From Eutreptiella sp. 'Long Island Sound 2002' (taxonomy: Eukaryota; Protista; Euglenida), in assembly GCA_964036045.1 (NCBI GenBank), contig OZ038378.1, forward strand, positions 91,450,001-91,514,000: a DNA stretch of 64,000 nucleotides, in the 5' to 3' direction. Numbering within the stretch: the stretch's first letter is position 1; the number at the start of each line of letters is the position of its first letter. A program made the translations under genes and the position numbers. The notes below the pieces were generated by a model. The model saw only the letters and a list, made by a program, of their open reading frames with translations. It searched no databases and was not told where the DNA came from. Below, in pieces: positions 1-64,000 of this stretch.

Positions 1-2438
1 GCAACCCCCCATTGACCTCATCTATCCCAACCCTAGCACAGAAAAAAATTTTACCACGGGAAACCATTCGGCCGAAACCAATCGAATCGGGCTGAAGCGA
101 AAGCTACTTGCTGATACGAAAAAAAGAGGTGATATGGAACACCTAGGGGAAGGAGGGGGGGGCAGAAAGAGAATCGTACAAAACAAGAGATAGGCAGTGC
201 AAATGTAGAAGACCATCCCACTACTCGTTGCTTTAGGATTCTCAACAATACCTTTTTTAGCGCCAAGAACGACGAAGAAGAGGACAATGGGAAGTTGCAT
301 CAATGTTCATGTGCTAATGTACTTGTTGGATGATTTCCTATTTTACTAAACGGCTAGATGGTGTCAATTATGGGGCAGCGGATTTGTTGTCCGGGGTAGG
401 ATAGATTTGATGACACAAAAATGCTGTGGTGAGGCTAAAGAAGGTGAGTTGGGGGTTGCAAGATTGTTGTTGAGCCCTTTCCATTGTGCATCACAATTGC
501 ATTGCATGCTATTGTTTTGCGCGGGATATTGTTTTTGCTTATTGTTTTTGCTTTGGCAATTCGCTTCGGGTTTACCGCGGTCCCATTAGTATTAGCCTTA
601 TGAGTTTTCATACGGATGTGACGTTTCATCACACACGCAATTTGGTTTTTCTCCTAGCAATACAAAATGCCCTTCTTTGGGCACCTCATGTTCTAAGCAG
701 CCAAGATTGTGCCTAGGTTTGTATTTGTCTTTGGCGGCCAGTTACGCACAACTTTTAAAAATGAAATTTTCCCGGCTCGGAAATTTGATAAAAACAGGCA
801 AGTTTTCACCCTCCACAGTTCATAAATTTTTGTTGTTGGGTTTTGACCAATGGTTTTGCCATTTTCGAAATACCCGGTTCATGCACACGTGTCACACAAG
901 GACAAGAGGAAAACAAATCAAGACATCATGCTCCAATTGGGTACAATAACGACCTGCCATGGGTCACCACTTCCAAATAGTATCAAATACGAGTCGGAAG
1001 TGCATAAAGCAACATTGGCAGGTAAATATAAATTGAAACAACTTGCCTGTAGGGACATGGCCCCTCCAGTGGGCACCAAAAACGATGAATTCGCATTCTA
1101 GCGTGCTGCAGCGCGCCTTTACAACTAAAACTAGCATCAATAGGGTCTGAAGTTCACTTTTGACGACAAAAGAGCTGTGCGCTGCGCTTTTCCTCCAGAA
1201 CATGAATCACAAGATTGCAGAGGAACACATACGTACCGGACAAGCATAACTTATTCTTAGTCTTACGGGTAGTAGCATTTGCCTGCCGCACACGCGAGTG
1301 GAATGGGCCCAGTGCCACCACTCTTTCCGTGAGACTGAGGACCTTGCCCTTTTTGGCAGGAGACTTCACGGCGGTAGGTTTCGGGTTTTTCTATGTGTAG
1401 CTGGCCTCGGGGCACTATAACCCTGCATGTCACATCATCGGAATCAGGGGGGTCCTTAGCATCCTGTGCTCCCTTGCCAACAACAAAGGTCTCAAAAATC
1501 TGAACCTCACCACGCAACAACCCCTTGCACACAGCATCGCATTCAATCACATAGATTGCATCGAACTCTTGCAGACACTCACAGATAGACAGCACTCAAG
1601 TAGCAAGCCTCATCTCCCGTTGCATGCAACACCGACATTATCCTCACACTCCAAGCAGGTTGCAAGTAGGGCAGGCGGGTAGGGCAATTGCGTAACACAC
1701 AACAGCCACATCGCCCGGTCCTCAGCATAGGGCATGTCCTACAGTACCCAAAGAACTAGTGACAGCGGCATGCTACATTTCGGTGTCTTTTGTAAGTAGT
1801 ACGCATAGTTTGGTACCCTACTACGCAGACGGTCGGGTATAGCAATGACACAAGTGCTCGGTGAATCGGTGCACATGTTGGGAGCCTTCAAACTCGTAGA
1901 CGTATAGCCACAAACTGACAACCACTGGTGGCCTCAAGGTTTCTGAATTGCTGCTTAGCAAATTTAGCAGCCACAATCTGTCCCGCAAACATAAGTGGGG
2001 TGCCCGTTTCAAGTGCAATTTCCAATAGCGGATACACATCAGATTCTCCCATATCATCCGGGATACCAACCACAATTTGCAACAACACACGGAACTCGGA
2101 GTAGTACACAGTCTTACAAATTCGCAAACGTACCACGGGCACGGGGGGGACGTCTCCTCGCTTTTAGACGCGACTCCCCCCCCCCAGTAGAAGTGGGCCG
2201 AAGGCCCCCAGGGGGGTGGCAGGGGGGCATTGGAGGGGGGGGTTCAGGGAGGGGCGATTGGGGGGGGGGGTTGCGAGGGTCGGCTGGGGTGGGGTCCAGG
2301 TGGGGCGGTTTGGGGTGGTGGGTTGGGGGGCGGGGGGGGGGGGCATCATTGCTCTCCATTTTGGACCCCAACACTCACTCTAAGCCGAGCCTCGGGTGAG
2401 AGCTAGGGCTCGGGGCAGGCTAGGGTTAGGGCTAGGGT

Positions 2439-2513
2439 CACCGAGCTGGTGGAACCAGTCTTGGTTTTATAACCCTTTTTAGTGTCTAGGGTGGACCTAC
2501 CAGGTTTAGCAGC

Positions 2514-2548
<35 letters not shown>

Positions 2549-3593
2549 GCACGCGCGAAATGGCTAAAAATCAGAATTCCGTCGTGGTGCTTCGGATTCG
2601 GGTGAAATTTTGGTGCATGATACCTATGCGTGTGAAGTACAATCACACAAAGTTTGAGCAAGAAACTCAACGGTGGCGGCCGGGAACAGGATTCGCAAGT
2701 GGCGGACCTCGGTTTCAAAAACTGCAGTTTAGGGCCAAAAATAGCCATTTTTGGGCCAAAAAAGCCCTGGAACCCATTCAAAACGGCCAAATGAAGGGGA
2801 ACGGTGGGTACACTCCACGCGCGGCTTGACTTCCCCGTGTCAACGAGCCCTTTGCGGCGCTCTCGCTCCATGATATGTCCCGAGAACGGCCCAAAAAGCC
2901 CGCAGAAGCTCCAAATTTTGTGTAGATTGGCTGTCGACAGCCACAAACCAAGAATAGGCCATATCTTTGGCTACATGGCTCAAAATGCGATTCCGAGGGC
3001 ACCTACTCCACCCGCAACCCCCCACTTTTGTGGTTTCCAGCCCTCAGAATTGCCCAAACGGACGCCTAGACCCCAATACCTAGCCCCACTAGGCCGCGGC
3101 AAGCTACAAGCTCAAGCCCAAACAGGTGGGTGCCCAAATGGGTCAACAGGGTCCAGTAGGGGCAAAATGATGACTTTTCTCAAAAATGATCCCAGACCAT
3201 GTGCGACGCTAAAACAAGTGTTTTTGGACCGTTTTGAGCTTGTGGTGGCCCATTTTGGTCCTCCGAAAATCCCAAAATGCCTTGAAAAAAGGCTGTTTTG
3301 GGACCAAAAATGGGTCAAAAATGGGTCAAAAACACATTTTTCCAAAACTCATCCTAGACCATTTGGGGTGCACAAACAGGTAAAATGAGCCCATTTTGAG
3401 CCCATTTTGGGGCATTTTGGCCCCTCAGAAGTCCAAAAAGCCTTGAAAGTGGGCCTTGTGGTGATGGGGTTCACTTGCAAGCTGATTTCACTTTGTCAAG
3501 AGCCATCAATGTGTGAATCATTCTTGATGTCCCTCACCAGTCATAGCTGATGTTCCCTCCCCCACCAGCTTGGTCCCAATATTCAGTCTTGAT
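2439..3593 (+). mobile_element. Helentron/DINE-1-like non-autonomous element inserted in a TTAGGG tract
   Basis: It has a 13-bp subterminal IR, accgagctggtgg (2440-2452) and ccaccagcttggt (3562-3574), 12/13 matching. An (AAGC/AGC)n microsatellite lies at ~2505-2550. The 3' end is ...cagtcttgat, there is no TSD, and the flanks are agggt | tagggtt. Confidence 0.65.
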
Positions 3594-3722
3594 TAGGGTT
3601 AGGGTTAGGGTTAGGGCTAGGGTTAGGGTCAAGGGTAAGGTTTGTGGGTAGGGTTAGGAGTAGGCTGAGGATTGGGGTGGGCGTTAGAGTCAAGGTTGGG
3701 TTCAAGGATAGTGTTGGGGTGC
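3594..3722 (+). repeat. Interstitial telomere-like (TTAGGG)n tract, degenerating rightwards; its left part is at ~2400-2438
   Basis: The sequence reads tagggttagggttagggttagggctagggttagggtc, followed by degenerate hexamers. Confidence 0.9.
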
Positions 3723-4059
3723 AAAGTGGACAAAATGGGCAAGGGGAATGAAAAAAAAAATTCGGGCGCCTTCGGCGCCACCATATGTATGGCCAGTAGC
3801 TGTTGACCCTTGGCAACTAAGTGGGCCCGGAGGGCAGGGAGGGGGGGGGGGGAGTCGCGTACCAGAACCGAGCAGACGTCCCCCCCGTGACCACGGGTGT
3901 GTTTTGCATGCCATGGTGTAGTTCAGAGTGCCCAGCTTTAAATTTGCACCAAAGGGTTGCTACATTGAAAGGTGCAATACAGACTTGTTGCGTATCACCC
4001 TCTCCCAATGCCAGTGCTCTCTCTTTGCCCCTAGTAGACGTGCTCAAGGTAGATCATGC

Positions 4060-5549
4060 AACCCGTTTTCCCACAATAATACGAAAGGATTCCCATTCAT
4101 GACCGGACCAAATTGGAACATTTGGCAATTGCATCCTAGCTGGGCCACGGACTGGCTTCGGACCACACCCACTTACCGAGATCCACTTTGTTGGCACCAG
4201 GCTTATCTTTTGGCAAACGCTTTACCTTTTCCAACTCCTCATGACTACCTAAAGCATTACACTGTTGCAAGAGGAACCAGTAAATCAGCACACGACTGCA
4301 CGTCGACAGCGGCTACTATAGTAACATATGCCTAGATTCATTCAGCATGGGGTTCTCCGTATGCAAAAACACCATGTCCCATGTGCAATACCTTTTGATA
4401 CTGCCAAGTAGGGCACATAGCCCACCAGATGTGCACCCCGCAAAAGTCATGTGTGTCAAAATCTCTCCAAGGGTATCACGACCAAGACCCACGATACCCC
4501 TCATTGAAAAAGGGGGCAAGATGTGTCATGTGGAAAGTAAAAATCCGTTCACAATCGAGAAAATGCGCTACAACGAGTAAAATTTGGCAGGCGGGCAAAA
4601 ATCATCACAATTTCACCACTTTTAGTCTCAATGGCATCCACACTTGGGCCGGCACGCTTAGCAGCCCATTACACAAAAGATACAATTGGTTTCCAAGTTT
4701 CGTAGAGGTTATCTTGTGTTAGTGCGCGCATAAACAACGAACTAAGAACAGTGACGGTAAATCAGGGTAACCATTAACCAACACACAATGCAACGGTTGA
4801 AAATCCCGGCTTGCCACACTCACATAGAGCAGTACCAAGAGCTGACTTGGGGCCATCACAAATGTGCATTTCAGTGTCTAGGCAACGGCAGACGTGTCCG
4901 ATAGTTAGACTAGTAGTAGCATGCTGTATTGAATTCTGATCGTCAAAAATCATTGGCCGTGATTCCAGGGGACATTCACCACTTCCACCATCACATTGCT
5001 CAGCCAGTTAGGCGCCCCTTTGCCACACTTCACAGCATCCTTGCACATATCAACCAGAGCAGATGACACATGCTAGCCCCGAAATACCCAGTAATTCCCA
5101 GCTACAAAAAACGGTGCATGTGGTGGCAATAGAACAACAAAAGCGCGATGCAACACACGAACGAGACGCACGAGATTCGCTAGATGAGTTCAACAGCACA
5201 AACAAAATTAGCACACCCCAGCATCCAACCAGCACATCACAAAGATAGGTCGAGTTCGGGGGTTGGCCTACGGGTTCTCCCGTAGTAGCACCACCACTTT
5301 TGGGTCTCGGGTCCTGGCCTGCCCATGGTGTACGCTGCCATCAAACCTCACTTTGCATACTGGTACTTTTCGTAGGTCCTTGTGTACCCATTTCACAGGT
5401 CGGTCTTCTTTTAGTAAACCATGATACTTTCTTTTGGTACTGGCCTTTGTGGCCCCTAGGGACTTGGGCGCGACTTGGCTCAAGGAGAGATCCTCGTCGA
5501 TTGTACCCTCCAATAGGTGAGCTAAATGGGTAGGTTGTCCACTCAACAT
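4060..5549 (-). pseudogene. Element A accessory ORF-B (unknown function)
   Basis: WVHKDLRKVPVCKVRFDGSVHHGQARTRD aligns to B WIKKELVKIQLTKIKFDTDLTRGQTRERD. PFSMRGIVGLGRDTLGEILTHM...IKRYCTWDMVFL aligns to B PYTLRPLTGLHSDQMDEILLYM...LKRDRLWEMLYL. HEELEKV...DLGKWVWS aligns to B HEMQRVL...SLGKWT*S. Multiple stops and frameshifts. Confidence 0.8.
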
Positions 5550-6289
5550 TACACAGCAGGGGTCTTATCAAAAAGCAGGTGACATACTCAGGATTACGAA
5601 TTTCCCCCAAAACAAGCGATTGGCAGTTCCCATGAGCAGATTAACAGTGGCAACTCAAACTAGGCTTCAAAACCCTTCATCAGCAACACTACCCTCATCG
5701 AGGTCCAATAGAGACTGTGTGTTGACGCCTTGTCCAACACGTCACCTTGCCACCCCTTCCGTCTCCCTCCCACTGTGTACACACATGCGCGCCTGTTGAC
5801 GGACACTCTGCACCGCCCCGGCGCCCCTGCGGTCAAATAACGCTGCACTGCGTTACTTTCTGCCAAGCATGTCCTCATGATAGGAATGTGATTATGTTAG
5901 TGGGCATCTGTTCGAAGGGGCACATGAGTGTCCAAAGTGGCAGTAAAGGCCTCATTGACCGAACTAGGGGAAACCAAAATTTGCAAACATTCCAAGCCCG
6001 GATCTGAAAAGTGGGAGCGGTCAATAGGTTGCGATAGTGGTAGTGGAAAGGAAAAGTCTTCAAGCCATAGCCAAAAAGGTAGAGGCCTTAGATTTTTGCG
6101 CTGCAGCGCGCAAACGGAACAATATCCCGCCTCACAACTTGTATGTGGGCCCATTACATTACGCTCAACCAAAGGCACGCTATCAGCGGGACTACTGGCC
6201 TGCAGCCTATCGTGCTCCTTCATACTAGCACGTGTCACCGACACAAACTAATCGAAACATTGCTCAACGGATGCCACAGCCACGTTGCA

Positions 6290-7883
6290 AGCGAGGCGGT
6301 GTACAGCACAACTAACTAATGCCTCACACGGCTCCTCTTGGAATTGCTGTGGTGGTGAGCCGTCATGCCACTGGAACCACGGTAGGAGAGCAACTATAAT
6401 GGACCTTACATACTCAACGTGCTACTCCTTAGGCATACCCAAGTGCGTGATTATTTGCAGACTCCCATCCAACATGTCTCATACATTTTGGCCAGTGGCC
6501 CCACCCCAATAAGACTCTCAAAAATGGGTACGAGCGAAAAATAGGGAAGGCACGTACTCATAGAGAAACATCTTCAGAGTATTCAGTTGGGATAGTTGCA
6601 GCTCAGTTGCAACGGAGTGCGGCCTGGCCCGCCTAGAAATAGCCGCAACCTGCAGATTTAGCATGTCCCACACTTTATCAACAACAACCGGCAGGGAGCC
6701 AAATAGCCTATCGTTGAAAATCAGTGTGTGTGACGTGGGTAACTCATATTCTTCACGCAATTTGCCATAAACAACATACATCACAAACAGGAAGGCTACA
6801 GAATAACAACTCGTTACGACATACTTTTGGGGGTGCCATATGGCATACAGGGAGAGGTATCTGGCCTCGGAAGCGGCCTAAGGTCCACCGTGCATATGAC
6901 TGCCCATAGAAAATCGTACAAATGTGGTAAAAAATGTTCTCATCAACAAGAACAGGCACAATGCAGCCCGTGTGATGTTGTACTTCCCGCAACATGTGGA
7001 GAAGCTGTACCAACTACCTATGTACACCAACCACCAGTTGTGACAATAGAAATGCTCTCCATGGGAAGCTGCCTACACGCCTCCAGCTCGCATCAAGTGG
7101 GTAACGGGTGTCCTTCAGTGGTTACTGGCTTGGCAGCAATAGTCTGAACAATACTGCAAAACTGACGACGATTGTGCCGCAATACACTCGAAACATCCCC
7201 AACACGGCTCAGGAGGGCAAAACGTGAGGGAAAACCCGTATACATGTCTAGCGGCCGAGGCATAGGGACCATGGTAGCAACTGTGGAATCCAAGGAGATA
7301 TCAGCAGACCCGAGCAGAGGTCACAAACACCACCTGCAAAAATTGTCCATCCAGAGTAGAAGTTGTGACCCACATAATAGCTCCCACAACGGTGCGGCTA
7401 CACCAAAAGCCTGACGAGCCTAGGGGCCAACCCTGGCAGCACAGGCTCCAGCTTTGCTCAAGAGACGCCGTTCTTTGGGGCCAATCCCACTCACTGTCTC
7501 CAATGGAGGCTTGGACTCAGGCAAGCAATGTGCATGTGTCAGTCTCCAAAGATTGAAAGTTGCTTGTAGGCTTTAGCTCCACCGCTGCAGGGCTGTGAAT
7601 CCCATTTGGACTTGTTTCCTCTGCCGCAAAAACTAATATCACCCAATGTATATCTAGAGCACGCATCCCCCTGCAACTGAAGCGACCAACTGACCGATTC
7701 CCCAGCAACAATGCTTGGCAGTGCGGCATCTGCCACATCATCGGCAGAGGTGAAAAGCAGTTGTACCAAGAACTCACGTAATGGTACAGGATCTGTGGCC
7801 CATGACAGTACCCATCTCAGCAAGCCGTACACAAAGTATTGTGAGTACTGCAGCGTGCAGTCAATGGAGTTCAATGCAACCAA
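6290..7883 (-). pseudogene. Element A DDE-like transposase (degenerate)
   Basis: Motifs PLREFLV, WMDNF, RPLD..FPS, VLVDENIFY, YAIWHPQKY and VEYVRSII...EEPCEALV are collinear with the B transposase motifs PFRQFLI, WFDKF, RPVD..FPS, LLVDENIHY, YGTWHPYKY and VEYVRTIV...KEPCEALL. Confidence 0.85.
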
Positions 7884-8489
7884 TGACCATCGTTGTCACA
7901 AAAGCCATCATCTTTGTGTGGATCATGTGATTTGAGAATTCAAACATAAATGTGTGTGCCCCAAAAACAAATTGGAAGAAATACACACACAAAGCAATTT
8001 TACACAAATAAACTGCGCTGGAGCGCAGTGCAATCAAACAATGAATTCAAATACACACCATATCGGTGATGAATGACCAATCAAAATCGAGTCTCCCGAA
8101 GGACACGTGTGCAACACAGAGAGGGGCATGAAACTCAAGAGATTTTGAAAAAGCGTGTCGCAACCCAATTTTGGGTTGGAAAAGGGTTTTGAAATACCTA
8201 TGCAACCATTGGCCAAACAAGCAATTTAAAAAAAGGCACTGTAGTGGATTGGATGTACAAATCCTGGCAATACCCCCCCCCCTCCAATGCAAATACACCC
8301 AGCTAGCGGCAATGTCGGAATGGTCTTTTGTTTTGCATGTTTTTTGTTTTGCTCCCCCCCCCTAACTATCCATATTGCGGATTGTGTAGGTTGTTACGTT
8401 ACCGCGATCCCATTCAGAAACACCAGTGCTTGTGTAGCTGCAAAATGATTGTCAAATCTAGTATTGAAAGCCATGGGAATGTGATACAA

Positions 8490-10315
8490 CTTTTTTTGAC
8501 CCCATATCTGCCATTTGCCCCCCACCGACTCGGTCCCAATGATCAGTCTTGATGAGGGCTACAAATTCAGGAGAGAAACTATTGTGCCAAGATGAGGGTA
8601 CCAAATGCCGGTGTTTTCCCATCATGAATGGAACATCCAAACAATGCAAAAGAGCCATTGAGGCGCCATATTTCAAAGAGAGAAGGGGGGGACGCTATGA
8701 GGACTTCCATGGCGTCCATGTCTAGTTAAAGACCACCTAATGGCTTAACAATTCAATTTAGCTGGCAACAAGCAAGCAGGCCACAAGCAAGCAAGCAAGC
8801 AACAACAAGCAAAAATTATTACTTTCATACTGTTGCAAAATTGAACCATTTCTTTTAACATTGATGTGCATGTCAAATGGCAACTTGTCTGAACTTGGTT
8901 CCCAAAACAAAGTCAGTGGTGGCTCTCATTGGCCAAAAAAGTGGTAAAAAGTAGCTATTCCCTGTAAGCTTTTGATCATTTCATCTTGAAAGTTCAAGAC
9001 GAAGCGTGCTATGCCAAGCTAGTGTTTGCAAACGGAACTAATGTTTTTTTTTTTATCAATAGGACATCAATGCGATGCAAATGTGCGATGTTGAAGATTG
9101 TAGCATTGTGCCATGGGCATTTTGGTGCCAAGAAATAGCTCCTTTCCGTCTAACTTTGGGCACCGATGGCCGGAAACCAAGGATAGACCCCGTACTAGTG
9201 CTAATTATGTGGCAACAAGCTGCAAGCTCGAGCCCAATCACATGGGCACCCAAAGAGGTCAACATGGTCCACCGGGGGGAAAAAAACACGTTTTTCGAAA
9301 AATGATCATAGATCATGTCGGATGCCAAGAAAATTGGTTTTAGATCATTTACAGCTTGGATGGCCCGTTTTCAACCCCCTGAAAGTTCCAAACTGCCTTG
9401 AAAATGGGCCAATGTGGGACCAACATTCGGCAAAAGATGGGTCAAAAAATATCTTTCCAAAATTGATCATACACAATTTGGGATGCAAGGGAGATAAGCC
9501 CACTGTGAGCCCGCTTTGAGCCCTTTGGGCTCATGGAAAATGCAAAACGGCCTTCATTCAAAGGTGAGGAGGAGGAGCACGGAGGACATGAGGACTTTAC
9601 CTGGCATCCATGTGTAGTTACGTCCCCTCAACGTAATAATAAATCAGCTCCAAGCAAGCAACAAAGCAAGCAAGCAACAAGCCCCCAACAATACTTATTT
9701 CTCCGACATACCGTTGCAAAATGGAATCATTGCTTTTGCATATTGATAGGCATATCAAGAGGCAACCTTTCCCCAACTGGCCTCCCAAACCAAGGCATTG
9801 GCCAAAGAAGTGGTACAAATGGCCAGTTTCTGCCAATTTCGGACATTTCCTTCTCAAAAACCAGGATGGAAGGTGTTGTGCCAAGATGGTGTTACCGAAT
9901 CGCGCCATTGGTTTCTTGCAATGAATGGGACATAAACGGGATGCACATGAGCCATTGAGGAGCCATATTGCAAGCTGGCATTCTATCAAAGCAGCATTTT
10001 GGTGGTGCAAAACAGCTATTCTAGGGTTAGGGTGACCGAGCTGGTGGAACAAGTCTTGGTTTTATAACCGGTTTTAGTGTCCCGGGTGGACCTACCAGGT
10101 TTAGCAAGCCAGCAAGCAGCAAGCATCAGCAAGCAAGCACACGCGAAATGGGCAAAAATCACAACTCCGTCGTGGTGCTGCGGATTGGGCCAAATTGATG
10201 AATGATATGTATGGATGTGAGGGACAGTCACACAAAGTATGAGCCGGGAACTCAACTGTGGCGGCCGGGGAACAGGTGACGCAAGTGGGGAACATGGGTT
10301 TCAAAGTCTGTTTGA
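8490..10315 (+). repeat. Mosaic of fragments of the Helentron-like family and a related AAGC-microsatellite repeat
   Basis: 8522-8553 resembles the 3' end of 2439-3593. 9280-9530 resembles 3170-3450. 8765-9030 resembles 9640-9880, and 8590-8680 resembles 9880-9975. 10034-10315 is a 5' head copy preceded by ctagggttagggt. Confidence 0.75.
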
Positions 10316-10722
10316 TAGGTTTGAGTTCACCTGTAAGCACGTGCTACCGGGGCTATGCTTTACCGCAAACTGTGTCTGGAGACCAAAACTGGGGGGTTTC
10401 CGAGAAGACAGTCAGGTATACATCGTCACGGCGCCATGATGAGAGCGCGCTAGCCATGCGACATAAAATACCACAAACAAGGAAAGAGAAACCAGCATAG
10501 TCTGTGAATAGTTCAGGGTGACCCAGAACCCCCCAGTTTCTGGCCAAGCGTTTTTGGATGCACAAAAATCGCCGCAGCACCTGCAGCCTGGTTAGGCTTG
10601 TTGCCGTATCAATGCTAAACCATTTGCCAAACAGTGTTTGCCACCGTTGCACATGCAAAGGAAAGGCAGGTAGAGGGAGGGAGGAGAGAGGGAAGGGAGG
10701 GAGGGAAGAAGAAGCTTCAGAC

Positions 10723-10874
10723 CTTTCTCGAGTGTCCCTCATCTGCTGCTTGAGCTCATCAATCTTCTGTTCGTAATGCTGCCGCACGTCCTTCTCAATC
10801 TCCTTTTTGGTGAGATCCAGAGCCTGGCTGTGCTTCTTCGTCAGGTCATCAATTGTTGCCTCCAATTCTGCCAC
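10723..10874 (-). other. Isolated candidate exon encoding a coiled coil (VAELEATIDDLTKKHSQ...RDTRER)
   Basis: A 152-bp open frame lies between the acceptor ttcttcag and the donor GTCTGA. It has heptad-like composition. No partner exon was identified. Confidence 0.45.
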
Positions 10875-12281
10875 CTGAAGAAATACAACTTACTGCTTTG
10901 TAACATGTAGTGCAGCAAAGACATTGCCTCCAAAGCAGGACCAATTTCGCGGTGACTGGGGCACTTTCAGAGCAACAAACCTGTGGACCTTGGAGCCTTG
11001 TTCCAGAGCTCCAGCGTCCCATTTCCGAACGGCTCAAAGCTCCATCTCCCTCCCACAATTGAAGGTGTTTGATAATCAAGGGACGGCTCTACCTGCCGTT
11101 GTCAAGCCAGGCTGCGCTTCAGGAACCACAGTTTTTGGCAAAAAAAAAAACAAACAACTAAGGGCCACCCTCTGGGACATGCTCCGCTGGCGCACGTGGC
11201 GCCCATCATGCGCAATGAAACGAAAACAGGAAAGATGACAGGATTTCAGTTGAATGGCCCTGGCCATGACCACACCCATGTGCATGAATGTCTGCAAAGT
11301 CCTTCCTGCGTACAGTGGCAGTGACACTCCAATACGCAATTGTGTGTGATTGGGAGGTGGCGTAAGAAAACACCAGCTTTGAGTTTCAGCAGAGGATCAA
11401 CAGGCATCAATATGATTAGATGGCCAAACTCCTAATTGGGGGACCCAGTTTTGCAGAGTTTTGACCCATGGTATTTGCCACAACCCTTGAAAATGTGGCT
11501 GAACCTCAACAACGGTGGCAAGTTACCGGCCAAACGCCATGAGAAAGGGCATGTGAACTCACAAGTAGCACAGCCCTGGGGTTCACCGTGTTTCCGGGGA
11601 TCAGATGGGGCTGCCAGGGCCGCTCAGCGATCTCTCAGCACGGCGGCCAACCTCAACACTGAAGGTTGTCTCGTCTGAGGGGGATGGTGATTAGTTGTGA
11701 TACATTTGGCCACCCTGACGCGGGTGCCCAGGATGCATTGCAAGGGGAGGGGGCCGGAGGTTAAGAGATGTCTGGAGTGGTTTGGAAGGTGGTTGGATGC
11801 CAAAGAGAGACAAGCAGGGGGGAGGGGGGGTTGAAAACGTACGGCTACAAACCCCAAGAGCACCGCAGTCATATCACAAGCTGTCATGAAAGACACCTCA
11901 CACATTCACACTGCACTTGCTTGTGTGACAGCGGGGCATGTATCATAGTGCATACGCAACACCACACTGAGCCATGTGCGAGGGAGCATGGCACCCCTCG
12001 AGGGACCCCATGGAACCAAGCAATGGGAGTATGACTTCTAACCTGATAGTAGGAAACTTCAAATTGCTGTTGTCAATATTCCTGCAAAGGAAACAATTTA
12101 TCAACAGCAAACAAAGCACCAAATACTTCATAGAGAGAAAGCTGCGTACAATGGTGCGAATTTAGCGCAAAGGGCACGAGCTCAAACAGTGATGGACCCA
12201 CGCTGACGTGTAGCTAGACACATTCTGCAGCAGGGTAATGCAAATGTGGAAGGGGGTGCAGCACGCTTCTCACCCTGTTGT

Positions 12282-13826
12282 TCACCCTGCTGTTCTTTGC
12301 GGGGTGCAAGGTTTGGCTGTCCTCTGTCGCTCGCGGGGGGGGGCTGAGGACCTTCGTCCTCCACCAGGGTTACCTTTACCAGGAGATCTCCCCGGGTTAC
12401 GGCCTCCCCCATTAGGGTTACCCTTACCACCCTGATTCCTCCTTTCTTCTTCCACTTTCTTATGTTTTTTGGATTCGCGCCGTTTTATATGGCATTCAGC
12501 CTCGTAATGCCGCCGCTTGCCGCAATACTCACATGTTATAGTGCAGTGGAAGTGACCATCTTTGGTTTCTAGCTTACGTTGCAACTGGAGGAGGCAGTAG
12601 GATCGCCCATCATAGTCATGGGCGTGGCATGGTACTTCTTTGTTGTCCGTAGGACGGCGGTAGAGAAGAGCAGGGACCCCTTTTCATTTGAGGTGGGGGT
12701 CTCCTGCATATGCTTCAATTGCCCTCCTGCTTACCCTCGTTGGGGTTAGGTTGAGAAGAACTCCCTCGAGGACTCCTCTCGGTTGAGGTTTCCTTCTGCA
12801 GGTGCTTGTGCAGGTACTTTTCCATGTGGGAGTCCTTCTCCCTCTCCATGGCCAGCTCGATCAAAAGATCGACCAACTCATCATTGGAGTGCGTCGGAGA
12901 TTTCCTCTCAGGCTCCCTGCAGTTCTCCCAGGTTTTGGGATGTATTTTACCCACCAGCCACAAGTGGGGCTCACGGGGACCGTAGGAGGTGGGGTTCATC
13001 CGCCCCATAAGCTCCTCCAGCTGGGGCACAAATTCCGATATCCTGGCAGCCGTAGGGAATTCGGGCAGCGTGGGCAGCTCCTCCATTTCTGTACGGACAT
13101 TCAAGTCCGTTTCGTACACTAAGTACATTTGCTCCAGCCTTCTCATAAATTCCCCCCAGCTACTGCTTTTCCTTATGGCAGTCTTCACCTGCCGTTGGAG
13201 GAATTTCTTTTTGCACGACTTCTTGATAAGTGTGCATTTGGTTTTTGCGTCATCGTCGTTCTAACCCGTGAGAAAAGGAATTCAAGGAATTCCTCGGACC
13301 ATTCAGACAAGTTTTTCGGATCGAACCTTGGGAGTTCAATTTGAAGTTTCACCGTAGCGATAGCCTTCGTACCCCTGCCGCATCCACCTGCAGCACCTGT
13401 AGCATTTGAAGGGGGTGCGGGGTTTGTGATGGCCAGTGGCGCCAATGCAGCCACACCATAACTCTTCATCTCAGCCTCAGGTGTGTCACCCACATTGCAA
13501 AGAGGCACAGTCCTCACAAAAGGATGAAAGGGGCTAGGACAGGTATCCTTGGGAGAGGTGCGGATACCACGACAGCTCTTCACGTCGCTGGTTAAAAGTT
13601 CCACACCCCGTGACATAGTTGGGTGTGGTTTCTTCAGATCAGCCAACCCCAGTTTAGCTTTGACCGCCGCCAGTAGCGCACTCAGGTCTAGGGCCTCTTC
13701 ACTGGCTCCCAATACCCGAGTGAGGAGGACCACGGTCTCATCAAGACCGGGTGTGGAAGTTTCCGCGTGTGGGGGAAGGGCACCCTCTACCTTGACGGGT
13801 GGGGTTACCTCGGGCTCCTTCCTCAA
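12282..13826 (-). pseudogene. gag: Retrotransposon gag remnant (capsid-like region plus CCHC zinc knuckle); no pol found
   Basis: It shows a LPRFDPKNLSEWSEEF capsid-start-like motif, a helical WGEFMRRLEQMY segment and a CEYCGKRRHYEAEC knuckle (C-x2-C-x4-H-x4-C). The sequence is split over three frames. Confidence 0.8.
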
Positions 13827-14070
13827 CGATGGTGTGGGGGCGCTAGACTCCTAGTCTGTGAACATCTCGGAGGTATCGACGGAGTCGTCTTCTTTAGCGT
13901 AAGGTGGCTCAAACGCAAACCTTCACAATCCGCATGAGCGTTCAATGCCGTTAAAGCATGGCATCCCAAAGGGCACACAACCACCTCCACGAACAGCTAC
14001 AATGGATCATGAGACGAAGCAAGCTGTACAACACCTGCCATGTGCGCGAACGTTGCTCAAGATCAAAAGT

Positions 14071-14217
14071 GTGTCCTCCATGTTGATAAATTGTAGGAAA
14101 GAAACTAGACGACCACATACCAACCAATCAGTACTATGATTGGAAGGAGAGCGGACCAAGGGGATTGTTTTATTAACTAGTTACTCGTCCTAGACGTGGG
14201 ATGCATTTGCCACGACA
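14071..14217 (-). promoter_or_regulatory. Possible short LTR (TG...CA, 14217-14081) followed by a PBS-like TGGAGGACAC
   Basis: The minus strand reads tgtcgtggc...aataaaa...tatcaaca|tggaggacac upstream of gag. No second LTR was found and the priming tRNA is unassigned. Confidence 0.3.
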
Positions 14218-15059
14218 GTACCTATTGTCGAGAACGTAAGATGACAACTATAAAAGCAAGCTTCCAAACCCAAGCATGGCCTTCGTTGATCTCTTTAACT
14301 TTGGGATGCACATCATGCTTTGGAGGCGGAGGAGGCACATGATTCGAAATCAATACCGCTGTGTGCAGCCAAAGAGGCGTGTCCCTTGTCAGCAGTGAGG
14401 TGCCTAGATCTACCACAACACTTCCAACCACATCAAGTGTACACTCCTCAACCCAATGCACAAGCGAGAGAACACGAGATACAGAGGAGCATCCTAAATG
14501 TAATCAACTTTGAGGAGACGGCATCGAATAATCGTTCAAGGCCATGTCTTCAATTTGTATGTCAATTGCTCCTTGAAAAACCCATAGAGTGCAACAGGGA
14601 TTGGTGGCACCAAGTCTAGATGGAGCCGCAACGGGCTTGGTCACAAAATTCCTACATGGGATATTACGGCGGTTGACATGAAGATGGAATGGCGCGCCAG
14701 CCTACATCTATGGTACAAACGAAGGCTCTAGGGTGCGAGAAAGCAAAGCACACCATTAGTTGGTGATTAAGCTCTCACATGTTGACTTCCCCATAGTCAA
14801 ACCTTTGTTTTGGCCAGAAGCTAGCTCAAGACGATGCACGGCAAGTGGGCCTCGACACACAGAAGCCTACCACTGGAGTCCCTAGTGCGATACGCATGCA
14901 ACAATAGACAAACATCTCCATGCAACTACCGAAGACTTGGAAACATTTGTAATGTCCTTCGTTGAGACTCATTTTGAGGGCAGTGAGCCTCAATAGACCC
15001 CATTTGGGACTTGGGGAGTACCTCCTCCTTGGAAGGGGCTGATACCTCCAACTATCAAC

Positions 15060-15730
15060 TATAAACGCAACTACTACTCCTACTACGACTGCTACTACGG
15101 CAACCACTATTGTTGTTGTTGCTGCCACTGCTGCCACCCACCCACCCACCTACACAGCTACCCAACCAGCCAACCAACCAACCACCCACCCACCCACCCG
15201 TCCTGCCACCAATCAACCCACCGACCCACCCACACACACACACCGACCCATCCACCCAACGAGCAACCCACCCACCTACCCACTGGCCCACCCACCCGGC
15301 CGACCACTGGGACACCCAGCCACACACCCGGCCACCAACTTGGTCACCCACTTGGTCACCATATTACCACCGCTACTACCACAACCACTGCTGCTGCTGT
15401 TGCTACTACCACTACTACCACAACCACCACCACCATTACTACTGCAGCTATTTTTACTGCTACGGCTGCGACTACCACTACCTCCTACGACTACCACTAA
15501 CTACTACCACCACCACCAACACCACCACCAACACCACCAATGCCACCACCACCACGACCACGACTACTACTACTACTAGGACTACAACTACAACTACCCA
15601 TTGCGATTACGTACTACGGCTACAAGCACACCACTACCTACTACTACCACTACCCACTACTACCACTAATGGTAGTGGTACAACTAAAACTACCCTTACC
15701 ACTATCGGTACCACTACCATCTCTACCAGA
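15060..15730. repeat. Compound microsatellite: (CCAC/CCAA)n then (ACT/ACC)n
   Basis: Directly visible tracts; they account for the spurious poly-T/H/P ORFs in the track. Confidence 0.95.
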
Positions 15731-15744
15731 TCTCTCTGACATTG

Positions 15745-16296
15745 CCCACAGCCATTTTGATGTACGTGCTATCTTTGTGTGCTCCTCATCCTCCTATGGT
15801 CAGCCCCTTGGTGCATCCGACAACCTCTATCATGTGGCTTTCCACTATAATGGACACCCACCGCTTCGTTCTTGGCCGTGCCGGTTGCGGTTGCAGCGGC
15901 ATCACCCGCACTTACTTGGACTCATCTTGGTGTTCATGACCTGCATGTGGCGGACGAATTCCAGAGCCGTTGCTTGTAGCTCCTCCACCGAAGGCTCTAT
16001 GACCACCGTGTCATCAACCGCTGAAATCAACATCACCCGAACTGTCGCTTCTGCAAGGTGGACATGTACGCCTAGCCTAGTCCCGTGCATTGCTATGAAG
16101 AGCATGACCGTGTACAAGACGTAGAGCAGCGGGTCCATGCCTTCACCTTGCACCAACCCAGCTGCGATCTTGTCTAGGAGGGTGAGATCGTGCGCTGTTA
16201 CCATAGAGACCGGGACGAGGTTATGCAACGTCATTGCTTGCTACCCCAGGAACTACAAAATTGAATCGCAGCCTATCACCGCACTCATTGCACCTT
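15745..16296 (-). pseudogene. Non-LTR retrotransposon 1, RT domains 4-6 (3' part, right of the microsatellite)
   Basis: AAGLVQGEGMDPLLYVL resembles the G..QG..LSP motif, ISAVDDTVV resembles YxDD, and MNTKMSPSKC resembles the domain 6 N..KC motif. Confidence 0.8.
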
Positions 16297-16976
16297 CTTA
16301 GGCGGCTCTATACGCACGTAGCAAAATTGCCACAGCTCCCAAATGGGTACCACCCCAAAACGGGGGCTGAAAAACCACTTTGAAAAATTGCACAATTGTG
16401 CTTTGCAGAGAACACCCCAAAAAACCTGTGAATTATCCAAAATGACTGTGTGTAGGGGGTACAACATGTGCCAGTCAAAAGTCATGTATCCCCTTCAAAT
16501 TTGGGCACTGCAGTGTCCGTCCAAAGAAAAATCCAATTCTTCCAAATCATCCGCTGCTGCATTTCAAACCATGCCGTAAAATGCAACCTAAAAAATGAAG
16601 CAAGGAGGACGACATGCAAACACATGCAAAAGTCTGGTTTGCTTTTTGTTACCGCGTCTGCTGACCCAGTCACTGTGATTGTATGCGAAGCGTCAAGAAT
16701 GATGCACCACCAGTGGTGCCGACCAACAACGGAGGCGCCGCCAGTGGAGGCAATCCAATAATAAATGACAACAACAATGCCTGCAAAAGAAATGGCCCAG
16801 CAGGGGTAAAAAAAGGGCGAGTCGCTGAGTTTGGGCATTGCAGCGCCCAAAATTACCAAAACATGAAAAAGGGCACCAGTCTCACACCTGCATAGAACAG
16901 GACGCGCGACAGTGTGCAAATCGAGGCGAAAAAACTACTGACATGGTCACAGGCAGTGCCAACCGCACAACGCAGT

Positions 16977-17822
16977 CTACTTCTTCTTTGGTGGAGCCTT
17001 CTTACCCTTGGCCTGACCTACTTTGGCGTGAAACATATTGAGGGGGGTACTGTCCTTGGCCTTTTTGGCTGGCCTTTTGGGGGGATCATCAACCTCATCC
17101 CTACTGTCGTCGGAGGACGGCTTCTTCTTGCTGGGGGTGCTCCTCTTCTTGCTGTCACCACCTCCGACCAGCACGATCTCGTCATCCTCCTCTTCCTCCA
17201 CATCGTCCCCCCCCTCCTCATCTTCCCCTTCCCCAGGCCGCTGCACCACAACTGGCATACAGTCCCTAATCCTTGGCATCCAAGCGTCCCAGTTAACCAA
17301 GTAGACACAGTCCATCTCCTGCACATACGCCGCTAGCTGTTCACAGAACTCGTTAAACAAACCCTGGCGCCCAGTGAAGCAAGCTGCCAGACAGGGGGAC
17401 TCAGGAAGGCAGGACAGGAGCTGTGCTGGCAATACAGCCGATGCTGTCAAAAGCAGGAGCCAGACTTCATCCTCGGACTGTCTGTCGCGTCGGGGAACAA
17501 TACCAAGCACACGCAGGAGCCAACCAGCCGCCGCCAGACCAATGGTGCTGCCGTATGCACCCTGATCGCAAATGAAAATATTCGGGACCTTCACCCTAAA
17601 CTTGTCGGGGACACAGAAGCAAATAGTCCTCTCCTCGAACCGATAGGTCGGGTGACCGACTGCCTGATCAAAAAAAGAGGTCATAATATACTGCCAGCCT
17701 CCACACTCCTCAGAGTCGCGCAATTGATTAACTAGGAACTTAACGTCAGCCGCCATTCCACCAATAGCCACAGGTACCAACTTCGCAGCAACCTTCAGCA
17801 CCAGCGGATGGATATGGTCCAT
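16977..17822 (-). CDS. Element B accessory ORF-C, 281 aa, conserved N-terminal part plus acidic/Lys-rich tail; unknown function
   Basis: It is an uninterrupted ORF with homologs in A and E. The tail is D/E-rich, then has KK-rich NLS-like clusters. The true 5' end probably lies further upstream in a decayed region. Confidence 0.7.
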   Translation of the reverse strand: MDHIHPLVLKVAAKLVPVAIGGMAADVKFLVNQLRDSEECGGWQYIMTSFFDQAVGHPTYRFEERTICFCVPDKFRVKVPNIFICDQGAYGSTIGLAAAGWLLRVLGIVPRRDRQSEDEVWLLLLTASAVLPAQLLSCLPESPCLAACFTGRQGLFNEFCEQLAAYVQEMDCVYLVNWDAWMPRIRDCMPVVVQRPGEGEDEEGGDDVEEEEDDEIVLVGGGDSKKRSTPSKKKPSSDDSRDEVDDPPKRPAKKAKDSTPLNMFHAKVGQAKGKKAPPKKK

Positions 17823-18099
17823 TTGTTCCTTCGTACACTCAATGAAGACCTATTGTCAAAAGCACATTTCATTACAGATGGGCAATGCAGTGCCTAAAGT
17901 GACCAGCAATGCGAAATCGATCCCATTCTTATGCCTAATGGTTGCATACCGCTTTGTACTCCCTCAATGCAATCGTATAGAGGATAGCCTTGCCAGGAAC
18001 CAACGCAATTGCCTCTGCCCAAGCTCCGGTTGCTTCAGTCCCATCTTGCGGCTTGTTGAGCCAGATAGTTGTTGATTTCTGCCCATCAGTCGTTGTCAC

Positions 18100-19653
18100 T
18101 GCAGTTTCCTTGACAGGCCTCGCCGGCGCAATCCTCAGGTCAGCCCATTCCTCATCCTGCCACAGCGGTGGTTTCTGGATGGTGTCCCAGCTTGGTAAGG
18201 GATTTTCGGCACTCTAGGTCCATTTCCCCAGTGACAATTTGGCGGCCCTCGGCGACTTTGCAAGCAGTTTGAGGACTCTTTGCATTTCATGCACGTTCAC
18301 TGTTAGAACAGGAGACCACTGGTACCACTGGGATCGAAACAGCCTGGCGTCGTGGGTCCGGGGGGGGGGGGGGGGTCAACAGCGATCGCGCCAGACCCTG
18401 CCGCCCCATAAACATACGTCGAGAAGGATGGCTGAGCGTGTTGTCCGGGTAAAGGTATAGCATCTCCCACAGGCGGTCCCGCTTCAAGAGTCTGGCCTTG
18501 GCATGTAGTCCTGTGATCTTGGCTGCATCTCCAGCCATGTACAGCAATATTTCATCCATCTGGTCACTATGCAGTCCCGTCAACGGCCGCAGAGTGTAGG
18601 GATTGAGCACTGCAGTGCAAAAATTAGGGTCGCATCGAATTTGGGCACTGCAGTTCCCATGAACACCAAAAGACGACGAAAACAGGTGCTCGGAGGACAT
18701 AATACCTTCACCGGCAGTCTTCTCAAAGGTGTCAACAAACTCAGCCACGCGGCCACCAGATATCTGCAGTAATGAAACCAGCGGTCTCCAAATTTTCCAG
18801 ATTAAGTCCTGGCAGGGATACAGTGTTGGACAGGCCACAGGTACGCAAAGGACTGACAACGGTGGTCTCATCGTGCATCTCTCATAACACAGATGTTTTC
18901 TCGCCCAGTCGGCCACACTTCCGCAGAGCCACCAGCAGCATCTCTTTCGCTTTGCCCTTCTGCACTTCAGTCCAAATTCGAGCGGCCACTTGTCCCATAC
19001 TCAGCTTGCTCACTGAGTGTTGTACCGCATTGTGATCGCCTCCAATAATCTCTCTGATGTCAACAGGACAGTCGTGTCTGATCTCCTCACAGTAGACGTG
19101 TTGTAACCAGTCTGGCAGTGCCCGTGACTTCTCACAGTATTCTCGGTGAAGTCTTTGGAGTGCTGTCAGGATATGAGCCCCGCCCAAGCAGTAGGGAATT
19201 TCAGCTGATAGAAAAATGGACCACAGGGAGATGGGAGATGGGAGATATCAGCGAGATGGGCACTGCAGTGCCCAATTGACCAGACTGTGTCAAAATTACG
19301 ACGCGTGTGTGACAGGATGGTAGTGTACCTTCGTTTCGCCATATGAGAATGTTTGAGATAGGCCGGCAGGGTGGATTTGTCCTCAGGCTTGCGATCCGCG
19401 ATAGTACTGAGTCCTCGTCCCTCTCTCTGGTCTGCCCACGCGTGAGGTCGGTGTCAAACTTTATCTTGGTCAGCTGTATCTTGACCAGCTCCTTTTTGAT
19501 CCACGGTGCCCGGAATGTTTCCGTTGCCCGGTCGGTCCCCGTCCGCTTCACTGGAGCCTGCCCCGACTGCGCCCGTGTCTTCTCTGCTGTGTGAACGGCT
19601 TGCGATGCGGTCTGCTGCTCATCCCCTTCCGGCAGTTCGGTATCCGAAGGCAT
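18100..19653 (-). pseudogene. Element B accessory ORF-B (~500 codons over several frames); unknown function
   Basis: ORFs 19201-19653, 18882-19187 and 18287-18916, plus a tail to ~18100, each align to the A copy; the YT[LM]R and LW..HPSR segments also align to E. Confidence 0.8.
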
Positions 19654-20224
19654 AGCTCAGCAAAGGGGCTAACAAAGGGTCACACGACACACTACAAAAG
19701 GCCACAGGGCTGCAAATTGTTGATTTACAGGCTTCTAATGTTGATGACTACTGGGAGCGCTCGACGATTGAACACAGATGGCAGAAATAGCATCACAGTC
19801 GGATGCACCTGGTAAAAATCGAGGGTCAAACTCATTCAGCTCCGAAAGGACAGCCACGGGGGCGTCGGAATCATCACTGTGAACCGACACTGTTTCTGGA
19901 GGGGAGGGGGTCCGGGTCCCATCCATCATCACCCACAAAATCAGCAGCCCTCAGGTCTGGATCTCCGGCTGCCCCACCAGCATGGGGGGGGGGGGTCCTC
20001 ATCGCTGTCACTGTCGCCATCAGCATTGGGGGGGGGCGGGTATCCGGGCGGGGTCCCTTTGCGCAAAAGCGCGTGCTGGCCGGCGTCGCTTGTACCGGTC
20101 TGGTGTATTACATGCGCGTAACATGTCCTGTGCCTGTGCTACTGTTGTGTCCATATCACCTGGAGGACGCTGTGGCACGTGTCTACCCAGCTCTGTCATC
20201 ACATTAGCATCAACTTTAACAGGT

Positions 20225-22169
20225 TTAACAAGTGTCTGCAATGTCTTGGCACGTAGATCTCGGTAATGCTGCAGTGAGCACCGTATCTAGTGCGCAAGGA
20301 AAATCCATCTTGGCAGGATCCCACCTGTCTTGCACGATACTCGACCTTTGACTGGACCAGACCAGGGGGGGTATAACACCAACATCGAATCGCGCCATCA
20401 ATCTGGTGAACCGACGATCAACCAGTTGTGGCAGTCCCTTGGGAACATTAACGTACTGCAGGTCCTTTGGGGTCTGGTCTGCAACGGGAGTGAGTATAAA
20501 CAGGTCATGCACCTGTTGCAACGTACAGTTCCGAGGGTGTTGTGCCATTAAGTGCACAACACGGCTTAACAGGGCCTCACACGGTTCCTTACTGTGTGCC
20601 ACCCCAGGTAAGCGGGCAAAGCACTGGGACCACAACAGCCTAGCAACAACAATGGTGCGCACATATTCAACCTTGTCCTCATAACCTAGGGTGAGCCTCA
20701 GAAGGACGTGTAGACAACGGCTCAACAATGGCCCTGCAGCGTGCTGCTCTCCCTGTGCAGACCAATGACAATCCCTCACTTGCGACCCAATAATAAACAA
20801 GGCTGGAATGTAACCACACAGCAGTGTTACCAACCCTTGCACTTGTGTAAGAAGTGTGTCGGTGCAAACCCCTTAGAGTCTGTAACTTCTGTTCCAAAGG
20901 TTGGCGCCACTTATGGGCCAAGTGCAAGAGCACTAGAATCATACGCTCCATATAGATGAGTTTCGGAAAGTTGGGCACTGCAGTGCCCAAATTGAGTGAA
21001 CCATAGGAAAAATAGGTAAATAAAGGGAAGAATCTTCTGTAGCACAGGGTTACACAATATTTATATGGGTGCCATGTGCCGTACACTACCGGGGTACGTG
21101 TAATGAATAGGGGCACGTTGTACCGAGCATAGCTGATGCTGTAAACGAGCTTAAGGACACAGTAGTGAATATTTTCGTCGACCAACAATGGAAGACGGTG
21201 CTGTGTGTGCTGCTGCACCTCCTAGAGCCCGTGAATAATAGAGACAAGGTCGGGGGTGGCGGACACAGTTAGGTCTGTGAGAAAAAAGGGGGTCCAAGCT
21301 GGGCTGGTAACATTATCCCGTCGTATGTCCAAGGGACAACGAACTAGTTGAAGGCGGATGGGGTCGTCCATCAACCCTTGCAAGCCATCAATGAAGTTTT
21401 TATGGCTCTGCACCAACAAGTCTGCAGTGTACCCAATCCTCTGCCGCAAGACCGAGAGGCTAGGAAAAGACGGCATAATGTCGACAGGTCGTTTCAAGAG
21501 TATGATAGCACCAGCTGTACAATTAAGGGACCAGTTCTCATTACCAGGCACATGCCGGAAGTTACGTCTATAAAACTTATCAAACCATAGAACAGCGGGT
21601 TTACCTTCCAAGGTCTACCAAAGACTGGTGCAAGCAGTTGCGCCTTGAACTGCAAAGGAGGGTACATTGTAAGAACATTGACCCATGTGAGCCAAACACC
21701 TACCTTGCACACGACTCTTGGGTTGAACACCTACAGCCCTCTTGGCACGTGGACGACACCTCTTGTGTAGAAGAGACCATATATTAAAAATCTCTTGCTC
21801 AGCAACACGGAACCATTGGTCCGGCAGACAATTAACGGTCCGTCTGTCCCTTTGTTGGATGTATTCACCAACAGACCGCCTACTTCTCCACTCCAACCGG
21901 AGATCTAACACCCACGTACAAAACGCATCGGCACCCTTATCCACACCCACAGCCTCAGATAGATCCTCCTTTGCAGCATATACCTTCGAAATAAGGAACT
22001 GCCGGAAGGGAGCCGCATTCATGGACAAAAGTCCTGTTCGCAGGCAGCAAAGGTAAGGGGACAAAGAAAACATAGGCACCATCACAAAACAAACCTGATG
22101 CGGCATAGAGCAAAAGCAGCTAGCGAAGATCCAAACAATGTATCCCCCAATGGACGTGGGACGTTCCAA
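20225..22169 (-). pseudogene. Element B DDE-like transposase (~650 codons), Academ/DUF6589-like by motif layout
   Basis: ORFs 21615-22169, 21222-21611 and 20679-21218 share one frame and are separated by single TAG stops; a frameshift then leads into 20225-20842. Candidate catalytic motifs are WFD, LVDENI, GTWH and KEPCEAL. The family name is an inference. Confidence 0.8.
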
Positions 22170-22556
22170 AGCCTGGGTACACTTTAAGGTGGCAGTCAGA
22201 CAACCGGCAATATATTTCCAATGAGCAGAGGAGGAGTACCAACGTCCGATGATTCATACGTCCTTTGTCAGGTGTTACGCAATGGGAACCAATAGGAGTG
22301 AAATACGGAGTTTTCAAATTTTTGGACACTGCAGTGCCCAAAAGTACTGGAAGTCCATTTTGAAGTGCACATTTGGACACGAATGGAATTGATTGGGCAA
22401 GGTACATTGTACGTGGCCTTCCGAGTATAACACCGCGGTGCGATGACCCATGGATAACGGGTATGCCAAGGTTTGATGCATGCTGCTGCAGTATGACATC
22501 ACCTGTGGAGATGACTACAGAGGTGTACTGGAGAACCCACTGAAAAAAGCCATTTC

Positions 22557-22588
22557 AAATTTTTGGGCACTGCAGTGCCCAAAAATTT
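22557..22588. repeat. Perfect 32-bp palindrome aaatttttgggcactgcagtgcccaaaaattt, the best copy of the element-B motif
   Basis: Read directly. Other copies begin at 16503, 16833, 17880, 18605, 18643, 19258, 20973 and 22324. Confidence 0.95.
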
Positions 22589-22800
22589 TCAATGATACAA
22601 TTTTCAGCCCGGAATAGGGGGTGTATACGTACACCTCTGGAAGCAACAAAAGGCAAGTTTGTTTTATCCCACGATGAAAATCCACGTGGGGTTGGCCGAA
22701 AAAATGATATGCTTTTTTTAGGTGCAAAAAACGGATGTTGAAATCGCCATGAATCGTGCCTTTTAGCAACGAAGTCTACGTGCGTATAGAGCCGCCTAAG

Positions 22801-23300
22801 ACCTTGGTAAATGGAACCATACACATTAGATTGGTTAGTTTTCAGCACCGCCACTCCTAATCCTTGCTCACATTATGGAGAAAGCACTGGATGTGGGATG
22901 GGGACGGGCCTTTGAGGATCGCAAACTAACACCACACAAAGTGTGCCGGCACAAGCAGCTGAAACAGCAGCGTCGCCGGTGCCTAAGCACGCCTCATTCA
23001 ATCAAGATTGGCCGCGTGTTGGTAGTGAGATTGTCACCTAGGCGCTCCACCACTAGTATTTGTGGAGCCGTATGGGCCTCCTCAGGCGGCTACTCCGTTG
23101 TGCACATGAGCAGGTCACCCATCAGCATTAGTGTGTACGGGCCAAACGTCGTTGCTAGTGCTCAGCAGTTTCCGTCCCAGGTGGCTGCTCATGAAGATTG
23201 GTCACTGGACACTTGCAACAACTCCCTTGCGGTCATCATGCGGTGCATCGCTTGGTTGACTGCCCCCTTTGATTCTTTAATGGCTTGTTTTCTTGCAGCC
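22801..23300 (-). pseudogene. Non-LTR retrotransposon 1, RT domains 0-3 (5' part)
   Basis: PEEAHTAPQILVVERLGDNLTTNTRPILIE resembles the domain 1 RPI motif. AVLKTNQSNVYGSIYQG resembles domain 3 (D..nAfgsv). It joins in frame across B to AMSAVIG...MTLHNLV. Confidence 0.7.
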
Positions 23301-24010
23301 GAGTGGATTTTTCGATTGTTTGCCTCCTAGCTCGGGGATGCGTGGGCCGGCGTGCTGTGTCACCCATTCCGTTCTCACTGGTTGCCGTGGCGGAGGATGT
23401 CTCTCTGTTGCTACACTCACAACCACCTCACGGACAACCGGGCCTTTGGCCACTACACCTATGGCTTTGTCACGTGTCTTGGTGGTGGTTGCAAACGGCT
23501 CCGTCTTTCGTAGGCCCAGGCGGTGCACCGTGTCTGCCATTATGTGAACCCCGTCAGTGCTTGCTTGGTGTCTACTATGTGTACCGGCTTTCCAACCAAC
23601 AGTTCTTGACTCCAGGTGGCGACTTGGTGTTGTGCCTTCATGTGTCCTCCGACCTTGTGATGCAAGGCAAATAGGCCCAAGTAGGCCTCAGCACATTTGT
23701 TTGTGAGCATCCACCGTCAAGGGCTTTCTATGGCCCCCATCACCTCTCTACAAAAACAGATACAATCATCTAGATGAGGCGCGCATATGCCGATGACTTT
23801 TATCATGTCACCAAATTGCAATTTTTCTTGCGTTTGCCATAGGTGCATGCTTACCAATCGATATGTTGCGCCTCTGCTGCCACGGGGGCTTTGCACAATT
23901 TGTCGGCATACCACGCATGTGGGTGATCCACAACGCCCTGCTCATACAAGACATGGATTACATGCAGTCGATTTGGTGAGCACATGATCCAGTCCTTATG
24001 TAGCCTTTGT
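23300..24010 (-). pseudogene. Possible apurinic-endonuclease (APE) domain of retrotransposon 1
   Basis: IKVIGICAPH resembles the APE vi.vYaP motif and the region lies upstream of RT. The GDfN and SDH motifs are only very degenerate. Confidence 0.35.
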
Positions 24011-25853
24011 TCCATACCCTTAGGAGGCCCATAGTGCCCCCTATCGTTTTTTCAAAAAAAAAAAAAAAAAGATGTTGTGCACAGAGCCTAGCCTCTCGGC
24101 TTCATACCCAAGCATAATGGAGGGGTTGTTCCTAGCTAGGGTTTATGGGAAGGAGTAGTGATGCGCAATTTAGGGGTGCGAAGCCCAAAAAAAAAGCACC
24201 ATTTTGGGCCCCCACAACATGCGAGTGTAGCCACTGTTTTTTCCAATTTTTGGAGGTACGAAATACGGAAATTGGACCGGCAATGCCATAAAACTATGTT
24301 GCACAGTCTGAAATGACAAATGGTGCACGTATTTGTCAACGGCACGTGGCGCGGTTGGCCTAGCAATCATAGAATTGTGACGGCGATGATGACCATACAT
24401 CGACTGCTTGTGAAGAAGGTGTACCCCAGAATAACAGATAACAACGACTATGCAAAAGGAGGGTGTAAACAAGCCTTTTCGATAGGCTGGGCTCTGCAGG
24501 GCCCAAAACCAGGAAATTTCCTAAAAACATGTGTCACAATGCAGGGTTGCACACCAACACAACAAAGGCAAACAGGAAGTAACAGGGCCCAAAGTAGGGA
24601 ATTCTTATTGGTTGGGCTGTGCAAAGCCCAAATCAATAGAAACAACAGAAAGCAACCATCAATTACAATAATGATAAACACGCCGGACCACTAGTGTGGT
24701 AATAGGTACCATAAGCGGCGTACTGCATGGTCCTGCCCCCCCCCCCCCCATCCCCCGGAATTTCAGTCACACATATGCCAAAGACCACCACATCACCGGT
24801 CATAGACAAGGCATGGAAGCTGCATACATACTAGTCGACGAGTATGAAGCGCAAAAACACAGGAAACGAAGCACAAAAATTGTAAAAACCTTTACATGCG
24901 TTGTAGCAGGTCCGTCAAAACTCTAGAATTGGTGTTGTATTGACTACAGATTGATGTGTCACCAGATGTGGTTCATAAGCACCTACTAACACCGGGACAC
25001 ACAAAGCCTGTTTCCCATTCTAAATCCCTAGCAAATGAGAAATTATCAATCTCTGGTCGACACCAACGAAAACCGGTCACAAATGGCAGTAAAAAATGTA
25101 TCATCGCACATTGGGCAGTGGCAAAGCAGTGCCCAACATACGCACTGTCAACCGTTGGAGAAACAAAAAAGGCAAGACAGATCAATGAAAATGTGGCATA
25201 CATGACAACGCCAAATGTAACGTGGCCCAGCAAATAGTGGCAAACCTATGCCCCGCATACACACTGGTGATCGGACTCTGGGCATACTTGGTAAAGTCAA
25301 AATGACAGACACATTCGCTTGAGCTCTGTAGGGCCCAGGAACAGGTAATCAACCATGTCACGACTCAATCGAGGGATACTGCATCTGGGGTTTGTAGTAT
25401 ATGGGCTATTGAAAAAATAGCACATCAACAGTGCAACTAGGGTTCATAGACACATACCTGGCACCGTATATGCACCAAAATCGTGATCAAACTCGATAAT
25501 TTCTGCACTGTGTCAACGAGGGACGTACCAAATGAAATGCCATAGCACAGTGTTGCGTTCTTACAACCAAACTCATAGGGACAACACTACACTGCTGAGA
25601 TGAGGGCAACGTTCCAACCTTCTAGACGCCATGCACATTTGACTAAGACAGTATGTTGGGCTTTGCAGAGCCCAACAATACAAGATTCGTCATATTCGGG
25701 GGCAAATCAATCAAATCTGGAAGGCTGGGCTCTGCAGAGCCCAGCTCAGTGCAAACGGAAAAAAAGACATTCAAATTCCGTCACAAACCTGTACAGAGAC
25801 AAACAGGGCACATCGTTGACTGTCCCACAGTTGTTTGGGACTGCACAGTCACA

Positions 25854-26872
25854 TCAGGCCCACACCATTCCAGCACAGTCATGATCCAGCGATTCGTGGG
25901 GCCTCCAGTCACTTGCCGTTGCTTGTGCCGTTGCTCTTGGATAAGCCAACCCTGAGACCACGTTGTAGGGTAGCCTAGAGGTGGTGGAGCGCCCTTTTTT
26001 TCTGCGATGGAGATGCTGCACCAGCTGCCGTTGCCAATTTATTGTCTTCTTCTTTCCCCTTGCAATTTGCTCGCTCGTCCTCTTTGGCGTTTTTCTCCTT
26101 CTCCTTCTCCTCCTTTTTACTTTGCCGCTCCCGCGCCTCCTCTGGCTTCCACAACTCGCGCCGAGCCTTCTCGTGCTCCTTCTGCCGTTGTTTATTGGTT
26201 TTCCCTTCCAGTTTGGGAGTTGGCGGATCCGGCACCTCCACAATTTCTTCCTCACTAGTGTCCGCGTCAGCTGCCTGGTCAGGGGACTCGTGCTGCTAGA
26301 ACAGATGCTGAACAATGCTTGCCCAGTGCATGACACTCCGCCGCTCAATAACCTCCTCCGTGTCCCCTTTCCGGACGCTGTCTTCAGCACGTTCACCACA
26401 TCAGCTGCATTGTATGGACTATCAGATGATACACCCCATGCGCAATTCAACGGGACAGGCAAGTGAACACAACCCAAACTGATCAGGTCGGGGCGGCGGC
26501 CGTAGTACAGTGCCCACAGGCAGCGCGATGCATCAATATCCATGTGTGTGTCGCCCGTGTCGTCGTTTGGCCCTCCAAGGAATTCAACAACCACCACAGG
26601 ATAGCCAAACCCGGCCACAGACCTCCGGTGAACGACTTTTGCGTGAGGAAGTGCGGCACAGCAGTGCCGAGACCATGGGTCTTCACAAGCAACAAACTTG
26701 ACTGCTCGAATAAATACAGTTCTTCTTTGTGTCCCAAATGGTAGACAGGCATGCGCAAAGCTGCTGGGCATAAATCTTCCAAATCGGAACGTAAGTGTGG
26801 TTCCACAACAACCAAATCCTCATGGTGTCCATGAAAGGCGCCAAGTACGCATTGAGACAGCACACGCATCAT
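25854..26872 (-). pseudogene. Element E accessory ORF-C homolog with acidic/basic tail
   Basis: YLFEQSSLLLVKTHGLGTAVPHF...GLAILWWLLNSLEG aligns to B YRFEERTICFCVPDKFRVKVPNI...GLAAAGWLLRVLG. It has a KE-rich tail (25975-26241) and is frameshifted. Confidence 0.7.
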
Positions 26873-27123
26873 CTGCGCACCAGGAATCCAGCCTCCTCGC
26901 TAGGAGATTTCAACGATGACGAGATGGTACCTCATGATTTTGATCTCATTGGGCACTGCAATCACTGATCCATCGTACACCCAAATTTCTCCAGATTTTG
27001 TGCCCTGCCCACATTCACCTTGGTCTACATTTGCCGCCTCGCCATCGGACGACTCAAAAGGCGGGTTTGACACTGGTCTCACAAGCAGTCTACGATGTCT
27101 CTTCGACATTTTCTCGATCGCCG

Positions 27124-29667
27124 ACCCACAGACCTGCCTTCAACAGCGCCTGGAGCGGTGGCCATGGAGCGGACTCACTCTACTCCCAGCTCCCTTGCCA
27201 TGCACCAAAATTCGCTAGATGGTGACCAAACTTCTTCGAGATGCGAGCCACTTCAGCCTTAGTGCCTGTGTGCACAGGAGCAGAGGAGAGCACCTTGTAA
27301 CAGGATCAAGCGATCCACAGGGTCAAAGTGATGTGGCACAACGTAAATTTGCATTCCTTGGGATCCCAGGCTCTACAAAGTCCTGCACTCTAAAATCGGG
27401 AATCTGACGGCTAACATCCGTCAATGTGCTTGATCTAGGCTCTGCAGAGCCAAGCATGACCAAAATGGTGAATTAGGGGGTGTCTGAGGAGGGGGGGGTC
27501 CTCCTACATCATCACGCACGGTTGCACCATTCAACAGCAGTGAAATGGCGGACGTTCCAGCAGGCAGAGTGTCCGTGTAGATCCAGTCAATTGGCTTCCG
27601 ATGGGATCGTGGGCTCTGCAGAGCCCAGTAATTTCAAATTGGTAATATGACGGCTGAAATTGGTCAATGTGCTAGATCTGAACTGTGCAGAGCCCAGCAT
27701 GCACAAAACGGGAAATTAGGGGGTGTCAGCGGGGGGGGGGGGGGGTCATTGGACAGCATTAGGCAAGGTGGCACCAGTCAACATCCGTGAATAGCGGAAG
27801 TTCAAACAGGCACAATGTCTCTATAGATCCACTGAAGTTGCATGCCATGGGATCCTGGGCTCCGCAAAGGCCAGCAAACTCAAATTGCTTGGTGACACAT
27901 TGAAATCGGTTATTACACTTCATCTACGCACCCTGTTGTAGCGGCCCATTGAATCGGAGTTGCATTACAATGTCCCACAACGAAAGGCAGGGAGCTTACC
28001 AGGCAATAGCATACATCTTGAAGGGTGGATGCACTGAACCTGCATGTCGGGATGACCAAAGTGATGCCACCACAATTCCCTAGCGCGGAGCTCCTTTGCC
28101 AGCTTCCGAAAGCTTGGTACTGTACTCTGCGGCGAGGCCATGTAGTTGCATACGCACGACAAATTTTCAGGTTGCATTCCAGCGAAGCATCGCATTGTAT
28201 AAAGGGCAATCACCTTCTTGCGTTCCGGCATCTTGCCGAGTGTGTCCGTGAAGGTGGGCATCACGGCCATATGGGCAGCTGGCGTCATTTGCTTGACGAT
28301 TGTCACCGTGTTGCCAGATTTCCTACTCAGCGCCGCCTCCACGATTGCCTCACACATCAAGTTGACAATTGTCTTCTTACATTGTGTGTCCTGACCAAGG
28401 CGGCTGACGACACACAGTGTAAGAAGTTGATGTGTGAGGCAATCGTGGAGGCGGCGCTGACTAGGAAATCCGGCAACACCGCGACAATCGTCAAGCAAAT
28501 GACGCCAGCTGCCCATATGGCTGTGATGCCCACCTTCACGGACGCACTTGGCAAGATGCTGGAACGCAAGCAGGCGATTGCCCTTTATACAATGCGATGC
28601 TTCGCTGGAATGTAACCTGAAAATTTGTCGTGCGTATGCAACTACATGGCCTCGCCGCAGAGCACAGTACTACGCTTTCGGAAGCTGCAAAGGAGCTCCG
28701 CGCTAGGGATTCGTGGTGGCATCACTTCGGTCATCCCAACATGCAAGTTCAGTGCATCCACCCTTCAAGATGTATGCTACTGCCTAATAAGCTCCCTGCC
28801 TTTCGTTGAGGGACATTGTAATGCAACTCCGATTCAATGGGCCGCTATGACGGGGTGCCTAGATGAAGTGTAATAATCAATTTCAGTGTGACACCAAGCA
28901 ATTTGAGTTTGCTGGCCTTTGCGGAGCCCAGGATGCCATGGCATGCAAATTCAGTGGATCTATAGAGACATTGTGCCTGTTTGAACTTCCGCTATTCACG
29001 GATGTTGGCTGGTGCCACCTTGCCTAATGATGTCCAATGACCCCCCCCCCCCCCCCCCCGCTGACACCCCCTAATTCTCCATTTTGTGCATGCTGGGCTC
29101 TGCACAGTCCAGATCTAGCACATGGACCAATTTCGGCCGTCATATTACCAATTTGAGCGTACTGGGCTCCGCAGACCCCACGATCCCATCGGAAGCCAAT
29201 TGACTGGATCTACACGGACACTCTGCCTGCTGGAACGTCCGCCATTTCACTGCTGTTGAATGGTGCAACCGTGCGCGATGATGTAGGAGCCCCCCCTCCC
29301 CCCCCAGACACCCCCTAATTCACCATTTTGGTCATGCTTGGCTCTGCAGAGCCTAGATCAAGCACATTGACGGATGTTAGCCGTCAGATTCCCGATTTTA
29401 GAGTGCAGGACTTTGTAGAGCCTGGGATCCCAAGGAATGCAAATTTACGTTGTGCCACATCACTTTGACCCTTTGGATCGCTTGATCGTGTTACAAGGTG
29501 CTCTCCTCTGCTCCTGTGCACACAGGCACTAAGGCTGAAGTGGCTCGCATCTCGAAGAAGTTTAGTCACCATCTGGCGAATTTTGGTGCATGGCAAGGGA
29601 GCTGGGGGTAGAGTGAGTCCGCGCCATGGCCACCGCTCCAGGCGCCGTTGAAGGCACATCTGTGGGT
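27124..29667. repeat. 2.5-kb fold-back inverted duplication, arms ~1.27 kb, spacer ~18 bp near 28400
   Basis: The centre reads cttcttacattgtgtgtc-ctgaccaaggcggctgac-gacacacagtgtaagaag. The ORF MVTKLLRDASHF...KSGI appears on + at 27219 and on - ending at 29384. The arms are similar but not identical. Confidence 0.95.
27913..28390 (-). pseudogene. Element E accessory ORF-B fragment (mirrored at ~28410-28873 on +)
   Basis: YTMRCFAGMQPENLSCVCNYMAS aligns to B YTLRPLTGLHSDQMDEILLYMAG. LRARELWWHHFGHPDMQVQCIHPSRCML aligns to B LKRDRLWEMLYLYPDNTLSHPSRRMF. Confidence 0.75.
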
Positions 29668-30054
29668 GCATGGGGCCTTGGCTCTCCTCCTGAGCGACAT
29701 TGGGGTCCCGGAGGAGCTAATAAAGCCCTTTCATATCCTTAGCTGCGGCTCCACGGTGCGCATTGTTACAGCGCACGGTCCCGACCCAAACATCCGCCTC
29801 CATCGGGGCCTACGGCAGGGCAACGCGTAAAAAGCCGTGCTCTACCTGTTCCTCCTAGAGCCCCTCATGCGGAGCTTTGCCCGACGAACCCAAGGGGATG
29901 CCCGCCACGTGGGGCCGCCCCTGGTACAAGCGTATTGTGACGACCTCTTGCTAATAGCGCACTCCTTGTCGCGGTTCGTGGAGTACGGAGGGGCAGTACT
30001 TGCCATACATTGGCATGTCCCTCAATGTTGGGAAATGTGCGTACGCCACTACAA
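29668..30054 (+). pseudogene. Non-LTR retrotransposon 2, RT domains 3-6 (5'-truncated)
   Basis: It reads HGALALLLSDIGVP, RLHRGLRQGNA*, LYLFLLEPL, VQAYCDDLLLIA and GMSLNVGKC, with one stop and one frameshift. Confidence 0.9.
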
Positions 30055-30381
30055 CCCTTGGTACACGCTAGAAGACCCAGTCTCGATTTAGCCTAGAACA
30101 CTCTAGCCTATATGTTCTAGCCTAGATTAGATCAATACTAGAACAATATAATGTCTACCCAGATGTGCAAATTTCTTCATTGTTCCCCCGTGCATGCTTG
30201 CTATTGTCCGCAGTTCATTGTTCCATGTTTCCTTCTCTCGCGCTTAGATATTACACATTTCTTTGCAACGAAACGCCCCGCCACGTCCCCCCGTGCTCCA
30301 TCCTCAACCGGGAAGGATACTTCCCTCTTGTCTAAGGCACTATGGGACTCTAGTGGGGCTTAAAACCTCAAGGATGAGCGG

Positions 30382-31700
30382 GTGGGCCATTACTTGGCCA
30401 CGTGGGCGCTATCATGCCCCCTAGCACGGCGGCAATTCAACAACGCCGTCCAATATGTGAACTCCGCCAATTCTACTCACATCACGGGTAAGGCATGCAA
30501 GGTCGCCATTGAGGCATACACCGGCTCCCTTCTCCCCCCCACCGCCATGTGTGAACTAGTGCTCAACATGAGGGCCCCCAGGTCCTCGTGGAGGACCCTC
30601 TCGGAGCTCTACACGCTCTGTAAGTTGGAGTACCAACGCACCGTCCCCGGTGGCCCCTACTCCCGCCCAATTTGTACCGAGCGGGGTTTGCAAGCCCGTT
30701 GGAAAGAGTTGGTCGCCCTCGTGCAATTGGATGAGCCCGTTGCCACGGTGTTGCCCAAGGCCACCAGGAGCTCATGGCCCTTCGCCTCATGGGTCACATA
30801 CATCCTCTCGCGGCCGGGCTTGGTGCGGTCAATCAACCGCAACTTCCCGTTGACGTTCATCATCTGGGGAGATGCCTACCCCGTGGCCGGGGGCAATTGT
30901 ACCCAACTCACTATCTCCTTGGCCAACTTCGACCACTTGGCCCGCTCCCCCGCGGGCCTTTGGGTGTTGAGCATGACCAATTGCGATGACAAGGCCATGG
31001 ACACCCTTGGGACGTTGTGGAAGAGCAATTGGGAGGTAGGCCTCTCAACTAGTGCCTTTCGCTCGTTCTAGCTTTGATCTAGTTAGCCTCGAACACCGCT
31101 CGCTAGAAGCCAGATTACACTAGACTAGAACGAAATTAACCACCCCCCATGTCTCGTGTTTAGGTGATTCAAGACATCATCGACACATGGCTCGTCCAAT
31201 GGGGGGCCTTCAAGGAGGAGGCAAAGGTGATCCTCGGGGGGGATCAACCGTGGACACGAAGGGTGATCGGGGTGTCCACCTGCCCCCAAGTGGGCTCTAT
31301 GTTCAATGGGGGGATATGGAATGCCCAAAAGAAGATTAATTAAGGGTAGTGCTATCCGGCGGACCATGGAGGGTGATGAGGCCAACTACACGGCCTTCCT
31401 CCTTGGGACGCCTTCCTTGCAAGCCGCTGGCTGCTGTACGCAGCGGATTTTGAAAATGCCACGTGCATGGGTCGTCTTGTGCATTTTGCACTTGACAATG
31501 GCCATGGGCCGCGTTTTGGGGAAGTTTGTCGACCGGAAGGCTAGGTCGGTCACCCCTGCTCTCCGTCAAGGCCAATGTGCAATCGCAGTGCATGAAATGG
31601 CTGTTTGCATACTTTGACGTGTCGTGGGTTGTGCACGGCGGGCCGCGGTCGCAAGTGCCATGCTCGGGCAGGGATGCCATGGAGGTAAGGAGGGGCTTCC
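30382..31700 (+). pseudogene. Element D transposase, RAG1/Transib/Chapaev-like, two exons (intron 31036-31163); C-terminus missing or decayed
   Basis: D1 is FIIWGDAY. The in-frame splice WKSNWE|VIQDII leads to D2 KVILGGDQPWTRRVIG. After one frameshift comes the C-x2-H motif LCILHLTMAMG. Confidence 0.75.
31036..31163 (+). other. GT-AG intron 1 of element D
   Basis: gag|GTAGGC...gtgtttAG|gtg is phase 0 and joins the reading frames. It contains gttctag and ctagaacg motifs. Confidence 0.8.
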
Positions 31701-31779
31701 CTCAACCAGAATATTGACCAACAACATGGCATCGAAGGAGTTGATCGACGAGCTGATCCGCCAAATATCTGGCCTTGTT

Positions 31780-31913
31780 GTGCGCTCTGGCGCTGATCTA
31801 GGGAGGCGTTCTAGCGTTGATCTAGGCAGCATAGTTGGTCGCTAGAACGTCGCTAGAACACCGCTAGAACGGCTGCGTAGAGCGCCACTAGAACGCTCCT
31901 GTGTTTTCTATAG
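31780..31913 (+). other. GT-AG intron 2 of element D (alternative donor GTAAGG at 31685)
   Basis: The acceptor is gtgttttctatAG at 31913. The interior has gttctag/gatctag copies followed by ctagaac copies. The donor is uncertain. Confidence 0.6.
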
Positions 31914-34170
31914 AATCAGGCGACCCAAGCGTTGATTGCGCAGATGAGGCGGAACAGGCGCAGGAGCAGGAGGAGCAGGCCCCGCCGAAGGCCTAGCAGG
32001 TCGAGGCCAAGCCCAAGGCCGCGGCCAAGCCACCCCCCCTCGCCAAGCCCAAGGCCAAGCCCCAGCCCCAACCCCAAGCCCCAGATCCACCATCGCCACC
32101 CCCTCACCTGTTGGGGGCCAGGAAGTCGGCGGCGGCGGCCCCGGAGGACACGGAGGACACAGAGGTGAAGGAAATGCGGGGGGAGCTCCGAGGGCTCTCG
32201 GCTTCCCTCGCAGCTCAGAAGGCGGGAAAAGGCTAGGGTGGAGAGCAAGGTCTCCCTATGGGAGACCAAGCTGGCGGAGGTACGGAGGATTGGGGATGAG
32301 GAGGGGATCCGCATGGCGGAGGACACTGTCCGCAAGCCGAGGGCCAAGGTGGTGTGCAAGGAGAAGGGGATCCAGGCGCTGGATCGCAGCGTGCGGAGGA
32401 TGGAGGTGGTGTTGGCGGCGGCGGTGGATAATGTGAAGGAGGAGGTGGAGGAGGTGGTGGAGGTGGACGTGGAGCCGTAGGAGATGGAGGGGGAGGCGGT
32501 GAAGAACGAGGTGGAGGCAAAGGTGGTGGTGGAGACGCCGGCGGCGGGGGGGGTGAGCAAGTGGCTCGGGGCGATGATGGGGCTGAGAAATGCGGGGGCC
32601 ATGTAGGACTTGCCATGGGACCCGGCTAGCCTGGCTGGCCCCCACCCCCCAAAACTGGACACCCCCCCCCTCGCCGCCCCGGAGAGGCCGATTTGGACTC
32701 TCCGGCTTTTGTTGCAGCAGGTGCACCACCAGCTGTTGGGGAGGGGCGGTGGGTATGGGTGGATGAGGGGGGGGTGGTCCAGCTGGACAAGCCCGTGCGG
32801 CTACGGGTGGTCAAAGGGTGGTGGGGGTGGCAATAGGAGTTGCCGGGGGCGGGGAAGAAATGGGGGGAGACGCCCCGCCCCCCCCGGAAATGGGGGTGAA
32901 GATGTTTGAGTTGGCGCAAACCAACCGCTTCACCCCCGAGAGGAAAAGGGGGGGGGGGCCACCCAGTGGCGGTTCGTCGCCAATTGGGCGGGATGGAGTA
33001 TAGGGTGATGGCTTGGACTTGCACACAGACCTGGTCGGCGCGGATGCACATGGGGGGTTTCAACCCGGAGGCGGCGAACCGGGGGGCGTATGCCGGGTTG
33101 GTGGACGGCATCGCCTCCCGGCCCAATTCCAAGCCCAAGCCCGGCGCGACCCCCGTTGGGGGCCCCCTGCAGCCGCACCCCCCCAAGCCCCGGGACGCCT
33201 TCGGCAAGGCCCTGGGGGCCATCTTTCCCGCACTGGACCGCCAAGGCACGGTATGTTGATTGCGGTCGAGCGTTGATCTAGCGAACCGTTCTAGCGTTGA
33301 TCTAGCAACCACCGTTCCGCCGCCGCTAGAACGCCGCTAGAACAGTTGCCTAGAACGCCACTAGAACACACCTGCACTATGTTTCTGTTCTCAGGTTGCC
33401 AGCGTGCGGAGGTGTGGAGCCGACCACCGCGGGGTGCGCGTGAAGTAGCGTGATGGCGCAGGCCGGACGCGGCTCGTGGGGGTCACCGAGTTGGGCCGGT
33501 TGATGGGGACGGACCCCAGTTTGGCACTCTCGGTGCCGGACGGTTTGGTCAGGTGGGAAGCGTCAGCAGCAGCAGCAGCAGCAGTAGCACCACCAACGGG
33601 GGGAGGTCCCGCCCCCCCCCCCAAGGCCCCCAAACCCCCCCCAAGGCCCCAATGAAAAAAACCCGCTTCGAGATTAGCGACGAAGACGCCCCCCCCCCCC
33701 CCCAGCCCAGCACAACAAGCCCAAGGCCAAGGCCAAGCCCAAGGGCAAGGGCAAGGGCAAGGCCAACCCGCCCCCAAATCCCAAGCCCCCCCCTTGCAAG
33801 ATAGGGGCCGGGACCACTATGGGAATGTGCCGGGTGTGGGGGACACCCGGTATGTCCCTTGGGAGGAGGGGGGCAGTGGGGGGACCGTTAGCCAAATAAT
33901 GGTGTTGGGGGATTGGGATGAGGAGTTGGACCCGGAGGAGTGGTGGGTGGTGTCGCAGGGGTCCAATGGGGAGGGGGGGAAGAAGGGGAAGAAGGGGAAG
34001 AAGAGGAAGCGGGAGCAAGAGGGGGGCACCTTCCAGGTGGCGGGGGAGCTCCTCTTCCGCACCAAGGAGGAGGCAGAGGCCCGCCTCCGAGAGGCCATGG
34101 GGGGGGGACGACGGGGACGACAGGGATGACGGGGATGCTGAGGGGGACGAAGGTAACAAGGGTGACAAGG
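31914..34170 (+). pseudogene. Element D second, low-complexity/coiled-coil accessory coding region (intron 33251-33394)
   Basis: GC-rich frames include ESKVSLWETKLAEVRRIG...EVDVEP and RDAFGKALGAIFPALDRQGT|VASVRR, with several stops and frameshifts. Confidence 0.5.
33251..33394 (+). other. GT-AG intron 3 of element D
   Basis: acg|GTATGT...gtttctgttctcAG|gtt is phase 0. The interior has gatctag/gttctag copies followed by four ctagaac copies. Confidence 0.8.
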
Positions 34171-34864
34171 GGGTGGGGGTGTGGCAAGGTGGGTGAGGTG
34201 GGGGGTGACACGTGGGGTGAGAAGGAAGGGGACACGGGGGACGAAAAGGGGGGTGCCGGGAGCAAGGATGAGCCCCGGCAACACCCCACCACGCAGCAGG
34301 GGTGGCTTGCGTGTCGCGACTCGCGAATGGCGGCCTTGGTGGGCAGGCAGCTAACCATGCTAATCGGGCTAACCCACCACCAAGTGACCAGGCGCCGGCC
34401 CGCCAAGTGACCTTCCAAGTGACCTATGGGGTGCGGTGGGGGCTAACCGGGCTAACCGGGGGGGGGGAGGCGGCGCTCCGTGAGTCGGGTCCGGCATCGG
34501 GACCCTGTGACTGGCCACGGCTAGCCATGGTAGCCGGGTCAGCTTCTCTTTGAGGAGTGGCGGAGCATTCATATATATTGTTCTAGCGGCGCTCTAGCGA
34601 ACCGTTTTGGCGGCGTTCTAGGTGCACTCGCTAGAACGTCGCTAGAACGCCGCGAGAACGAAAATTTTCTGGACTCCAAAATCAGCTGAAAACAATGAAA
34701 TTGTGAGAAAAAAGAAAGTATGGGCCCCCGAGAACGGATAGGGGGGTCCAGGTTAGACACCTCAAATCCCCCCCCACGCGGGGGGGGGCGTCTTTTTTTC
34801 GTTCTAGCCGCTCTAGCGGGTCCTACGCTAGAACGAGATTGGGTCTTCTAGCGTGTACCAAGGA

Positions 34865-37670
34865 AACACGCATCCCCTCGATCATGGTGCACTTGGACCC
34901 TAACAACGCGTCAACCCCGTGGGTCGGTCTGGGGCCCAAGAGTACAGTGCCGCCCCTGGACCTCGGGCTGGATCCGAAAGGAGTGGCATCCATGAAGGAG
35001 AAGCATGTACTCCGTTGCGAAGCTCTTCTAGGCTGCTGCAAGAACACCCTCGGACCGGCGTCAGTACCCCATGAGGTGATGGTAGCGGTGGTCGGTGGCA
35101 TCGTGTGGTACACGGTGCCGTTCTTATCGGACACTGCGAAGGAAGTGATGAGGTTCAATGCTGCCATCAAGACTGTAGCCCTGCATTTTGAAAACGTGCC
35201 CAAAGACCTGTCCAATGCGGTTGCCCGGTCTGGTAAAAGGGCTTAAGTTGGCGGATGTTCGGATCCTTTGCCGTGACTCCGTGGTAGTAACTTCGGCTCA
35301 GCTCACGCATCGTCGCTCGGCTGTGATCAAAGGTGAATTGAGAACCCTGCTTGACGACTTGCACACACGGTTTGGGGTGTGCCGTCAGTTCATGGTTCCA
35401 TCCCCGGCGTTCGCATTGCATGCAGGAGACACGTGGGTGGACCGAGTGTTCAGAGCGATGGGGACACTGGGCGTCCGACTCCTCATGCCCTCGTCGGTGT
35501 ACTCATGGGTGCACGCCCATCTGCCGCAGCTTCAATGGGCCGGACGGCGCCGAGCGACCCTGTCGTACACCTTCCAGGGTAGAGCCGTTTGTGTGTTGCT
35601 TGGACCCCGCACGGACGCGCAGTGAGGTCCCCGACGAATCCGGCGAATGACCTCCTGCACGCGCGGCTTCCATGTCATGAGCCTGAAGACTGGGCCGTAC
35701 AGCTTCAGGGATGTCATTAAGACCATCTGCACCTTCCTAATGCGGAAGTTGGACCCACTAAGCGGGACCATGTGTGGCTAACGGGTCTCCAAGCGGTGTT
35801 CAAGTCCCGGATGCCCGGTCCCCCAACCCATCGTCTACTTCATCCGGTGCGGCACAAAAAGGCCAGCAAGAGCACAAGACGGTCCGCTACAGGCGATGCG
35901 TATGTGGTGGGCGGGTACAGGGACAACGACTGGAATCCAGACTGTCCACGGCTTTCCATGCCCCTCGGCGCCCTGGCCGCCTTGATGTTCTTGTTGGGGG
36001 TGTCCTCGACGGTCATCGGCAACAGGATGAACCGGCGTCAGTCCCCCTTCTTACACCACATGCCGGAGGTGGTCTTGCACCTCCACCTCTGTGGGTTGTA
36101 CACGGGAAGTCAACGTTCGATAGGGCATGCAAGGCGGTGTGCAGACGAGCTGAGTGGGCCATAGCATTACTACTGTCAACGGGCCCTGCCCCTGATGCTG
36201 ATGCGAGCCTGGTCCTGGAGGAGGTCACGTTGGACAAAGTGCCACATGATCTGCACACCCTGTCACCTCGCTTCGCGAAGATGGGGCAGTGGAGCACGGA
36301 ACGGTGGTGGTTTACCTGCCGCACAGGTCCACAACCGTGTCGGGGACCGAGTATACCACCGTGCTGGACGCCATCAAGTCAATATGCGGATGCGAGGTAC
36401 ACTGGCAGTTACATTGAGTACATCGGCCAGAAGCTGTCCTCTCTTCCGAGTTGACGGCTTCCACTGAAGCGTTGCTAGGAAGAGTCGTGGTGAGCCCACA
36501 TTCGGACGTGGCATGGCTGGAGCCCCACAGAAACTGCTAGGTGCCAGTGGCGGCGAAGGTCACGTCGTTTCATGCCTCTCCCCAAGAAGACGGGGTCACC
36601 AACGCGGTCGTGGCGAGCCACGTAAGCCCAACGTGGGCAGGTGCCATCCGCGGCACGGTCCCCGAGAAGGAGATCATCGGGACAGCCGCTTACCTGCTCC
36701 ACACACCTCCTTCAAGCCTCATGGTACATGTGGTGGATGCCTCCATCATAGGGGCGCAACTGCGTAGGGCTCAAGAGGCCCTTTACCGCGGCATCAAAGC
36801 ACCAACCTCCCATATCATTAACCAACACGCATTGAATTGGGTGGTGGAGGGGCTGCGTCGATTGCCTCGCAGAGTTGGAGGACCCCTCACTGGGTGGCAG
36901 GGCAGAGCTCGCACTTGGCGGTGGCCCCGGTGGAGGAACCAGACTTCGCTGTGGCCCAAGCAAAGGCCCCGCCGGTACACCTCATGTTACCCAAGGAACA
37001 CGCAACCCTCTTGGTGCCTAGTGAAGGTCGGGTGCTAGAACCTCATGGGCCCTCCATGCAGGCCCTCCAAGAAGTCAAAGAGGTGGTGTGGGACTCGTTG
37101 CCAGCGCACACCAGGTACCACACGCCGTTGGCTAGTGCTTGTGAAATTGTGCCTTTGCGAACGGTGCATCATGGCCCCACGTACCAAGATCTGCTGCAGG
37201 CACACGACGGCCGCCTCCCCACCATGCAAGTCATGCGACGGTGGTGGCAAAAAATCACCCGCATGGTGATTCTTGCGCTTCCCTGCATCTTCTCTGATGG
37301 ACCCGAGGCAGATATGGGCCACTTGCAGACACTGTGCGAAAGGACTATGGATGGAGGCTCCTGGCGGGGGGCAAACCGAGTGTACGGGCAGTACGGTGGC
37401 CCCGGCTGCTCGAACACCTCTCGGGAGGATTGGACGGACAGCCAGTTCTGACCTTGGCGTCGACTTGGGACCAGGCGAAACAGGGCTTACTCAGTAGTGC
37501 TATCGCTTCTGCACTGGCGGGTGTGCTTCTGTGCTACCATGAGGACTGCAATGATGTATGGCAGGACCTGTGGTCTCAACGCTGCGAAGGCGGATATGTC
37601 CCATCACGGTCGATAATTCCGCTAATGTGCAGCGGGTGCGGCGAAACGGCGCCGCTATGGGTGCACTAGT
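34865..37670 (+). pseudogene. Non-LTR retrotransposon 2: RT thumb, RNase H-like domain and C-terminal Cys motif
   Basis: The thumb reads VMVAVVGGIVWY...NAAIKTV...GLKLADV. RNase H-like motifs are TVPEKEIIG, VHVVDAS, NQHALNWV and HWVAGQSSH. The C-terminus reads MCSGCGETAPLWVH. Many frameshifts; the RNase H call is less certain than the thumb. Confidence 0.7.
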
Positions 37671-38589
37671 GTGCCTCTATCCCACTTTGTGGGTAATGCC
37701 GAGAGCGTGCCGGTAGGGGGTGGCCCAAAGCCAGGTGGGTGCTGCGGCACTCATGACAACTGTCGTCCAGCACGTGGAGGGCGATCCAGCGCGACTTGCG
37801 GGGTGTACACGTGGATGGAGTGTGATGCCTAGATGACTTGATTGCAGCACTTCCCTTGCTACTATGGTGGACTGCGCTGGACGGTGACTCCCCACATCTT
37901 TGGCTCTGGCATCACAAAGGCGTTTTGTAGGGGAGTTACTAGTTTCGGGGGTGATGCTGTGTGGCCAGGCGCGATAGTGGGGGGTATGCCGAGTGTTGTC
38001 CGTCTTGTGGTTGAGAGGTGGAGATGGCATATGCGAAGTGGCCTTCTACCCGCTTGTGTCGGCAGCAACGGCGGACCTGATATGACGGCCATCGCGACGT
38101 GGCACGTCGTGCGGGCCTAACAGTGCACGGTGCCACCTCCGCATACACAGTTCGAACGATGAAGTATGGCTGCGCCCACATTCCCCGGGTTGCCGGTTAC
38201 AAAAGTGAGGTGTCATGGGTCGTCCTAACCAGGGTACGAAGGCCCAAACCCCTATAGGGTATTCCCATGGCACCGGGATCTCTAACAGCGGCCCGGTTAC
38301 GGCACTCACGGGGGTTCATCCTCGGGTAACTCTGGGGAGTTGAGTGGAAACGTACATGTCCTTCTAGCAGCGCCGCTGGTGTCGGCCATGGGCTGCGGGC
38401 AGCAGCTCCGTAGGTCGGGCCGCACATGACGACACAACCGCATGGGTGGCGGCATGGGTTATGTGGGGGTGCTGCAAGTCAGAGACAAATGGTGGTTAAA
38501 GAAGGACATGGGCGTGGACGTCTGACGCGGGCAGTGAGGGCTAGATGGTGCGTACCTGTATGCGGCCTTGCGGCGGGGGGGTGCCGCTA

Positions 38590-39100
38590 TGGGGGTGCCC
38601 CTTGACCCTAGGAACAACTCAAGCAAGTATTGGGGCAGCCCACAGGCCGCGGAAGAAACTCAGTGCGGGTAGAGGGGTGTCCCCTGACCCCAGAACCAAC
38701 TCAAGGAGGTATGGGGGCCACCCACGGGCCCCGGGAGAAAATCTGTGGGGGGATAGGTGTGTCCCCTCACCCGAGGAGCAACTCACGGAGGTGTAGGGGC
38801 CACCCACGGGTCCCAGAAACAATTTAGTGGGAACACTTGGGTGTCCCCTGACCCCGGTACCAACCCGGGGAGGTATTGGAGCCGCGCACGGGCCGCGGAA
38901 GAAAATCTGTGGGGGCAGGGGGGTGTCCCATGACCCCAGGACCAACTCAGGGAGGTAAAGGGGCCGCCCACGGGCCCGAGAAACAATTCGGTGGGAGTAC
39001 TGGGGTGTCCCGTGACCCGTCGAACAACTCATGGAGGTACTGGGGTGTGCCTCTGACCTGTGAAACAACTTCGAGGGAGTACCGGGGCATCCCATGGCCC
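38590..39100. repeat. Degenerate ~82-bp minisatellite (~6 units plus two ~39-bp half units)
   Basis: The motif gggtgtcccctgaccc...aactc recurs at about 38675, 38758, 38841, 38924 and 39005. Confidence 0.85.
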
Positions 39101-39959
39101 CACACACAAACTAGAGGGACAATGCTTCAGGGGATGTACATAGCCTAACCTTTTGACCTATGCACACGAAGCTCGTAGCATGGTGGCGGGGAAGATGGCG
39201 GTTGTGAGCACAGACAGAGGCATTCACGGGTATTCGGCAAACGCGGTGGTGTGGTGGTATGCATTGGTGGCCGCGCAAGAGGGCGGTGGGGCGATGCACT
39301 GGCAGGAGCAGCAATCATAGCCTACACGGTGGTTGCGAGTGTGCAGGGCTACAAAGGGGGAACGTGGCATGGGCGGCCCGTGATGTACTGTTGCATATAT
39401 ACCTGTATGATGGGTCTAGGTGGTGAGGCACAGGCCAATGCTATAAGAAGGCATGCCACATCTGTGGGTGCCCAACCTGCGGCTTCGCCGCTGCTAGGTT
39501 GGAGATGGCACAATCACGGGAGCTGGCCAAATAGTGCAGGCACGTTCGCCCTGCCAACAATTAGGTAGGTTTGGTTGCATCTGTCCGAACGCCGAACACT
39601 ATGTACCCTTTGCGAATGGTCGTTAAGAGGACTTTTGAATGAGAATGCGAATATGGGTGTCCAAAACAACTATTTTGTCCGAAAAAGGCCCTTTTCAATG
39701 GGTTGGAACGGAGGATATGGTTTCAAAAATTGTAAAAAAATAAAATACAGGTCCCTGCGAGAAAAAACCACCCCTTTTCCACACACTGGGTGGCCATGGT
39801 GGCCGTTTAATGCCCTATTCGTATTGTGCCGTTCGCCTGTGTCTGCTGCGACCCTTGCGAATGCAAATTTGGGCCAAACTTGCGCAAACTTTGCGCGAAT
39901 TTGGCCCAAATTTTCGCGTACGCACATGCACATCTTCACCATTACAAAGCAAGTCCTCT

Positions 39960-40420
39960 TTGCCATGAATCGTCCAAACGTGTTGTGCTCGCCGCTGTTT
40001 GCGGCGTCTAAAACGTTGACTGAGGGTATGTACATAGTTGAGGTCACTAACGGCCCTCTTGCGGACCCGCCTAGCCAATTGTTGTACGGTCAACGGGCCT
40101 TGCCCACGCATGGGCCTCTTTGTGATGTCCCACCCCTCCGCACGGAGGCTCTCGTCTATGGTGTGGTTGTCAACGACAACCTGCACACCTAGGCGCCCAC
40201 GCAGAAGGCTTAGGCCCCCGCTGTTGCGCAACATGCGCTTGAGCCTACGGTGGCTGCCTTCCATGGCGAAGCATGAACATTTGGAGAGTCTTCTCCAGTG
40301 GCGGGCAAAAAAGTACATGTGGTCATTCCACAAATGTGACCACAACAGCTTAGGCCATTCCAAGAGTAAGTGGGCTTTGCCCATCGCTATACTACACTCA
40401 CGTAATTTAGGCATGTTTGT
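39960..40420 (-). pseudogene. C-terminal fragment of a RAG1/Transib/CMC-type DDE transposase
   Basis: LWSHLWNDH is an H-x4-H motif, and the E of SCFAMEGSHRRLK lies 20 residues after the second H. It is within ORF 39815-40612. Upstream motifs were not recovered. Confidence 0.7.
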
Positions 40421-42534
40421 AGCAGAATAGGGTGCTCTTCTCTTTGAATTTGCCAATGTGCAAGTCCTAACGAGGGATGCGCCCTTTTTTTGTGTGGTCG
40501 GGGGGGATGCTTTGCAGCAAGGTCTTATAGCTCCCTTCGCGGGGCCGTTGTGGAGTGGCTCCCCGTGGCATTGCTTGTGCAAGGGAGCACTTGTTGTTGT
40601 GTGAGGTCTCAAGGCGAGCTTGGCATAGTTTTGTTGATGGGGGTCGTGATTGAGCCCCGCAATATGGTGCCATTCCCACGGGGTTGAAAGTACGTGAGGT
40701 GTTTCCTCCCCCGGCCGCCATCATAGCTTTCTTTTGGCGATGGTGGGGAGTTGGTCAATTGCATTGTTCGATGCCGCGCTGCGGCGTTTGGTGCTGATGC
40801 ATGCGGACGTATTTCGGGGCCCACTCACGTCCTGTTTGGGTGCCCCATTGTGAGTTCCCATGCCCCTATTCTCGGTGAAGGCAGGGTTGGTGCTAGGCCC
40901 CTTGGACATAATGCGCATGGTTTTGCGTCAAGCTTTGGTTGCTTTGGCGGCGGATGATCTTTGTGGGTTCATCAATTCTTGGCCCGCAGACGATCGCTGC
41001 TCGGCTAGAATTGCGATCTAGTGTCAAGGGTGCCTCTATGGCCATGAGCAGAGGGCAATGGCCCAATCCAGTAATGAGTGAAGGGGCTAATGGTGCAGGG
41101 TGTCCCCCATGATTTTTCAAGAGGGAGCGGGCTGCGATGCATGTTGGAGTGGTTGGTCAGAACCCCTGAATAACCATGCTGCTACCTATCCCCAATGTTG
41201 TGTGGCCCCATCCATTTCCGCTTCTCCAAAATTGGGACCATAGGTTAAGTGTTGTGTTGTTTCGGACGGCACCACTGGCGTTTGTCACCCTATTTTAGGG
41301 CAAGCTTGAGGATGTGCTTTGATGTGGTGAACCCAATTGATAGGTGAGATGCTTTGCTTGAAGTGGCCACAGCTTTGGTTCCACTGCCACACCAACCCAT
41401 ATATTATGTGGGGGAAAGTCAACGACACAAATTTATACACGGCCCATTCCATATTGGGGACAGGCAACAAGTGCGCCATTTGCGAGGGGAAAAGGCCCAA
41501 AAAAGTAAAAAAAGGAACAAAAAAAAGGACAAAAGGTGTATAGGGGTACACGTTACATAAAAAATGCATGTGTGTATGTCCCACTATATTGCCTCTGTTC
41601 TAAGATAATTACCGAAATTGTGAGCCGCAGGATGCGCCGTAGGTGCCGCAGGCGCCGTAGGATGAGCACCCCTATTGCTCCGTGTCCCAAAATCACGGAT
41701 GTGTTTACAAGATGGCATCTATGGAAGGGTTCAAAATTAGCAATCTGAACAATATTGTTCCAAGGAGCAACTTTTCTGAAAATTGGACATAAACCATGAA
41801 TTTGAAGGCATCATTACTTAAAACTTGTTGGTAGGTTACTCCGGTGCAAAACTATGCAATGGAACTCGCGGAGGGTTCCTCAAAAAATATGACTAGATTG
41901 TTGTTCTCCGTGCAACCAAACAAAACACGCTTCACAAGTCATGCATCTACGCACCATGCTCATGAACTGATGCATGTGGAGGTTTTGCTTGTGGCCCGAT
42001 TAGCACGACGCCGCCCCAAACCACGTTCTGAATGGAACCATGTAAGAAATTCCTCCCCATTATATTGTCCATGACGACTGACAAAGGGAGCACCAAGCAG
42101 CTTCTCCATGTGTGGAGTAATCACCAAATAATTTCACAAACATGTGTTTCGACTACATTTGGGATCGTACAAACACATGCCCATGGCTTTGCATACCAAA
42201 CCACCACACCAGCTATGTGTATAAAGTCTGATGTCTGATGTCTGATAAGGGATGTTGTGTGTGCGGTCTGTCCAAGAAGATGTCTGATATTCTTATCTAC
42301 TGGAGGTGGGTCTAGGGGTGTAATGCCCAGAGGAAAGTGGGAGAAACTATGCCTAAATCTAAATCAACCCCCCCCCCAAAATGAAAAAAACAAAAAGGGA
42401 GGACAGAATTGAAAAATCATTGGGGAACCACCTTGGACAATCAGAAAACATGGCAGTACAGAAGTAAAAAAGACTTTGAACACCAAAATGGGAAGCTGGG
42501 GAAAATGTGTGAGCAAGGAAAGTGGCAAACAAAA

Positions 42535-43765
42535 AGGTGCCCATAGGCCCCCATAGGCCCCCATGGGCCCCCAAAGGTGCCCATGGGTCCCCAAAGGTGC
42601 CAATAGGTCCCCATAGGCCCCCATAGGCCCCCATAGGCCCCCAAAGGTGCCCATGGGTCCCCAGAGGTGCCCATAGGTCCCCAAAGGTCCCCCTAGATGC
42701 CAATGAGTCCCCATCGACCCCCATAGGTCCCCATAGGTCCCCAAAGGTGCCCATAGGTCCCCATAGGTCCCCACAGGCCTCCACAAGCCCCCATAGGTCC
42801 CCATAGGTCCCCATAGGCCCCCATAGACCCCCAAAGGTGCCCATAGGCCCCCATAGGTCCCCATAGACCCCCAAAGGTCCCCATAGGCCCCCGTAGGCCC
42901 CCATAGGCCCCCATAGGCCCCCATAGGTCCCCCTAGATGCCGATGAGTCCCCATCGGCCCCCATCCCCATAGGTGCCCATAGGTCCCCAAAGGTGCGCAT
43001 AGGTCCCCAAAGGTGCCCAAAGGTCCCCATAGGTCCCCAAAGGTCCCCGTAGACCCCCATGGGCCCCCATAGGCCCCCCATAGGTCCCCATAGGCCGCCA
43101 TAGAACCCCATAGGTCCCCATAGACCCCCATAGGTCCCCAAAGGTCCCCAAAGGTCCCCATAGGCCCCCATAGGTCCCCAAAGGCCCCCATAGGTCCCCA
43201 TAGAGCCCCATAGGCCCCCATAGGCCCCCATAGGCCCCCAAAGGTCCCCATAGGTCCCCATAGGTCCCCATAGGTCCCAATGGCCCCCATAGGCCCCCAA
43301 AGGTCCCCACAAGCCCCCATAGGTCCCCATAGGTCCGCATAGACCCTCATAGGCCGCCATAGGCCCGCATAGGTCCCCACAAGCCCCCACAGGTCCCCAT
43401 AGGTCCCCATATGCCCCCATAGGTCCCCATAGGCCCCCAAAGGTCCCCATAGGCCCCCATAGGTCCCCATAGGCCCCCATAGGCCCCCATAGGCCCCCAT
43501 AGACCCCCATAGACCCCCATAGGCCCCCATAGGTCCCCATAGGCCCCCATAGGTCCCCATAGGTCCCCACGTGCCCCCATAGGCCCCCATAGGCCCCCAA
43601 AGGTCCCCATAGGCCCCCAAAGGTCCCCATAGGCCCCTATAGGTCCCCATAGGCCGCCATAGGCCCCCATAGGTCCCCATAGGCCCCCCTTGGCCCCCAT
43701 AGGTCCCCATAGGTGCCAATAGGCCCCCATAGGTCCCCATAGGCCCCCATAGGCCCCTATAAGTC
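42535..43765. repeat. 10-bp minisatellite (AGGYCCCCAT)n, ~120 units
   Basis: Directly visible; it generates the stop-free GPMGTYGGLW ORFs on the minus strand. Confidence 0.97.
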
Positions 43766-45009
43766 CACACATCCCTGTACACTTTCAAATGATCCCATCA
43801 ATGCATGTGAACTCTGCAAGGCGGTTCCACATGGCCACAAAAAATGTGTCCCTTTCCTCATCATAAATGCTTGGTGTGCTCGGCCCTAGTAGGGTGTTGT
43901 CCCGAAAATAGCACAATGCAACCATACACTCCCCACCCGCTCGGGCACCTGGCCTCAACCACAAACAATGTCCTTTGCAAAACATGCAGCTTCGTGGACG
44001 GCTACACGATGCAACATGGGTCCCCAGAGTACGCTAGAAAATGGCCCCTCATTGAAAGGTAGTTATGGTGTACTCACGGCCTCCACACTACCTTGCACTA
44101 TTTATTCTCGAAAGGGTTAAAAAGCAAATTCATGGGTATAGCATGGGATAAAAAAATGAGCATGTGTGTTGCCACCTATTGATAATGATGCATTCTTTCC
44201 ATGTATGTGGCGAATACTCCATAGCAATTCACTGCTCCTCCGACACCCATGTTTGCAAACCCACTCGCTTGTTGCATGTCCTCTGCAGCCATGATGCATT
44301 TGGCCGATTAAATTGGTCCTTACAATCAATTTCACTCATGGACCTAACACCAATCTCATCCAACCCTCGGAAACATTCTACAACAACATATACATGTACA
44401 AGGTGAAGCACCATTGAAAATTCATCCATGAAGCATTTCAAAATCTGGTAAAAGCTCATTGCTATGCTATCAACCATTTGTCTTGTCATTGGCTGCTATT
44501 GGGCGCCACAGCTAGTGCCCTTTCCCAAAGGTCTTTGCCTTAGCGAGCGGTCAAGAGTGAAGCTGCACAATTTTGCTGCATACATCACATGTGTCTTAGC
44601 ACTTTGTTTGCTATCTATGACATTGTAGAGTACCCTTCATTGACCAAAGAATCTTGGCATGTGTCCGGGATCCATAGAGTCACAAAACCCCATATCTCCC
44701 GCGCCCATAATGGACACATACCACACGTCCTCGTACAACGAGACCTTGCTAGAAAACTTACACGTCAATTTATCTCGAAGAAAAGGGAGCTTGGAAGACA
44801 TGTATTGAGAGTTGGTGTGACACAGGTGATGTCGTGCATGAATACCTCAATGGCTTTACGAGCAAAATCATGACTTGCCAACACCTCCACTACAAGGGGG
44901 TTGTGGGGTTGTTACAAATGGGTGCATCCATATACGCGATCCCATCCCAAATTTGAAGGGTCTAAAAGGTATGGAAAATGCAAATGCACACCAATGCCAC
45001 CAGACAAAT

Positions 45010-45275
45010 CACGGCTCCCTACATGGAGACCCTTGGAAAAGCCCAGCCCCACCGTTGGGACTAGCCAAGACCCGGCTCCCTATATGTGGAGCCCTGCAAA
45101 ATTCCAATCCCTACGGGGGCACTAAGCAAGGAAGGCCTCTCCACATGCGGAGCCATAAAAGAGCTAGTCCCTTCCGGGGACGGACAAAATCCGAGCTCCC
45201 AATATGGGGAGCCATGAAGAATGTCAATCTCACCGCTGGGACTAACCAACTCCTAGCTCTGTGTATGGGGAGCCA
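45010..45275. repeat. ~60-bp degenerate tandem repeat x5, each unit opening with a GGCTCC-n8-GGAGCC-type hairpin
   Basis: Hairpin cores lie at about 45012, 45073, 45135, 45193 and 45253. The intervening sequences also resemble each other. Confidence 0.75.
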
Positions 45276-46874
45276 GCATCCAACAATGTACAAACATCAT
45301 TTAAAACCAATAATCACTAGAAGACAGGCGGTGGCTGCTCCAAAACCAAGTGTCTTTTGGAAAAAATCATAAACGCAGTTGATTTTAATACGGGCTGCAA
45401 CTAGGCGTACAAGTACCTATTGCTTGGTTGGGCCGCAAACAACAAAAAGTTGAATAACAGGGAGTCTCTCTACAACAGTCAAAACGTGGCGTATTCTTTG
45501 ACCGTTTTGAGCATCCCATGGTAGTCTATAGCAGAATGTGGTATAATACATGTCAGAATATGAGTAAAACTCCCCGCAAACAAGAACATGCGTGTGTTCT
45601 TATGATTCTATGTGTTCTTTTGGTTTCCTTGTTCTTGTTGGCTCCTGACTTGTGCAGCGCACAATATGGACATATCTTTGTTCGTTGATTTGAAAGCCAA
45701 AGGGCGACTAGCAGACAAACTTGTGGCTGATGAACATTATGAAGCTTCAACAAAGCATGAAGAGTTTACCACTGTGTTCGAAATTTCCTGTGACACTGAT
45801 GGGGTATCCAAGAAAGATCCACATGGTGCAATTGAACCCTCAAACCAAAACATTCGCAGATTCCAAACAACTTTAGTATTGTGTTGCCTTTGGGGAATTG
45901 GGCTGTGTGTTCTTGGTGGGGACTGAATTTGCAAGAACATGCACGCGTGTTCTTATGGTGATGCATGCTACTCTTGGGGGGAGGGGGGGGGGCACCCAGG
46001 TTACACAGCCCTTTGGAGCACCTACCATGGACCACGGACCGCCAGCCGTCACAGTGTCACATGTACCTGCGCGACCACACACACAAGCTCAAGGGGTTGG
46101 CCCCCAGGGCTTGGTACTACAGGGGTTGGTACTACAGAAAAGGTATTGAAACAATCAGCAACTTTGGGTGCAGCTCATGAAGGGGAAGACATCGACAGGA
46201 GTACAGCGAAGTCATTGCTCCAGGCAGCTGCTGGTACGCTACGCACATGCCAGGGAGAAATGTGGCACAAGGCATAGCGTTCCCCATCCAATATGGCATG
46301 CCTTTTTTTTCACCAGCCAGCAGCTGACGTGCACAGTTGATTGCTGTTTAGTGCCAGGCATATGATTGGCAACAGATCTTACGCACTTTATGGTGGCACA
46401 GTGGTCGTGCGCTGCCGGTGTAAAAGCCTATGTAGAGCACGGTTTGCAGTCCTGCCAGTAGGTGTGGTGATAGAACATTGCATACGCATGCAGTGATAGT
46501 GCTGCAGAGTACCAGCATCTTCAATTTCTACCAATACCATGCTGATCCATATCCAATATCAGGAATGCAGGTGTGTGCCAAGCTTTGAACTTTGTGTGGT
46601 TCAATACCTATCCAAATGAAACAGGTTAGGGTCACGCTCAGAGTGGGGAAATTTGTCTCCGCTGGTCAGGGTTCCAACCCACGACATTGGATTTGTCGGA
46701 GGGACATTCCCTGTGTTTGGTGCAGTGCAGAAGGAAATTTGTATCCGATACACTTCCACGTTTCTGAGCACTAGACACAGAGGTTGCTGCGGATACAGTT
46801 CCCCCTAGAGCACCGGCCTCTCTGATGCATCTCTGCCTGCACCCCACTCACTGTGCCCTTGACCTTACACTCAC

Positions 46875-49800
46875 AATGCTCCACCTTCGCTTGCAACCTT
46901 GCCACTTCTGCAGACTTTGTTCTCACCATCAGATCAGTGGACTTCTGTTGCGCAGCAGCCTGCTCCTCCAGAGCAGCGATGGTTTGTTGCAATGCGGCAT
47001 TCTGATCCTGCAGCTGATGGATCCTGGCACAGACAACCACATCGGGCAGCTGGGTCGTGACCTGGGTCACGTCCCAGACACCACAGTGAACCACCGGGCG
47101 CAGTGTCAGTTGAGGAGATATTTGCATGGCAGACATGGAATGTGGCATAGGTCCAACATCTGTACCTCAGAGGCACTCATTCCGGCTGCACGCGCACACA
47201 TGGTTTCCCTGGAGTTTTGACAGCTACTACACTACCAACACGCTGCAGGGGAAGGAGGTACTCATGGTGACACAGACATCAGACCCCCATCCTTCCCTCG
47301 CTGCCTCCTGGCGGTGGAAAAGGGGTCTGTCACCAAAGCCTTTTGAGGGTTTGGCAAGGGGGCTCCAAGAGACCCCCTTGTGCAACGGCGTACACCACAA
47401 TGTCCCCTTTAGATGCACATCTGTTGAATCGTCAGACAGGGTCTGACATCTCAACTCTCTGATGTTCTTGTGGCCCCCTTCGTCTCTTCTATCCACGTCG
47501 TCATGTTACTGAGGTTACTGGGGTTCAAGATACTGGGGTTCAAGCTCTCCTTGTCAGTGACCTTATCTCCATTTCCTTTCCTCATAGTTCTTCCAAAGAA
47601 TCCTACTTGGCGTCCTTTTGCTGTACCCAATCGAGCTTTTCGTCTCACACTGCCTGCTCTCACTCGCTGTTCTCTGCTGGACGGGGTCCTTCTCTTCACT
47701 TTTCCCTGTACTGCATCAAAATTCACCTACTTGACCTCTGCTGCTCGTTCCTTTCCTTCCTCCCTTCCGATGGGTTCTTGAGCCATTTGTCCAAGTAACC
47801 CAGATTCACTCCCAAGGAATGGCCAGGCTGCTGTTGGCACTATCCGCAGACATACTCTCCCCCCAGTGTACCACTGTGACCGCACCGTCCCAAGGGGTGC
47901 ACTGCTGTCAGGGCAGCCGCACTCAGCACTACTCCCCTGAGCTTCCCCCCACCTATTGGTTATGAATGCCCATGATGAACAGCAAAAGCGTTCAGGAGCC
48001 TCTGGGTAAGCAACCTTGGGCAGTCAGCCATTCCATGCAGTCACATACTGGCCTTTATCCTTCTGACTTACAGCGGCTTGTGTGACAGTCTTCCAATCGT
48101 TGGACACACCCATGGCCTTAATGGTTGTGACATGCTTCTTGTTGCCCTCCTTCAGTGACTCCACTTCCCGCTGCAGATTGCTGACATCCTTCTGCTGGAG
48201 CATGCTTTGCTCCTCCAGTTCTCTGTGGGGGAGCGTGGGGTGGAGTGCTGTGGGGCGGATGGAGGAGTTGTGGAAGGAGTGGCAGGAGTACAGTTGCTGG
48301 TAGGCCAACACACAACATGCTAAAACTAACTCAATGTCCACAGGGAATCCTCTGCGCTGTCAGCATTCATATGGCCCACTTGCTGTGTGATGAACAAAGC
48401 TGAACCCTCTGTGCAGAAGGAAATTGATATGACGTGCACATGCCAGTGGTGGAAAACCACTTGGCGAGGTAGTTGGAACCAAAGGATTGTGTAGCAATGG
48501 GTGATGGGAAAAACGGTCCTGGTAGTGGGTTGCGAGGCCATGCACCTGAGGGAACACAGGCAGGGGGGTTTGGGGCTACAGAAATGGTCATTCGTCCATT
48601 TGGCCCGCAGAAAGTGGTTTGGAGACTGTCTTAAGGCAAGAATGCTTATTTTTGGCCAAAATTGGCCTTTTTTTGGAGGGTAGGCTCCCACCTTACAGCC
48701 TGCGCCCCAGCTCAACACTCTTGAGTATTGCACTCAAAGTGGAGATTTGGCAAAGCCTCTATCGGGTCTAAGCCCCCAGACTTGCGGCAAGAGCAACACC
48801 ACTATGATACCGTAATTCATGAAAGGGAGTTGTAACATTGGCCCTTGTGCTTGTGGGTGGTGTTGTTGTTGATTGGCTGGGATTCACAGGAGGGAGCACA
48901 TGGGTAAAAAATCCAATATGATGGCCATTGCTACTTGAAGAGGTAAAACGAGGCAAACTCGTTCCCGTGGCCATTTTGGGCACAAACATGGGCATTATAA
49001 TGGCAAATAGGCAAATAGACGATGAAAATCAAAAAGAAGAACAAGACAGAGCCAGGAGCAATGGGGATTGGGAGGAACCAAAGGGTAGGTGTGGGATACA
49101 CTGCACCCACAAACGGGGTATACAAAAGATTAGTAGCTGAGGAGCAAGGGGAGCAGCCGAGCAGGGAGAGCAAGGGATCCAAAGAGAATCAATGCAGGCC
49201 CACAGACCTCAACAATTGCACCTAAATAAAGATCAAGCATACGGCACACTAAGCGGAAGGGGGAAGGGCAATGAGCAGGAACCAATGGGTAGCTATTGGA
49301 TATACCGCACCCAAAAAATTCAACTTGTCAAAGATTAGTCGCAGGAGGATCCGCCAATCAGGAGAGAAACATTGGAGGCACATAGACCTCAAAAATGCAA
49401 ATGCAGGTTGCACCCAAAAAGGTGCAATTCAAACCGGCTTGACCATCTCTCACAAACACAGACGGCATGCACTTCGGTGAGAAGTTGCCCAACCTCTGTT
49501 TGGTTTCATTTGCAACAGCTGAAGCATTGATAGCCGCAAAACCAACCGTCCAAACGTGTGGCTTGGGACAAGCAATGTAAACAATTGTATTGCCTTGCAC
49601 AATTCCACCTTGCAGAGGATTGCCCCCAACAACACACCACAAGGTGGGCCAAGTGTTTTGCCTGGGTCAATACAAATGAACTGATCACTTACAAGTGCTG
49701 CTGCTACTCTTTCGGGTTACTGCCCTGTTGCCGTTGGCATCTCGGATTCAGCTATTCCCATGATTTTGAAATTTAGAGGGTGCTCATGAGCATTGATGTG

Positions 49801-52099
49801 GGAAATGCACCGTGCAAACAAAAGTAGCACCGACAAAGGTACCTCTGCTGCTTCAAATGACCCACCTTGTTTGCGGACGCCCAATGATACTTTTCTTGGT
49901 TCTTGGATACCACGTGGCTCTTATAGTGTACCTTTGTAAATCTTTGGCATGCCTTAGCATAGTTGGGGTTGGCCTTGGTAAACTGCCCCCCTATCATTGT
50001 CAATCACCAAAATATTATCAAACTTGAAATGATATCAAGCACCCTAAATTTGCAACCCTCAAAACACTACACCCCTGTGAATGAATTTACTGGCATCGTG
50101 AAAAAGAGTTTATTTTCTGGCCAAGAATGCAGACATTGTCAATTACCTTGGGGCAGCCTTAGGTTTTGGCTTTGGCACTGCAGGTGCATGGTTTGGCTGC
50201 TCATCCTCAGGCTGCGGTCCCAAGCCACACCTGAACTCCCTCAGCTTGATCTCTGCGTCAACTTTGGCTTCTGCAAGAGCTGTGTCCTTGTGGGTGTTGG
50301 CGACCTTCAGCTGCGTAACAAGGTCTCTCAAAGGCATCCTCTCATCACTCAGCAGTTTGAGCTCGGCCTGTGAATAGCAGGTTTGCAGGGTGAAAGGCTC
50401 GTGAAATGTAAATGTGGTGCCCCGAACCAATTGAATCAATGCTCCAATTGTACATTGAAGCAAATCAAGTGTTCTGGTCTGAGCTCCGCTATGGGGATGG
50501 ATCCAACATGGTAACTTACATGCGCGGTTCAGCCTGTACCAGCGGGTCATCCCCCACCCCTCAGCACAGTGCTGAACGGTTAATGTCAACTGGTGGAGGA
50601 CATGCAAGTGTGATAGCCGGTGGCCGTGACCTCCTAGCTGCACGTTATTTCACTATAAAAGGTTGTTGGTTGGCCTATAGCTGCCACTGTGCGTTGATTC
50701 GGGCCAGGTCCCATTTTACTTTTTCCATCTGCATGGACCCCCTAACCAATGACGGCGGTCCCGGGTGCTATCACCAATTAGCCAAGATCAGCCCCCCTAT
50801 GGGGCTCCATCACTGAGGTTTTAGCCGTTTTCAAGGTTGGCAGAAAAATGTCAGTTTCAGGGAGACCACCAACAACCCCCGGGGACCCTTGGGCTGTTTT
50901 TGGGTAATCATTTGGTGACACTGGGAATGTGTATCAAGCCGGGGATTTACGGGGGTTTACAGTGCTTTTGGCCCCCGGCCCCCACCTTGTGTAAACTGGT
51001 GTAAATTTTCCTTCCTTCCTTCAAAAAAGTGAAAATTTAAGAGAAAGACGGTGTCACTCAACAGCTCAACCAATCTGAAAAACTCAGAACACAATAATGT
51101 GGAGTTTTGATAAAAAAAACTGGTGCATTCTTGGCAGGGGATGGGGGTTGTTGCGGCTGGGGTGGGGTACATACGTTAGTTTCCTTGTATGTTGTTAGTT
51201 TGCAGTGTGTGGGAGGGTGAGAGGATACATACATGGGTTACAAGGAAGAGCTACCAAATTGGTTTTGCACTTTCCTTTGTGGGGGGGCTGGGGGAGTAGA
51301 CAGAGCAGGTGAGGAGGTTAGCAGGCAGGTTACAACAAACAACACAACTACACAACACAAAAAGAAAATACAGCATTGCTTGCCGTTGATGGCTGCAAGG
51401 CCTCACTGTTTGACGCCTCGCAGCCACAACTCCAAGGCCTCGGGATCCTCCTCCATCCTGGCCTCCAAACCGTTGGCGGGCTCCACACGATGCAATGTCC
51501 AAACCTTGGCAGGGGGGGGGGGGGGGCGCAAGGCGGGCATGTGGGCTGAGCACATTGAAAACATCAACCATCAAGTGTGCATTCAACATGCACATAGCAT
51601 TTGCATTGCTTGCACTGCTGGGTATCAGTGTTACCCAGAGGCTTTGCACAACCTCTACAAGCACACGCCAAATAGCAACAATTTGGGTGCCCCTCACCCT
51701 CCACTGTGACAAAGCAATGCTCATGGAGACCCCGTTTGCATTGGGAGCATGAGCTCGTCACCCCACATAGTTTGCCGCGGCAACCGCTGCAATACGATGA
51801 ACCCAGGACTTCGATGAAGCTGCCCATGGATTGCGCCGTAGTGGAAGTGGAGGCGGCTTGGGACTGTGGGGGTTGCTGTGGCGAGGCGGCGGTGGGTGGC
51901 TTCAATGAGTACTCAAAGCCATTGCGGGGCTTGAAATTCTTTGCCACGCGCTCAATGTGCACTTGTTGCAAATTTGGGGGGGCACCTTCGGCTTTGACGT
52001 GGTGGAGGGTGGTAGTGGGAGTAGCAAATTCTTGCCACCCGGTTGCCGCTTCTTGCTTGCGTACTCAAATCGCATGACAAAAAATGTCACAACAAACAA
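46875..52099 (-). pseudogene. Multi-exon pseudogene: two PHD-like fingers plus coiled-coil exons
   Basis: The Cys/His pattern reads CSGC..CSQC..HEHC and CRGC..CKQC..HVEC..C (51564-51971). GT-AG-bounded exons lie at 50231-50367, 48072-48222, ~47460-47710 and 46875-47023; the 50231 to 48222 to ~47710 junctions are phase-compatible. In-frame stops are present. That the PHD segment belongs to the same gene is an inference. Confidence 0.55.
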
Positions 52100-54949
52100 T
52101 AATCTACAAGCTTCACTACAAGCAAGCCAATTGCTAGATGTGTAAATCTACATCTTAGAATGTGTAAAGTACTCGGGTTCGCAAACGAACACTAAAATTC
52201 TTGCGCACACACAATACACCACAATGAAAAAGTTGACACATCAAGGAAGAATTTACAAAGTTCATGTTCAATATTCACAATTCTAGACTTCCTACACATC
52301 TAACTCTACATGTAATACCATGCAAAGCAATTGGATTGCTCAATTTGTACTGAATTTACAGAAATTCACACAAATTTACGCCACTTTTTGAGCAATTTAC
52401 AACACTTTACGTTATTTGCGGCGTAAATTAGATTTGGCCCCCGCTCCCCCCAACTATTCCCCGGCTTGGTGTGTATAGAGCCATGGGCAGCCGTTTAGCA
52501 CCACCTAGGTCGTGCTAGTGGTGCTTGTTGGGCCCATAAGCAGTGTGGTGCGCAACACTTGGTTGGCCTATAGCTCCCACCGTCTCTCTTCTAGGCGCCT
52601 TGCCGGAGGTAGTACATATTTCTTGACGCCTACCGACACTCGCCACAATTTTCTTGCAACACTTGTAAGTGCCCATTGGGGTGTGTGGTGTGTATGCATG
52701 CAACAAGAATAAATGTGTAATTACTCGTCTAGGCTGCATCCCATCAGAGGTACTTTATGTTCCCAATCTTTAGGCATACCATTTGGATGCCTTGCATCCG
52801 CTAGCCAACTCCCAGCAGCCTCGCAACGTGCAAGGTGAAGAAGCAGTTGTACCATCTAGTAGAATCCACACCAAAGAATTAGCAAGGTCCATGTTGTAGC
52901 TTAATAGGCTGCGAAGCATTCCCAAAATTCCATTCCTCCGCATATAAGCGGCATAGTCCACGGCATAGAGCATGTCGATGGGACAGACCAATTAGCCATT
53001 GACAAGAATCGCTTAGCTTTTTGGCCATCAAATCCATTTCCTCTTAGTACACGAAGGGAAAACTTTCAAGATAAGATTTTTTCGTGCTATGAAATTGGGT
53101 GTTCGAAATTGGTTCAAAAATTTCCACAGAATTTTTAGGACGCCGTGCAGAAGGAAATTGTGTTGAAATTTAGCAAGATTGATGGTTGTTCAATCGCTGC
53201 TTCCAGTCATAGGTTAGCATCTGTGAAGGTGTATGCACGGGGCCCGCCGCCAGCCAATGTGTGACCCCGAGGGGTGTGCGATAGTTTGGGGGGCTGGGGG
53301 AGGGGACCCCTCCCCCCCCCTTGGTTGACCCAAACCTTGGGGGTCGGGCGGGCAGCCGCCGCCCCCCCCCCTGGGGGGGGGGGGGGTTCGGTGGGTACCC
53401 CAACATACATACCTCAAAATGATCCATGACATGCTGATCATTTTGAATATGCACAATTGGGGTAAAGAATTTTTCAAAAAAATTGCCCATCAACTCGTGC
53501 TCCCATCAGCCAAGGTCCGACCCGGAGGCCGGGTCGGGGTCAAAATCCTGTTTTGTGCTTTTCAGCCGTTTTTGAATTCTCCACAAAATTCTGAGTATTT
53601 TGAGTACAGACGCATAGGGTCGAACCAAACAGTTTCCCCTTACCGTATGCCTAAAACAAATCTCCGGCACCTCTGGCGCCCACAAAACCCATTGTTCTGT
53701 ACAACCATTTGGGGGTCTGTACAGGGGGGGGGGGATACCCCGCCCCCTTGGGATCGGCCCCCGTGGGTGTATGGTTGGCCTGTGTGGGTATGAAGTCTCA
53801 CCGTTCATCATCCCATTGTTGCACAATGGTCCACCTTTCCGGCCCCTAGGAATTGTCAGCAACCATGTGCCCACGGGCTACGAAAAGTTCCCAAAATGGT
53901 GAAAGAAAGTGTGTGTTCAATTTGCATTCCATACATGCATCATAGTTCCACCGGCAATGTATCCCCCCCCCCCCCCCGCTGAATAAAGTACGCCAATGTA
54001 CACCAAGCACCGAATACGAATATTCACGACAGTTGCCGTATGCTCAGCGGTCAAAAACAAGTGAAGACACAAAGATTTTATTATAGTAGCGCTCTACAAG
54101 GTGCTCCAAAGCCCCAATCACTTTGAAATCCTACTTATGATTGACGTTCTATGAATTTTGCACACTGCACGGCACTACATGAAGTATTTGTCATACTTTC
54201 AACATCAAATTGGATTCATGAGTCACATTGCGCTTTGCAAAGCGCTTCTCTTGAAACATCATCCGTTCAACCCTTGCCTAGGACATCTGTTACATAAAAT
54301 CAACGGAATGGTAGGTGTTAAGAAGGTGGTGACCTGGGAAACTACCATGAAGGTGAGCATTGGGAAATGGGTCCGAAAACCCCAGTATCCCCCATGGTCT
54401 ATCATCAACAAAAGGAAGTTATGGACTTGTGATAAATGCCGTCTTTTCGGATTGAGAATACCGAAGCCCTAGGTGCAACCAACTTTGCACAATAGTAACG
54501 AGAAGCTAGTTGTCCTTACATTGAATTGCGTGGATCTCCTTCAATTACAGCAATTGCTTATGCTAGTGATGCCAATGACACCACGGGCGAGATGCGAATC
54601 TTTGGCACGAGAACTTGCTAATGTGTGCCCTACATTTTCGGTGGTAAGCCCTTCGGCCACGTCTACTCTCACGGTATCTGTTTGATCGTAATTTGATCGT
54701 AGTTTGTAATTGGCATGACGGTCCCACTTCACGAAACACGGCGAAAAAATTGGCTGGGCTCCGATCCTTGTGCCTTGCACATCTTGGTTGCACTCGGCAA
54801 TGACTATATGGGGGAGCTGCATCCGCCGCTAGACACATATCTTGGAAAACAAATACCTATGGGCATTGTGGGACGTGGAACACCGCACAGTTCTCCTTCA
54901 GACACCACAATTGTTTTTGCTAAGAATGGCCCTTCCACTCAATCCCTAG

Positions 54950-55150
54950 AGACCACCAACGGCCAAGGGCCAACCACCACCAAGCCCCAACTACCACCAA
55001 CCGCTAACCGCCACCCGCTACCAACTGCCGCAAACCGCAAACCGGCAACCCCCCTCAACAATGAAATGCCAAACATGAAGTGCCGCCAATCGTCATCAAC
55101 TGCCAACCCCCAACTGCCGCCTGCCCCCAACCACCAACTACCAATTGCCG
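54950..55150. repeat. Low-complexity (AACCGCC/AACTGCC)-like repeat
   Basis: accgctaaccgccacccgctaccaactgccgcaaaccgc and similar runs. Confidence 0.7.
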
Positions 55151-55431
55151 AGTAGAGAAGTGGAGAAATTCCCGTTATCATGAAGCAAAGGGCGTCTCTG
55201 TGAATGTTCATTTCTATTGATGTGACAAACATCCTCGTTGCTTCCCTGGGGGAAGACCCCAGGGAGGCGGCTGAGGTGCTTCATTAATGAAGTGAGGAGC
55301 CTTCAAAGTTGCGATCGCTGCCAATGGATTACCGTAATGACCTAAGACAAGTCTAATGGGTTTTCAAATCTGCGATTGAGGGAATCCATGGCAATTAGCT
55401 GCATAACTTGGGTGTACTAGCTGACACCTAC

Positions 55432-55494
55432 GTCAGCGGCTAGTGGCCCCACTGTGTAAAGCGCAGACTGCCGGTTCGAGCCCCGCTAGCGGCA
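55432..55494 (+). other. tRNA-like remnant (possible SINE head)
   Basis: It has a B-box/T-arm gccggTTCGAGCcccgc and an A-box-like gctagtgg, but no full cloverleaf. Confidence 0.35.
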
Positions 55495-55899
55495 CAGGCA
55501 AGGCACCATTGAAGACAAGGGTCATTCATGAGCCACGGCGACAGTAGACATATGTCCAGTTCCACATTATCAAACAAGAAACCCAGAGACGATACAAATA
55601 CCTATTAATTTTTAACATACTAGGGTGACTCTTACCCTCGACTTCCCTTGCCAATAACTCATTGTTTTTTGGAGGCTTTGTGCATTGTCGGAAGTGAAAT
55701 GAGTTTGCGTGCATCCCGGTTGTCATCTTTAACATTGCATCTCTTGTTGTGTCACAAAATATTGCTTACAAAGGGAAGTTTGCTAAGAAGCCTAAATTCA
55801 TTAGCACCTTGGATACATTGCTCGGTTGTATGGACACAATCTATGTAATAGATTACAACCATTGGTGGTCTCTTAATAGTGGAAATGTTCCGTACATTG

Positions 55900-57620
55900 C
55901 CACGTTGATGGAGAGTATTGGGTAGTGGATGTCCTTCGGTATATTGCTACAGTGCCAAGGAGAGGTGGGTAAGGCATCTCCTTTAGCACACTGCCTCACT
56001 ACTGGGTAGCGGTGGGTACTGGACCTACTTCAATGCAGTGTCCAACTAGTGGGGAGGAGTGGGCAACGGATCCCCATTTGTAGACTACCTCATTCCTAGG
56101 GATGAGTTGGCAATGGATTTGTCCCGGTCTAGCGCCTTATTGATCCTGAGCAGTGGGCTGTGGATCTCTTTCTATACACTAGCACGTTGCCGTAGAGTGG
56201 GTAGTGAATGTCCTTCGGACCATTGCTTCATTGCTTGGATTTAGTGGGCAGAGGAACTCGGTGCGTACACTGCCACACCGCTCGGGAGCCGTGAACAAGG
56301 GATACCCTTCACTACACCGCGGCACTACTCAAGAGCAGTTGGCAGCCGATCTCCTTCAGTACATTGCCTCATTAATGGGCAGCAATGGGCAATAGATCTC
56401 CCTTAGTTGTGAGCTCAACAAATGGGGAGCAGCGGGCAGTGGATATCCTTGCATACAGGGCCACAATGTTGGGGACTACTGGGGAGCAGCCCTCTTTCAG
56501 TTTACCACCACACTATATGGGAGTGGAGGGCAATGGATCCGTGTTTGTAGACTCCCACATTGTTGGAGGGCTGTGGGCTCTGGGATTCCTTCAATACACC
56601 GCCCCACTAGTCTGGAGCAAATAGCAGCGGACCTCCTTCACTAAATAGCCTGAATGTTGGGGAGCAGTGGGTACGGGATTTCCTTCAATCTAATACCACA
56701 CTCCCAAGGAACAGTGGGCGGAGGGATCTCCTTGAATGCACTTCCGCGTTGTTGGGGAGCATGGGCAATGGATCTCCTTTGGTGCACTGGCACATTGCTC
56801 GGGGGCAGTGCCCATCGCATCTCCTGAAATGCATTGCCACATTTCTAGGGCCCTTTGGGTAGCAAATTTCCTGGTACACGGCCTTACTATTGAGGAGCGT
56901 TAGGCAATACAGCTCCTTCATGACACCACGACACATCTCAGCAACATCGGTGCATCTCGTTTAGTACAAATGCTCCTTGTTCAGCAATGGGAACTAGATG
57001 CCCTTCAATAAACTACCACCCTGCTATGGACCTGCGAGGAGTGGAACACCTTCCATACTCCGCGACAGTGCTGGCCAGCAGTGGCCAATGGATCTCGTTC
57101 AGTTTGGCGCCACATTGTTGGGGACCAGTGGGTAGTGTGTCTCCTATAGTACAAATCCTCAGTGCTTAGCAGCCGTTGGCAGTGAATCTCCTTTAGCACA
57201 CGACCCCATTGCTGAGGACCCGTACGCAGTGTATCTCCGTGAATACATCGCCACACTAATGGGGAGCACGGGGCAGATCCGTCAGCCCACCGCTCCAAAG
57301 CTCAAGCTCGAAAGCAGTGGGCTCTCCTGCTATACACTGCCACAATGTTGGGCGGTATTGGACGTTGTATTGAGCTAGTTCAATACACTAACTCATTGCA
57401 CGGGAGGAGTGGGAAGTGGATCTCCTTCGGTGTGGTGCCACACGGATTGGGAGCAACGGGCAACATATCCCTTTTAGTACAACGCCTCATTGTTGAGCAG
57501 CAATGTGCACCGCATCTCCTTCAATACAATACCCCACTGTTGGGGAGAACCGGGCCAATGAATCTCCTTTAATGCACAACCACACTATTGGGGAGCACTG
57601 GGCAGTGCATCCTTTGCGGT
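55900..57620. repeat. Highly degenerate ~46-bp minisatellite (~36 units)
   Basis: The ggatctcctt core recurs about every 46-47 bp (e.g. 56348, 56394, 56440, 56724, 56770, 56817). The consensus is near gcagtgggca.tggatctccttcagtacactgccacaatgttgggga. Confidence 0.85.
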
Positions 57621-59639
57621 AATTTAAGCCAGCAGGACACCCAATAGGAACAATCCAACCATCAATGTTCTCGTTACTTTACCTCCCATGGCACACACCA
57701 CGTCGGTACTTTGGACCTTGCCGAAGAACCACAATGAGCCTTGCGAACACGCTAGCAACCTCATCAACGGATAGAGCCTTACGCGGCACCAAGCTACGTG
57801 ATCAACCTAGGACTGCATCCCCATTGGAGCATGAAGAGCTCAGGCAACCTTAGCGACGTTGTGACCATCAGCTGACCACCTCATGGATAATGTACCCACT
57901 AGCTTGGTAGTCTTTTCACCCAGCATCAGGTTCAGCCACACAGCGAAAATTGTCTTCGCGGACACCTTCATCTCCCTCATTTGAGCCAATTGGTGTCCTT
58001 TGCAGTGGGTTTTTCTTGTTCTTCTTAGCCATGGCAACAACACGAATCCCGGATCAACACAATGCATATGTCGTCGGCTCAAACAAATTCGTAGTAGAAC
58101 TCAGTGCCAAGGGGGAGAAAACACAGTCCATGGCTCTGCCATGAACTAGGTCAGTTAATGCAACCAACTCAGATCATAGCAACTTAGGATGAGAGCAAGG
58201 CTCTTCAGCCTCTGCATAGCCAGAAAAACAGTAATACGAATAACAAACTCTGGATGCACACAAAAGACATATGGCTATCAAGTACAATGTTGATGGCAAA
58301 ACCACCATTAGCATGTTTTGACCTCCCCACCCCAACCACCACCACGCACCCCCCCCCCCTGCCCCCTAAAAAAAATGGTACCCAGGTGAGGGGGGGGGGA
58401 TTAGAGGGGTCAAATCCGGAAAATTCATCAAGGAATAACTTTGGGTGCCAAAACGATGATTTCACAAGGGGTTAGACATCCGATATCATAGATTGGGGAA
58501 TGCTATGTGGATAACCCCAAAATAGGCCAACGCTTGCGCTTGATCTAACAACCGCTCCTGGTGATCATTTCTGCCACGTGTTGGCAGGTGTCACGAAAAA
58601 TTTGCAGGTTATGGTCAGCCAACGGCAGATGGTGGCTTTCAAAGGGTTGCTCTGTCATTCGAGAATTGACACTGAGGCCCTTGAAGCTTTTCAATGGAAC
58701 TCAGACGGAGTGATTGGGATTGAGGGCCTTGGTGCCCCTTTGCTGACCCCCCCCCCCCCGAGATCTGGAATACCATGGTCATCTGGAAGCCTCATCCACC
58801 CAGGCAACAGTGAGTACTCCCATTCTGCAAGATCGCATTCTGCAGAGTACCTGCTGGCGGGCTATCTCTGCTCTGGATTTCAGTGCAGCCTCATTCATTT
58901 GCATGTTCTGAGCTTCAAGGTCTCCAATTTTGCCCTGAATAAGCAGGCATGATTTGGGCTGCAATCAATGCTGGAGCTGACTGCAAGTATGATTTTCGAT
59001 GTGACGGTGGGGCTGAGCTGTAGGCTGTAGGGCTGTAGGCTGTGAGGATAAGGGAGAACAAGAAGCCGCACAAGGCCCTGATAATTACGATCGATTGCGG
59101 AGAAACGGCAAGAAACAGATGACCTTAGAGACTGTACACCCCAGAAATTGCACGTATCCATACATTCGCTGGAAAGGGTATTAAGTCAGCATGATGGACA
59201 AGGCAGGTTTATCGAAAATATTGGAGAGATTGAAACGGGGCATTTAGGTTTGGGGTGAACAAAGCTGAATGCGGTGACACAATGAAAAGACTGTGCATGA
59301 AGGCACCATGCAGATATGCAAATGCTCTGCTGAAATGTGACAAAAATTACTTTCCCTGAACTGCAGCCAGAATGTTCTCCAAGGCTTCACAGCCGTCGCA
59401 ATTTCTAGGGAACATGGATGCTACCAGCGGATCAGCGGAAATAGGCTATGCATTGCAAACGGTGCTAGTTTGTATGACCAGGGAGGAATTGGCTGAGTAA
59501 TACCAGCCCATCACGAGAGAACACAACACTACCATGTATGACTAATCAACACCGGAGTGAGTGAGAACAGCAAATCTGTATGCCATCGTCTTCAACCCAG
59601 CGGGGGGCACTGGCGATGGTATCCTACACCCTCCACACT

Positions 59640-61930
59640 TGTGGTAAAAGCTGCCATCACCAAGCATGCCAACGACACTGCCATTGCGAATTTGGCAATG
59701 ACAGGTCATGTGCCATTGCGAGATTTTGTGAACACACGCATTGTGTTTCTCCCTCCTTTGATTGCATGTTACCACTTTTTAATGCAGGCGAACATGTTTT
59801 CTGGGTGAATTCGGTTGTCGTGTGCTGGGGCACCGACTGAACTGCTCACAGGCTGATTTTTCGTTGGGCTTCTCGGGCTGTGCGACCATCTTGGCCTGGG
59901 GCGCAGGCGTGGAGACCACTGTCTTCAGTACAGATGCACAGGTCGCAATGCTACACGCCTCCAGGATGTGCACACTGCTATGCAATATATCCAAGTCCAG
60001 GGTATATCATTATAAATGGCAAAGTACGGGCTCCAGACCATTTGCATGAGATCTACCCACTTGGTTTGATACATGGTCGAAAATTGGGACTCTGCAATCG
60101 ACCACAAGCGGGCACACGAAATGCAAAACTTAGGCAATTGCGAATGTGCATGCTGAAGGTTGGTCACTGCCAGTGTCACTCCTGTGGGCCTCTTCTGCAC
60201 CCAGACAAAAAGGCTGGGTCAACTCCTCCAGGGGTGGATATAGTTGGGGGGGGGGGGGGGTTCCCGCCCAAATGACGATTGCTATTAATATTGACCCGTC
60301 TGGCTGAACTAGCAGTTTTACGAGAGGGCTGATGGCAGAAAAAGCGCCACAGCACATTGCTGCCCTGGATTTGAACCAAGGATGCTCAATCCATAAGCCC
60401 ATGCATATACCACTGAGCCACTGAACCACTCTGCTCTGCAAAGAATACAGGACAATGCATTACACAGGCGTTGGTGCATCACATGAAGACAGTCCAGACA
60501 GTCCAATCATTTCTTCAGACATTTAGCCTGAAGACCCAAACATCGTGGGTTTGCAAAACACTGGCGCAGAACGAGTTCAATCCAGCCCTGCTGGAGGCGG
60601 CAAGGGACAGAGATAAACATGCAGCAGCCAGAGTGCTGACAGCTGCTGCTGCTGTCACATGACGTTGTTGCATGTCCTCCTGGCTTGCCTGCTGTTGCGC
60701 TGCCTGGTCTGCCTTCTTCTTTTCTTGCTGCCTGCGACTGTTGCACGCAGTGCGTGTTCCACACTTGGGCACATGGGAACATTTCTCTGGTGTCCAGCTT
60801 TGGCGGCCTCCCTTTTGTTGCTCAATTTCAAAGACGACAAAATAAAAAGGGGAAGAGGCCTGCAGCACCAGAAACAAAAATGGAAAAAATGCACCCTGTC
60901 GGTGTTTACATTTTTCACAACCACATTTGTGTTGGTAGCAGGAGCGCAACAAGGGGAGGAAAAGCATGCTACTTCTGCAAGCAGCAAGGAGCTACAACGT
61001 TGCATTTGATGTCCTGGGAAAGGGAGAAAAAGTGCAAGGGACCGTGAGGTACAATCTGTGATGACAGAGCAAAGAAAGGAGTGCAAGACCCAGGTGGTGG
61101 CGCAGCTGCAGATTCGTCCAATTCTGCGAATGCACATACCTGTAAAGCGAAAAAGGATAATCATATCTTCCCCTGAACTTCTTAATGGCCAAGTCCTTGC
61201 CTTCGTCCACTTCAGCGTCGCTACCAACGTCCAGCAGAGGGTCATCTGGCACACCCACCACCAGTTGTGGGCATGGTTTCCTGGGGGTTCTGGGTGTACT
61301 TGAAACATCACAATAAACAACACACACCAACAACACAGGGGAAGGGCAATTTGTAGCAATGTACATATGCCAACACACCACAGGTCAAAAATAGTACATC
61401 ATCTGTGCATCCAGCCTTTTTGCACCATGTTGCATGTGAGAGCACCCCCAAAAAAACTGGCCACAGCTGCTGTTGGGTATGCCTCAAAAGAGGACCCTAT
61501 GCTGGATGTTGGGAGCGAACCGGAAGTGGACGAAGACTAGGACCTGGTCACTCAGGAGGAGTGCAAGTGTGCAAGCTGCCGATCCTGCGAGTGTGCACCA
61601 TGGGCCCTCTATCATCGGCACTGAGGACAGCGGTTGCCACACCTGCACCCCAGAGCAAGGGCAGGACAAGGGGGTTGTGAAGCGCAAGAACCCCGCCAAA
61701 AATCGGAGTCAGTACTCCAGCACAAGACAACCGAATTGACCCAGAAAAGGCGTTTGACGCCTGTATTGATCAGGGTGCGTGCATAGATGAGAATTGTCTG
61801 TCTTTGGGGACAATTGCAGGATGTTGCAACCACCCTCTTCAATGTGGGGGGCAGAACAGTGTTGTTGCGAAATTTAGCAATGGCAGCATGTATCGTTGCG
61901 AAGATTTGCGACCACAGCATATGTACTTCC
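59640..61930. repeat. Old inverted duplication: 59640-60000 (+) versus 61580-61930 (-); a second short pair at 61190-61260 / 61483-61545
   Basis: Both long arms share ttttctgggt.aattcggttgtc.tgtgctgg.g.ac.gact. The short pair reads DPLLDVGSDAEVDEGKDL versus DPMLDVGSEPEVDED*DL on opposite strands. Confidence 0.75.
60358..60430 (-). other. tRNA-derived pseudogene or SINE head
   Basis: It has A-box TGGCTCAGTGG, B-box GGTTCAAATCC and a pairing T-stem CTTGG/CCAGG. The anticodon stem does not pair. Confidence 0.55.
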
Positions 61931-62071
61931 CCAAATGTTAACCAATATTACACAAATCCACTTTGCCATACACTTTGGGGGTGAGAAATATTGTGTGATG
62001 CATATAGGCTTATGGGTATTCACGCTGCCAGTCATGTATGTTCACTGTCCAAGATCAGTAGCTCCTATCAA

Positions 62072-64000
62072 AAAATCAAGACTCGAACTAGGACCGAGCT
62101 GGGTCCTAGTCTTGCGTAACGCATTGGAGATCACCGTTGAGGAAAGACTGCTTGCTTTCCAGATGTGCCTCCACGGGCGGGATGATCGTCCTGAAACACG
62201 GCTCAAAAACGGCTCATTTTCACCTCAAAATGGACCAGCGCGTGGCACCACGGCGTGGTACACGCCTTATTGAGCACCCATTTGCGATCCTTTGATAGCC
62301 CAATCGCCATGAAAGAACAACGGCCCTCATCCGGAACACCTGCTTGGCGTAGCGGCGATCGTCGTGAACTTTCAGGACGATCGTCCTGAAAACGGCCGAA
62401 AACAGCCCAAAAACGGCCACTTTTGGACACTAAATCGGCCATAGAACGGGCTAGACGGCTCAAACCGGCACGAAACCTGTTTGTGGTGATGCGCCTTTGC
62501 TCCCCGGTCATTTTGAGCTACTTGGATGCCGGTTTTGAGCGACGGTGTGGTCGCAAGGACTTTTGGACCTTCTGCTTGATGCTTGCTGCTGCTGCTTGCT
62601 GCTGCTGCTTGCTAAAACGTGTTGCTCATCCTTGGACCCTAAAAGGTGGTGTAAAACCTCAACAGGGTAAACCCAGCTCGGTAATCAAGACTCGAACTAG
62701 GACCGAGCTGGGTCCTAGTCTTGCGTAACGCATTGGAGATCACCGTTGAACAAAGACCGCTTCCTTTAGAGATGCGCCTGGACGGTCACGACGATCGTCC
62801 TCAAAAACGGCTCAAAAACGGCTCATTTTCACCTCAAAATGGACCACCGTGTGGCACCACGGCATGGTACACGCCGTATTGAACACCCATTTGCCATCAT
62901 TTGATAGCCCAATCGCCATGGAAGAACAACGGCCCTCATTGCAAACACCCACTTGACACACCGGCGATCGTCCTGAGTTTTCAGGACGATCGTCCTGAAA
63001 ACAGCCCAAAAACGGCCTTTTTTGGGCACTAAATCGGCCATAGAACGGGCTAGACCGCTCAAAGCGGCACAAAACTTGTTTGGGGTGATGCGCCTTTGCT
63101 CCCCGGTCGTTTTGAGCTACTTGGATGCCGGTTTTGGGCCGCGGTGTGATCACAAGGACTTTTGGACCGCCTGCTTGCTGCTGCTGCTGCTGCTTGCTGC
63201 TTGCTAAAATGTGTTCCCCAGCCGTGGACCCTAAAAGGTGGTGTAAAACCTCCACAGGGTAAACCCAGCTCGGTAATCAAGACTCGAACTAGGACCGAGC
63301 TGGGTCCTAGTCTTGCATAACGCATTGGAAATCACCGTTGAAGAAAGACCGCTTGCTTTAGAGATGTGCCTGCATGGTTACGACGATCGTCCGCAAACAC
63401 GGCTCAAAAACGGCTCATTTTCACCTCAAAATGGACCAGCGCGTGGCACCACGGCGTGGTACGTGCCTTATTGAACACCCATTTGCCATACTTTGATACC
63501 CCAGACGCCATGAAAGAACAACGGCCCTCATCGAAAACACCTGCTTGGCGTAGCGGCGATCGTCCTGAACTTTCAGGACGATTGTCCTGAAAACAACCAA
63601 AAACAGCCCAAAAACGGCCATTTTTTGGACGCTAACTCGGCCGTAGAACGGGCTAGACGGCTCAAACCGGCACGAAACTTGTTTGTGGTGATGCGCGTTT
63701 GCTCCCCGATCGTTTTGAGCTACTTGGATGTCGGTTTTGAGCCACGGTGCGGTCGCAAGAACTTTTTATGCGCCTGCTTGCTTGCTTGCTGCAGCTGCTG
63801 CTGTTGCTGCTAAAACGTGTTGCTCACCCTTGGCCCCCAAAAGGTGGTGTAAAACCTCGACAGGGTAAACCCAGCTCGGTAATCAAGACTCGAACTAGGA
63901 CCGAGCTGGGTCCTAGTCTTGCGTAACGCATTGGAAATCACCGTGGAGGAAACACTGCCTGCTTTGGAGATGTGCCTCCACGGTCAGTACGATTGTCCTC
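62072..64000 (-). repeat. ~600-bp satellite (periods 609, 592, 606), head-to-tail copies of a Helentron-like monomer; runs off the window
   Basis: aatcaagactcgaactaggaccgagctgggtcctagtcttg begins at 62074, 62683, 63275 and 63881. Each unit has a (GCT/GCTT)n microsatellite. Both ends are homologous to element 2439-3593. Confidence 0.95.

Follow-up and report, generated by a model that had tools for sequence, protein, structure and literature searches.

The window, that is, the whole 64-kb stretch of DNA that was analysed, contains at positions 16297–22800 an element of 6,504 bp with a broken transposase gene, two accessory open reading frames (ORF-B and ORF-C) and a series of short palindromes. 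It is bounded by terminal inverted repeats (TIRs) and flanked by a target-site duplication (TSD), as follows.

16292–16296 (+), left TSD, ACCTT; three other copies also have TSDs of 5 bp, confirming the length
16297–16321 (+), left TIR of 25 bp, CTTAGGCGGCTCTATACGCACGTAG; perfect match, none expected by chance
22776–22800 (−), right TIR of 25 bp; perfect match to the left TIR
22801–22805 (+), right TSD, ACCTT, matching the left flank

Ends, copies and lesions of the element

The 25-bp perfect TIRs and the 5-bp TSD proposed in an earlier note on this DNA were both borne out. The two TIRs, which begin with CTTAGG, differ at none of their positions, and no third match with up to three mismatches was found in the 64 kb (chance expectation 0). 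Related TIRs are present in four other copies. Taken alone, the TSD of the window copy could also be read as 3 bp. TSDs of three further copies in a public assembly (L001, CATGA; L005, CATGT; L006, CCAAC) are all 5 bp, which settles the length. Together with ACCTT, they represent four independent insertions with unrelated flanks. One of these copies, L001, is an internal-deletion derivative which has retained both ends.

The element is also abundant. A single sequencing run contained 3,167 contigs at 90–100% identity, with a summed word depth of about 10^4, and clusters at 90% comprised 288 members for the transposase and 123 for ORF-B. Intact versions of the transposase gene, a search for which the earlier note had suggested, were found in hundreds of copies and encode 696 amino acids (aa). 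A script for TIRs and TSDs that was run on metagenomic relatives (L003–L011) found only internal palindromes, and these contigs probably do not include the element ends. No RNA family was found by Rfam in the window, nor was a relic of the dinoflagellate spliced leader. PADLOC returned nothing.

The transposase gene and its lesions in the window copy are listed below.

19951–22022 (−), transposase pseudogene; 696 aa in intact relatives
21617 and 21224 (−), TAG stops; CAG in other copies
near 20859 (−), 20-bp deletion, by comparison with intact copies
near 20271 (−), 2-bp deletion, by comparison with intact copies
near 20036 and 19983 (−), small indels
21573–21587 (−), WFDKF on strand beta-1, with the predicted first catalytic Asp; Lys here replaces the invariant Asn that follows it
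21168–21188 (−), LLVDENI, predicted second catalytic Asp, just after strand beta-4
21060–21080 (−), GTWHPYK, corresponding to the invariant motif G.WH.YK, where the helical insertion domain begins
20570–20593 (−), SKEPCEAL, helix of the EExCEA motif, which contains the candidate third catalytic residue, a Glu; Lys here replaces the first Glu

This copy is dead, with two TAG stops, the 20-bp and 2-bp deletions and altered conserved residues. The transposon, called complete in the earlier note, is therefore full-length in structure but has a transposase gene broken by stops and deletions, and the protein of intact relatives (the P0195 cluster) is longer than the approximately 650 aa given there. 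Two other explanations of the broken frame were rejected. Both in-frame stops are TAG, as an altered genetic code might produce, but other copies carry CAG at both positions; the frame changes are not introns, because intact copies reveal deletions at these places. An alignment of 20 family members contained four invariant or near-invariant blocks (W.DN, LVDxN, GxWHxYK, and EExCEA). The four motifs first noticed in the window copy are all real and lie on these columns, although the Lys residues of WFDKF and KEPCEAL proved to be mutations of this copy; WFDNF and SEEPCEAL are found in intact copies.

Based on the TIRs, the fixed-length TSD, the predicted RNase H-like fold with its acidic triad (see below), and dispersed copies including deletion derivatives, the element is very probably a class II TIR transposon of the cut-and-paste type, present as a full-length but inactivated copy of a family that is numerous and was recently active. 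Its host is a microbial eukaryote.

Accessory genes

The accessory genes lie downstream of the transposase gene, on the same strand.

16977–17822 (−), ORF-C, intact ORF of 281 aa; conserved domain followed by an acidic and then lysine-rich tail
18052–18240 (−), conserved "tail" exon, fused to the ORF-C homologue in L008; stop at 18214–18216 in the window copy
18407–18820 (−), downstream conserved exons of ORF-B (DLIWKIW... and ...PDNTLSHPSRRMF), with putative limits
18885–19204 (−), ORF-B exon 2, coding for the rest of the ParB-like domain, with the GGAH box, and for the helical region that follows; 3' limit uncertain
19205–19328 (−), ORF-B intron 1, 124 nt, GT-AG, phase 1, with a palindrome inside
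19329–19653 (−), ORF-B exon 1, coding for an N-terminal tail and, with the GQxR box, for the first half of the ParB-like domain

The two co-oriented ORFs recognised in the earlier note are real and conserved, with 23–40% identity in distant lineages and the same co-orientation in L004, L007, L008, L009, L010, and L011. Pfam searches of seven accessory proteins gave no match, which agrees with the earlier note, where no nuclease, helicase or PHD domain was recognised in either ORF; XPG-type nuclease and helicase domains were also absent from the accessory ORFs of six lineages. ORF-C probably has an upstream exon. A PDB sequence search with its profile returned nothing significant, and an ESM Atlas feature search gave a weak lead only, to DUF6532 and DUF6698.

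Comparative analysis indicated that ORF-B is a spliced gene. Intron 1 occupies the same position in the L004 and L011 lineages and is absent in L008, and its removal restores exactly the spacing of the intronless L008 homologue. One RNA-library contig (n = 1) is consistent with the spliced junction, and one contig spans the second predicted intron unspliced; these contigs come from a low-depth metatranscriptome and may be DNA carry-over. A probable intron containing two palindromes separates the two downstream exons.

No domain of ORF-B had been recognised from the sequence, and a PDB sequence search with its profile returned nothing significant. Pfam ParB_N was not matched at E values up to 5, even by the intronless L008 protein. 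The fold is recognisable in a structural model, which was built for a homologue 25–30% identical to ORF-B from a 14-row alignment and has a pLDDT of about 90 for residues 80–210, being unreliable after residue 210. The best Foldseek match was ParB-CDP (6sdk, E = 1e-4, probability 1.0), the best eight of 48,161 PDB chains all have the ParB/sulfiredoxin (Srx) fold (Z-scores: PadC 9.8, KorB 8.0, Srx 7.3), and the nearest models in the ESM Atlas were ParB_N clusters. Noc was also among the structural matches. A Chara protein combining ParB with an N4/N6-methylase was another. According to this model, the N-terminal domain of ORF-B has a ParB/Srx fold.

ORF-B also has features of its own. The arginine-rich CTP-binding box GERRxRA is absent from its homologues in all lineages, the aligned residues being GGQH, DGQH, SGQH, or GGAH. 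Because this box is replaced by GGQH/GGAH, the sequence makes a CTP-driven clamp unlikely. The Foldseek alignments (200–235 columns) extend into the ParB DNA-binding domain, where the model is unreliable (beyond residue 210), so that a helix-turn-helix (HTH) in ORF-B is at most possible.

Fold and relatives of the transposase

When public data are clustered at 50% identity, the transposase family forms no fewer than 336 clusters. Not one of them has a name, a Pfam match or a sequence match to a solved structure. Pfam searches yielded no match for eight raw ORF pieces of the element, and ten full-length relatives matched neither PF20231 (at E values up to 1) nor any other family; THAP, BED, hAT-dimerisation and other transposase domains were absent from both sets. 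The family profile retrieved its own family only and found nothing significant in the PDB, a JGI metagenome scan with the C-terminal piece found no relative, and an ESM Atlas feature search on pieces of the protein was uninformative, with low recognition.

We therefore relied on the model of a relative (P0020) which is 37% identical to the window copy (pLDDT 84.5, pTM 0.82). The model has an RNase H-like DDE fold. When it was aligned without preselection to 48,161 PDB chains, DDE transposases or integrases took all of the first 31 places, with the P element at Z = 10.1 and Hermes and Tn5 at 7.9. Another structural comparison gave 10.1 for the P element, 9.1 for Hermes, 7.8 for Transib, 7.0 for ISCth4, and 6.4 for RAG1; the scores of Transib range over 6.2–7.8. 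Three acidic positions, D88, D221, and E424/E427, are invariant in the alignment of 20 proteins. The model places the first on strand beta-1, the second immediately behind beta-4, and the third where helix 424–439 begins. A large all-helical insertion lies between strand beta-5 and the helix with the third acidic residue. The invariant acidic residues thus lie at the canonical places of the secondary structure, and the model indicates that the 696-aa protein of autonomous copies is a DDE transposase built around an RNase H-like core.

The best matches in AlphaFold DB were DUF6589 proteins (E = 1e-9 to 1e-5). A cluster in the ESM Atlas, all of whose members match PF20231, aligned over 486 residues at a TM score of 0.58, and DUF6589-type models gave 0.58–0.61 over about 490 residues, versus 0.37–0.39 for hAT models. 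The predicted structure thus identifies DUF6589 proteins as the nearest relatives, followed by the P element and hAT transposases. The transposase and the DUF6589 proteins have the same overall DDE architecture, including the helical insertion and the C-terminal region. Because we take DUF6589 to be the Academ transposase domain, the family may be either a distinct branch within Academ or its deep sister. The resemblance to Academ/DUF6589 proposed in the earlier note thus holds at the level of the fold, but no sequence or HMM link to PF20231 was found, so that the family is only a candidate member of Academ and may be a sister superfamily.

The element and Academ share bounding TIRs, a cut-and-paste mode, and extra genes beside the transposase. 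They differ in the helpers, which are a ParB-like and an unassigned protein here and, in the description of Academ summarised in PMC10045372, an XPG-type nuclease in AcademX and a helicase in AcademH. According to the same source, TSDs are 3–4 bp in AcademX and 9–10 bp in AcademH, unlike the 5 bp of our four copies, as the earlier note had anticipated. Because nuclease, helicase and PHD domains are absent and the TSD is unlike that of either lineage as described there, the data support a separate lineage with its own helper genes.

Several other assignments should be weighed against this one. An ordinary member of AcademX or AcademH, covered by Repbase and diverged beyond detection by Pfam, would account for the structural proximity to DUF6589 over about 490 residues, insertion domain included. 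Weak HMM signals are not exceptional in this group, as the RNase H domains of Academ had no detectable Pfam similarity in 2017 (PMC5751038). However, helpers of the XPG-nuclease or helicase type are lacking, none of ten full-length proteins matches PF20231 even at E values up to 1, and the TSD departs from the 3–4 or 9–10 bp described for Academ, so that we consider this assignment rather unlikely. Still less likely is a member of P, hAT, Transib, or MULE, superfamilies with a transposase insertion domain. The P element, Hermes, Transib, ISCth4, and RAG1 provide the best matches among solved structures, and the P element and Hermes share with the predicted fold an RNase H core that is split by an all-helical insertion ahead of the catalytic Glu. 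However, Z-scores are modest for 680 residues at 8–12% identity (only 8–10 at 8–10% identity for P and hAT), hAT models fit much worse than DUF6589-type ones, and the THAP/GTP-binding or BED/dimerisation domains of P and hAT, whose TSDs are 8 bp, are absent. Transib makes 5-bp TSDs and is therefore the obvious candidate among these, but Transib/RSS termini start with CAC instead of CTTAGG, its Z-scores are below that of the P element, and the fit to DUF6589 models is much closer. It is hardly credible that the element is an assembly artefact or a piece of some virus-like or integrative element: only the presence of several genes and of a ParB-like protein, common in phages and plasmids, would suit such an origin, whereas perfect TIRs with 5-bp TSDs at four unrelated sites, ends retained by deletion derivatives, hundreds of dispersed copies, spliceosomal introns and a transposase with a predicted DDE fold all speak for a transposon.

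Palindromes and possible self-recognition

A palindrome centred on CTGCAG recurs throughout the element (no strand is assigned).

16503–16518, 1 mismatch, 206 bp from the left end
16833–16848, 2 mismatches, just downstream of ORF-C
17880–17895, 2 mismatches, just upstream of the ORF-C ATG
18605–18620, 3 mismatches, paired with the copy at 18643–18658
18643–18658, 1 mismatch
19258–19273, perfect, inside ORF-B intron 1
20973–20988, perfect, in the transposase coding sequence, encoding LGTAVP
22324–22339, 1 mismatch, upstream of the transposase
22565–22580, perfect, 220 bp from the right end

The element contains eight sites that have no more than two mismatches, compared with 0.06 expected in the whole window, and they are retained in copies of 89–97% identity. 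Every lineage has many copies of a palindrome of 12–22 bp whose sequence differs by lineage; these lie near both ends, upstream of and between genes, in introns, and occasionally in coding sequence. In L008, they form arrays in intergenic DNA and none is within an ORF. To our knowledge, lineage-specific palindromes have not been reported for Academ.

A possible explanation is that the ParB-like protein binds the palindromes of its own lineage as a dimer, in the way that bacterial ParB and KorB act at parS and OB sites. Such binding might mark the element as "self" for recruitment of the transposase, or control its own promoters. In the bacterial systems of ParB, Noc, and KorB, as here, the replicon has a number of short palindromes at scattered positions, which for KorB on plasmid RK2 are often close to promoters, and the N-terminal domain is predicted to share the ParB/Srx fold. 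Unlike these proteins, ORF-B has a GGQH/GGAH box and no Pfam ParB_N match, its gene is spliced and the host eukaryotic, and the window element has no ParA partner.

The palindromes might instead be bound by the transposase or ORF-C, be part of promoters or terminators, or form hairpins that matter in single-stranded DNA or RNA, for example in intron definition, a reading to which we give appreciable though limited weight. Subterminal transposase-binding repeats are common in DNA transposons, and the outermost palindromes are 206 and 220 bp from the ends; several are intronic, and the CTGCAG centre supplies a YAG. Moreover, the ORF-B box lacks the arginine patch of true ParB, and a sequence-specific HTH is not established by the model. 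On the other hand, a protein of predicted ParB fold and lineage-specific palindromes co-occur in every lineage examined, the L008 arrays avoid ORFs, and palindromes are known targets of ParB, Noc, and KorB, all of which are structural matches of ORF-B. The same pairing was noted independently in Plavaka elements of red algae (bioRxiv 10.1101/2025.02.11.637652).

ParB-like helpers beside repeat arrays are thus already known in other algal transposon superfamilies (2025). In the red-algal Plavaka elements (CACTA/CMC-related), PAG3 has an N-terminal ParB-like domain, inverted-repeat arrays adjoin its gene, and its authors propose that it binds its own element (bioRxiv 10.1101/2025.02.11.637652). 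Plavaka differs from the window element in its transposase superfamily, giant size and the 2OG-oxygenase domain of PAG3, whereas no enzyme domain was recognised after the ParB-like part of ORF-B and the palindromes here extend across the whole 6.5 kb. Another eukaryotic DNA transposon, Sola1-1_Ec32 of Ectocarpus, likewise encodes an accessory protein in which a ParB-like part is joined to a DNA methyltransferase and which is proposed to act on its own DNA (PMC12477816); its transposase is of the Sola1 type, the gene is on the opposite strand, and the element is 21.5 kb.

A bolder reading, somewhat less likely than not, is that the transposon belongs to a separate, widespread lineage at superfamily level (at least 336 unnamed protein clusters), in which self-recognition depends on a module of two co-evolving parts, the ParB-like protein and the palindrome specific to the lineage. 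If so, the module would correspond in eukaryotes to ParB-parS or KorB-OB. It would determine the DNA on which the transposase acts or regulate transcription of the element itself, and the coexistence of many related lineages in one genome without cross-mobilisation would be explained. For algal Plavaka and Sola1, it was suggested in 2025 that a mobile element may encode an address label of its own; the idea would extend to a third, unrelated transposase, with ParB-fold proteins and lineage-varying palindromes as a testable case. That transposons have recruited such a module independently suggests that it is useful to them. For a large unnamed DDE family, tied by structure alone to the poorly understood Academ/DUF6589 group, the analysis provides a fold and a predicted catalytic triad together with termini, TSD length and gene set. 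Natural intact copies (L005 and the P0195 cluster) can be used at the bench without reconstruction.

Ends, copies and condition of the transposon

The window contains just two exact copies of the 25-mer CTTAGGCGGCTCTATACGCACGTAG, one at 16297-16321 (+) and the other at 22776-22800 (-). No third match was found in the 64-kb window with up to three mismatches, and none would be expected by chance. Both ends of the transposon delimited by this terminal inverted repeat (TIR), here called element B, are flanked by ACCTT. Taken by itself, the window copy could also be read as having a 3-bp target-site duplication (TSD), since the bases next to the TIRs form one more complementary pair. Because three further copies from a public ENA assembly all duplicate 5 bp directly outside CTTAGG...CCTAAG (CATGA in L001, CATGT in L005 and CCAAC in L006), this ambiguity is removed, and the perfect 25-bp TIRs and 5-bp TSD claimed in the earlier note were borne out. 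The left flank ggctacatg is common to L001 (5667-5676) and L005 (5213-5222), whose right flanks differ; this may reflect either insertion into a repeated target or a preference for CATG-like targets.

All genes of element B lie on the minus strand. The transposase gene was found to contain several lesions:

Transposase gene of the window copy
ATG at 22022 to about 19951 (-): transposase reading frame, interrupted by lesions
21617 and 21224 (-): in-frame TAG codons
near 20859 (-): 20-bp deletion
near 20271 (-): 2-bp deletion
near 20036 and 19983 (-): small indels

At both TAG positions, reads and contigs of other copies have G, not A, on the + strand (CAG vs TAG), and the proteins called on these copies have Q. 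An altered genetic code for TAG is therefore unnecessary and was rejected. Intact copies have WFDNF and SEEPCEAL where the window copy has WFDKF and SKEPCEAL, and the positions of the Asn and the first Glu are invariant or nearly so in the family alignment. The motifs that had been singled out earlier do mark conserved positions, but the K in WFDKF and the K in KEPCEAL are private mutations. In addition, a poly-C run in ORF-B of the window copy (near 18375) is one C too long, and a stop interrupts a conserved downstream exon ('tail' exon) at 18214-18216. Considering that transposase, ORF-B and 'tail' exon all carry lesions, element B is full-length but not autonomous.

The four pieces of the window transposase match an intact 696-aa transposase, P0195, at 92-99% identity. 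The 90% cluster around P0195 comprises 288 members; many are 696-700 aa long and lie on different large contigs. L005, with a length of 6,521 bp and 97.6% identity to the window copy, has all transposase and ORF-C frames open. L006 shows 95.9% identity, L002 falls in a subfamily at about 90%, and L001 (3.4 kb) has lost internal sequence but keeps both ends. One sequencing run contained 3,167 contigs at 90-100% identity (summed word depth 6x10^3-9x10^4), and the element sequence is also present in estuary metagenomes. Low-depth contigs over all three genes were detected in three metatranscriptome libraries and may be DNA carry-over.

The transposase and its relation to Academ

Using the C-terminal transposase piece to search 1.84 billion representative proteins, we detected at least 336 clusters at E ≤0.001. 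Full-length family members have 670-800 aa and, where any name is given in the source databases, are called 'hypothetical protein'. Neither the transposase pieces nor ten full-length members matched any Pfam family at E ≤1, including PF20231 (DUF6589), the match proposed for checking in the earlier note. A profile of 20 family members matched no PDB sequence, and in a collection of 5.8 billion proteins the transposase profile matched its own family only. An AlphaFold2 model was made on a relative, P0020 (37% identical to P0195), from a 73-row alignment (mean pLDDT 84.5, pTM 0.82).

Invariant residues in the alignment of 20 family members and secondary structure of the P0020 model (P0020 numbering)
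82-93: beta, carries D88
W86, D88, N89: invariant
105-116: beta
R167, P169, D171, R174: invariant
183-188: beta
195-212: helix
P217, D221: invariant
218-220: beta, D221 directly after
251-253: beta
G254, W256, H257, Y259, K260: invariant
256-420: helical block
E299: invariant
W409: invariant
424-439: helix, carries E424 and E427
E424, E427, A428: invariant

The predicted topology is thus that of an RNase H-like core into which an extra domain is inserted ahead of the third acidic residue. When the model was compared with 48,161 PDB representatives by an alignment independent of Foldseek, places 1-31 were all occupied by DDE transposases or retroviral integrases, with Z-scores of 10.1 for P element, 7.9 for Hermes, 7.9 for Tn5, 6.5 for ISCth4 and 6.2 for Transib; P element, then Hermes, were also foremost in Foldseek's own PDB list. 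Both model and PDB alignment point to the RNase H-like DDE fold on which the earlier reading depended.

The resemblance to Academ/DUF6589 suggested in the earlier note is supported by the modeled shape. The best-matching AlphaFold DB clusters that carry a name are DUF6589 domain-containing or RING-type proteins (probability 1.0, E 1.5e-9 to 2e-5); most of the remaining matches are unnamed. From the ESM Atlas, a cluster composed entirely (100%) of PF20231 was aligned over 486 residues (TM 0.58) and an unnamed Mucoromycota cluster over 499 residues (TM 0.61/0.51), and the next families were hAT (TM 0.37-0.39) and IS66 (about 0.3). We take DUF6589 to be the Academ transposase domain; the single paper found to name DUF6589 says nothing of Academ. 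One study gives TSDs of 3-4 bp for AcademX and 9-10 bp for AcademH, linked to a nuclease or helicase partner (PMC10045372). In contrast, the element B family makes a 5-bp TSD and encodes neither partner. For these two reasons we regard the family as a deep sister of Academ, or a separate branch of it, rather than as plain Academ, and claim no membership.

ORF-B and ORF-C

In six distant metagenome lineages (L004, L007, L008, L009, L010 and L011), the accessory region is likewise conserved: its genes lie downstream of the transposase in the same order and orientation. ORF-B pieces change frame even in copies with other genes intact, and introns were therefore suspected. The first was located as follows:

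19328-19205 (-): ORF-B intron 1, 124 nt, GT-AG, phase 1

Its removal joins ...IWRNE to (A)EIPYCLGGAH..., after which every residue is spaced as in the 326-aa ORF of L008, which has no interruption (...VWPDPDGFYYLIGGQH...). At the same position, L004 has a GT-AG intron containing two copies of its own palindrome, L011 an in-frame GT-AG intron and L009 a GT donor, the donor being the only part read. A 151-nt RNA-library contig matches up to 19327, and its next 17 letters match the start of exon 2 at 15/17; it equals the predicted exon 1/exon 2 junction with one base changed. A second RNA-library contig runs without a gap across a further predicted ORF-B intron, so the limits of the exons downstream are tentative. 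In L006, a copy otherwise well kept, the intron 1 acceptor (about 8790) is mutated from CAG to CAT, implying that the helper gene can be disabled even where the transposase frame is open.

An AlphaFold2 model of the L008 protein is confident for residues 80-210 only, and this part is predicted to adopt a ParB/sulfiredoxin fold. Foldseek matched it to ParB-CDP, ParB-parS, Noc, KorB and sulfiredoxin (E from 1e-4, probability up to 1.0). In an unbiased PDB alignment, PadC (Z 9.8), KorB (8.0) and pNOB8 ParB-N (7.8) ranked highest, followed in places 4-8 by a serine kinase, sulfiredoxin, SbnI, Atu1540 and human sulfiredoxin. The nearest Atlas clusters were ParB_N with HTH_ParB or KorB, and the AlphaFold DB matches include an N-4/N-6 DNA methylase domain protein. 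A Pfam search gave no ParB_N match for ORF-B. Its conserved boxes are GQxR and (I/L)(G/D/S)GQH..A, with GGAH in the element B family; unlike CTP-binding ParB, it lacks the arginine patch.

The third gene is intact in the window copy:

16977-17822 (-): ORF-C, 281 aa

Its identity is 31% to L004 and 23% to L008, where the homologue forms the C-terminal part of a 423-aa ORF whose N-terminal part matches the window 'tail' exon at 18240-18052. Since L008 fuses the two in one ORF, ORF-C of element B probably starts upstream, across an intron containing the palindrome at 17880. In all lineages the protein has an acidic stretch, then a lysine-rich tail; neither a family nor a fold or function emerged from Pfam, PADLOC or PDB profile searches. 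ORF-C at 16977-17200 and its L007-L010 homologues show an acidic run, KK-rich stretches and a short hydrophobic motif at the end (e.g., PLNMFHAK, LDVFASRL, RLGQAYMG), which, speculatively, faintly recalls a PCNA-interaction box. In a language-model feature search, the clusters closest to residues 1-215 were those of DUF6532 and DUF6698 from basidiomycetes (score 0.93; only 130-153 shared features). We regard this likeness as a lead only; these two families may themselves be transposon accessory proteins.

Palindromes, possible mechanism and neighboring features

A palindrome, GGGCACTGCAGTGCCC, usually within TTT...AAA, is present in element B at eight sites with up to two mismatches and at a ninth with three, the expectation being 0.06 for the whole window. 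The outermost sites are 206 bp from one end and 220 bp from the other. ORF-B intron 1 holds one site, the ORF-B region a pair and the transposase coding sequence one; further sites lie upstream of the transposase and on each side of ORF-C. The sites, imperfect variants included, are kept in L005, L006, L001 and L002.

Palindromes of a neighboring element and of metagenomic relatives
24489-27626, element E: GGGCTCTGCAGAGCCC, 4 copies
L004: TTCGCTCCATGGAGCGAA, copies not counted
L003: CGTAACnGTTACG, 12 copies
L007: GCGCGTACGCGC, 17 copies
L008: CCGAAATTTCGG, 17 copies, none in an ORF
L011: TCGTGGCCACGA, 4 copies

Some L008 copies stand in arrays about 70 bp apart. The sequence of the palindromes varies by lineage and their positions are kept. 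Between elements E and B, compensating changes in both arms keep the palindromic form with a different sequence. The coding palindrome at 20973-20988 encodes LGTAVP in the transposase; L004 (about 1870) has GTAVP at the same place, from a near-palindrome, GGAACTGCGGTGCC, that differs from its dispersed palindrome. The coding site may be the origin of the B-type palindrome.

A possible mechanism is that the transposase would cut at the TIRs and cut the target in staggered fashion, 5 bp apart, while the ParB-like protein would bind the palindromes of its own lineage as a dimer. So bound, it might load the transposase onto 'self' DNA or regulate the element's promoters; KorB regulates promoters on plasmid RK2. 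We put the chance that ORF-B is the palindrome reader slightly below even, the competing explanations being that the transposase or ORF-C reads the palindromes, or that they act at the RNA level. A ParB-like protein has also been reported in Plavaka elements of red algae, where it is joined to a 2OG oxygenase; its gene adjoins tandem inverted-repeat arrays, and self-binding was likewise proposed (bioRxiv 10.1101/2025.02.11.637652). Our literature search found no link of Academ or DUF6589 with ParB. The earlier suggestion of a new subgroup with its own helper genes was right in substance (5-bp TSD, ParB-like ORF-B, ORF-C); element B is real, yet not a new category.

Several other features were observed in the window. 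Element A, which has decayed, is related at about 30% amino-acid identity and likewise carries a transposase gene followed by ORF-B. The left end of element A, CTTTGGCGGCCAGTTACGCAC, is similar to the element B TIR, and another insertion, containing TTAGGG-type repeats, interrupts the element.

Neighboring features
about 729-8300: element A
27124-29667: element E region, large nested inverted repeat, arms of 260-375 nt, 94-97% complementarity
38511-39084: tandem array, 82-bp unit, 5 copies
42445-43400: tandem array, 10-bp unit, about 96 copies
61971-64000: tandem array, roughly 600-bp satellite, continuing to the window end

Follow-up and report, generated by a model that had tools for sequence, protein, structure and literature searches.

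Repeated binding motifs inside transposon ends are already known; the TnpA sites of En/Spm consist of a short motif that is repeated in subterminal regions. Family-private motifs in transposon introns are already known from one plant system. In Hermes, BED domains cooperatively bind a quasi-palindromic pair of subterminal repeats (PMC10368747). The family-specific motif of VANDAL21 co-evolves with its binding protein (PMC5735166), and a Myb-like protein of Harbinger binds a 9-bp subterminal motif (Harbinger3_DR; PMC9710019). TnpA of En/Spm is described as a transposon-encoded, sequence-specific regulator (10.64898/2026.08.24.746577). Here we describe element B, a transposon found in a window of 64,000 nucleotides (the whole stretch of Eutreptiella DNA that was analyzed), together with a 16-bp palindrome that it carries in subterminal DNA, introns and transposase codons.

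Element B and its transposase

Element B has the following parts, with the introns of genes 2 and 3 assigned provisionally through sequence logic and comparison between lineages.

16297..22800, genes on the minus strand: element B, a decayed full-length three-gene cut-and-paste DNA transposon
16292..16296, unstranded: left copy of the target-site duplication, 5 bp, ACCTT
16297..16321, plus strand: left terminal inverted repeat, 25 bp
22776..22800, minus strand: right terminal inverted repeat, 25 bp
22801..22805, unstranded: right copy of the target-site duplication, 5 bp, ACCTT
20225..22022, minus strand: gene 1, DDE transposase with a predicted RNase H-like DDE fold
16977..19653, minus strand: genes 2 and 3, accessory proteins, with at least four putative introns, three of which hold a palindrome
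17850..17949, minus strand: putative intron before the last exon of gene 3, GT..AG, 100 nt, containing the 17880 copy
18610..18705, minus strand: probable gene 2 intron, GT..AG, 96 nt, in frame and open
19205..19328, minus strand: putative first intron of gene 2, 124 nt, containing the 19258 copy

The termini CTTAGGCGG...CCGCCTAAG are common to all element B copies. Two relatives, L001 and L002, are 96% and (over the full length) 94% identical to element B and are flanked by the duplications ATATG/ACATG and AGTGA/AGTGG, respectively. Two in-frame stops (21615-21617 and 21222-21224) and a frameshift near 20872 disable gene 1 in element B. According to its structure model (pLDDT 83), gene 1 is a DDE transposase with a fold nearest to the P-element and Hermes enzymes. 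The model matches the P element (6pe2) with a Z score of 9.6 over 291 residues, Hermes (4d1q) with 8.7 and Tn5 with 8.7, and the match to Transib (Z 6.8) is weaker than that to the P element or Hermes. Residues D149, D283 and E360 are invariant. Like P-element and hAT transposases, gene 1 combines an RNase H-like DDE core and an alpha-helical insertion domain, but the target duplication of the family is 5 bp, as opposed to the 7-8 bp expected for those groups, and no P-element or hAT Pfam family match and no THAP or BED N-terminal finger was detected. A 5-bp duplication is also expected of Transib, a group with a RAG1-like core, from which element B differs in its termini: those of Transib start CACTATG, and those of element B read CTTAGG.

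Searches by sequence returned no Pfam match for gene 1, including 10 full-length relatives, and a PDB profile search gave nothing below E = 0.16. Relatives of this transposase in public data amount to 531 representatives, a family without Pfam coverage. The N-terminal domain of approximately 140 residues is all-helical in its model (pLDDT 89); folded alone, it had no significant structural match (Foldseek E 1.9 or worse, best Z 4.1). No DNA-binding domain was identified. Pfam likewise gave nothing for the open reading frames of B, L001, L002 and E, accessory proteins included, or for those of the neighboring element. An embedding search with gene 3 and a piece of the transposase produced no usable lead (best named matches, fungal DUFs, 0.87).

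The gene 3 intron is suggested by a shift of the reading frame across 17850..17949, an interval with stops in all frames; in L011, the homologous interval contains the L011 palindrome twice, at 5605 and 5673. Homology to A and E begins exactly past the 18610-18705 intron. The first gene 2 intron is common to B, L006, L008, L009, L010, L011 and A.

A palindrome in subterminal DNA, introns and codons

The palindrome of element B is GGGCACTGCAGTGCCC. A scan of the window located eight copies with at most two mismatches and one partial copy, against a chance expectation of 0.06 matches and a shuffle maximum of 1. The sequence-only reading had counted nine copies across element B, which is accurate as eight firm copies plus the partial one, all of them within 16297-22800.

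16503..16518, unstranded: palindrome L1, subterminal, one mismatch, 207 bp from the left end, with orthologous sites in L001 and L002
16833..16848, unstranded: palindrome L2, subterminal, two mismatches, homologous site retained in L006
17880..17895, unstranded: intronic palindrome, two mismatches in B and one in L001
18605..18620, unstranded: partial palindrome, reading GAGCACTGCAGTGCAA, whose CTGCAG provides the 3' splice site for intron 18610-18705
18643..18658, unstranded: intronic palindrome, one mismatch, 16/16 identical in L006
19258..19273, unstranded: intronic palindrome, exact
20973..20988, unstranded: coding palindrome, exact, in transposase codons TTG GGC ACT GCA GTG CCC AAC
22324..22339, unstranded: palindrome R2, subterminal, one mismatch, 5' of the transposase gene
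22565..22580, unstranded: palindrome R1, subterminal, exact, with dyad symmetry reaching 28-32 bp

Three copies are therefore exact (19258, 20973, 22565), three have one mismatch (16503, 18643, 22324) and two have two (16833, 17880). By placement, four firm copies are subterminal, two of them at 207 and 537 bp from the left end and two at 236 and 477 bp from the right. Of the remaining four, three are situated in GT..AG introns and one in codons. The earlier description of a motif written throughout the element, including inside codons, is right about codons for the copy at 20973 but for no other of the eight or nine. The same eight sites are present in L001-L005, and the flanks of the copies have in common only A/T-rich dyad extensions. 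Copies of the B family hold 32 B-type sites (two mismatches or fewer) in 28.3 kb, or 1.13 per kb, compared with four sites in the 227 kb fetched outside the family (0.018 per kb). All four of these belong to two related elements, E and L006, leaving zero copies in unrelated DNA. The expected confinement of the motif to one family is thus confirmed by its density inside and outside the copies.

The copy at 20973 is read in the open transposase frame as L-G-T-A-V-P-N, approximately nine residues upstream of the invariant glutamate. Its alignments to A, L010 and L007 contain no gap, and the motif is absent from A at this place. As had been proposed, then, the copy arose by substitution and not by insertion; neither here nor in the ungapped alignment of the L013 coding copy to L012 is there the change of length that an insertion with a target duplication would leave. 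An inserted micro-element of the MITE or REP type was rejected because these alignments are ungapped. A 78-nt in-frame intron (GTGTAA...CTGCAG) containing 20973 was also considered and rejected, since the protein alignment with A, L010 and L007 continues across it.

Comparison with a more distant relative does not place A in the ancestral state. B and the distant L011 transposase have the peptide GTAVP in the same column of the alignment, and at all ten fixed positions the codons for it are self-complementary; judged from these alignments, GTAVP is the ancestral peptide and A is a diverged state. Element B sets all six free positions of the 16-mer to the motif, which shows that tuning at the DNA level is real. 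L011 matches the B 16-mer at 12/16 positions in this column and differs at three third-codon positions and at the last base of the preceding codon. In the sister lineage L006/L008, the coding copy is altered in step with the intronic copies. Both the tuned free positions and this joint change are consistent with the suggestion of selection on the DNA itself. L013 and L011 have independently written their own palindromes into their transposase open reading frames, and coding copies have been made at least three times independently, without indels.

Private palindromes in related lineages

Every relative that was examined with sufficient flanking sequence has a dyad-symmetric 16-mer of its own, situated at homologous places. 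The variants are GGGCTCTGCAGAGCCC in E, ACGCGCTGCAGCGCGT in A, L007 and L010, TCGCTCCATGGAGCGA in L011 and CGGCGAGGCCTCGCCG in L013; in L006/L008 the consensus, GGGAGCTGCAGTGCCC, falls short of full symmetry. The sequence-only reading had the motif as private to one transposon, which holds for the B-type motif and the B family but overlooks that each lineage of the superfamily has a palindrome of its own. Two related elements lie in the window.

1101..1116, unstranded: element A variant GCGTGCTGCAGCGCGC, with further A copies at 6096-6111 and 8013-8028
24019..29700, plus strand: element E, a rearranged non-autonomous relative with left terminus CTTAGGAGGCCC

Element E holds 13 copies of GGGCTCTGCAGAGCCC between 24489 and 29339 and a gene-2 remnant at about 28004-28213. 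A right terminus was looked for in E and not found. Its 305-aa open reading frame has no homology to the genes of B and so says nothing about the family. Any argument from non-autonomous elements is weak.

Palindromes number 11 in L011, seven in L013, four in L012 and three in L014 (shuffle maximum 1-2), and L015 alone shows no significant repeat family. A metagenome scan yielded five short contigs, and three metagenome lineages have the core GCGATCGC. In L011, a subterminal array with 69-bp spacing lies upstream of the start codon.

Nearly every lineage retains the skeleton NNGCNC....GNGCNN, and the remaining pairs change symmetrically. The near-constant bases are G3, C4 and C6 and their mirror bases G11, G13 and C14, with single exceptions in L006/8, L012, L013 and L014. 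Cores differ by lineage type (CTGCAG, CCATGG, AGGCCT or CGATCG), and in every type the dyad symmetry runs through the center (TGCA, CATG, GGCC, GATC). This variation bears on whether the central hexamer is a site of DNA modification or cleavage by a methyltransferase or a restriction-like nuclease, modification having been raised earlier for the CTGCAG core. In its favor, all cores are 6-bp palindromes, CTGCAG has CHG cytosines at four positions, and TGCAG has become TGTAG in several decayed copies. The core is nevertheless what varies among lineages, with CCATGG, AGGCCT and CGATCG in place of CTGCAG, and what is conserved is the GCNC skeleton that flanks it; apart from the DDE core, no domain of a methyltransferase or nuclease was found. 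A modification site is thus highly improbable as a general explanation.

Placement in introns is also conserved. In the first gene 2 intron, B, L006, L008, L009, L010 and L011 each have their own lineage's palindrome, and A has only a remnant. These palindromes begin GGGCA.. in B, ACGCG.. in L010, ACGTG.. in L009 and TCGCT.. in L011, and the rest of the intron is unalignable among the four. L006, at 68% overall identity, retains homologous sites, and conservation is higher in the motif than in the rest of the same introns (40/48 vs 151/245, p = 0.002; in a second comparison, 26/32 vs 103/171, p = 0.017). Conserved intronic placement is not known from transposase binding sites and could point to a regulatory or RNA-level role.

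One such role would be a hairpin in RNA or single-stranded DNA, for example a structure within pre-mRNA introns and untranslated regions by which splicing or intron retention is controlled. Three of the four internal copies in B are intronic, 47-56 nt downstream of the 5' splice site, the arms co-vary, and the 96-nt intron (18610-18705), being open and in frame, could be retained. Symmetry through the center is predicted by a symmetric dimer and not by a hairpin loop, however; the central four bases are symmetric in all four core types, with a chance of approximately (1/16)^4 if loops were free. Specific bases (GC at 3-4 and 13-14) are kept in nearly every lineage, beyond what complementarity asks, and inspection of the listed sites, too few to settle the matter, gave no excess of G.U over A.C on the sense strand. 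The stems would be only 6-8 bp, and copies are also found in element E, which is poor in genes, and as arrays 5' of the start codon. We consider a hairpin improbable.

The palindrome could also be functionless, spread by copying bias (short-patch gene conversion or slippage of subterminal arrays) and merely tolerated. Concerted changes at multiple sites in L006/L008 are what conversion would give, and the arrays of L011 and E, with 69-bp and 243-bp periods, suggest duplication. Such bias leaves unexplained why the same introns hold entirely different palindromes in distant lineages, why the GCNC skeleton is conserved and why symmetry is retained through sequence turnover, which makes this account distinctly improbable.

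A candidate docking site and its known counterparts

On balance, we lean towards the palindrome being a lineage-private, double-stranded DNA docking site for a symmetric dimer encoded by the element. Internal binding sites for the transposase or an accessory protein had been among the roles first suggested; binding by a protein of the element, as we infer it, remains the best reading. Either the transposase, acting through its helical N-terminal domain, or one of the accessory proteins (two in number) would form the dimer, and each half would read a conserved GCNC half-site. With a spacing of 10 bp, the pair of conserved GC dinucleotides is on the same face of the helix. The lineage-variable positions 1/16, 2/15, 5/12, 7/10 and 8/9 would set a private specificity, keeping related elements of the same genome from cross-reacting. 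Near the two ends, the copies would recruit the protein for end recognition and synapsis, and intronic copies may be auxiliary enhancer-like or regulatory sites, located where a 16-mer costs no protein sequence. Because the transposase exon is approximately 2 kb long and has no intron, the site would there be written into codons at tolerant spots.

Alternatively, an element-encoded protein could bind the sites for self-regulation or anti-silencing and not for transposition, with an accessory protein that recognizes the private motif across the non-coding parts and activates or de-represses its own family, acting as VANC does on VANDAL. The architecture resembles that of VANDAL21, with three genes and a motif in non-coding parts, including accessory introns and the region upstream of the transposase (PMC5735166). 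Copies fill the 5' region and introns, each lineage has its own variant, and divergence is quicker in the accessory genes, which are 26-31% identical between B and L011, than in the transposase core, at 44-50%. Set against these likenesses, no VANC-like protein was detected by Pfam, the transposase is not Mutator-like, and element E keeps 13 copies without intact genes. VANC motifs are also short, non-palindromic, dense and in a single orientation, whereas the present motif is a low-density dyad of 16-20 bp. We therefore regard self-regulation or anti-silencing as a credible but unlikely function.

If a docking site for a dimer is accepted, a broader reading can be offered tentatively. An unclassified DDE superfamily may use a self-recognition code, in which private dyads of 16-20 bp on a GCNC skeleton co-evolve with the dimer. 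Subterminal DNA and introns would be stamped with the dyad, as would codons where non-coding DNA is lacking, and placement in particular introns would predate the divergence of the lineages to approximately 30% protein identity. With such a code, if true, a genome could house many lineages that neither cross-mobilize nor cross-regulate one another.

Three aspects appear to be new. The full dyad turns over completely between lineages while its symmetry, six-base skeleton and intron placement are kept; the motif has arisen inside transposase codons on at least three independent occasions; and all of this occurs in a transposase family without Pfam coverage. If binding is true, the lineages would form a clean set of naturally matched proteins and sites, of use for the study of DNA-binding specificity, of co-evolution with its target and of how mobile elements keep apart. 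The palindrome would also provide a simple sequence signature for annotating the superfamily.

Among known systems, PIF/Harbinger and En/Spm are similar to what is proposed here in that a separate element-encoded protein reads a repeated subterminal motif. Their transposases match Pfam families and gene 1 matches none, and intronic and codon-embedded copies are, as far as we checked, not part of their descriptions. The Mutator-like VANDAL elements of Arabidopsis share with B the three genes and a private non-coding motif, introns included, that differs between families. The VANC motif, of 8-9 bp, is no palindrome and forms dense tandem repeats in the same orientation; arrays with 69-bp spacing are present in L011 and E, whereas B has dispersed single copies, and the orientation of a palindrome is undefined. 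VANDAL also has a different transposase family, and no VANC-like protein was detected here. The likeness to HIP1 and uptake sequences suggested earlier lies in a short palindrome that also occurs in coding sequence and in the GCGATCGC core of the three metagenome lineages: HIP1 and uptake-signal motifs are genome-wide, but the B-type motif is absent from unrelated DNA in the 227 kb outside the family and the element palindrome differs in every lineage. Hermes, a hAT element with a related transposase fold, resembles B in that short family-specific motifs are repeated inside both ends past the terminal repeats. Element B differs in its 5-bp target duplication and in having no BED finger. The Hermes motif is 4-5 bp and is concentrated towards the tips of both ends, whereas here a full dyad is repeated, and it is also found kilobases away from the ends, within codons and conserved introns.

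A palindrome confined to one transposon family

Eight matches to the 16-mer GGGCACTGCAGTGCCC are present in the window: three exact copies, three copies with one mismatch and two with two mismatches. All eight lie within 16503-22580; from dinucleotide shuffles, 0.06 matches were expected. A ninth, partial copy is found at 18605, and the consensus dyad reaches 20 bp when extended (ttGGGCACTGCAGTGCCCaa). The palindrome is real and far above chance. Its host, element B, is a three-gene cut-and-paste DNA transposon with a transposase (gene 1) and two accessory genes (genes 2 and 3) on the minus strand. All fetched copies are bounded by CTTAGGCGG...CCGCCTAAG, and a 5-bp target duplication is present in the flanks of B (ACCTT/ACCTT) and of the related loci L001 (ATATG/ACATG) and L002 (AGTGA/AGTGG); B was therefore taken to span 16297-22800, including terminal repeats of 25 bp. 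B is decayed, its transposase frame being interrupted by stops at 21615 and 21222 and by a frameshift near 20872. Runs of 14-19 G or C bases recur in the window (2317-2343, 18351-18377, 27719-27745, 29041-29064, 53364-53380) and are likely sources of frameshifts; the run inside B (18351-18377) lies in gene 2, where it corresponds to poly-proline.

In a word search, a piece of the transposase retrieved 33 proteins (47-95% identity), from which ten loci, all in one ENA assembly, were fetched. Five belong to the B family: L002 is full-length (94% identity), L001 has lost an internal segment (96% identity), and L003-L005 are partial. The motif stands at orthologous positions in each of the five. 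With 169 near-identical members in the cluster of gene-3 ORFs, the B family is high-copy. Across all DNA fetched, B-type sites (at most two mismatches to the 16-mer) number 32 in 28.3 kb of B-family copies and 4 in 227 kb outside, and all four of the latter fall in related elements, namely E, a rearranged non-autonomous relative in the window, and L006, a more divergent locus. The sequence-only reading had described the motif as confined to one transposon; these densities bear it out at the level of the family and clearly contradict an equal frequency in unrelated DNA.

Several other repeats share the window. An E-type terminus (CTGAGGAGGCCC, 23074-23085, minus strand) lies 285 bp right of B and faces the opposite direction to the left end of E (24019); another family member may end there, and B perhaps landed beside or inside it. 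A separate element (30056-34863), with a 51-nt inverted repeat at its bounds, contains CGCTAGAAC 11 times without mismatch, against 0.14 expected. The copies form three clusters (31808-31870, 33288-33343, 34580-34648), two of them internal, each combining one inverted copy with two or three direct ones spaced 11 bp apart; a lone copy at 34826 falls in the right-hand arm of the element's inverted repeat. The ORFs of this element have no Pfam match. An element's own motif deep within it may be common in this genome. About 1.3 kb of 10-bp tandem repeats (42445-43700) underlies long overlapping minus-strand ORFs, and a field of degenerate repeats (55880-57610; 47/94-bp period) has a unit identity of just 60-74%. 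A satellite with a period of ~600 bp (61971-64000; successive units 609, 592 and 606 bp apart at 82-92% identity) reaches the window end and includes the perfect palindrome CAGGACGATCGTCCTG.

Placement in predicted introns and in one coding stretch

Positions of palindromes in B (introns called from sequence alone)
Subterminal, 207 and 537 bp in from the left end and 236 and 477 bp in from the right: four palindromes
17880 and 19258, minus (coding) strand: palindromes in GT..AG intervals across which the frame shifts, with stops in all frames
18643, minus strand: palindrome in an in-frame 96-nt GT..AG interval, the 3' AG of which is supplied by the partial copy at 18605

E and A, the latter another related element in the window, are homologous to B from exactly the end of the 96-nt interval onward. 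A probable further intron near 18765-18851 has no palindrome, so copies are not in every intron. The earlier proposal that the motif is also written inside codons holds for the copy at 20973 only; the remaining seven of the eight are subterminal or in predicted introns. An in-frame intron at 20973 was ruled out, as A and the divergent loci L010 and L007 align through the site as protein.

L006 keeps homologous palindrome sites at 68% identity to B across the element. In three motif-bearing introns, motif bases were conserved between L006 and B at 40/48 positions versus 151/245 for other intron bases (p = 0.002); the motif-bearing introns of L008 gave 26/32 versus 103/171 (p = 0.017). More distant lineages of the genome have different 16-mers with symmetry equal to that of B: GGGCTCTGCAGAGCCC in E (13 copies) and ACGCGCTGCAGCGCGT in A, L007 and L010. 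B, L006, L008, L009, L010 and A have the first intron of gene 2 in common. It holds each lineage's own palindrome ~55-60 nt past the 5' splice site in the first five and a degenerate remnant in A; outside the palindrome, it is unalignable between the B and L010 lineages.

The coding copy at 20973 encodes LGTAVPN. L011, a metagenome contig with a relative of the transposase, has PGTAVPS at the aligned position, which makes GTAVP the ancestral peptide and EEYELPT of A a derived one. All ten fixed positions of the peptide template nGGnACnGCnGTnCCn are self-complementary, and the L011 codons (CCT GGA ACT GCG GTG CCA) already match the B motif at 12 of 16 positions. In B, the six free positions all agree with the motif, and flanking Leu and Asn codons lengthen the dyad to 20 bp. 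The coding copy of L006 and L008 (GGGAGC..) shares its left arm with their intronic copies. These comparisons uphold the suggestion that the copy in B was gained by substitution, with the DNA itself being tuned. The copy arose at a place where the peptide made the motif cheap. L010 and L007 have AGKLVPS at the site and lack the motif. No other part of the element is as well conserved as this stretch (88% identity, B versus L006), and the copy lies about nine residues ahead of the invariant glutamate. Palindromes of the lineage's own type occur in ORFs at other positions in L013 (RGEASP, ungapped against EHRAQP of L012; both are short metagenome contigs) and in L011 (SLHGAN). Gly-Thr-Ala-Val-Pro codons (window 20973-20988; L011 about 1856-1870) match the B-type arms GGnAC / GTnCC; the B motif could even derive from such a coding stretch, or the derivation could run the other way.

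Relatives beyond this genome and the conserved skeleton

An exhaustive search yielded 531 representative relatives, the full-length members having 650-840 residues. L011, from an unrelated sediment metagenome, has the gene order of B at 30-50% protein identity, an intact transposase of 747 residues and 11 copies of TCGCTCCATGGAGCGA.

Positions of palindromes in L011
Upstream of the start codon: four, in a 69-bp array
Coding tail of the transposase: one
Intron homologous to the 19258 intron of B: one pair
Intron homologous to the 17880 intron of B: one pair
Between exons: two

Three short metagenome contigs carry seven copies of CGGCGAGGCCTCGCCG, one inside an ORF (L013), four of GGGCGCGATCGCGCCC type (L012) and three of AGGAGCGATCGCCCCT (L014), where shuffles reached at most one or two. 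Neighboring palindromes lie 67-69 bp apart in E (25658/25727, 27611/27680, 29095/29164) and likewise in L011 (508-715, 3722/3789, 5605/5673), which hints at a favored distance, not at a duplication that happened to have this length.

The consensuses of eight lineages agree almost throughout at G3, C4 and C6 and at the mirrored G11, G13 and C14 (L006/8, L012, L013 and L014 have single exceptions), and the two conserved GC dinucleotides are spaced 10 bp apart. Pairs 1/16, 2/15, 5/12, 7/10 and 8/9 vary, symmetrically. Each of the four core types is symmetric right through its center. The central four bases would be free to vary in a hairpin but constrained under a symmetric dimer bound to duplex DNA. 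Chiefly on this ground, a duplex-DNA binding site is preferred to an RNA or cruciform structure.

The transposase and comparison with known systems

Pfam gave no match for any ORF of B, L001 or L002 or for any full-length relative, and no named protein was found among full-length transposase relatives. D149, D283 and E360 are invariant in a 33-sequence alignment. For the gene 1 AlphaFold model (pLDDT 83, pTM 0.77), every one of the best structural matches is a DDE transposase: P element (Z 9.6 over 291 residues), Hermes (8.7), Tn5 (8.7), Transib (6.8) and RAG1 (6.5). Gene 1 thus encodes a DDE transposase belonging to a family outside Pfam. Its helical N-terminal domain, modeled with confidence (pLDDT 89), has no significant structural match. 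The palindrome is most likely a lineage-private docking site for a putative element-encoded dimer, which would serve transposition, self-regulation or both.

BED domains of Hermes bind subterminal repeats, two of them binding a quasi-palindromic pair cooperatively (PMC10368747), and a Myb-like protein of Harbinger binds a 9-bp subterminal motif (PMC9710019). VANC21 targets a family-private 9-bp motif, mostly in non-coding parts of VANDAL21 including accessory-gene introns, and protein and motif co-evolve (PMC5735166). The B palindrome unites features of the subterminal-repeat systems and of VANC21/VANDAL21, but differs in its long dyad, low density, kept intron placement, codon-embedded copies and other transposase family.

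Follow-up and report, generated by a model that had tools for sequence, protein, structure and literature searches.

Near the middle of the window, the 64-kb stretch of Eutreptiella DNA analysed here, lies one copy of an element, D, that by its sequence and family alignment is a cut-and-paste DNA transposon family of about 5.4 kb with inverted ends and a 2-bp target-site duplication. The left terminal inverted repeat (30055-30083, plus strand) starts CCCTTGGTAC, and its minus-strand counterpart occupies 34836-34864, where the last base has changed from G to A in this copy. The ends belong to a 51-nt inverted repeat, 86% complementary, whose left side pairs with 34813-34863. Similarity in the family alignment is lost outside CCC, and matching dinucleotides, mostly TA, CA or TG, flank CCC...GGG in 14 of the 16 other full-length copies; the AA pair flanking the window copy (30053-30054 and 34865-34866) is compatible with a 2-bp duplication. 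An alternative in which the element ends at CACGC and duplicates TA was dropped: conservation reaches CCC, and it is the dinucleotides outside CCC that match in 14/16 copies. The family numbers on the order of 900 copies, as estimated from counts of its ends, and BLAST finds no similarity between D and elements A, B and E of the window. The window copy is dead, with a stop codon at 31341 in exon 2 of the transposase, a mutated splice donor, and a deletion of about 480 bp at 31570/31571, measured against full-length D copies. The deletion is absent from the first-pass annotation.

The genes of D run along the plus strand. Transposase exon 1, defined by the ORF list, codon periodicity and homology to the sister lineages D2-D5, carries the first acidic motif (RGDxxP); its bounds, 30382-31035, are those of the open part of the frame. 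Exon 2 (31164-31764), recognised from the ORF list, alignment and codon periodicity, holds the GGDxPW, CxxH and ESxNxxLK motifs and is damaged in the window. Divergence by codon position is 0.047/0.044/0.069 in exon 1 and 0.063/0.057/0.091 in exon 2. The exon 3 region (31914-33250) is low-complexity and G+C-rich, with many open frames and a coding frame not set by conservation; it shows no codon periodicity, probably because of low-complexity tracts and frameshifts. In-frame homology to D2 covers its last ~15 codons. The exon 4 region (33395-34400) encodes a downstream protein with a small N-terminal domain, a P/K-rich linker, a second small domain and an acidic tail, an organisation shared by D2, in which the same N-terminal peptide directly follows the 3' splice site.

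The segments between these exons, which are predicted to be spliced out, behave as introns of D's genes. Their borders are of the canonical GT-AG type, and they contain a pyrimidine tract. As the first-pass annotation had claimed, 31036-31163 (intron 1, 128 nt) and 33251-33394 (intron 3, 144 nt) are bounded by GT and AG, in the family as well as in the window copy: GT and AG are each present in 17/17 copies at intron 1, and in 15/17 and 14/17, respectively, at intron 3. In a wider set of 45 loci, representing about 30 distinct copies, GT is kept at intron 1 in 44 and AG in 44, and the intron is 128 nt long in all 45. The phase 0 assignments of that annotation also stand. At intron 1, where the frames were said to be joined by splicing, the frame stays open for only the first 10 codons of the segment and is open again from the AG onward, and four intronless relatives (P0096, P0115, P0163 and P0180) are colinear across the junction; at intron 3, D and D2 have homologous peptides on either side, in the same phase, the intron of D2 lying at L047:9459-9672. 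Two short contigs, L053 and L054, were considered as transcripts and rejected, both being genomic and both containing intron 1.

For the middle segment, the 3' end proposed at 31913 is right (3' site CTATAG), but the GT at 31780 is not the ancestral donor: the family 5' site, CAG/GTATA, aligns to 31765 and is mutated to CAA/AT in the window copy. Intron 2 is placed accordingly at 31765-31913, with GT in 15/17 copies and AG in 17/17. A GAG/GTAAGG site conserved in the family (GTAAGG at 31685-31690), in phase 0 with the transposase frame, may be an alternative donor for intron 2, judging from the alignment. The sole protein-level support for intron 2 as an intron is a conserved ATG mini-exon, the last 39 nt of exon 2 (31726-31764), which is read in a different frame and is possibly the start of a second gene. 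Because decay affects most copies, the lengths of their indels, whether or not a multiple of three, carried no information. The idea that the arrays might be MITE insertions missing from other D copies does not fit what we found: the three segments, and a further module in the 3' region, are present in all 16 other full-length or near-full-length copies. By this distribution, the intron segments are ancestral to the D family and not private insertions.

These segments share a short motif with the ends of the element. On both strands of the 64-kb window CTAGAAC has 23 matches, against 3.64 expected and a shuffle maximum of 10, and 21 of the 23 fall inside D (30093-34834). They form six clusters (30093-30144, 31065-31131, 31808-31894, 33288-33367, 34580-34648 and 34801-34834), which correspond to the two subterminal regions, the three introns and the 3' module. 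The clustering at both ends and in three internal segments described earlier is thereby confirmed, as is the order within every internal segment, GTTCTAG-type units first and CTAGAAC-type units second (minus strand, then plus). The subterminal clusters, delimited by motif scan, span 30067-30145 on the 5' side, where GTTCTAG/CTAGAAC units are kept in the relative L054, and 34801-34835 on the 3' side, where the family alignment agrees. The 3' module (34578-34660), a fourth palindromic module present in all copies, is additional to the three segments of the first-pass annotation. In all, D carries about 30 copies of its private motif per element, with core GTTCTAG, often GTTCTAGCG, and copies phased 11-13 bp apart. 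The arrays are inverted arrays of a 7-9-bp unit, not one long palindrome, and the internal ones, in the three introns and the 3' module, stand roughly 1-1.5 kb apart. The general idea of transposon subterminal repeats is present in the literature (PMC1636448, PMC3260210), and our data support the claim that D's introns are built from the same motif as its subterminal regions.

The sister lineages extend this pattern. Each of the four has a different private motif, clustered in gaps between open frames (GTTCCGGCG in D2, GTTCAACCG in D3), with motif cores across the lineages of CTAG, CCGG, CAAC and CATA. A lineage's own 7-mer occurs 30, 15, 35, 18 and 27 times in the five lineages, and other lineages' motifs are almost absent. 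Ends begin CCCTTGG in D, D2 and D4 and CCCTAGTG in D3, and motif clusters occur at both ends in D, D2 and D3, the lineages with mapped inverted ends. Same-strand neighbours are 10-11 bp apart in 45 of 88 cases, and this spacing, a helical phasing, holds in all five lineages. The transposase coding sequence contains zero copies of the lineage's own motif in any of the five, although the binomial test of this exclusion from codons treats clustered motifs as independent. Among lineages whose transposases are only 30-50% identical, the clusters recur in similar kinds of location. The position of D intron 1 is also occupied by an intron in D2 and D4, where it contains the motifs of the respective lineage; outside this D/D2/D4 clade, D3, D5 and other relatives lack the intron, so it has been gained or lost. 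Several D3 clusters are unidirectional and unable to pair locally, so the shared feature is the array, not the hairpin.

An introner-like origin, in which short non-autonomous relatives of D brought or created the splice sites of the three introns and the arrays are leftovers, could explain the gain or loss of intron 1. It could also draw on the homology of introns 2 and 3, which extends over nearly their whole length, spacers and splice-site-adjacent stretches included, and on the transposon source proposed for euglenid nonconventional introns (PMC11282704, PMC11170887). Nonetheless, we consider this origin unlikely, and the mini-element route offered as an option by the first-pass annotation is not borne out. 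No CCCTTGGTAC-type inverted ends or 2-bp duplications are found at the borders 31036/31163, 31765/31913 or 33251/33394, and the segments occur in every copy examined. Genome counts at up to two mismatches give 742 for the module arm, 453 for the D-specific start of exon 2 and 1829 for the D ends, which fits about two modules per D copy and no solo surplus, in a search by exact-word patterns that a diverged family would escape. Repeatedly, two module matches lie about 1.48 kb from each other, which is the distance between introns 2 and 3. Finally, introns at the same position in D, D2 and D4 have different motifs, and an old insertion would need later co-evolution with the ends.

The likeness of introns 2 and 3 points to duplication or gene conversion, either of which could keep the arrays end-like without any function. 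One might propose that the intronic arrays are neutral and held similar to the ends by gene conversion or repair template switching. Consistent with this, the similarity of introns 2 and 3 covers spacers too, and 11-bp units are gained and lost among copies, as in slippage or unequal exchange, their number in intron 3 differing from copy to copy. Against it, motif letters in the introns are conserved like codon positions 1-2 while the spacers drift. With motif columns defined on the window copy alone and identity measured in the other copies, mean pairwise identity is 0.957 in motif columns and 0.892 in other intron columns (Mann-Whitney p = 2e-5), compared with 0.94-0.96 at codon positions 1-2 and 0.91-0.93 at position 3. 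Most copies decay neutrally, and the contrast therefore rests on differences inherited from active lineages. In L054, which is 78% identical, the CTAG units of intron 1 and of the end are retained between diverged spacers, and at its 5' end the motifs are kept and the sequence after the motif cluster has diverged. The persistence of clusters at the same kinds of places across 30-50%-identical transposases, and of 10-11 bp phasing despite different motifs, likewise makes a wholly neutral account very improbable.

The arrays might also be kept for the intron RNA hairpin, which would draw the splice sites close to each other or yield small RNAs tuning the element. Part of the folding evidence agrees: relative to shuffles, fold z is -3.2 for intron 2, -2.5 for intron 3 and -5.2 for the 3' module, and -9.1 for one D2 intron, and Euglena nonconventional introns use RNA structure (PMC11170887, PMC11282704). 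The first-pass proposal that each intron can fold back on itself accordingly holds for introns 2 and 3, but not for intron 1, for which neither the D sequence (z -0.9) nor the D2 sequence (z -1.5) is more stably folded than its shuffles. The motif also fills both subterminal regions, outside the introns, and the unidirectional D3 clusters make local pairing impossible. Subfamily changes in intron 2, read from the alignment, lose pairs rather than compensate, and the canonical borders and pyrimidine tract are not of the nonconventional type. A function of the RNA is, on this evidence, a doubtful explanation, and the hairpin potential of the intron RNA would be a side effect of an inverted arrangement of sites.

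For the transposase, a model of the relative P0115, built on a deeper alignment (pLDDT 85.2, pTM 0.87), predicts a catalytic core with a RAG1/Transib-like fold: RAG1, RAGL or Transib fill 44 of the top 50 Foldseek ranks (best E 2.6e-10), with TM 0.54-0.63 over about 480 columns, and the next family, the P element, has E 0.05. This model supersedes that of P0096, which was poor (shallow alignment, pLDDT 49.5; Z 10-11 over its helical half). Pfam scans gave no family for exon 1, exon 2 or four relatives, even at E up to 1-10, nothing usable in the open frames further downstream in D, D2 and D3, no dioxygenase or ParB-like gene in D, and no domain recognisable as DNA-binding in D proteins; a profile search of PDB sequences returned spurious matches only. 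A large HMM search matched 755 proteins, and the best 150 listed are all of at most 434 aa, with no long spliced product and no named relative among them. The earlier assignment to CACTA/CMC is thus not upheld: there is no Pfam match, the ends lack a CAC(TA) start, and the modelled fold is RAG1/Transib-like. The CMC-compatible features of D are the 2-bp duplication and the subterminal repeats only.

Overall, we believe that the arrays are probably docking sites for a protein encoded by the element itself, and this is the best reading of D as a whole. Selection on internal sites is favoured by the conserved motif letters, the switching of motifs between lineages, their absence from transposase codons and the 10-11-bp spacing, in keeping with the earlier suggestion of internal binding arrays. 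In such a scheme, the reader of the sites would be a sequence-specific protein encoded by D, the candidate binders being the transposase, through its N-terminal part, and the product of the downstream gene. The sites would lie in introns because a compact element has no other internal DNA, apart from the gaps between genes, that escapes coding constraint, and splicing would remove the sites from the message. For example, consider a cell in which the bound protein marks the whole element: a transposition complex might then be assembled or stimulated on copies of its own lineage. Alternatively, marking may regulate D's own expression.

If this is true, arrays of one motif in an element's own introns, replaced wholesale when lineages diverge, would indicate recognition of the whole element and not of its tips only. 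This bears on how a transposase distinguishes copies of its own element from relatives and from parasitic deletion derivatives, and on how transposon lineages become mutually independent. A bolder extension, which we regard as speculative and unlikely, is that the private arrays, with their 10-11-bp phasing, serve as a code by which an element recognises itself along its whole length. Mobilisation or regulation would require a D protein to be bound at sites every ~1-1.5 kb and would thereby be restricted to same-lineage, preferentially full-length copies; switching of the core (CTAG, CCGG, CAAC, CATA) would split these RAG1-fold transposons into non-interfering lineages, and their hairpin-bearing GT-AG introns would be a source of structured euglenid introns. 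D offers a concrete, testable case in euglenids, a group for which the connection of structured introns with transposons is under debate.

Introners and MITE-derived introns are described from Micromonas, Aureococcus and dinoflagellates (PMC11282704). D resembles them in the inverted repeats within its introns and in family-wide similarity, two of its introns being paralogous to each other, but differs in lacking inverted ends and target duplications at the intron borders and in having the segments fixed in every copy of a single transposon family; our counts detect no spread into other genes. Euglenid nonconventional introns have non-canonical borders, with positions +4 to +6 pairing with -8 to -6 (PMC11282704), and they and the intermediate introns are structured and able to fold back (PMC11170887, PMC3935182, PMC11282704). 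D shares with the nonconventional introns the organism group and structured, fold-back introns. Unlike them, D introns have canonical GT-AG borders, a pyrimidine tract, and pairing that begins 12-27 nt inside the intron ends.

Cut-and-paste transposons classically have subterminal repeats; those of CACTA (En/Spm) elements are bound by TnpA, and hAT elements such as Hermes have them as well. Like these, D has a private short motif repeated on both strands in the few hundred bp next to each end, with a presumed reader protein. Unlike these, it has arrays deep inside (three introns and the 3' module), its motif is switched across the whole element between sister lineages, and its transposase is not recognisable as a CACTA or hAT enzyme. 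The 2-bp duplication falls within the 2-3 bp of CMC elements, whereas the ends read CCCTTGG and not CAC(TA). The internal activation sequence of phage Mu, a transpositional enhancer, is an internal transposase-bound site that promotes complex assembly and doubles as a regulatory site; it is bacterial, single and not intronic, and the analogy with D is one of mechanism only. Compared with Transib and RAG1, D has no sequence-level match in Pfam or PDB, a 2-bp rather than a 5-bp target duplication, and CCCT ends rather than the CAC heptamer of Transib. At the same time, it shares with them the predicted fold of the catalytic core, from the P0115 model, and the CxxH motif after the second acidic residue. 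Outside animals, the D family would be a further, unclassified branch of the enzymes with a RAG1/Transib fold.

Across the window, the heptamer CTAGAAC and its complement GTTCTAG number 23, where 3.6 would be expected. The transposon D (30055-34864) holds 21 of these, in six clusters: its 5' subterminal region, three internal GT..AG segments, a palindromic 3' module (34578-34660) and its 3' subterminal region. The first-pass annotation had placed the motif at both ends and in the three segments, with GTTCTAG-type units first and CTAGAAC-type units second in each segment, and all of this is borne out; the palindromic module had escaped it. Elements A, B and E, which neighbour D, are not similar to it in sequence.

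We aligned the window copy with 16 other full-length or near-full-length copies, and counted words (at most 2 mismatches) across the 2.28 Gb assembly, whose contigs are chromosome-sized. Copies are numerous in the genome: there are 1,829 matches to the ends and 453 to the start of exon 2. Similarity among copies starts with CCCTTGGTAC and stops at its reverse complement, the inverted ends spanning about 29-50 bp, and the dinucleotides flanking the two ends agree with each other in 14 of 16 copies (TA, CA, TG, TT, TC, GG, AA), a 2-bp target duplication that is chiefly TA, CA or TG. Judged by these matching dinucleotides and inverted ends, D is a cut-and-paste element. Its full length is about 5.4 kb. 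The window copy has lost about 480 bp at 31570/31571, including part of the transposase, carries a premature stop codon at 31341 and lacks the intron 2 donor; it is dead and non-autonomous. It appears to be nested in a retroelement, since it sits inside an open frame (29837-30054 and 34867-35246) with a reverse-transcriptase-like YCDD motif. Elsewhere, D end pairs 1.9-3.1 kb apart point to many internally deleted derivatives; none of those at the listed positions is very short. In loci L031-L046, the transposase codons include a stretch of about 9-18 G (encoding RGGG) that varies in length by copy and shifts the frame in many; it lies in the part of exon 2 absent from the window copy.

The three segments, at 31036-31163, 31765-31913 and 33251-33394, are best read as introns of D, on criteria taken from PMC11170887 and PMC11282704. 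Across 45 loci, representing about 30 distinct copies, the length of intron 1 is always 128 nt; it begins with GT in 44/45 and ends with AG in 44/45. The exon 1 frame runs ten codons into it before a stop, the exon 2 frame starts from its AG, and both exons show codon periodicity. Four relatives lacking intron 1 (P0096, P0115, P0163 and P0180) align colinearly with D over the exact junction, and the conserved protein therefore requires precise removal. At intron 3, D and its sister lineage D2 have homologous flanking peptides in matching phase, whereas the DNA in between is alike only in layout. The proposal that introns 1 and 3 join the frames is supported. Between introns 2 and 3, no codon periodicity was found.

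Intron 2 is more complicated. The family donor, CAG|GTATA, aligns to 31765, is mutated in the window copy and comes after a conserved ATG mini-exon of 13 codons. At 31685 the sequence GAG|GTAAGG, conserved and in phase with the transposase frame, is a possible alternative. Two conserved candidate donors upstream of a single acceptor (31913), one in transposase phase and the other following an ATG, suggest alternative splicing or a second gene start. Donors of the GTATA type are reported to be rare among Euglena cis-introns (39/11,527; PMC11170887). Counted genome-wide over both strands, a 24-nt word that we take to be the Euglena spliced leader has 5,458 matches and its reversed control 0, which identifies the host as a Euglena.

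Independent insertions, absent from other D copies, had been named as grounds against the first-pass annotation, which also offered mini-elements and an introner-like route as an alternative origin of the introns. Every D copy examined carries all three segments plus the 3' module, contrary to the former. An ancient mobile origin is unlikely, with nothing here in its support: the intron borders carry neither D-type ends nor duplications, and the module arm, found 742 times in the genome, does not exceed what the D copies can hold and is often paired about 1.48 kb apart, like introns 2 and 3. These two introns are paralogous even in their spacers, which implies past duplication or gene conversion; for intron 1, a single gain or loss separates the clades. 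Units of 11 bp have been gained and lost among copies of introns 2 and 3, and the length of intron 1 is constant.

The motif letters themselves are conserved. With motif columns defined on the window copy alone and identity scored in the other copies, mean pairwise identity is 0.957, against 0.892 for other intron columns (Mann-Whitney p = 2e-5). This is the level of codon positions 1-2, and the intron spacers diverge faster than third positions. In a 78%-identical relative from a different assembly, the CTAG units of intron 1 and of the end are retained while the spacers have changed.

A word search with exon 2 recovered relatives at 30-43% identity, forming four sister lineages with private cores: GTTCCGG in D2 (L047, L049), GTTCAAC in D3 (L048, L052), GTTCATA in D4 (L050) and TTGCACA in D5 (L051). 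The CCCTTGGTAC terminus is common to D, D2 and D4 (left end only in D4); that of D3 is CCCTAGTGAC. From D to D5, each lineage carries its own motif 30, 15, 35, 18 and 27 times, with the others' almost absent. Clusters occupy the gaps between open frames in all lineages, both mapped ends in D, D2 and D3, and introns at the intron-1 (D2, D4) and intron-3 (D2) positions; transposase coding sequence contains no copy of its own motif in any lineage. Of 88 distances between same-strand neighbours, 45 are 10-11 bp, equal to one helical turn of DNA, and all lineages show this spacing. Two local arrangements were also seen. L050:2300-13100 is a nest of related elements, where D4 (from 5958) comes before a D copy of 92% identity (9162-13088) and after a more distant, D-like one (3317-4908) in which GTTCTAG units are used too. 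At L047:7400-7760, about five tandem repeats of about 75 bp, without counterpart in D, separate the D2 transposase gene from a second palindromic module.

The introns had been described as able to fold back on themselves. Compared with shuffles, the RNAs of introns 2 and 3 fold more stably (z -3.2 and -2.5), as does that of the 3' module (z -5.2); intron 1 shows no such excess (z -0.9). In D3, several clusters have all their units in one direction, so the common feature is the array and not the hairpin; RNA hairpins are plausibly a side effect of the arrays, one that might aid splicing in some introns. We believe the arrays fit best as DNA sites recognised by an element-encoded protein, because the motif occurs at non-intronic ends and in internal non-coding DNA, its letters are conserved, its units are helically phased and all clusters have switched together. 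Binding might help to assemble the transposition complex, favour own-lineage or full-length copies, or allow the element to regulate itself.

Pfam gave no match to the D proteins or their relatives. The intronless P0115, modelled from a 51-sequence alignment (pLDDT 85.2, pTM 0.87), matched RAG1 in Foldseek (E 2.6e-10, TM 0.54-0.63 over about 480 columns), then RAG-like and Transib transposases (E 1e-5 to 1e-2), with the P element as the next family (E 0.05). An earlier, poorer model agreed over the helical half (Z 10-11), and a protein atlas gave a weak hint toward the same fold. On these modelled matches, D is a member of a RAG1/Transib-fold group. Our literature search found neither Transib-like elements in euglenids nor intronic arrays of end motifs. 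With ends that start CCCT and a target duplication of 2 bp, D is not a typical Transib, and the CACTA/CMC background invoked in the first-pass annotation is not demonstrable for it either; the Pfam result and modelled fold do not support that assignment.
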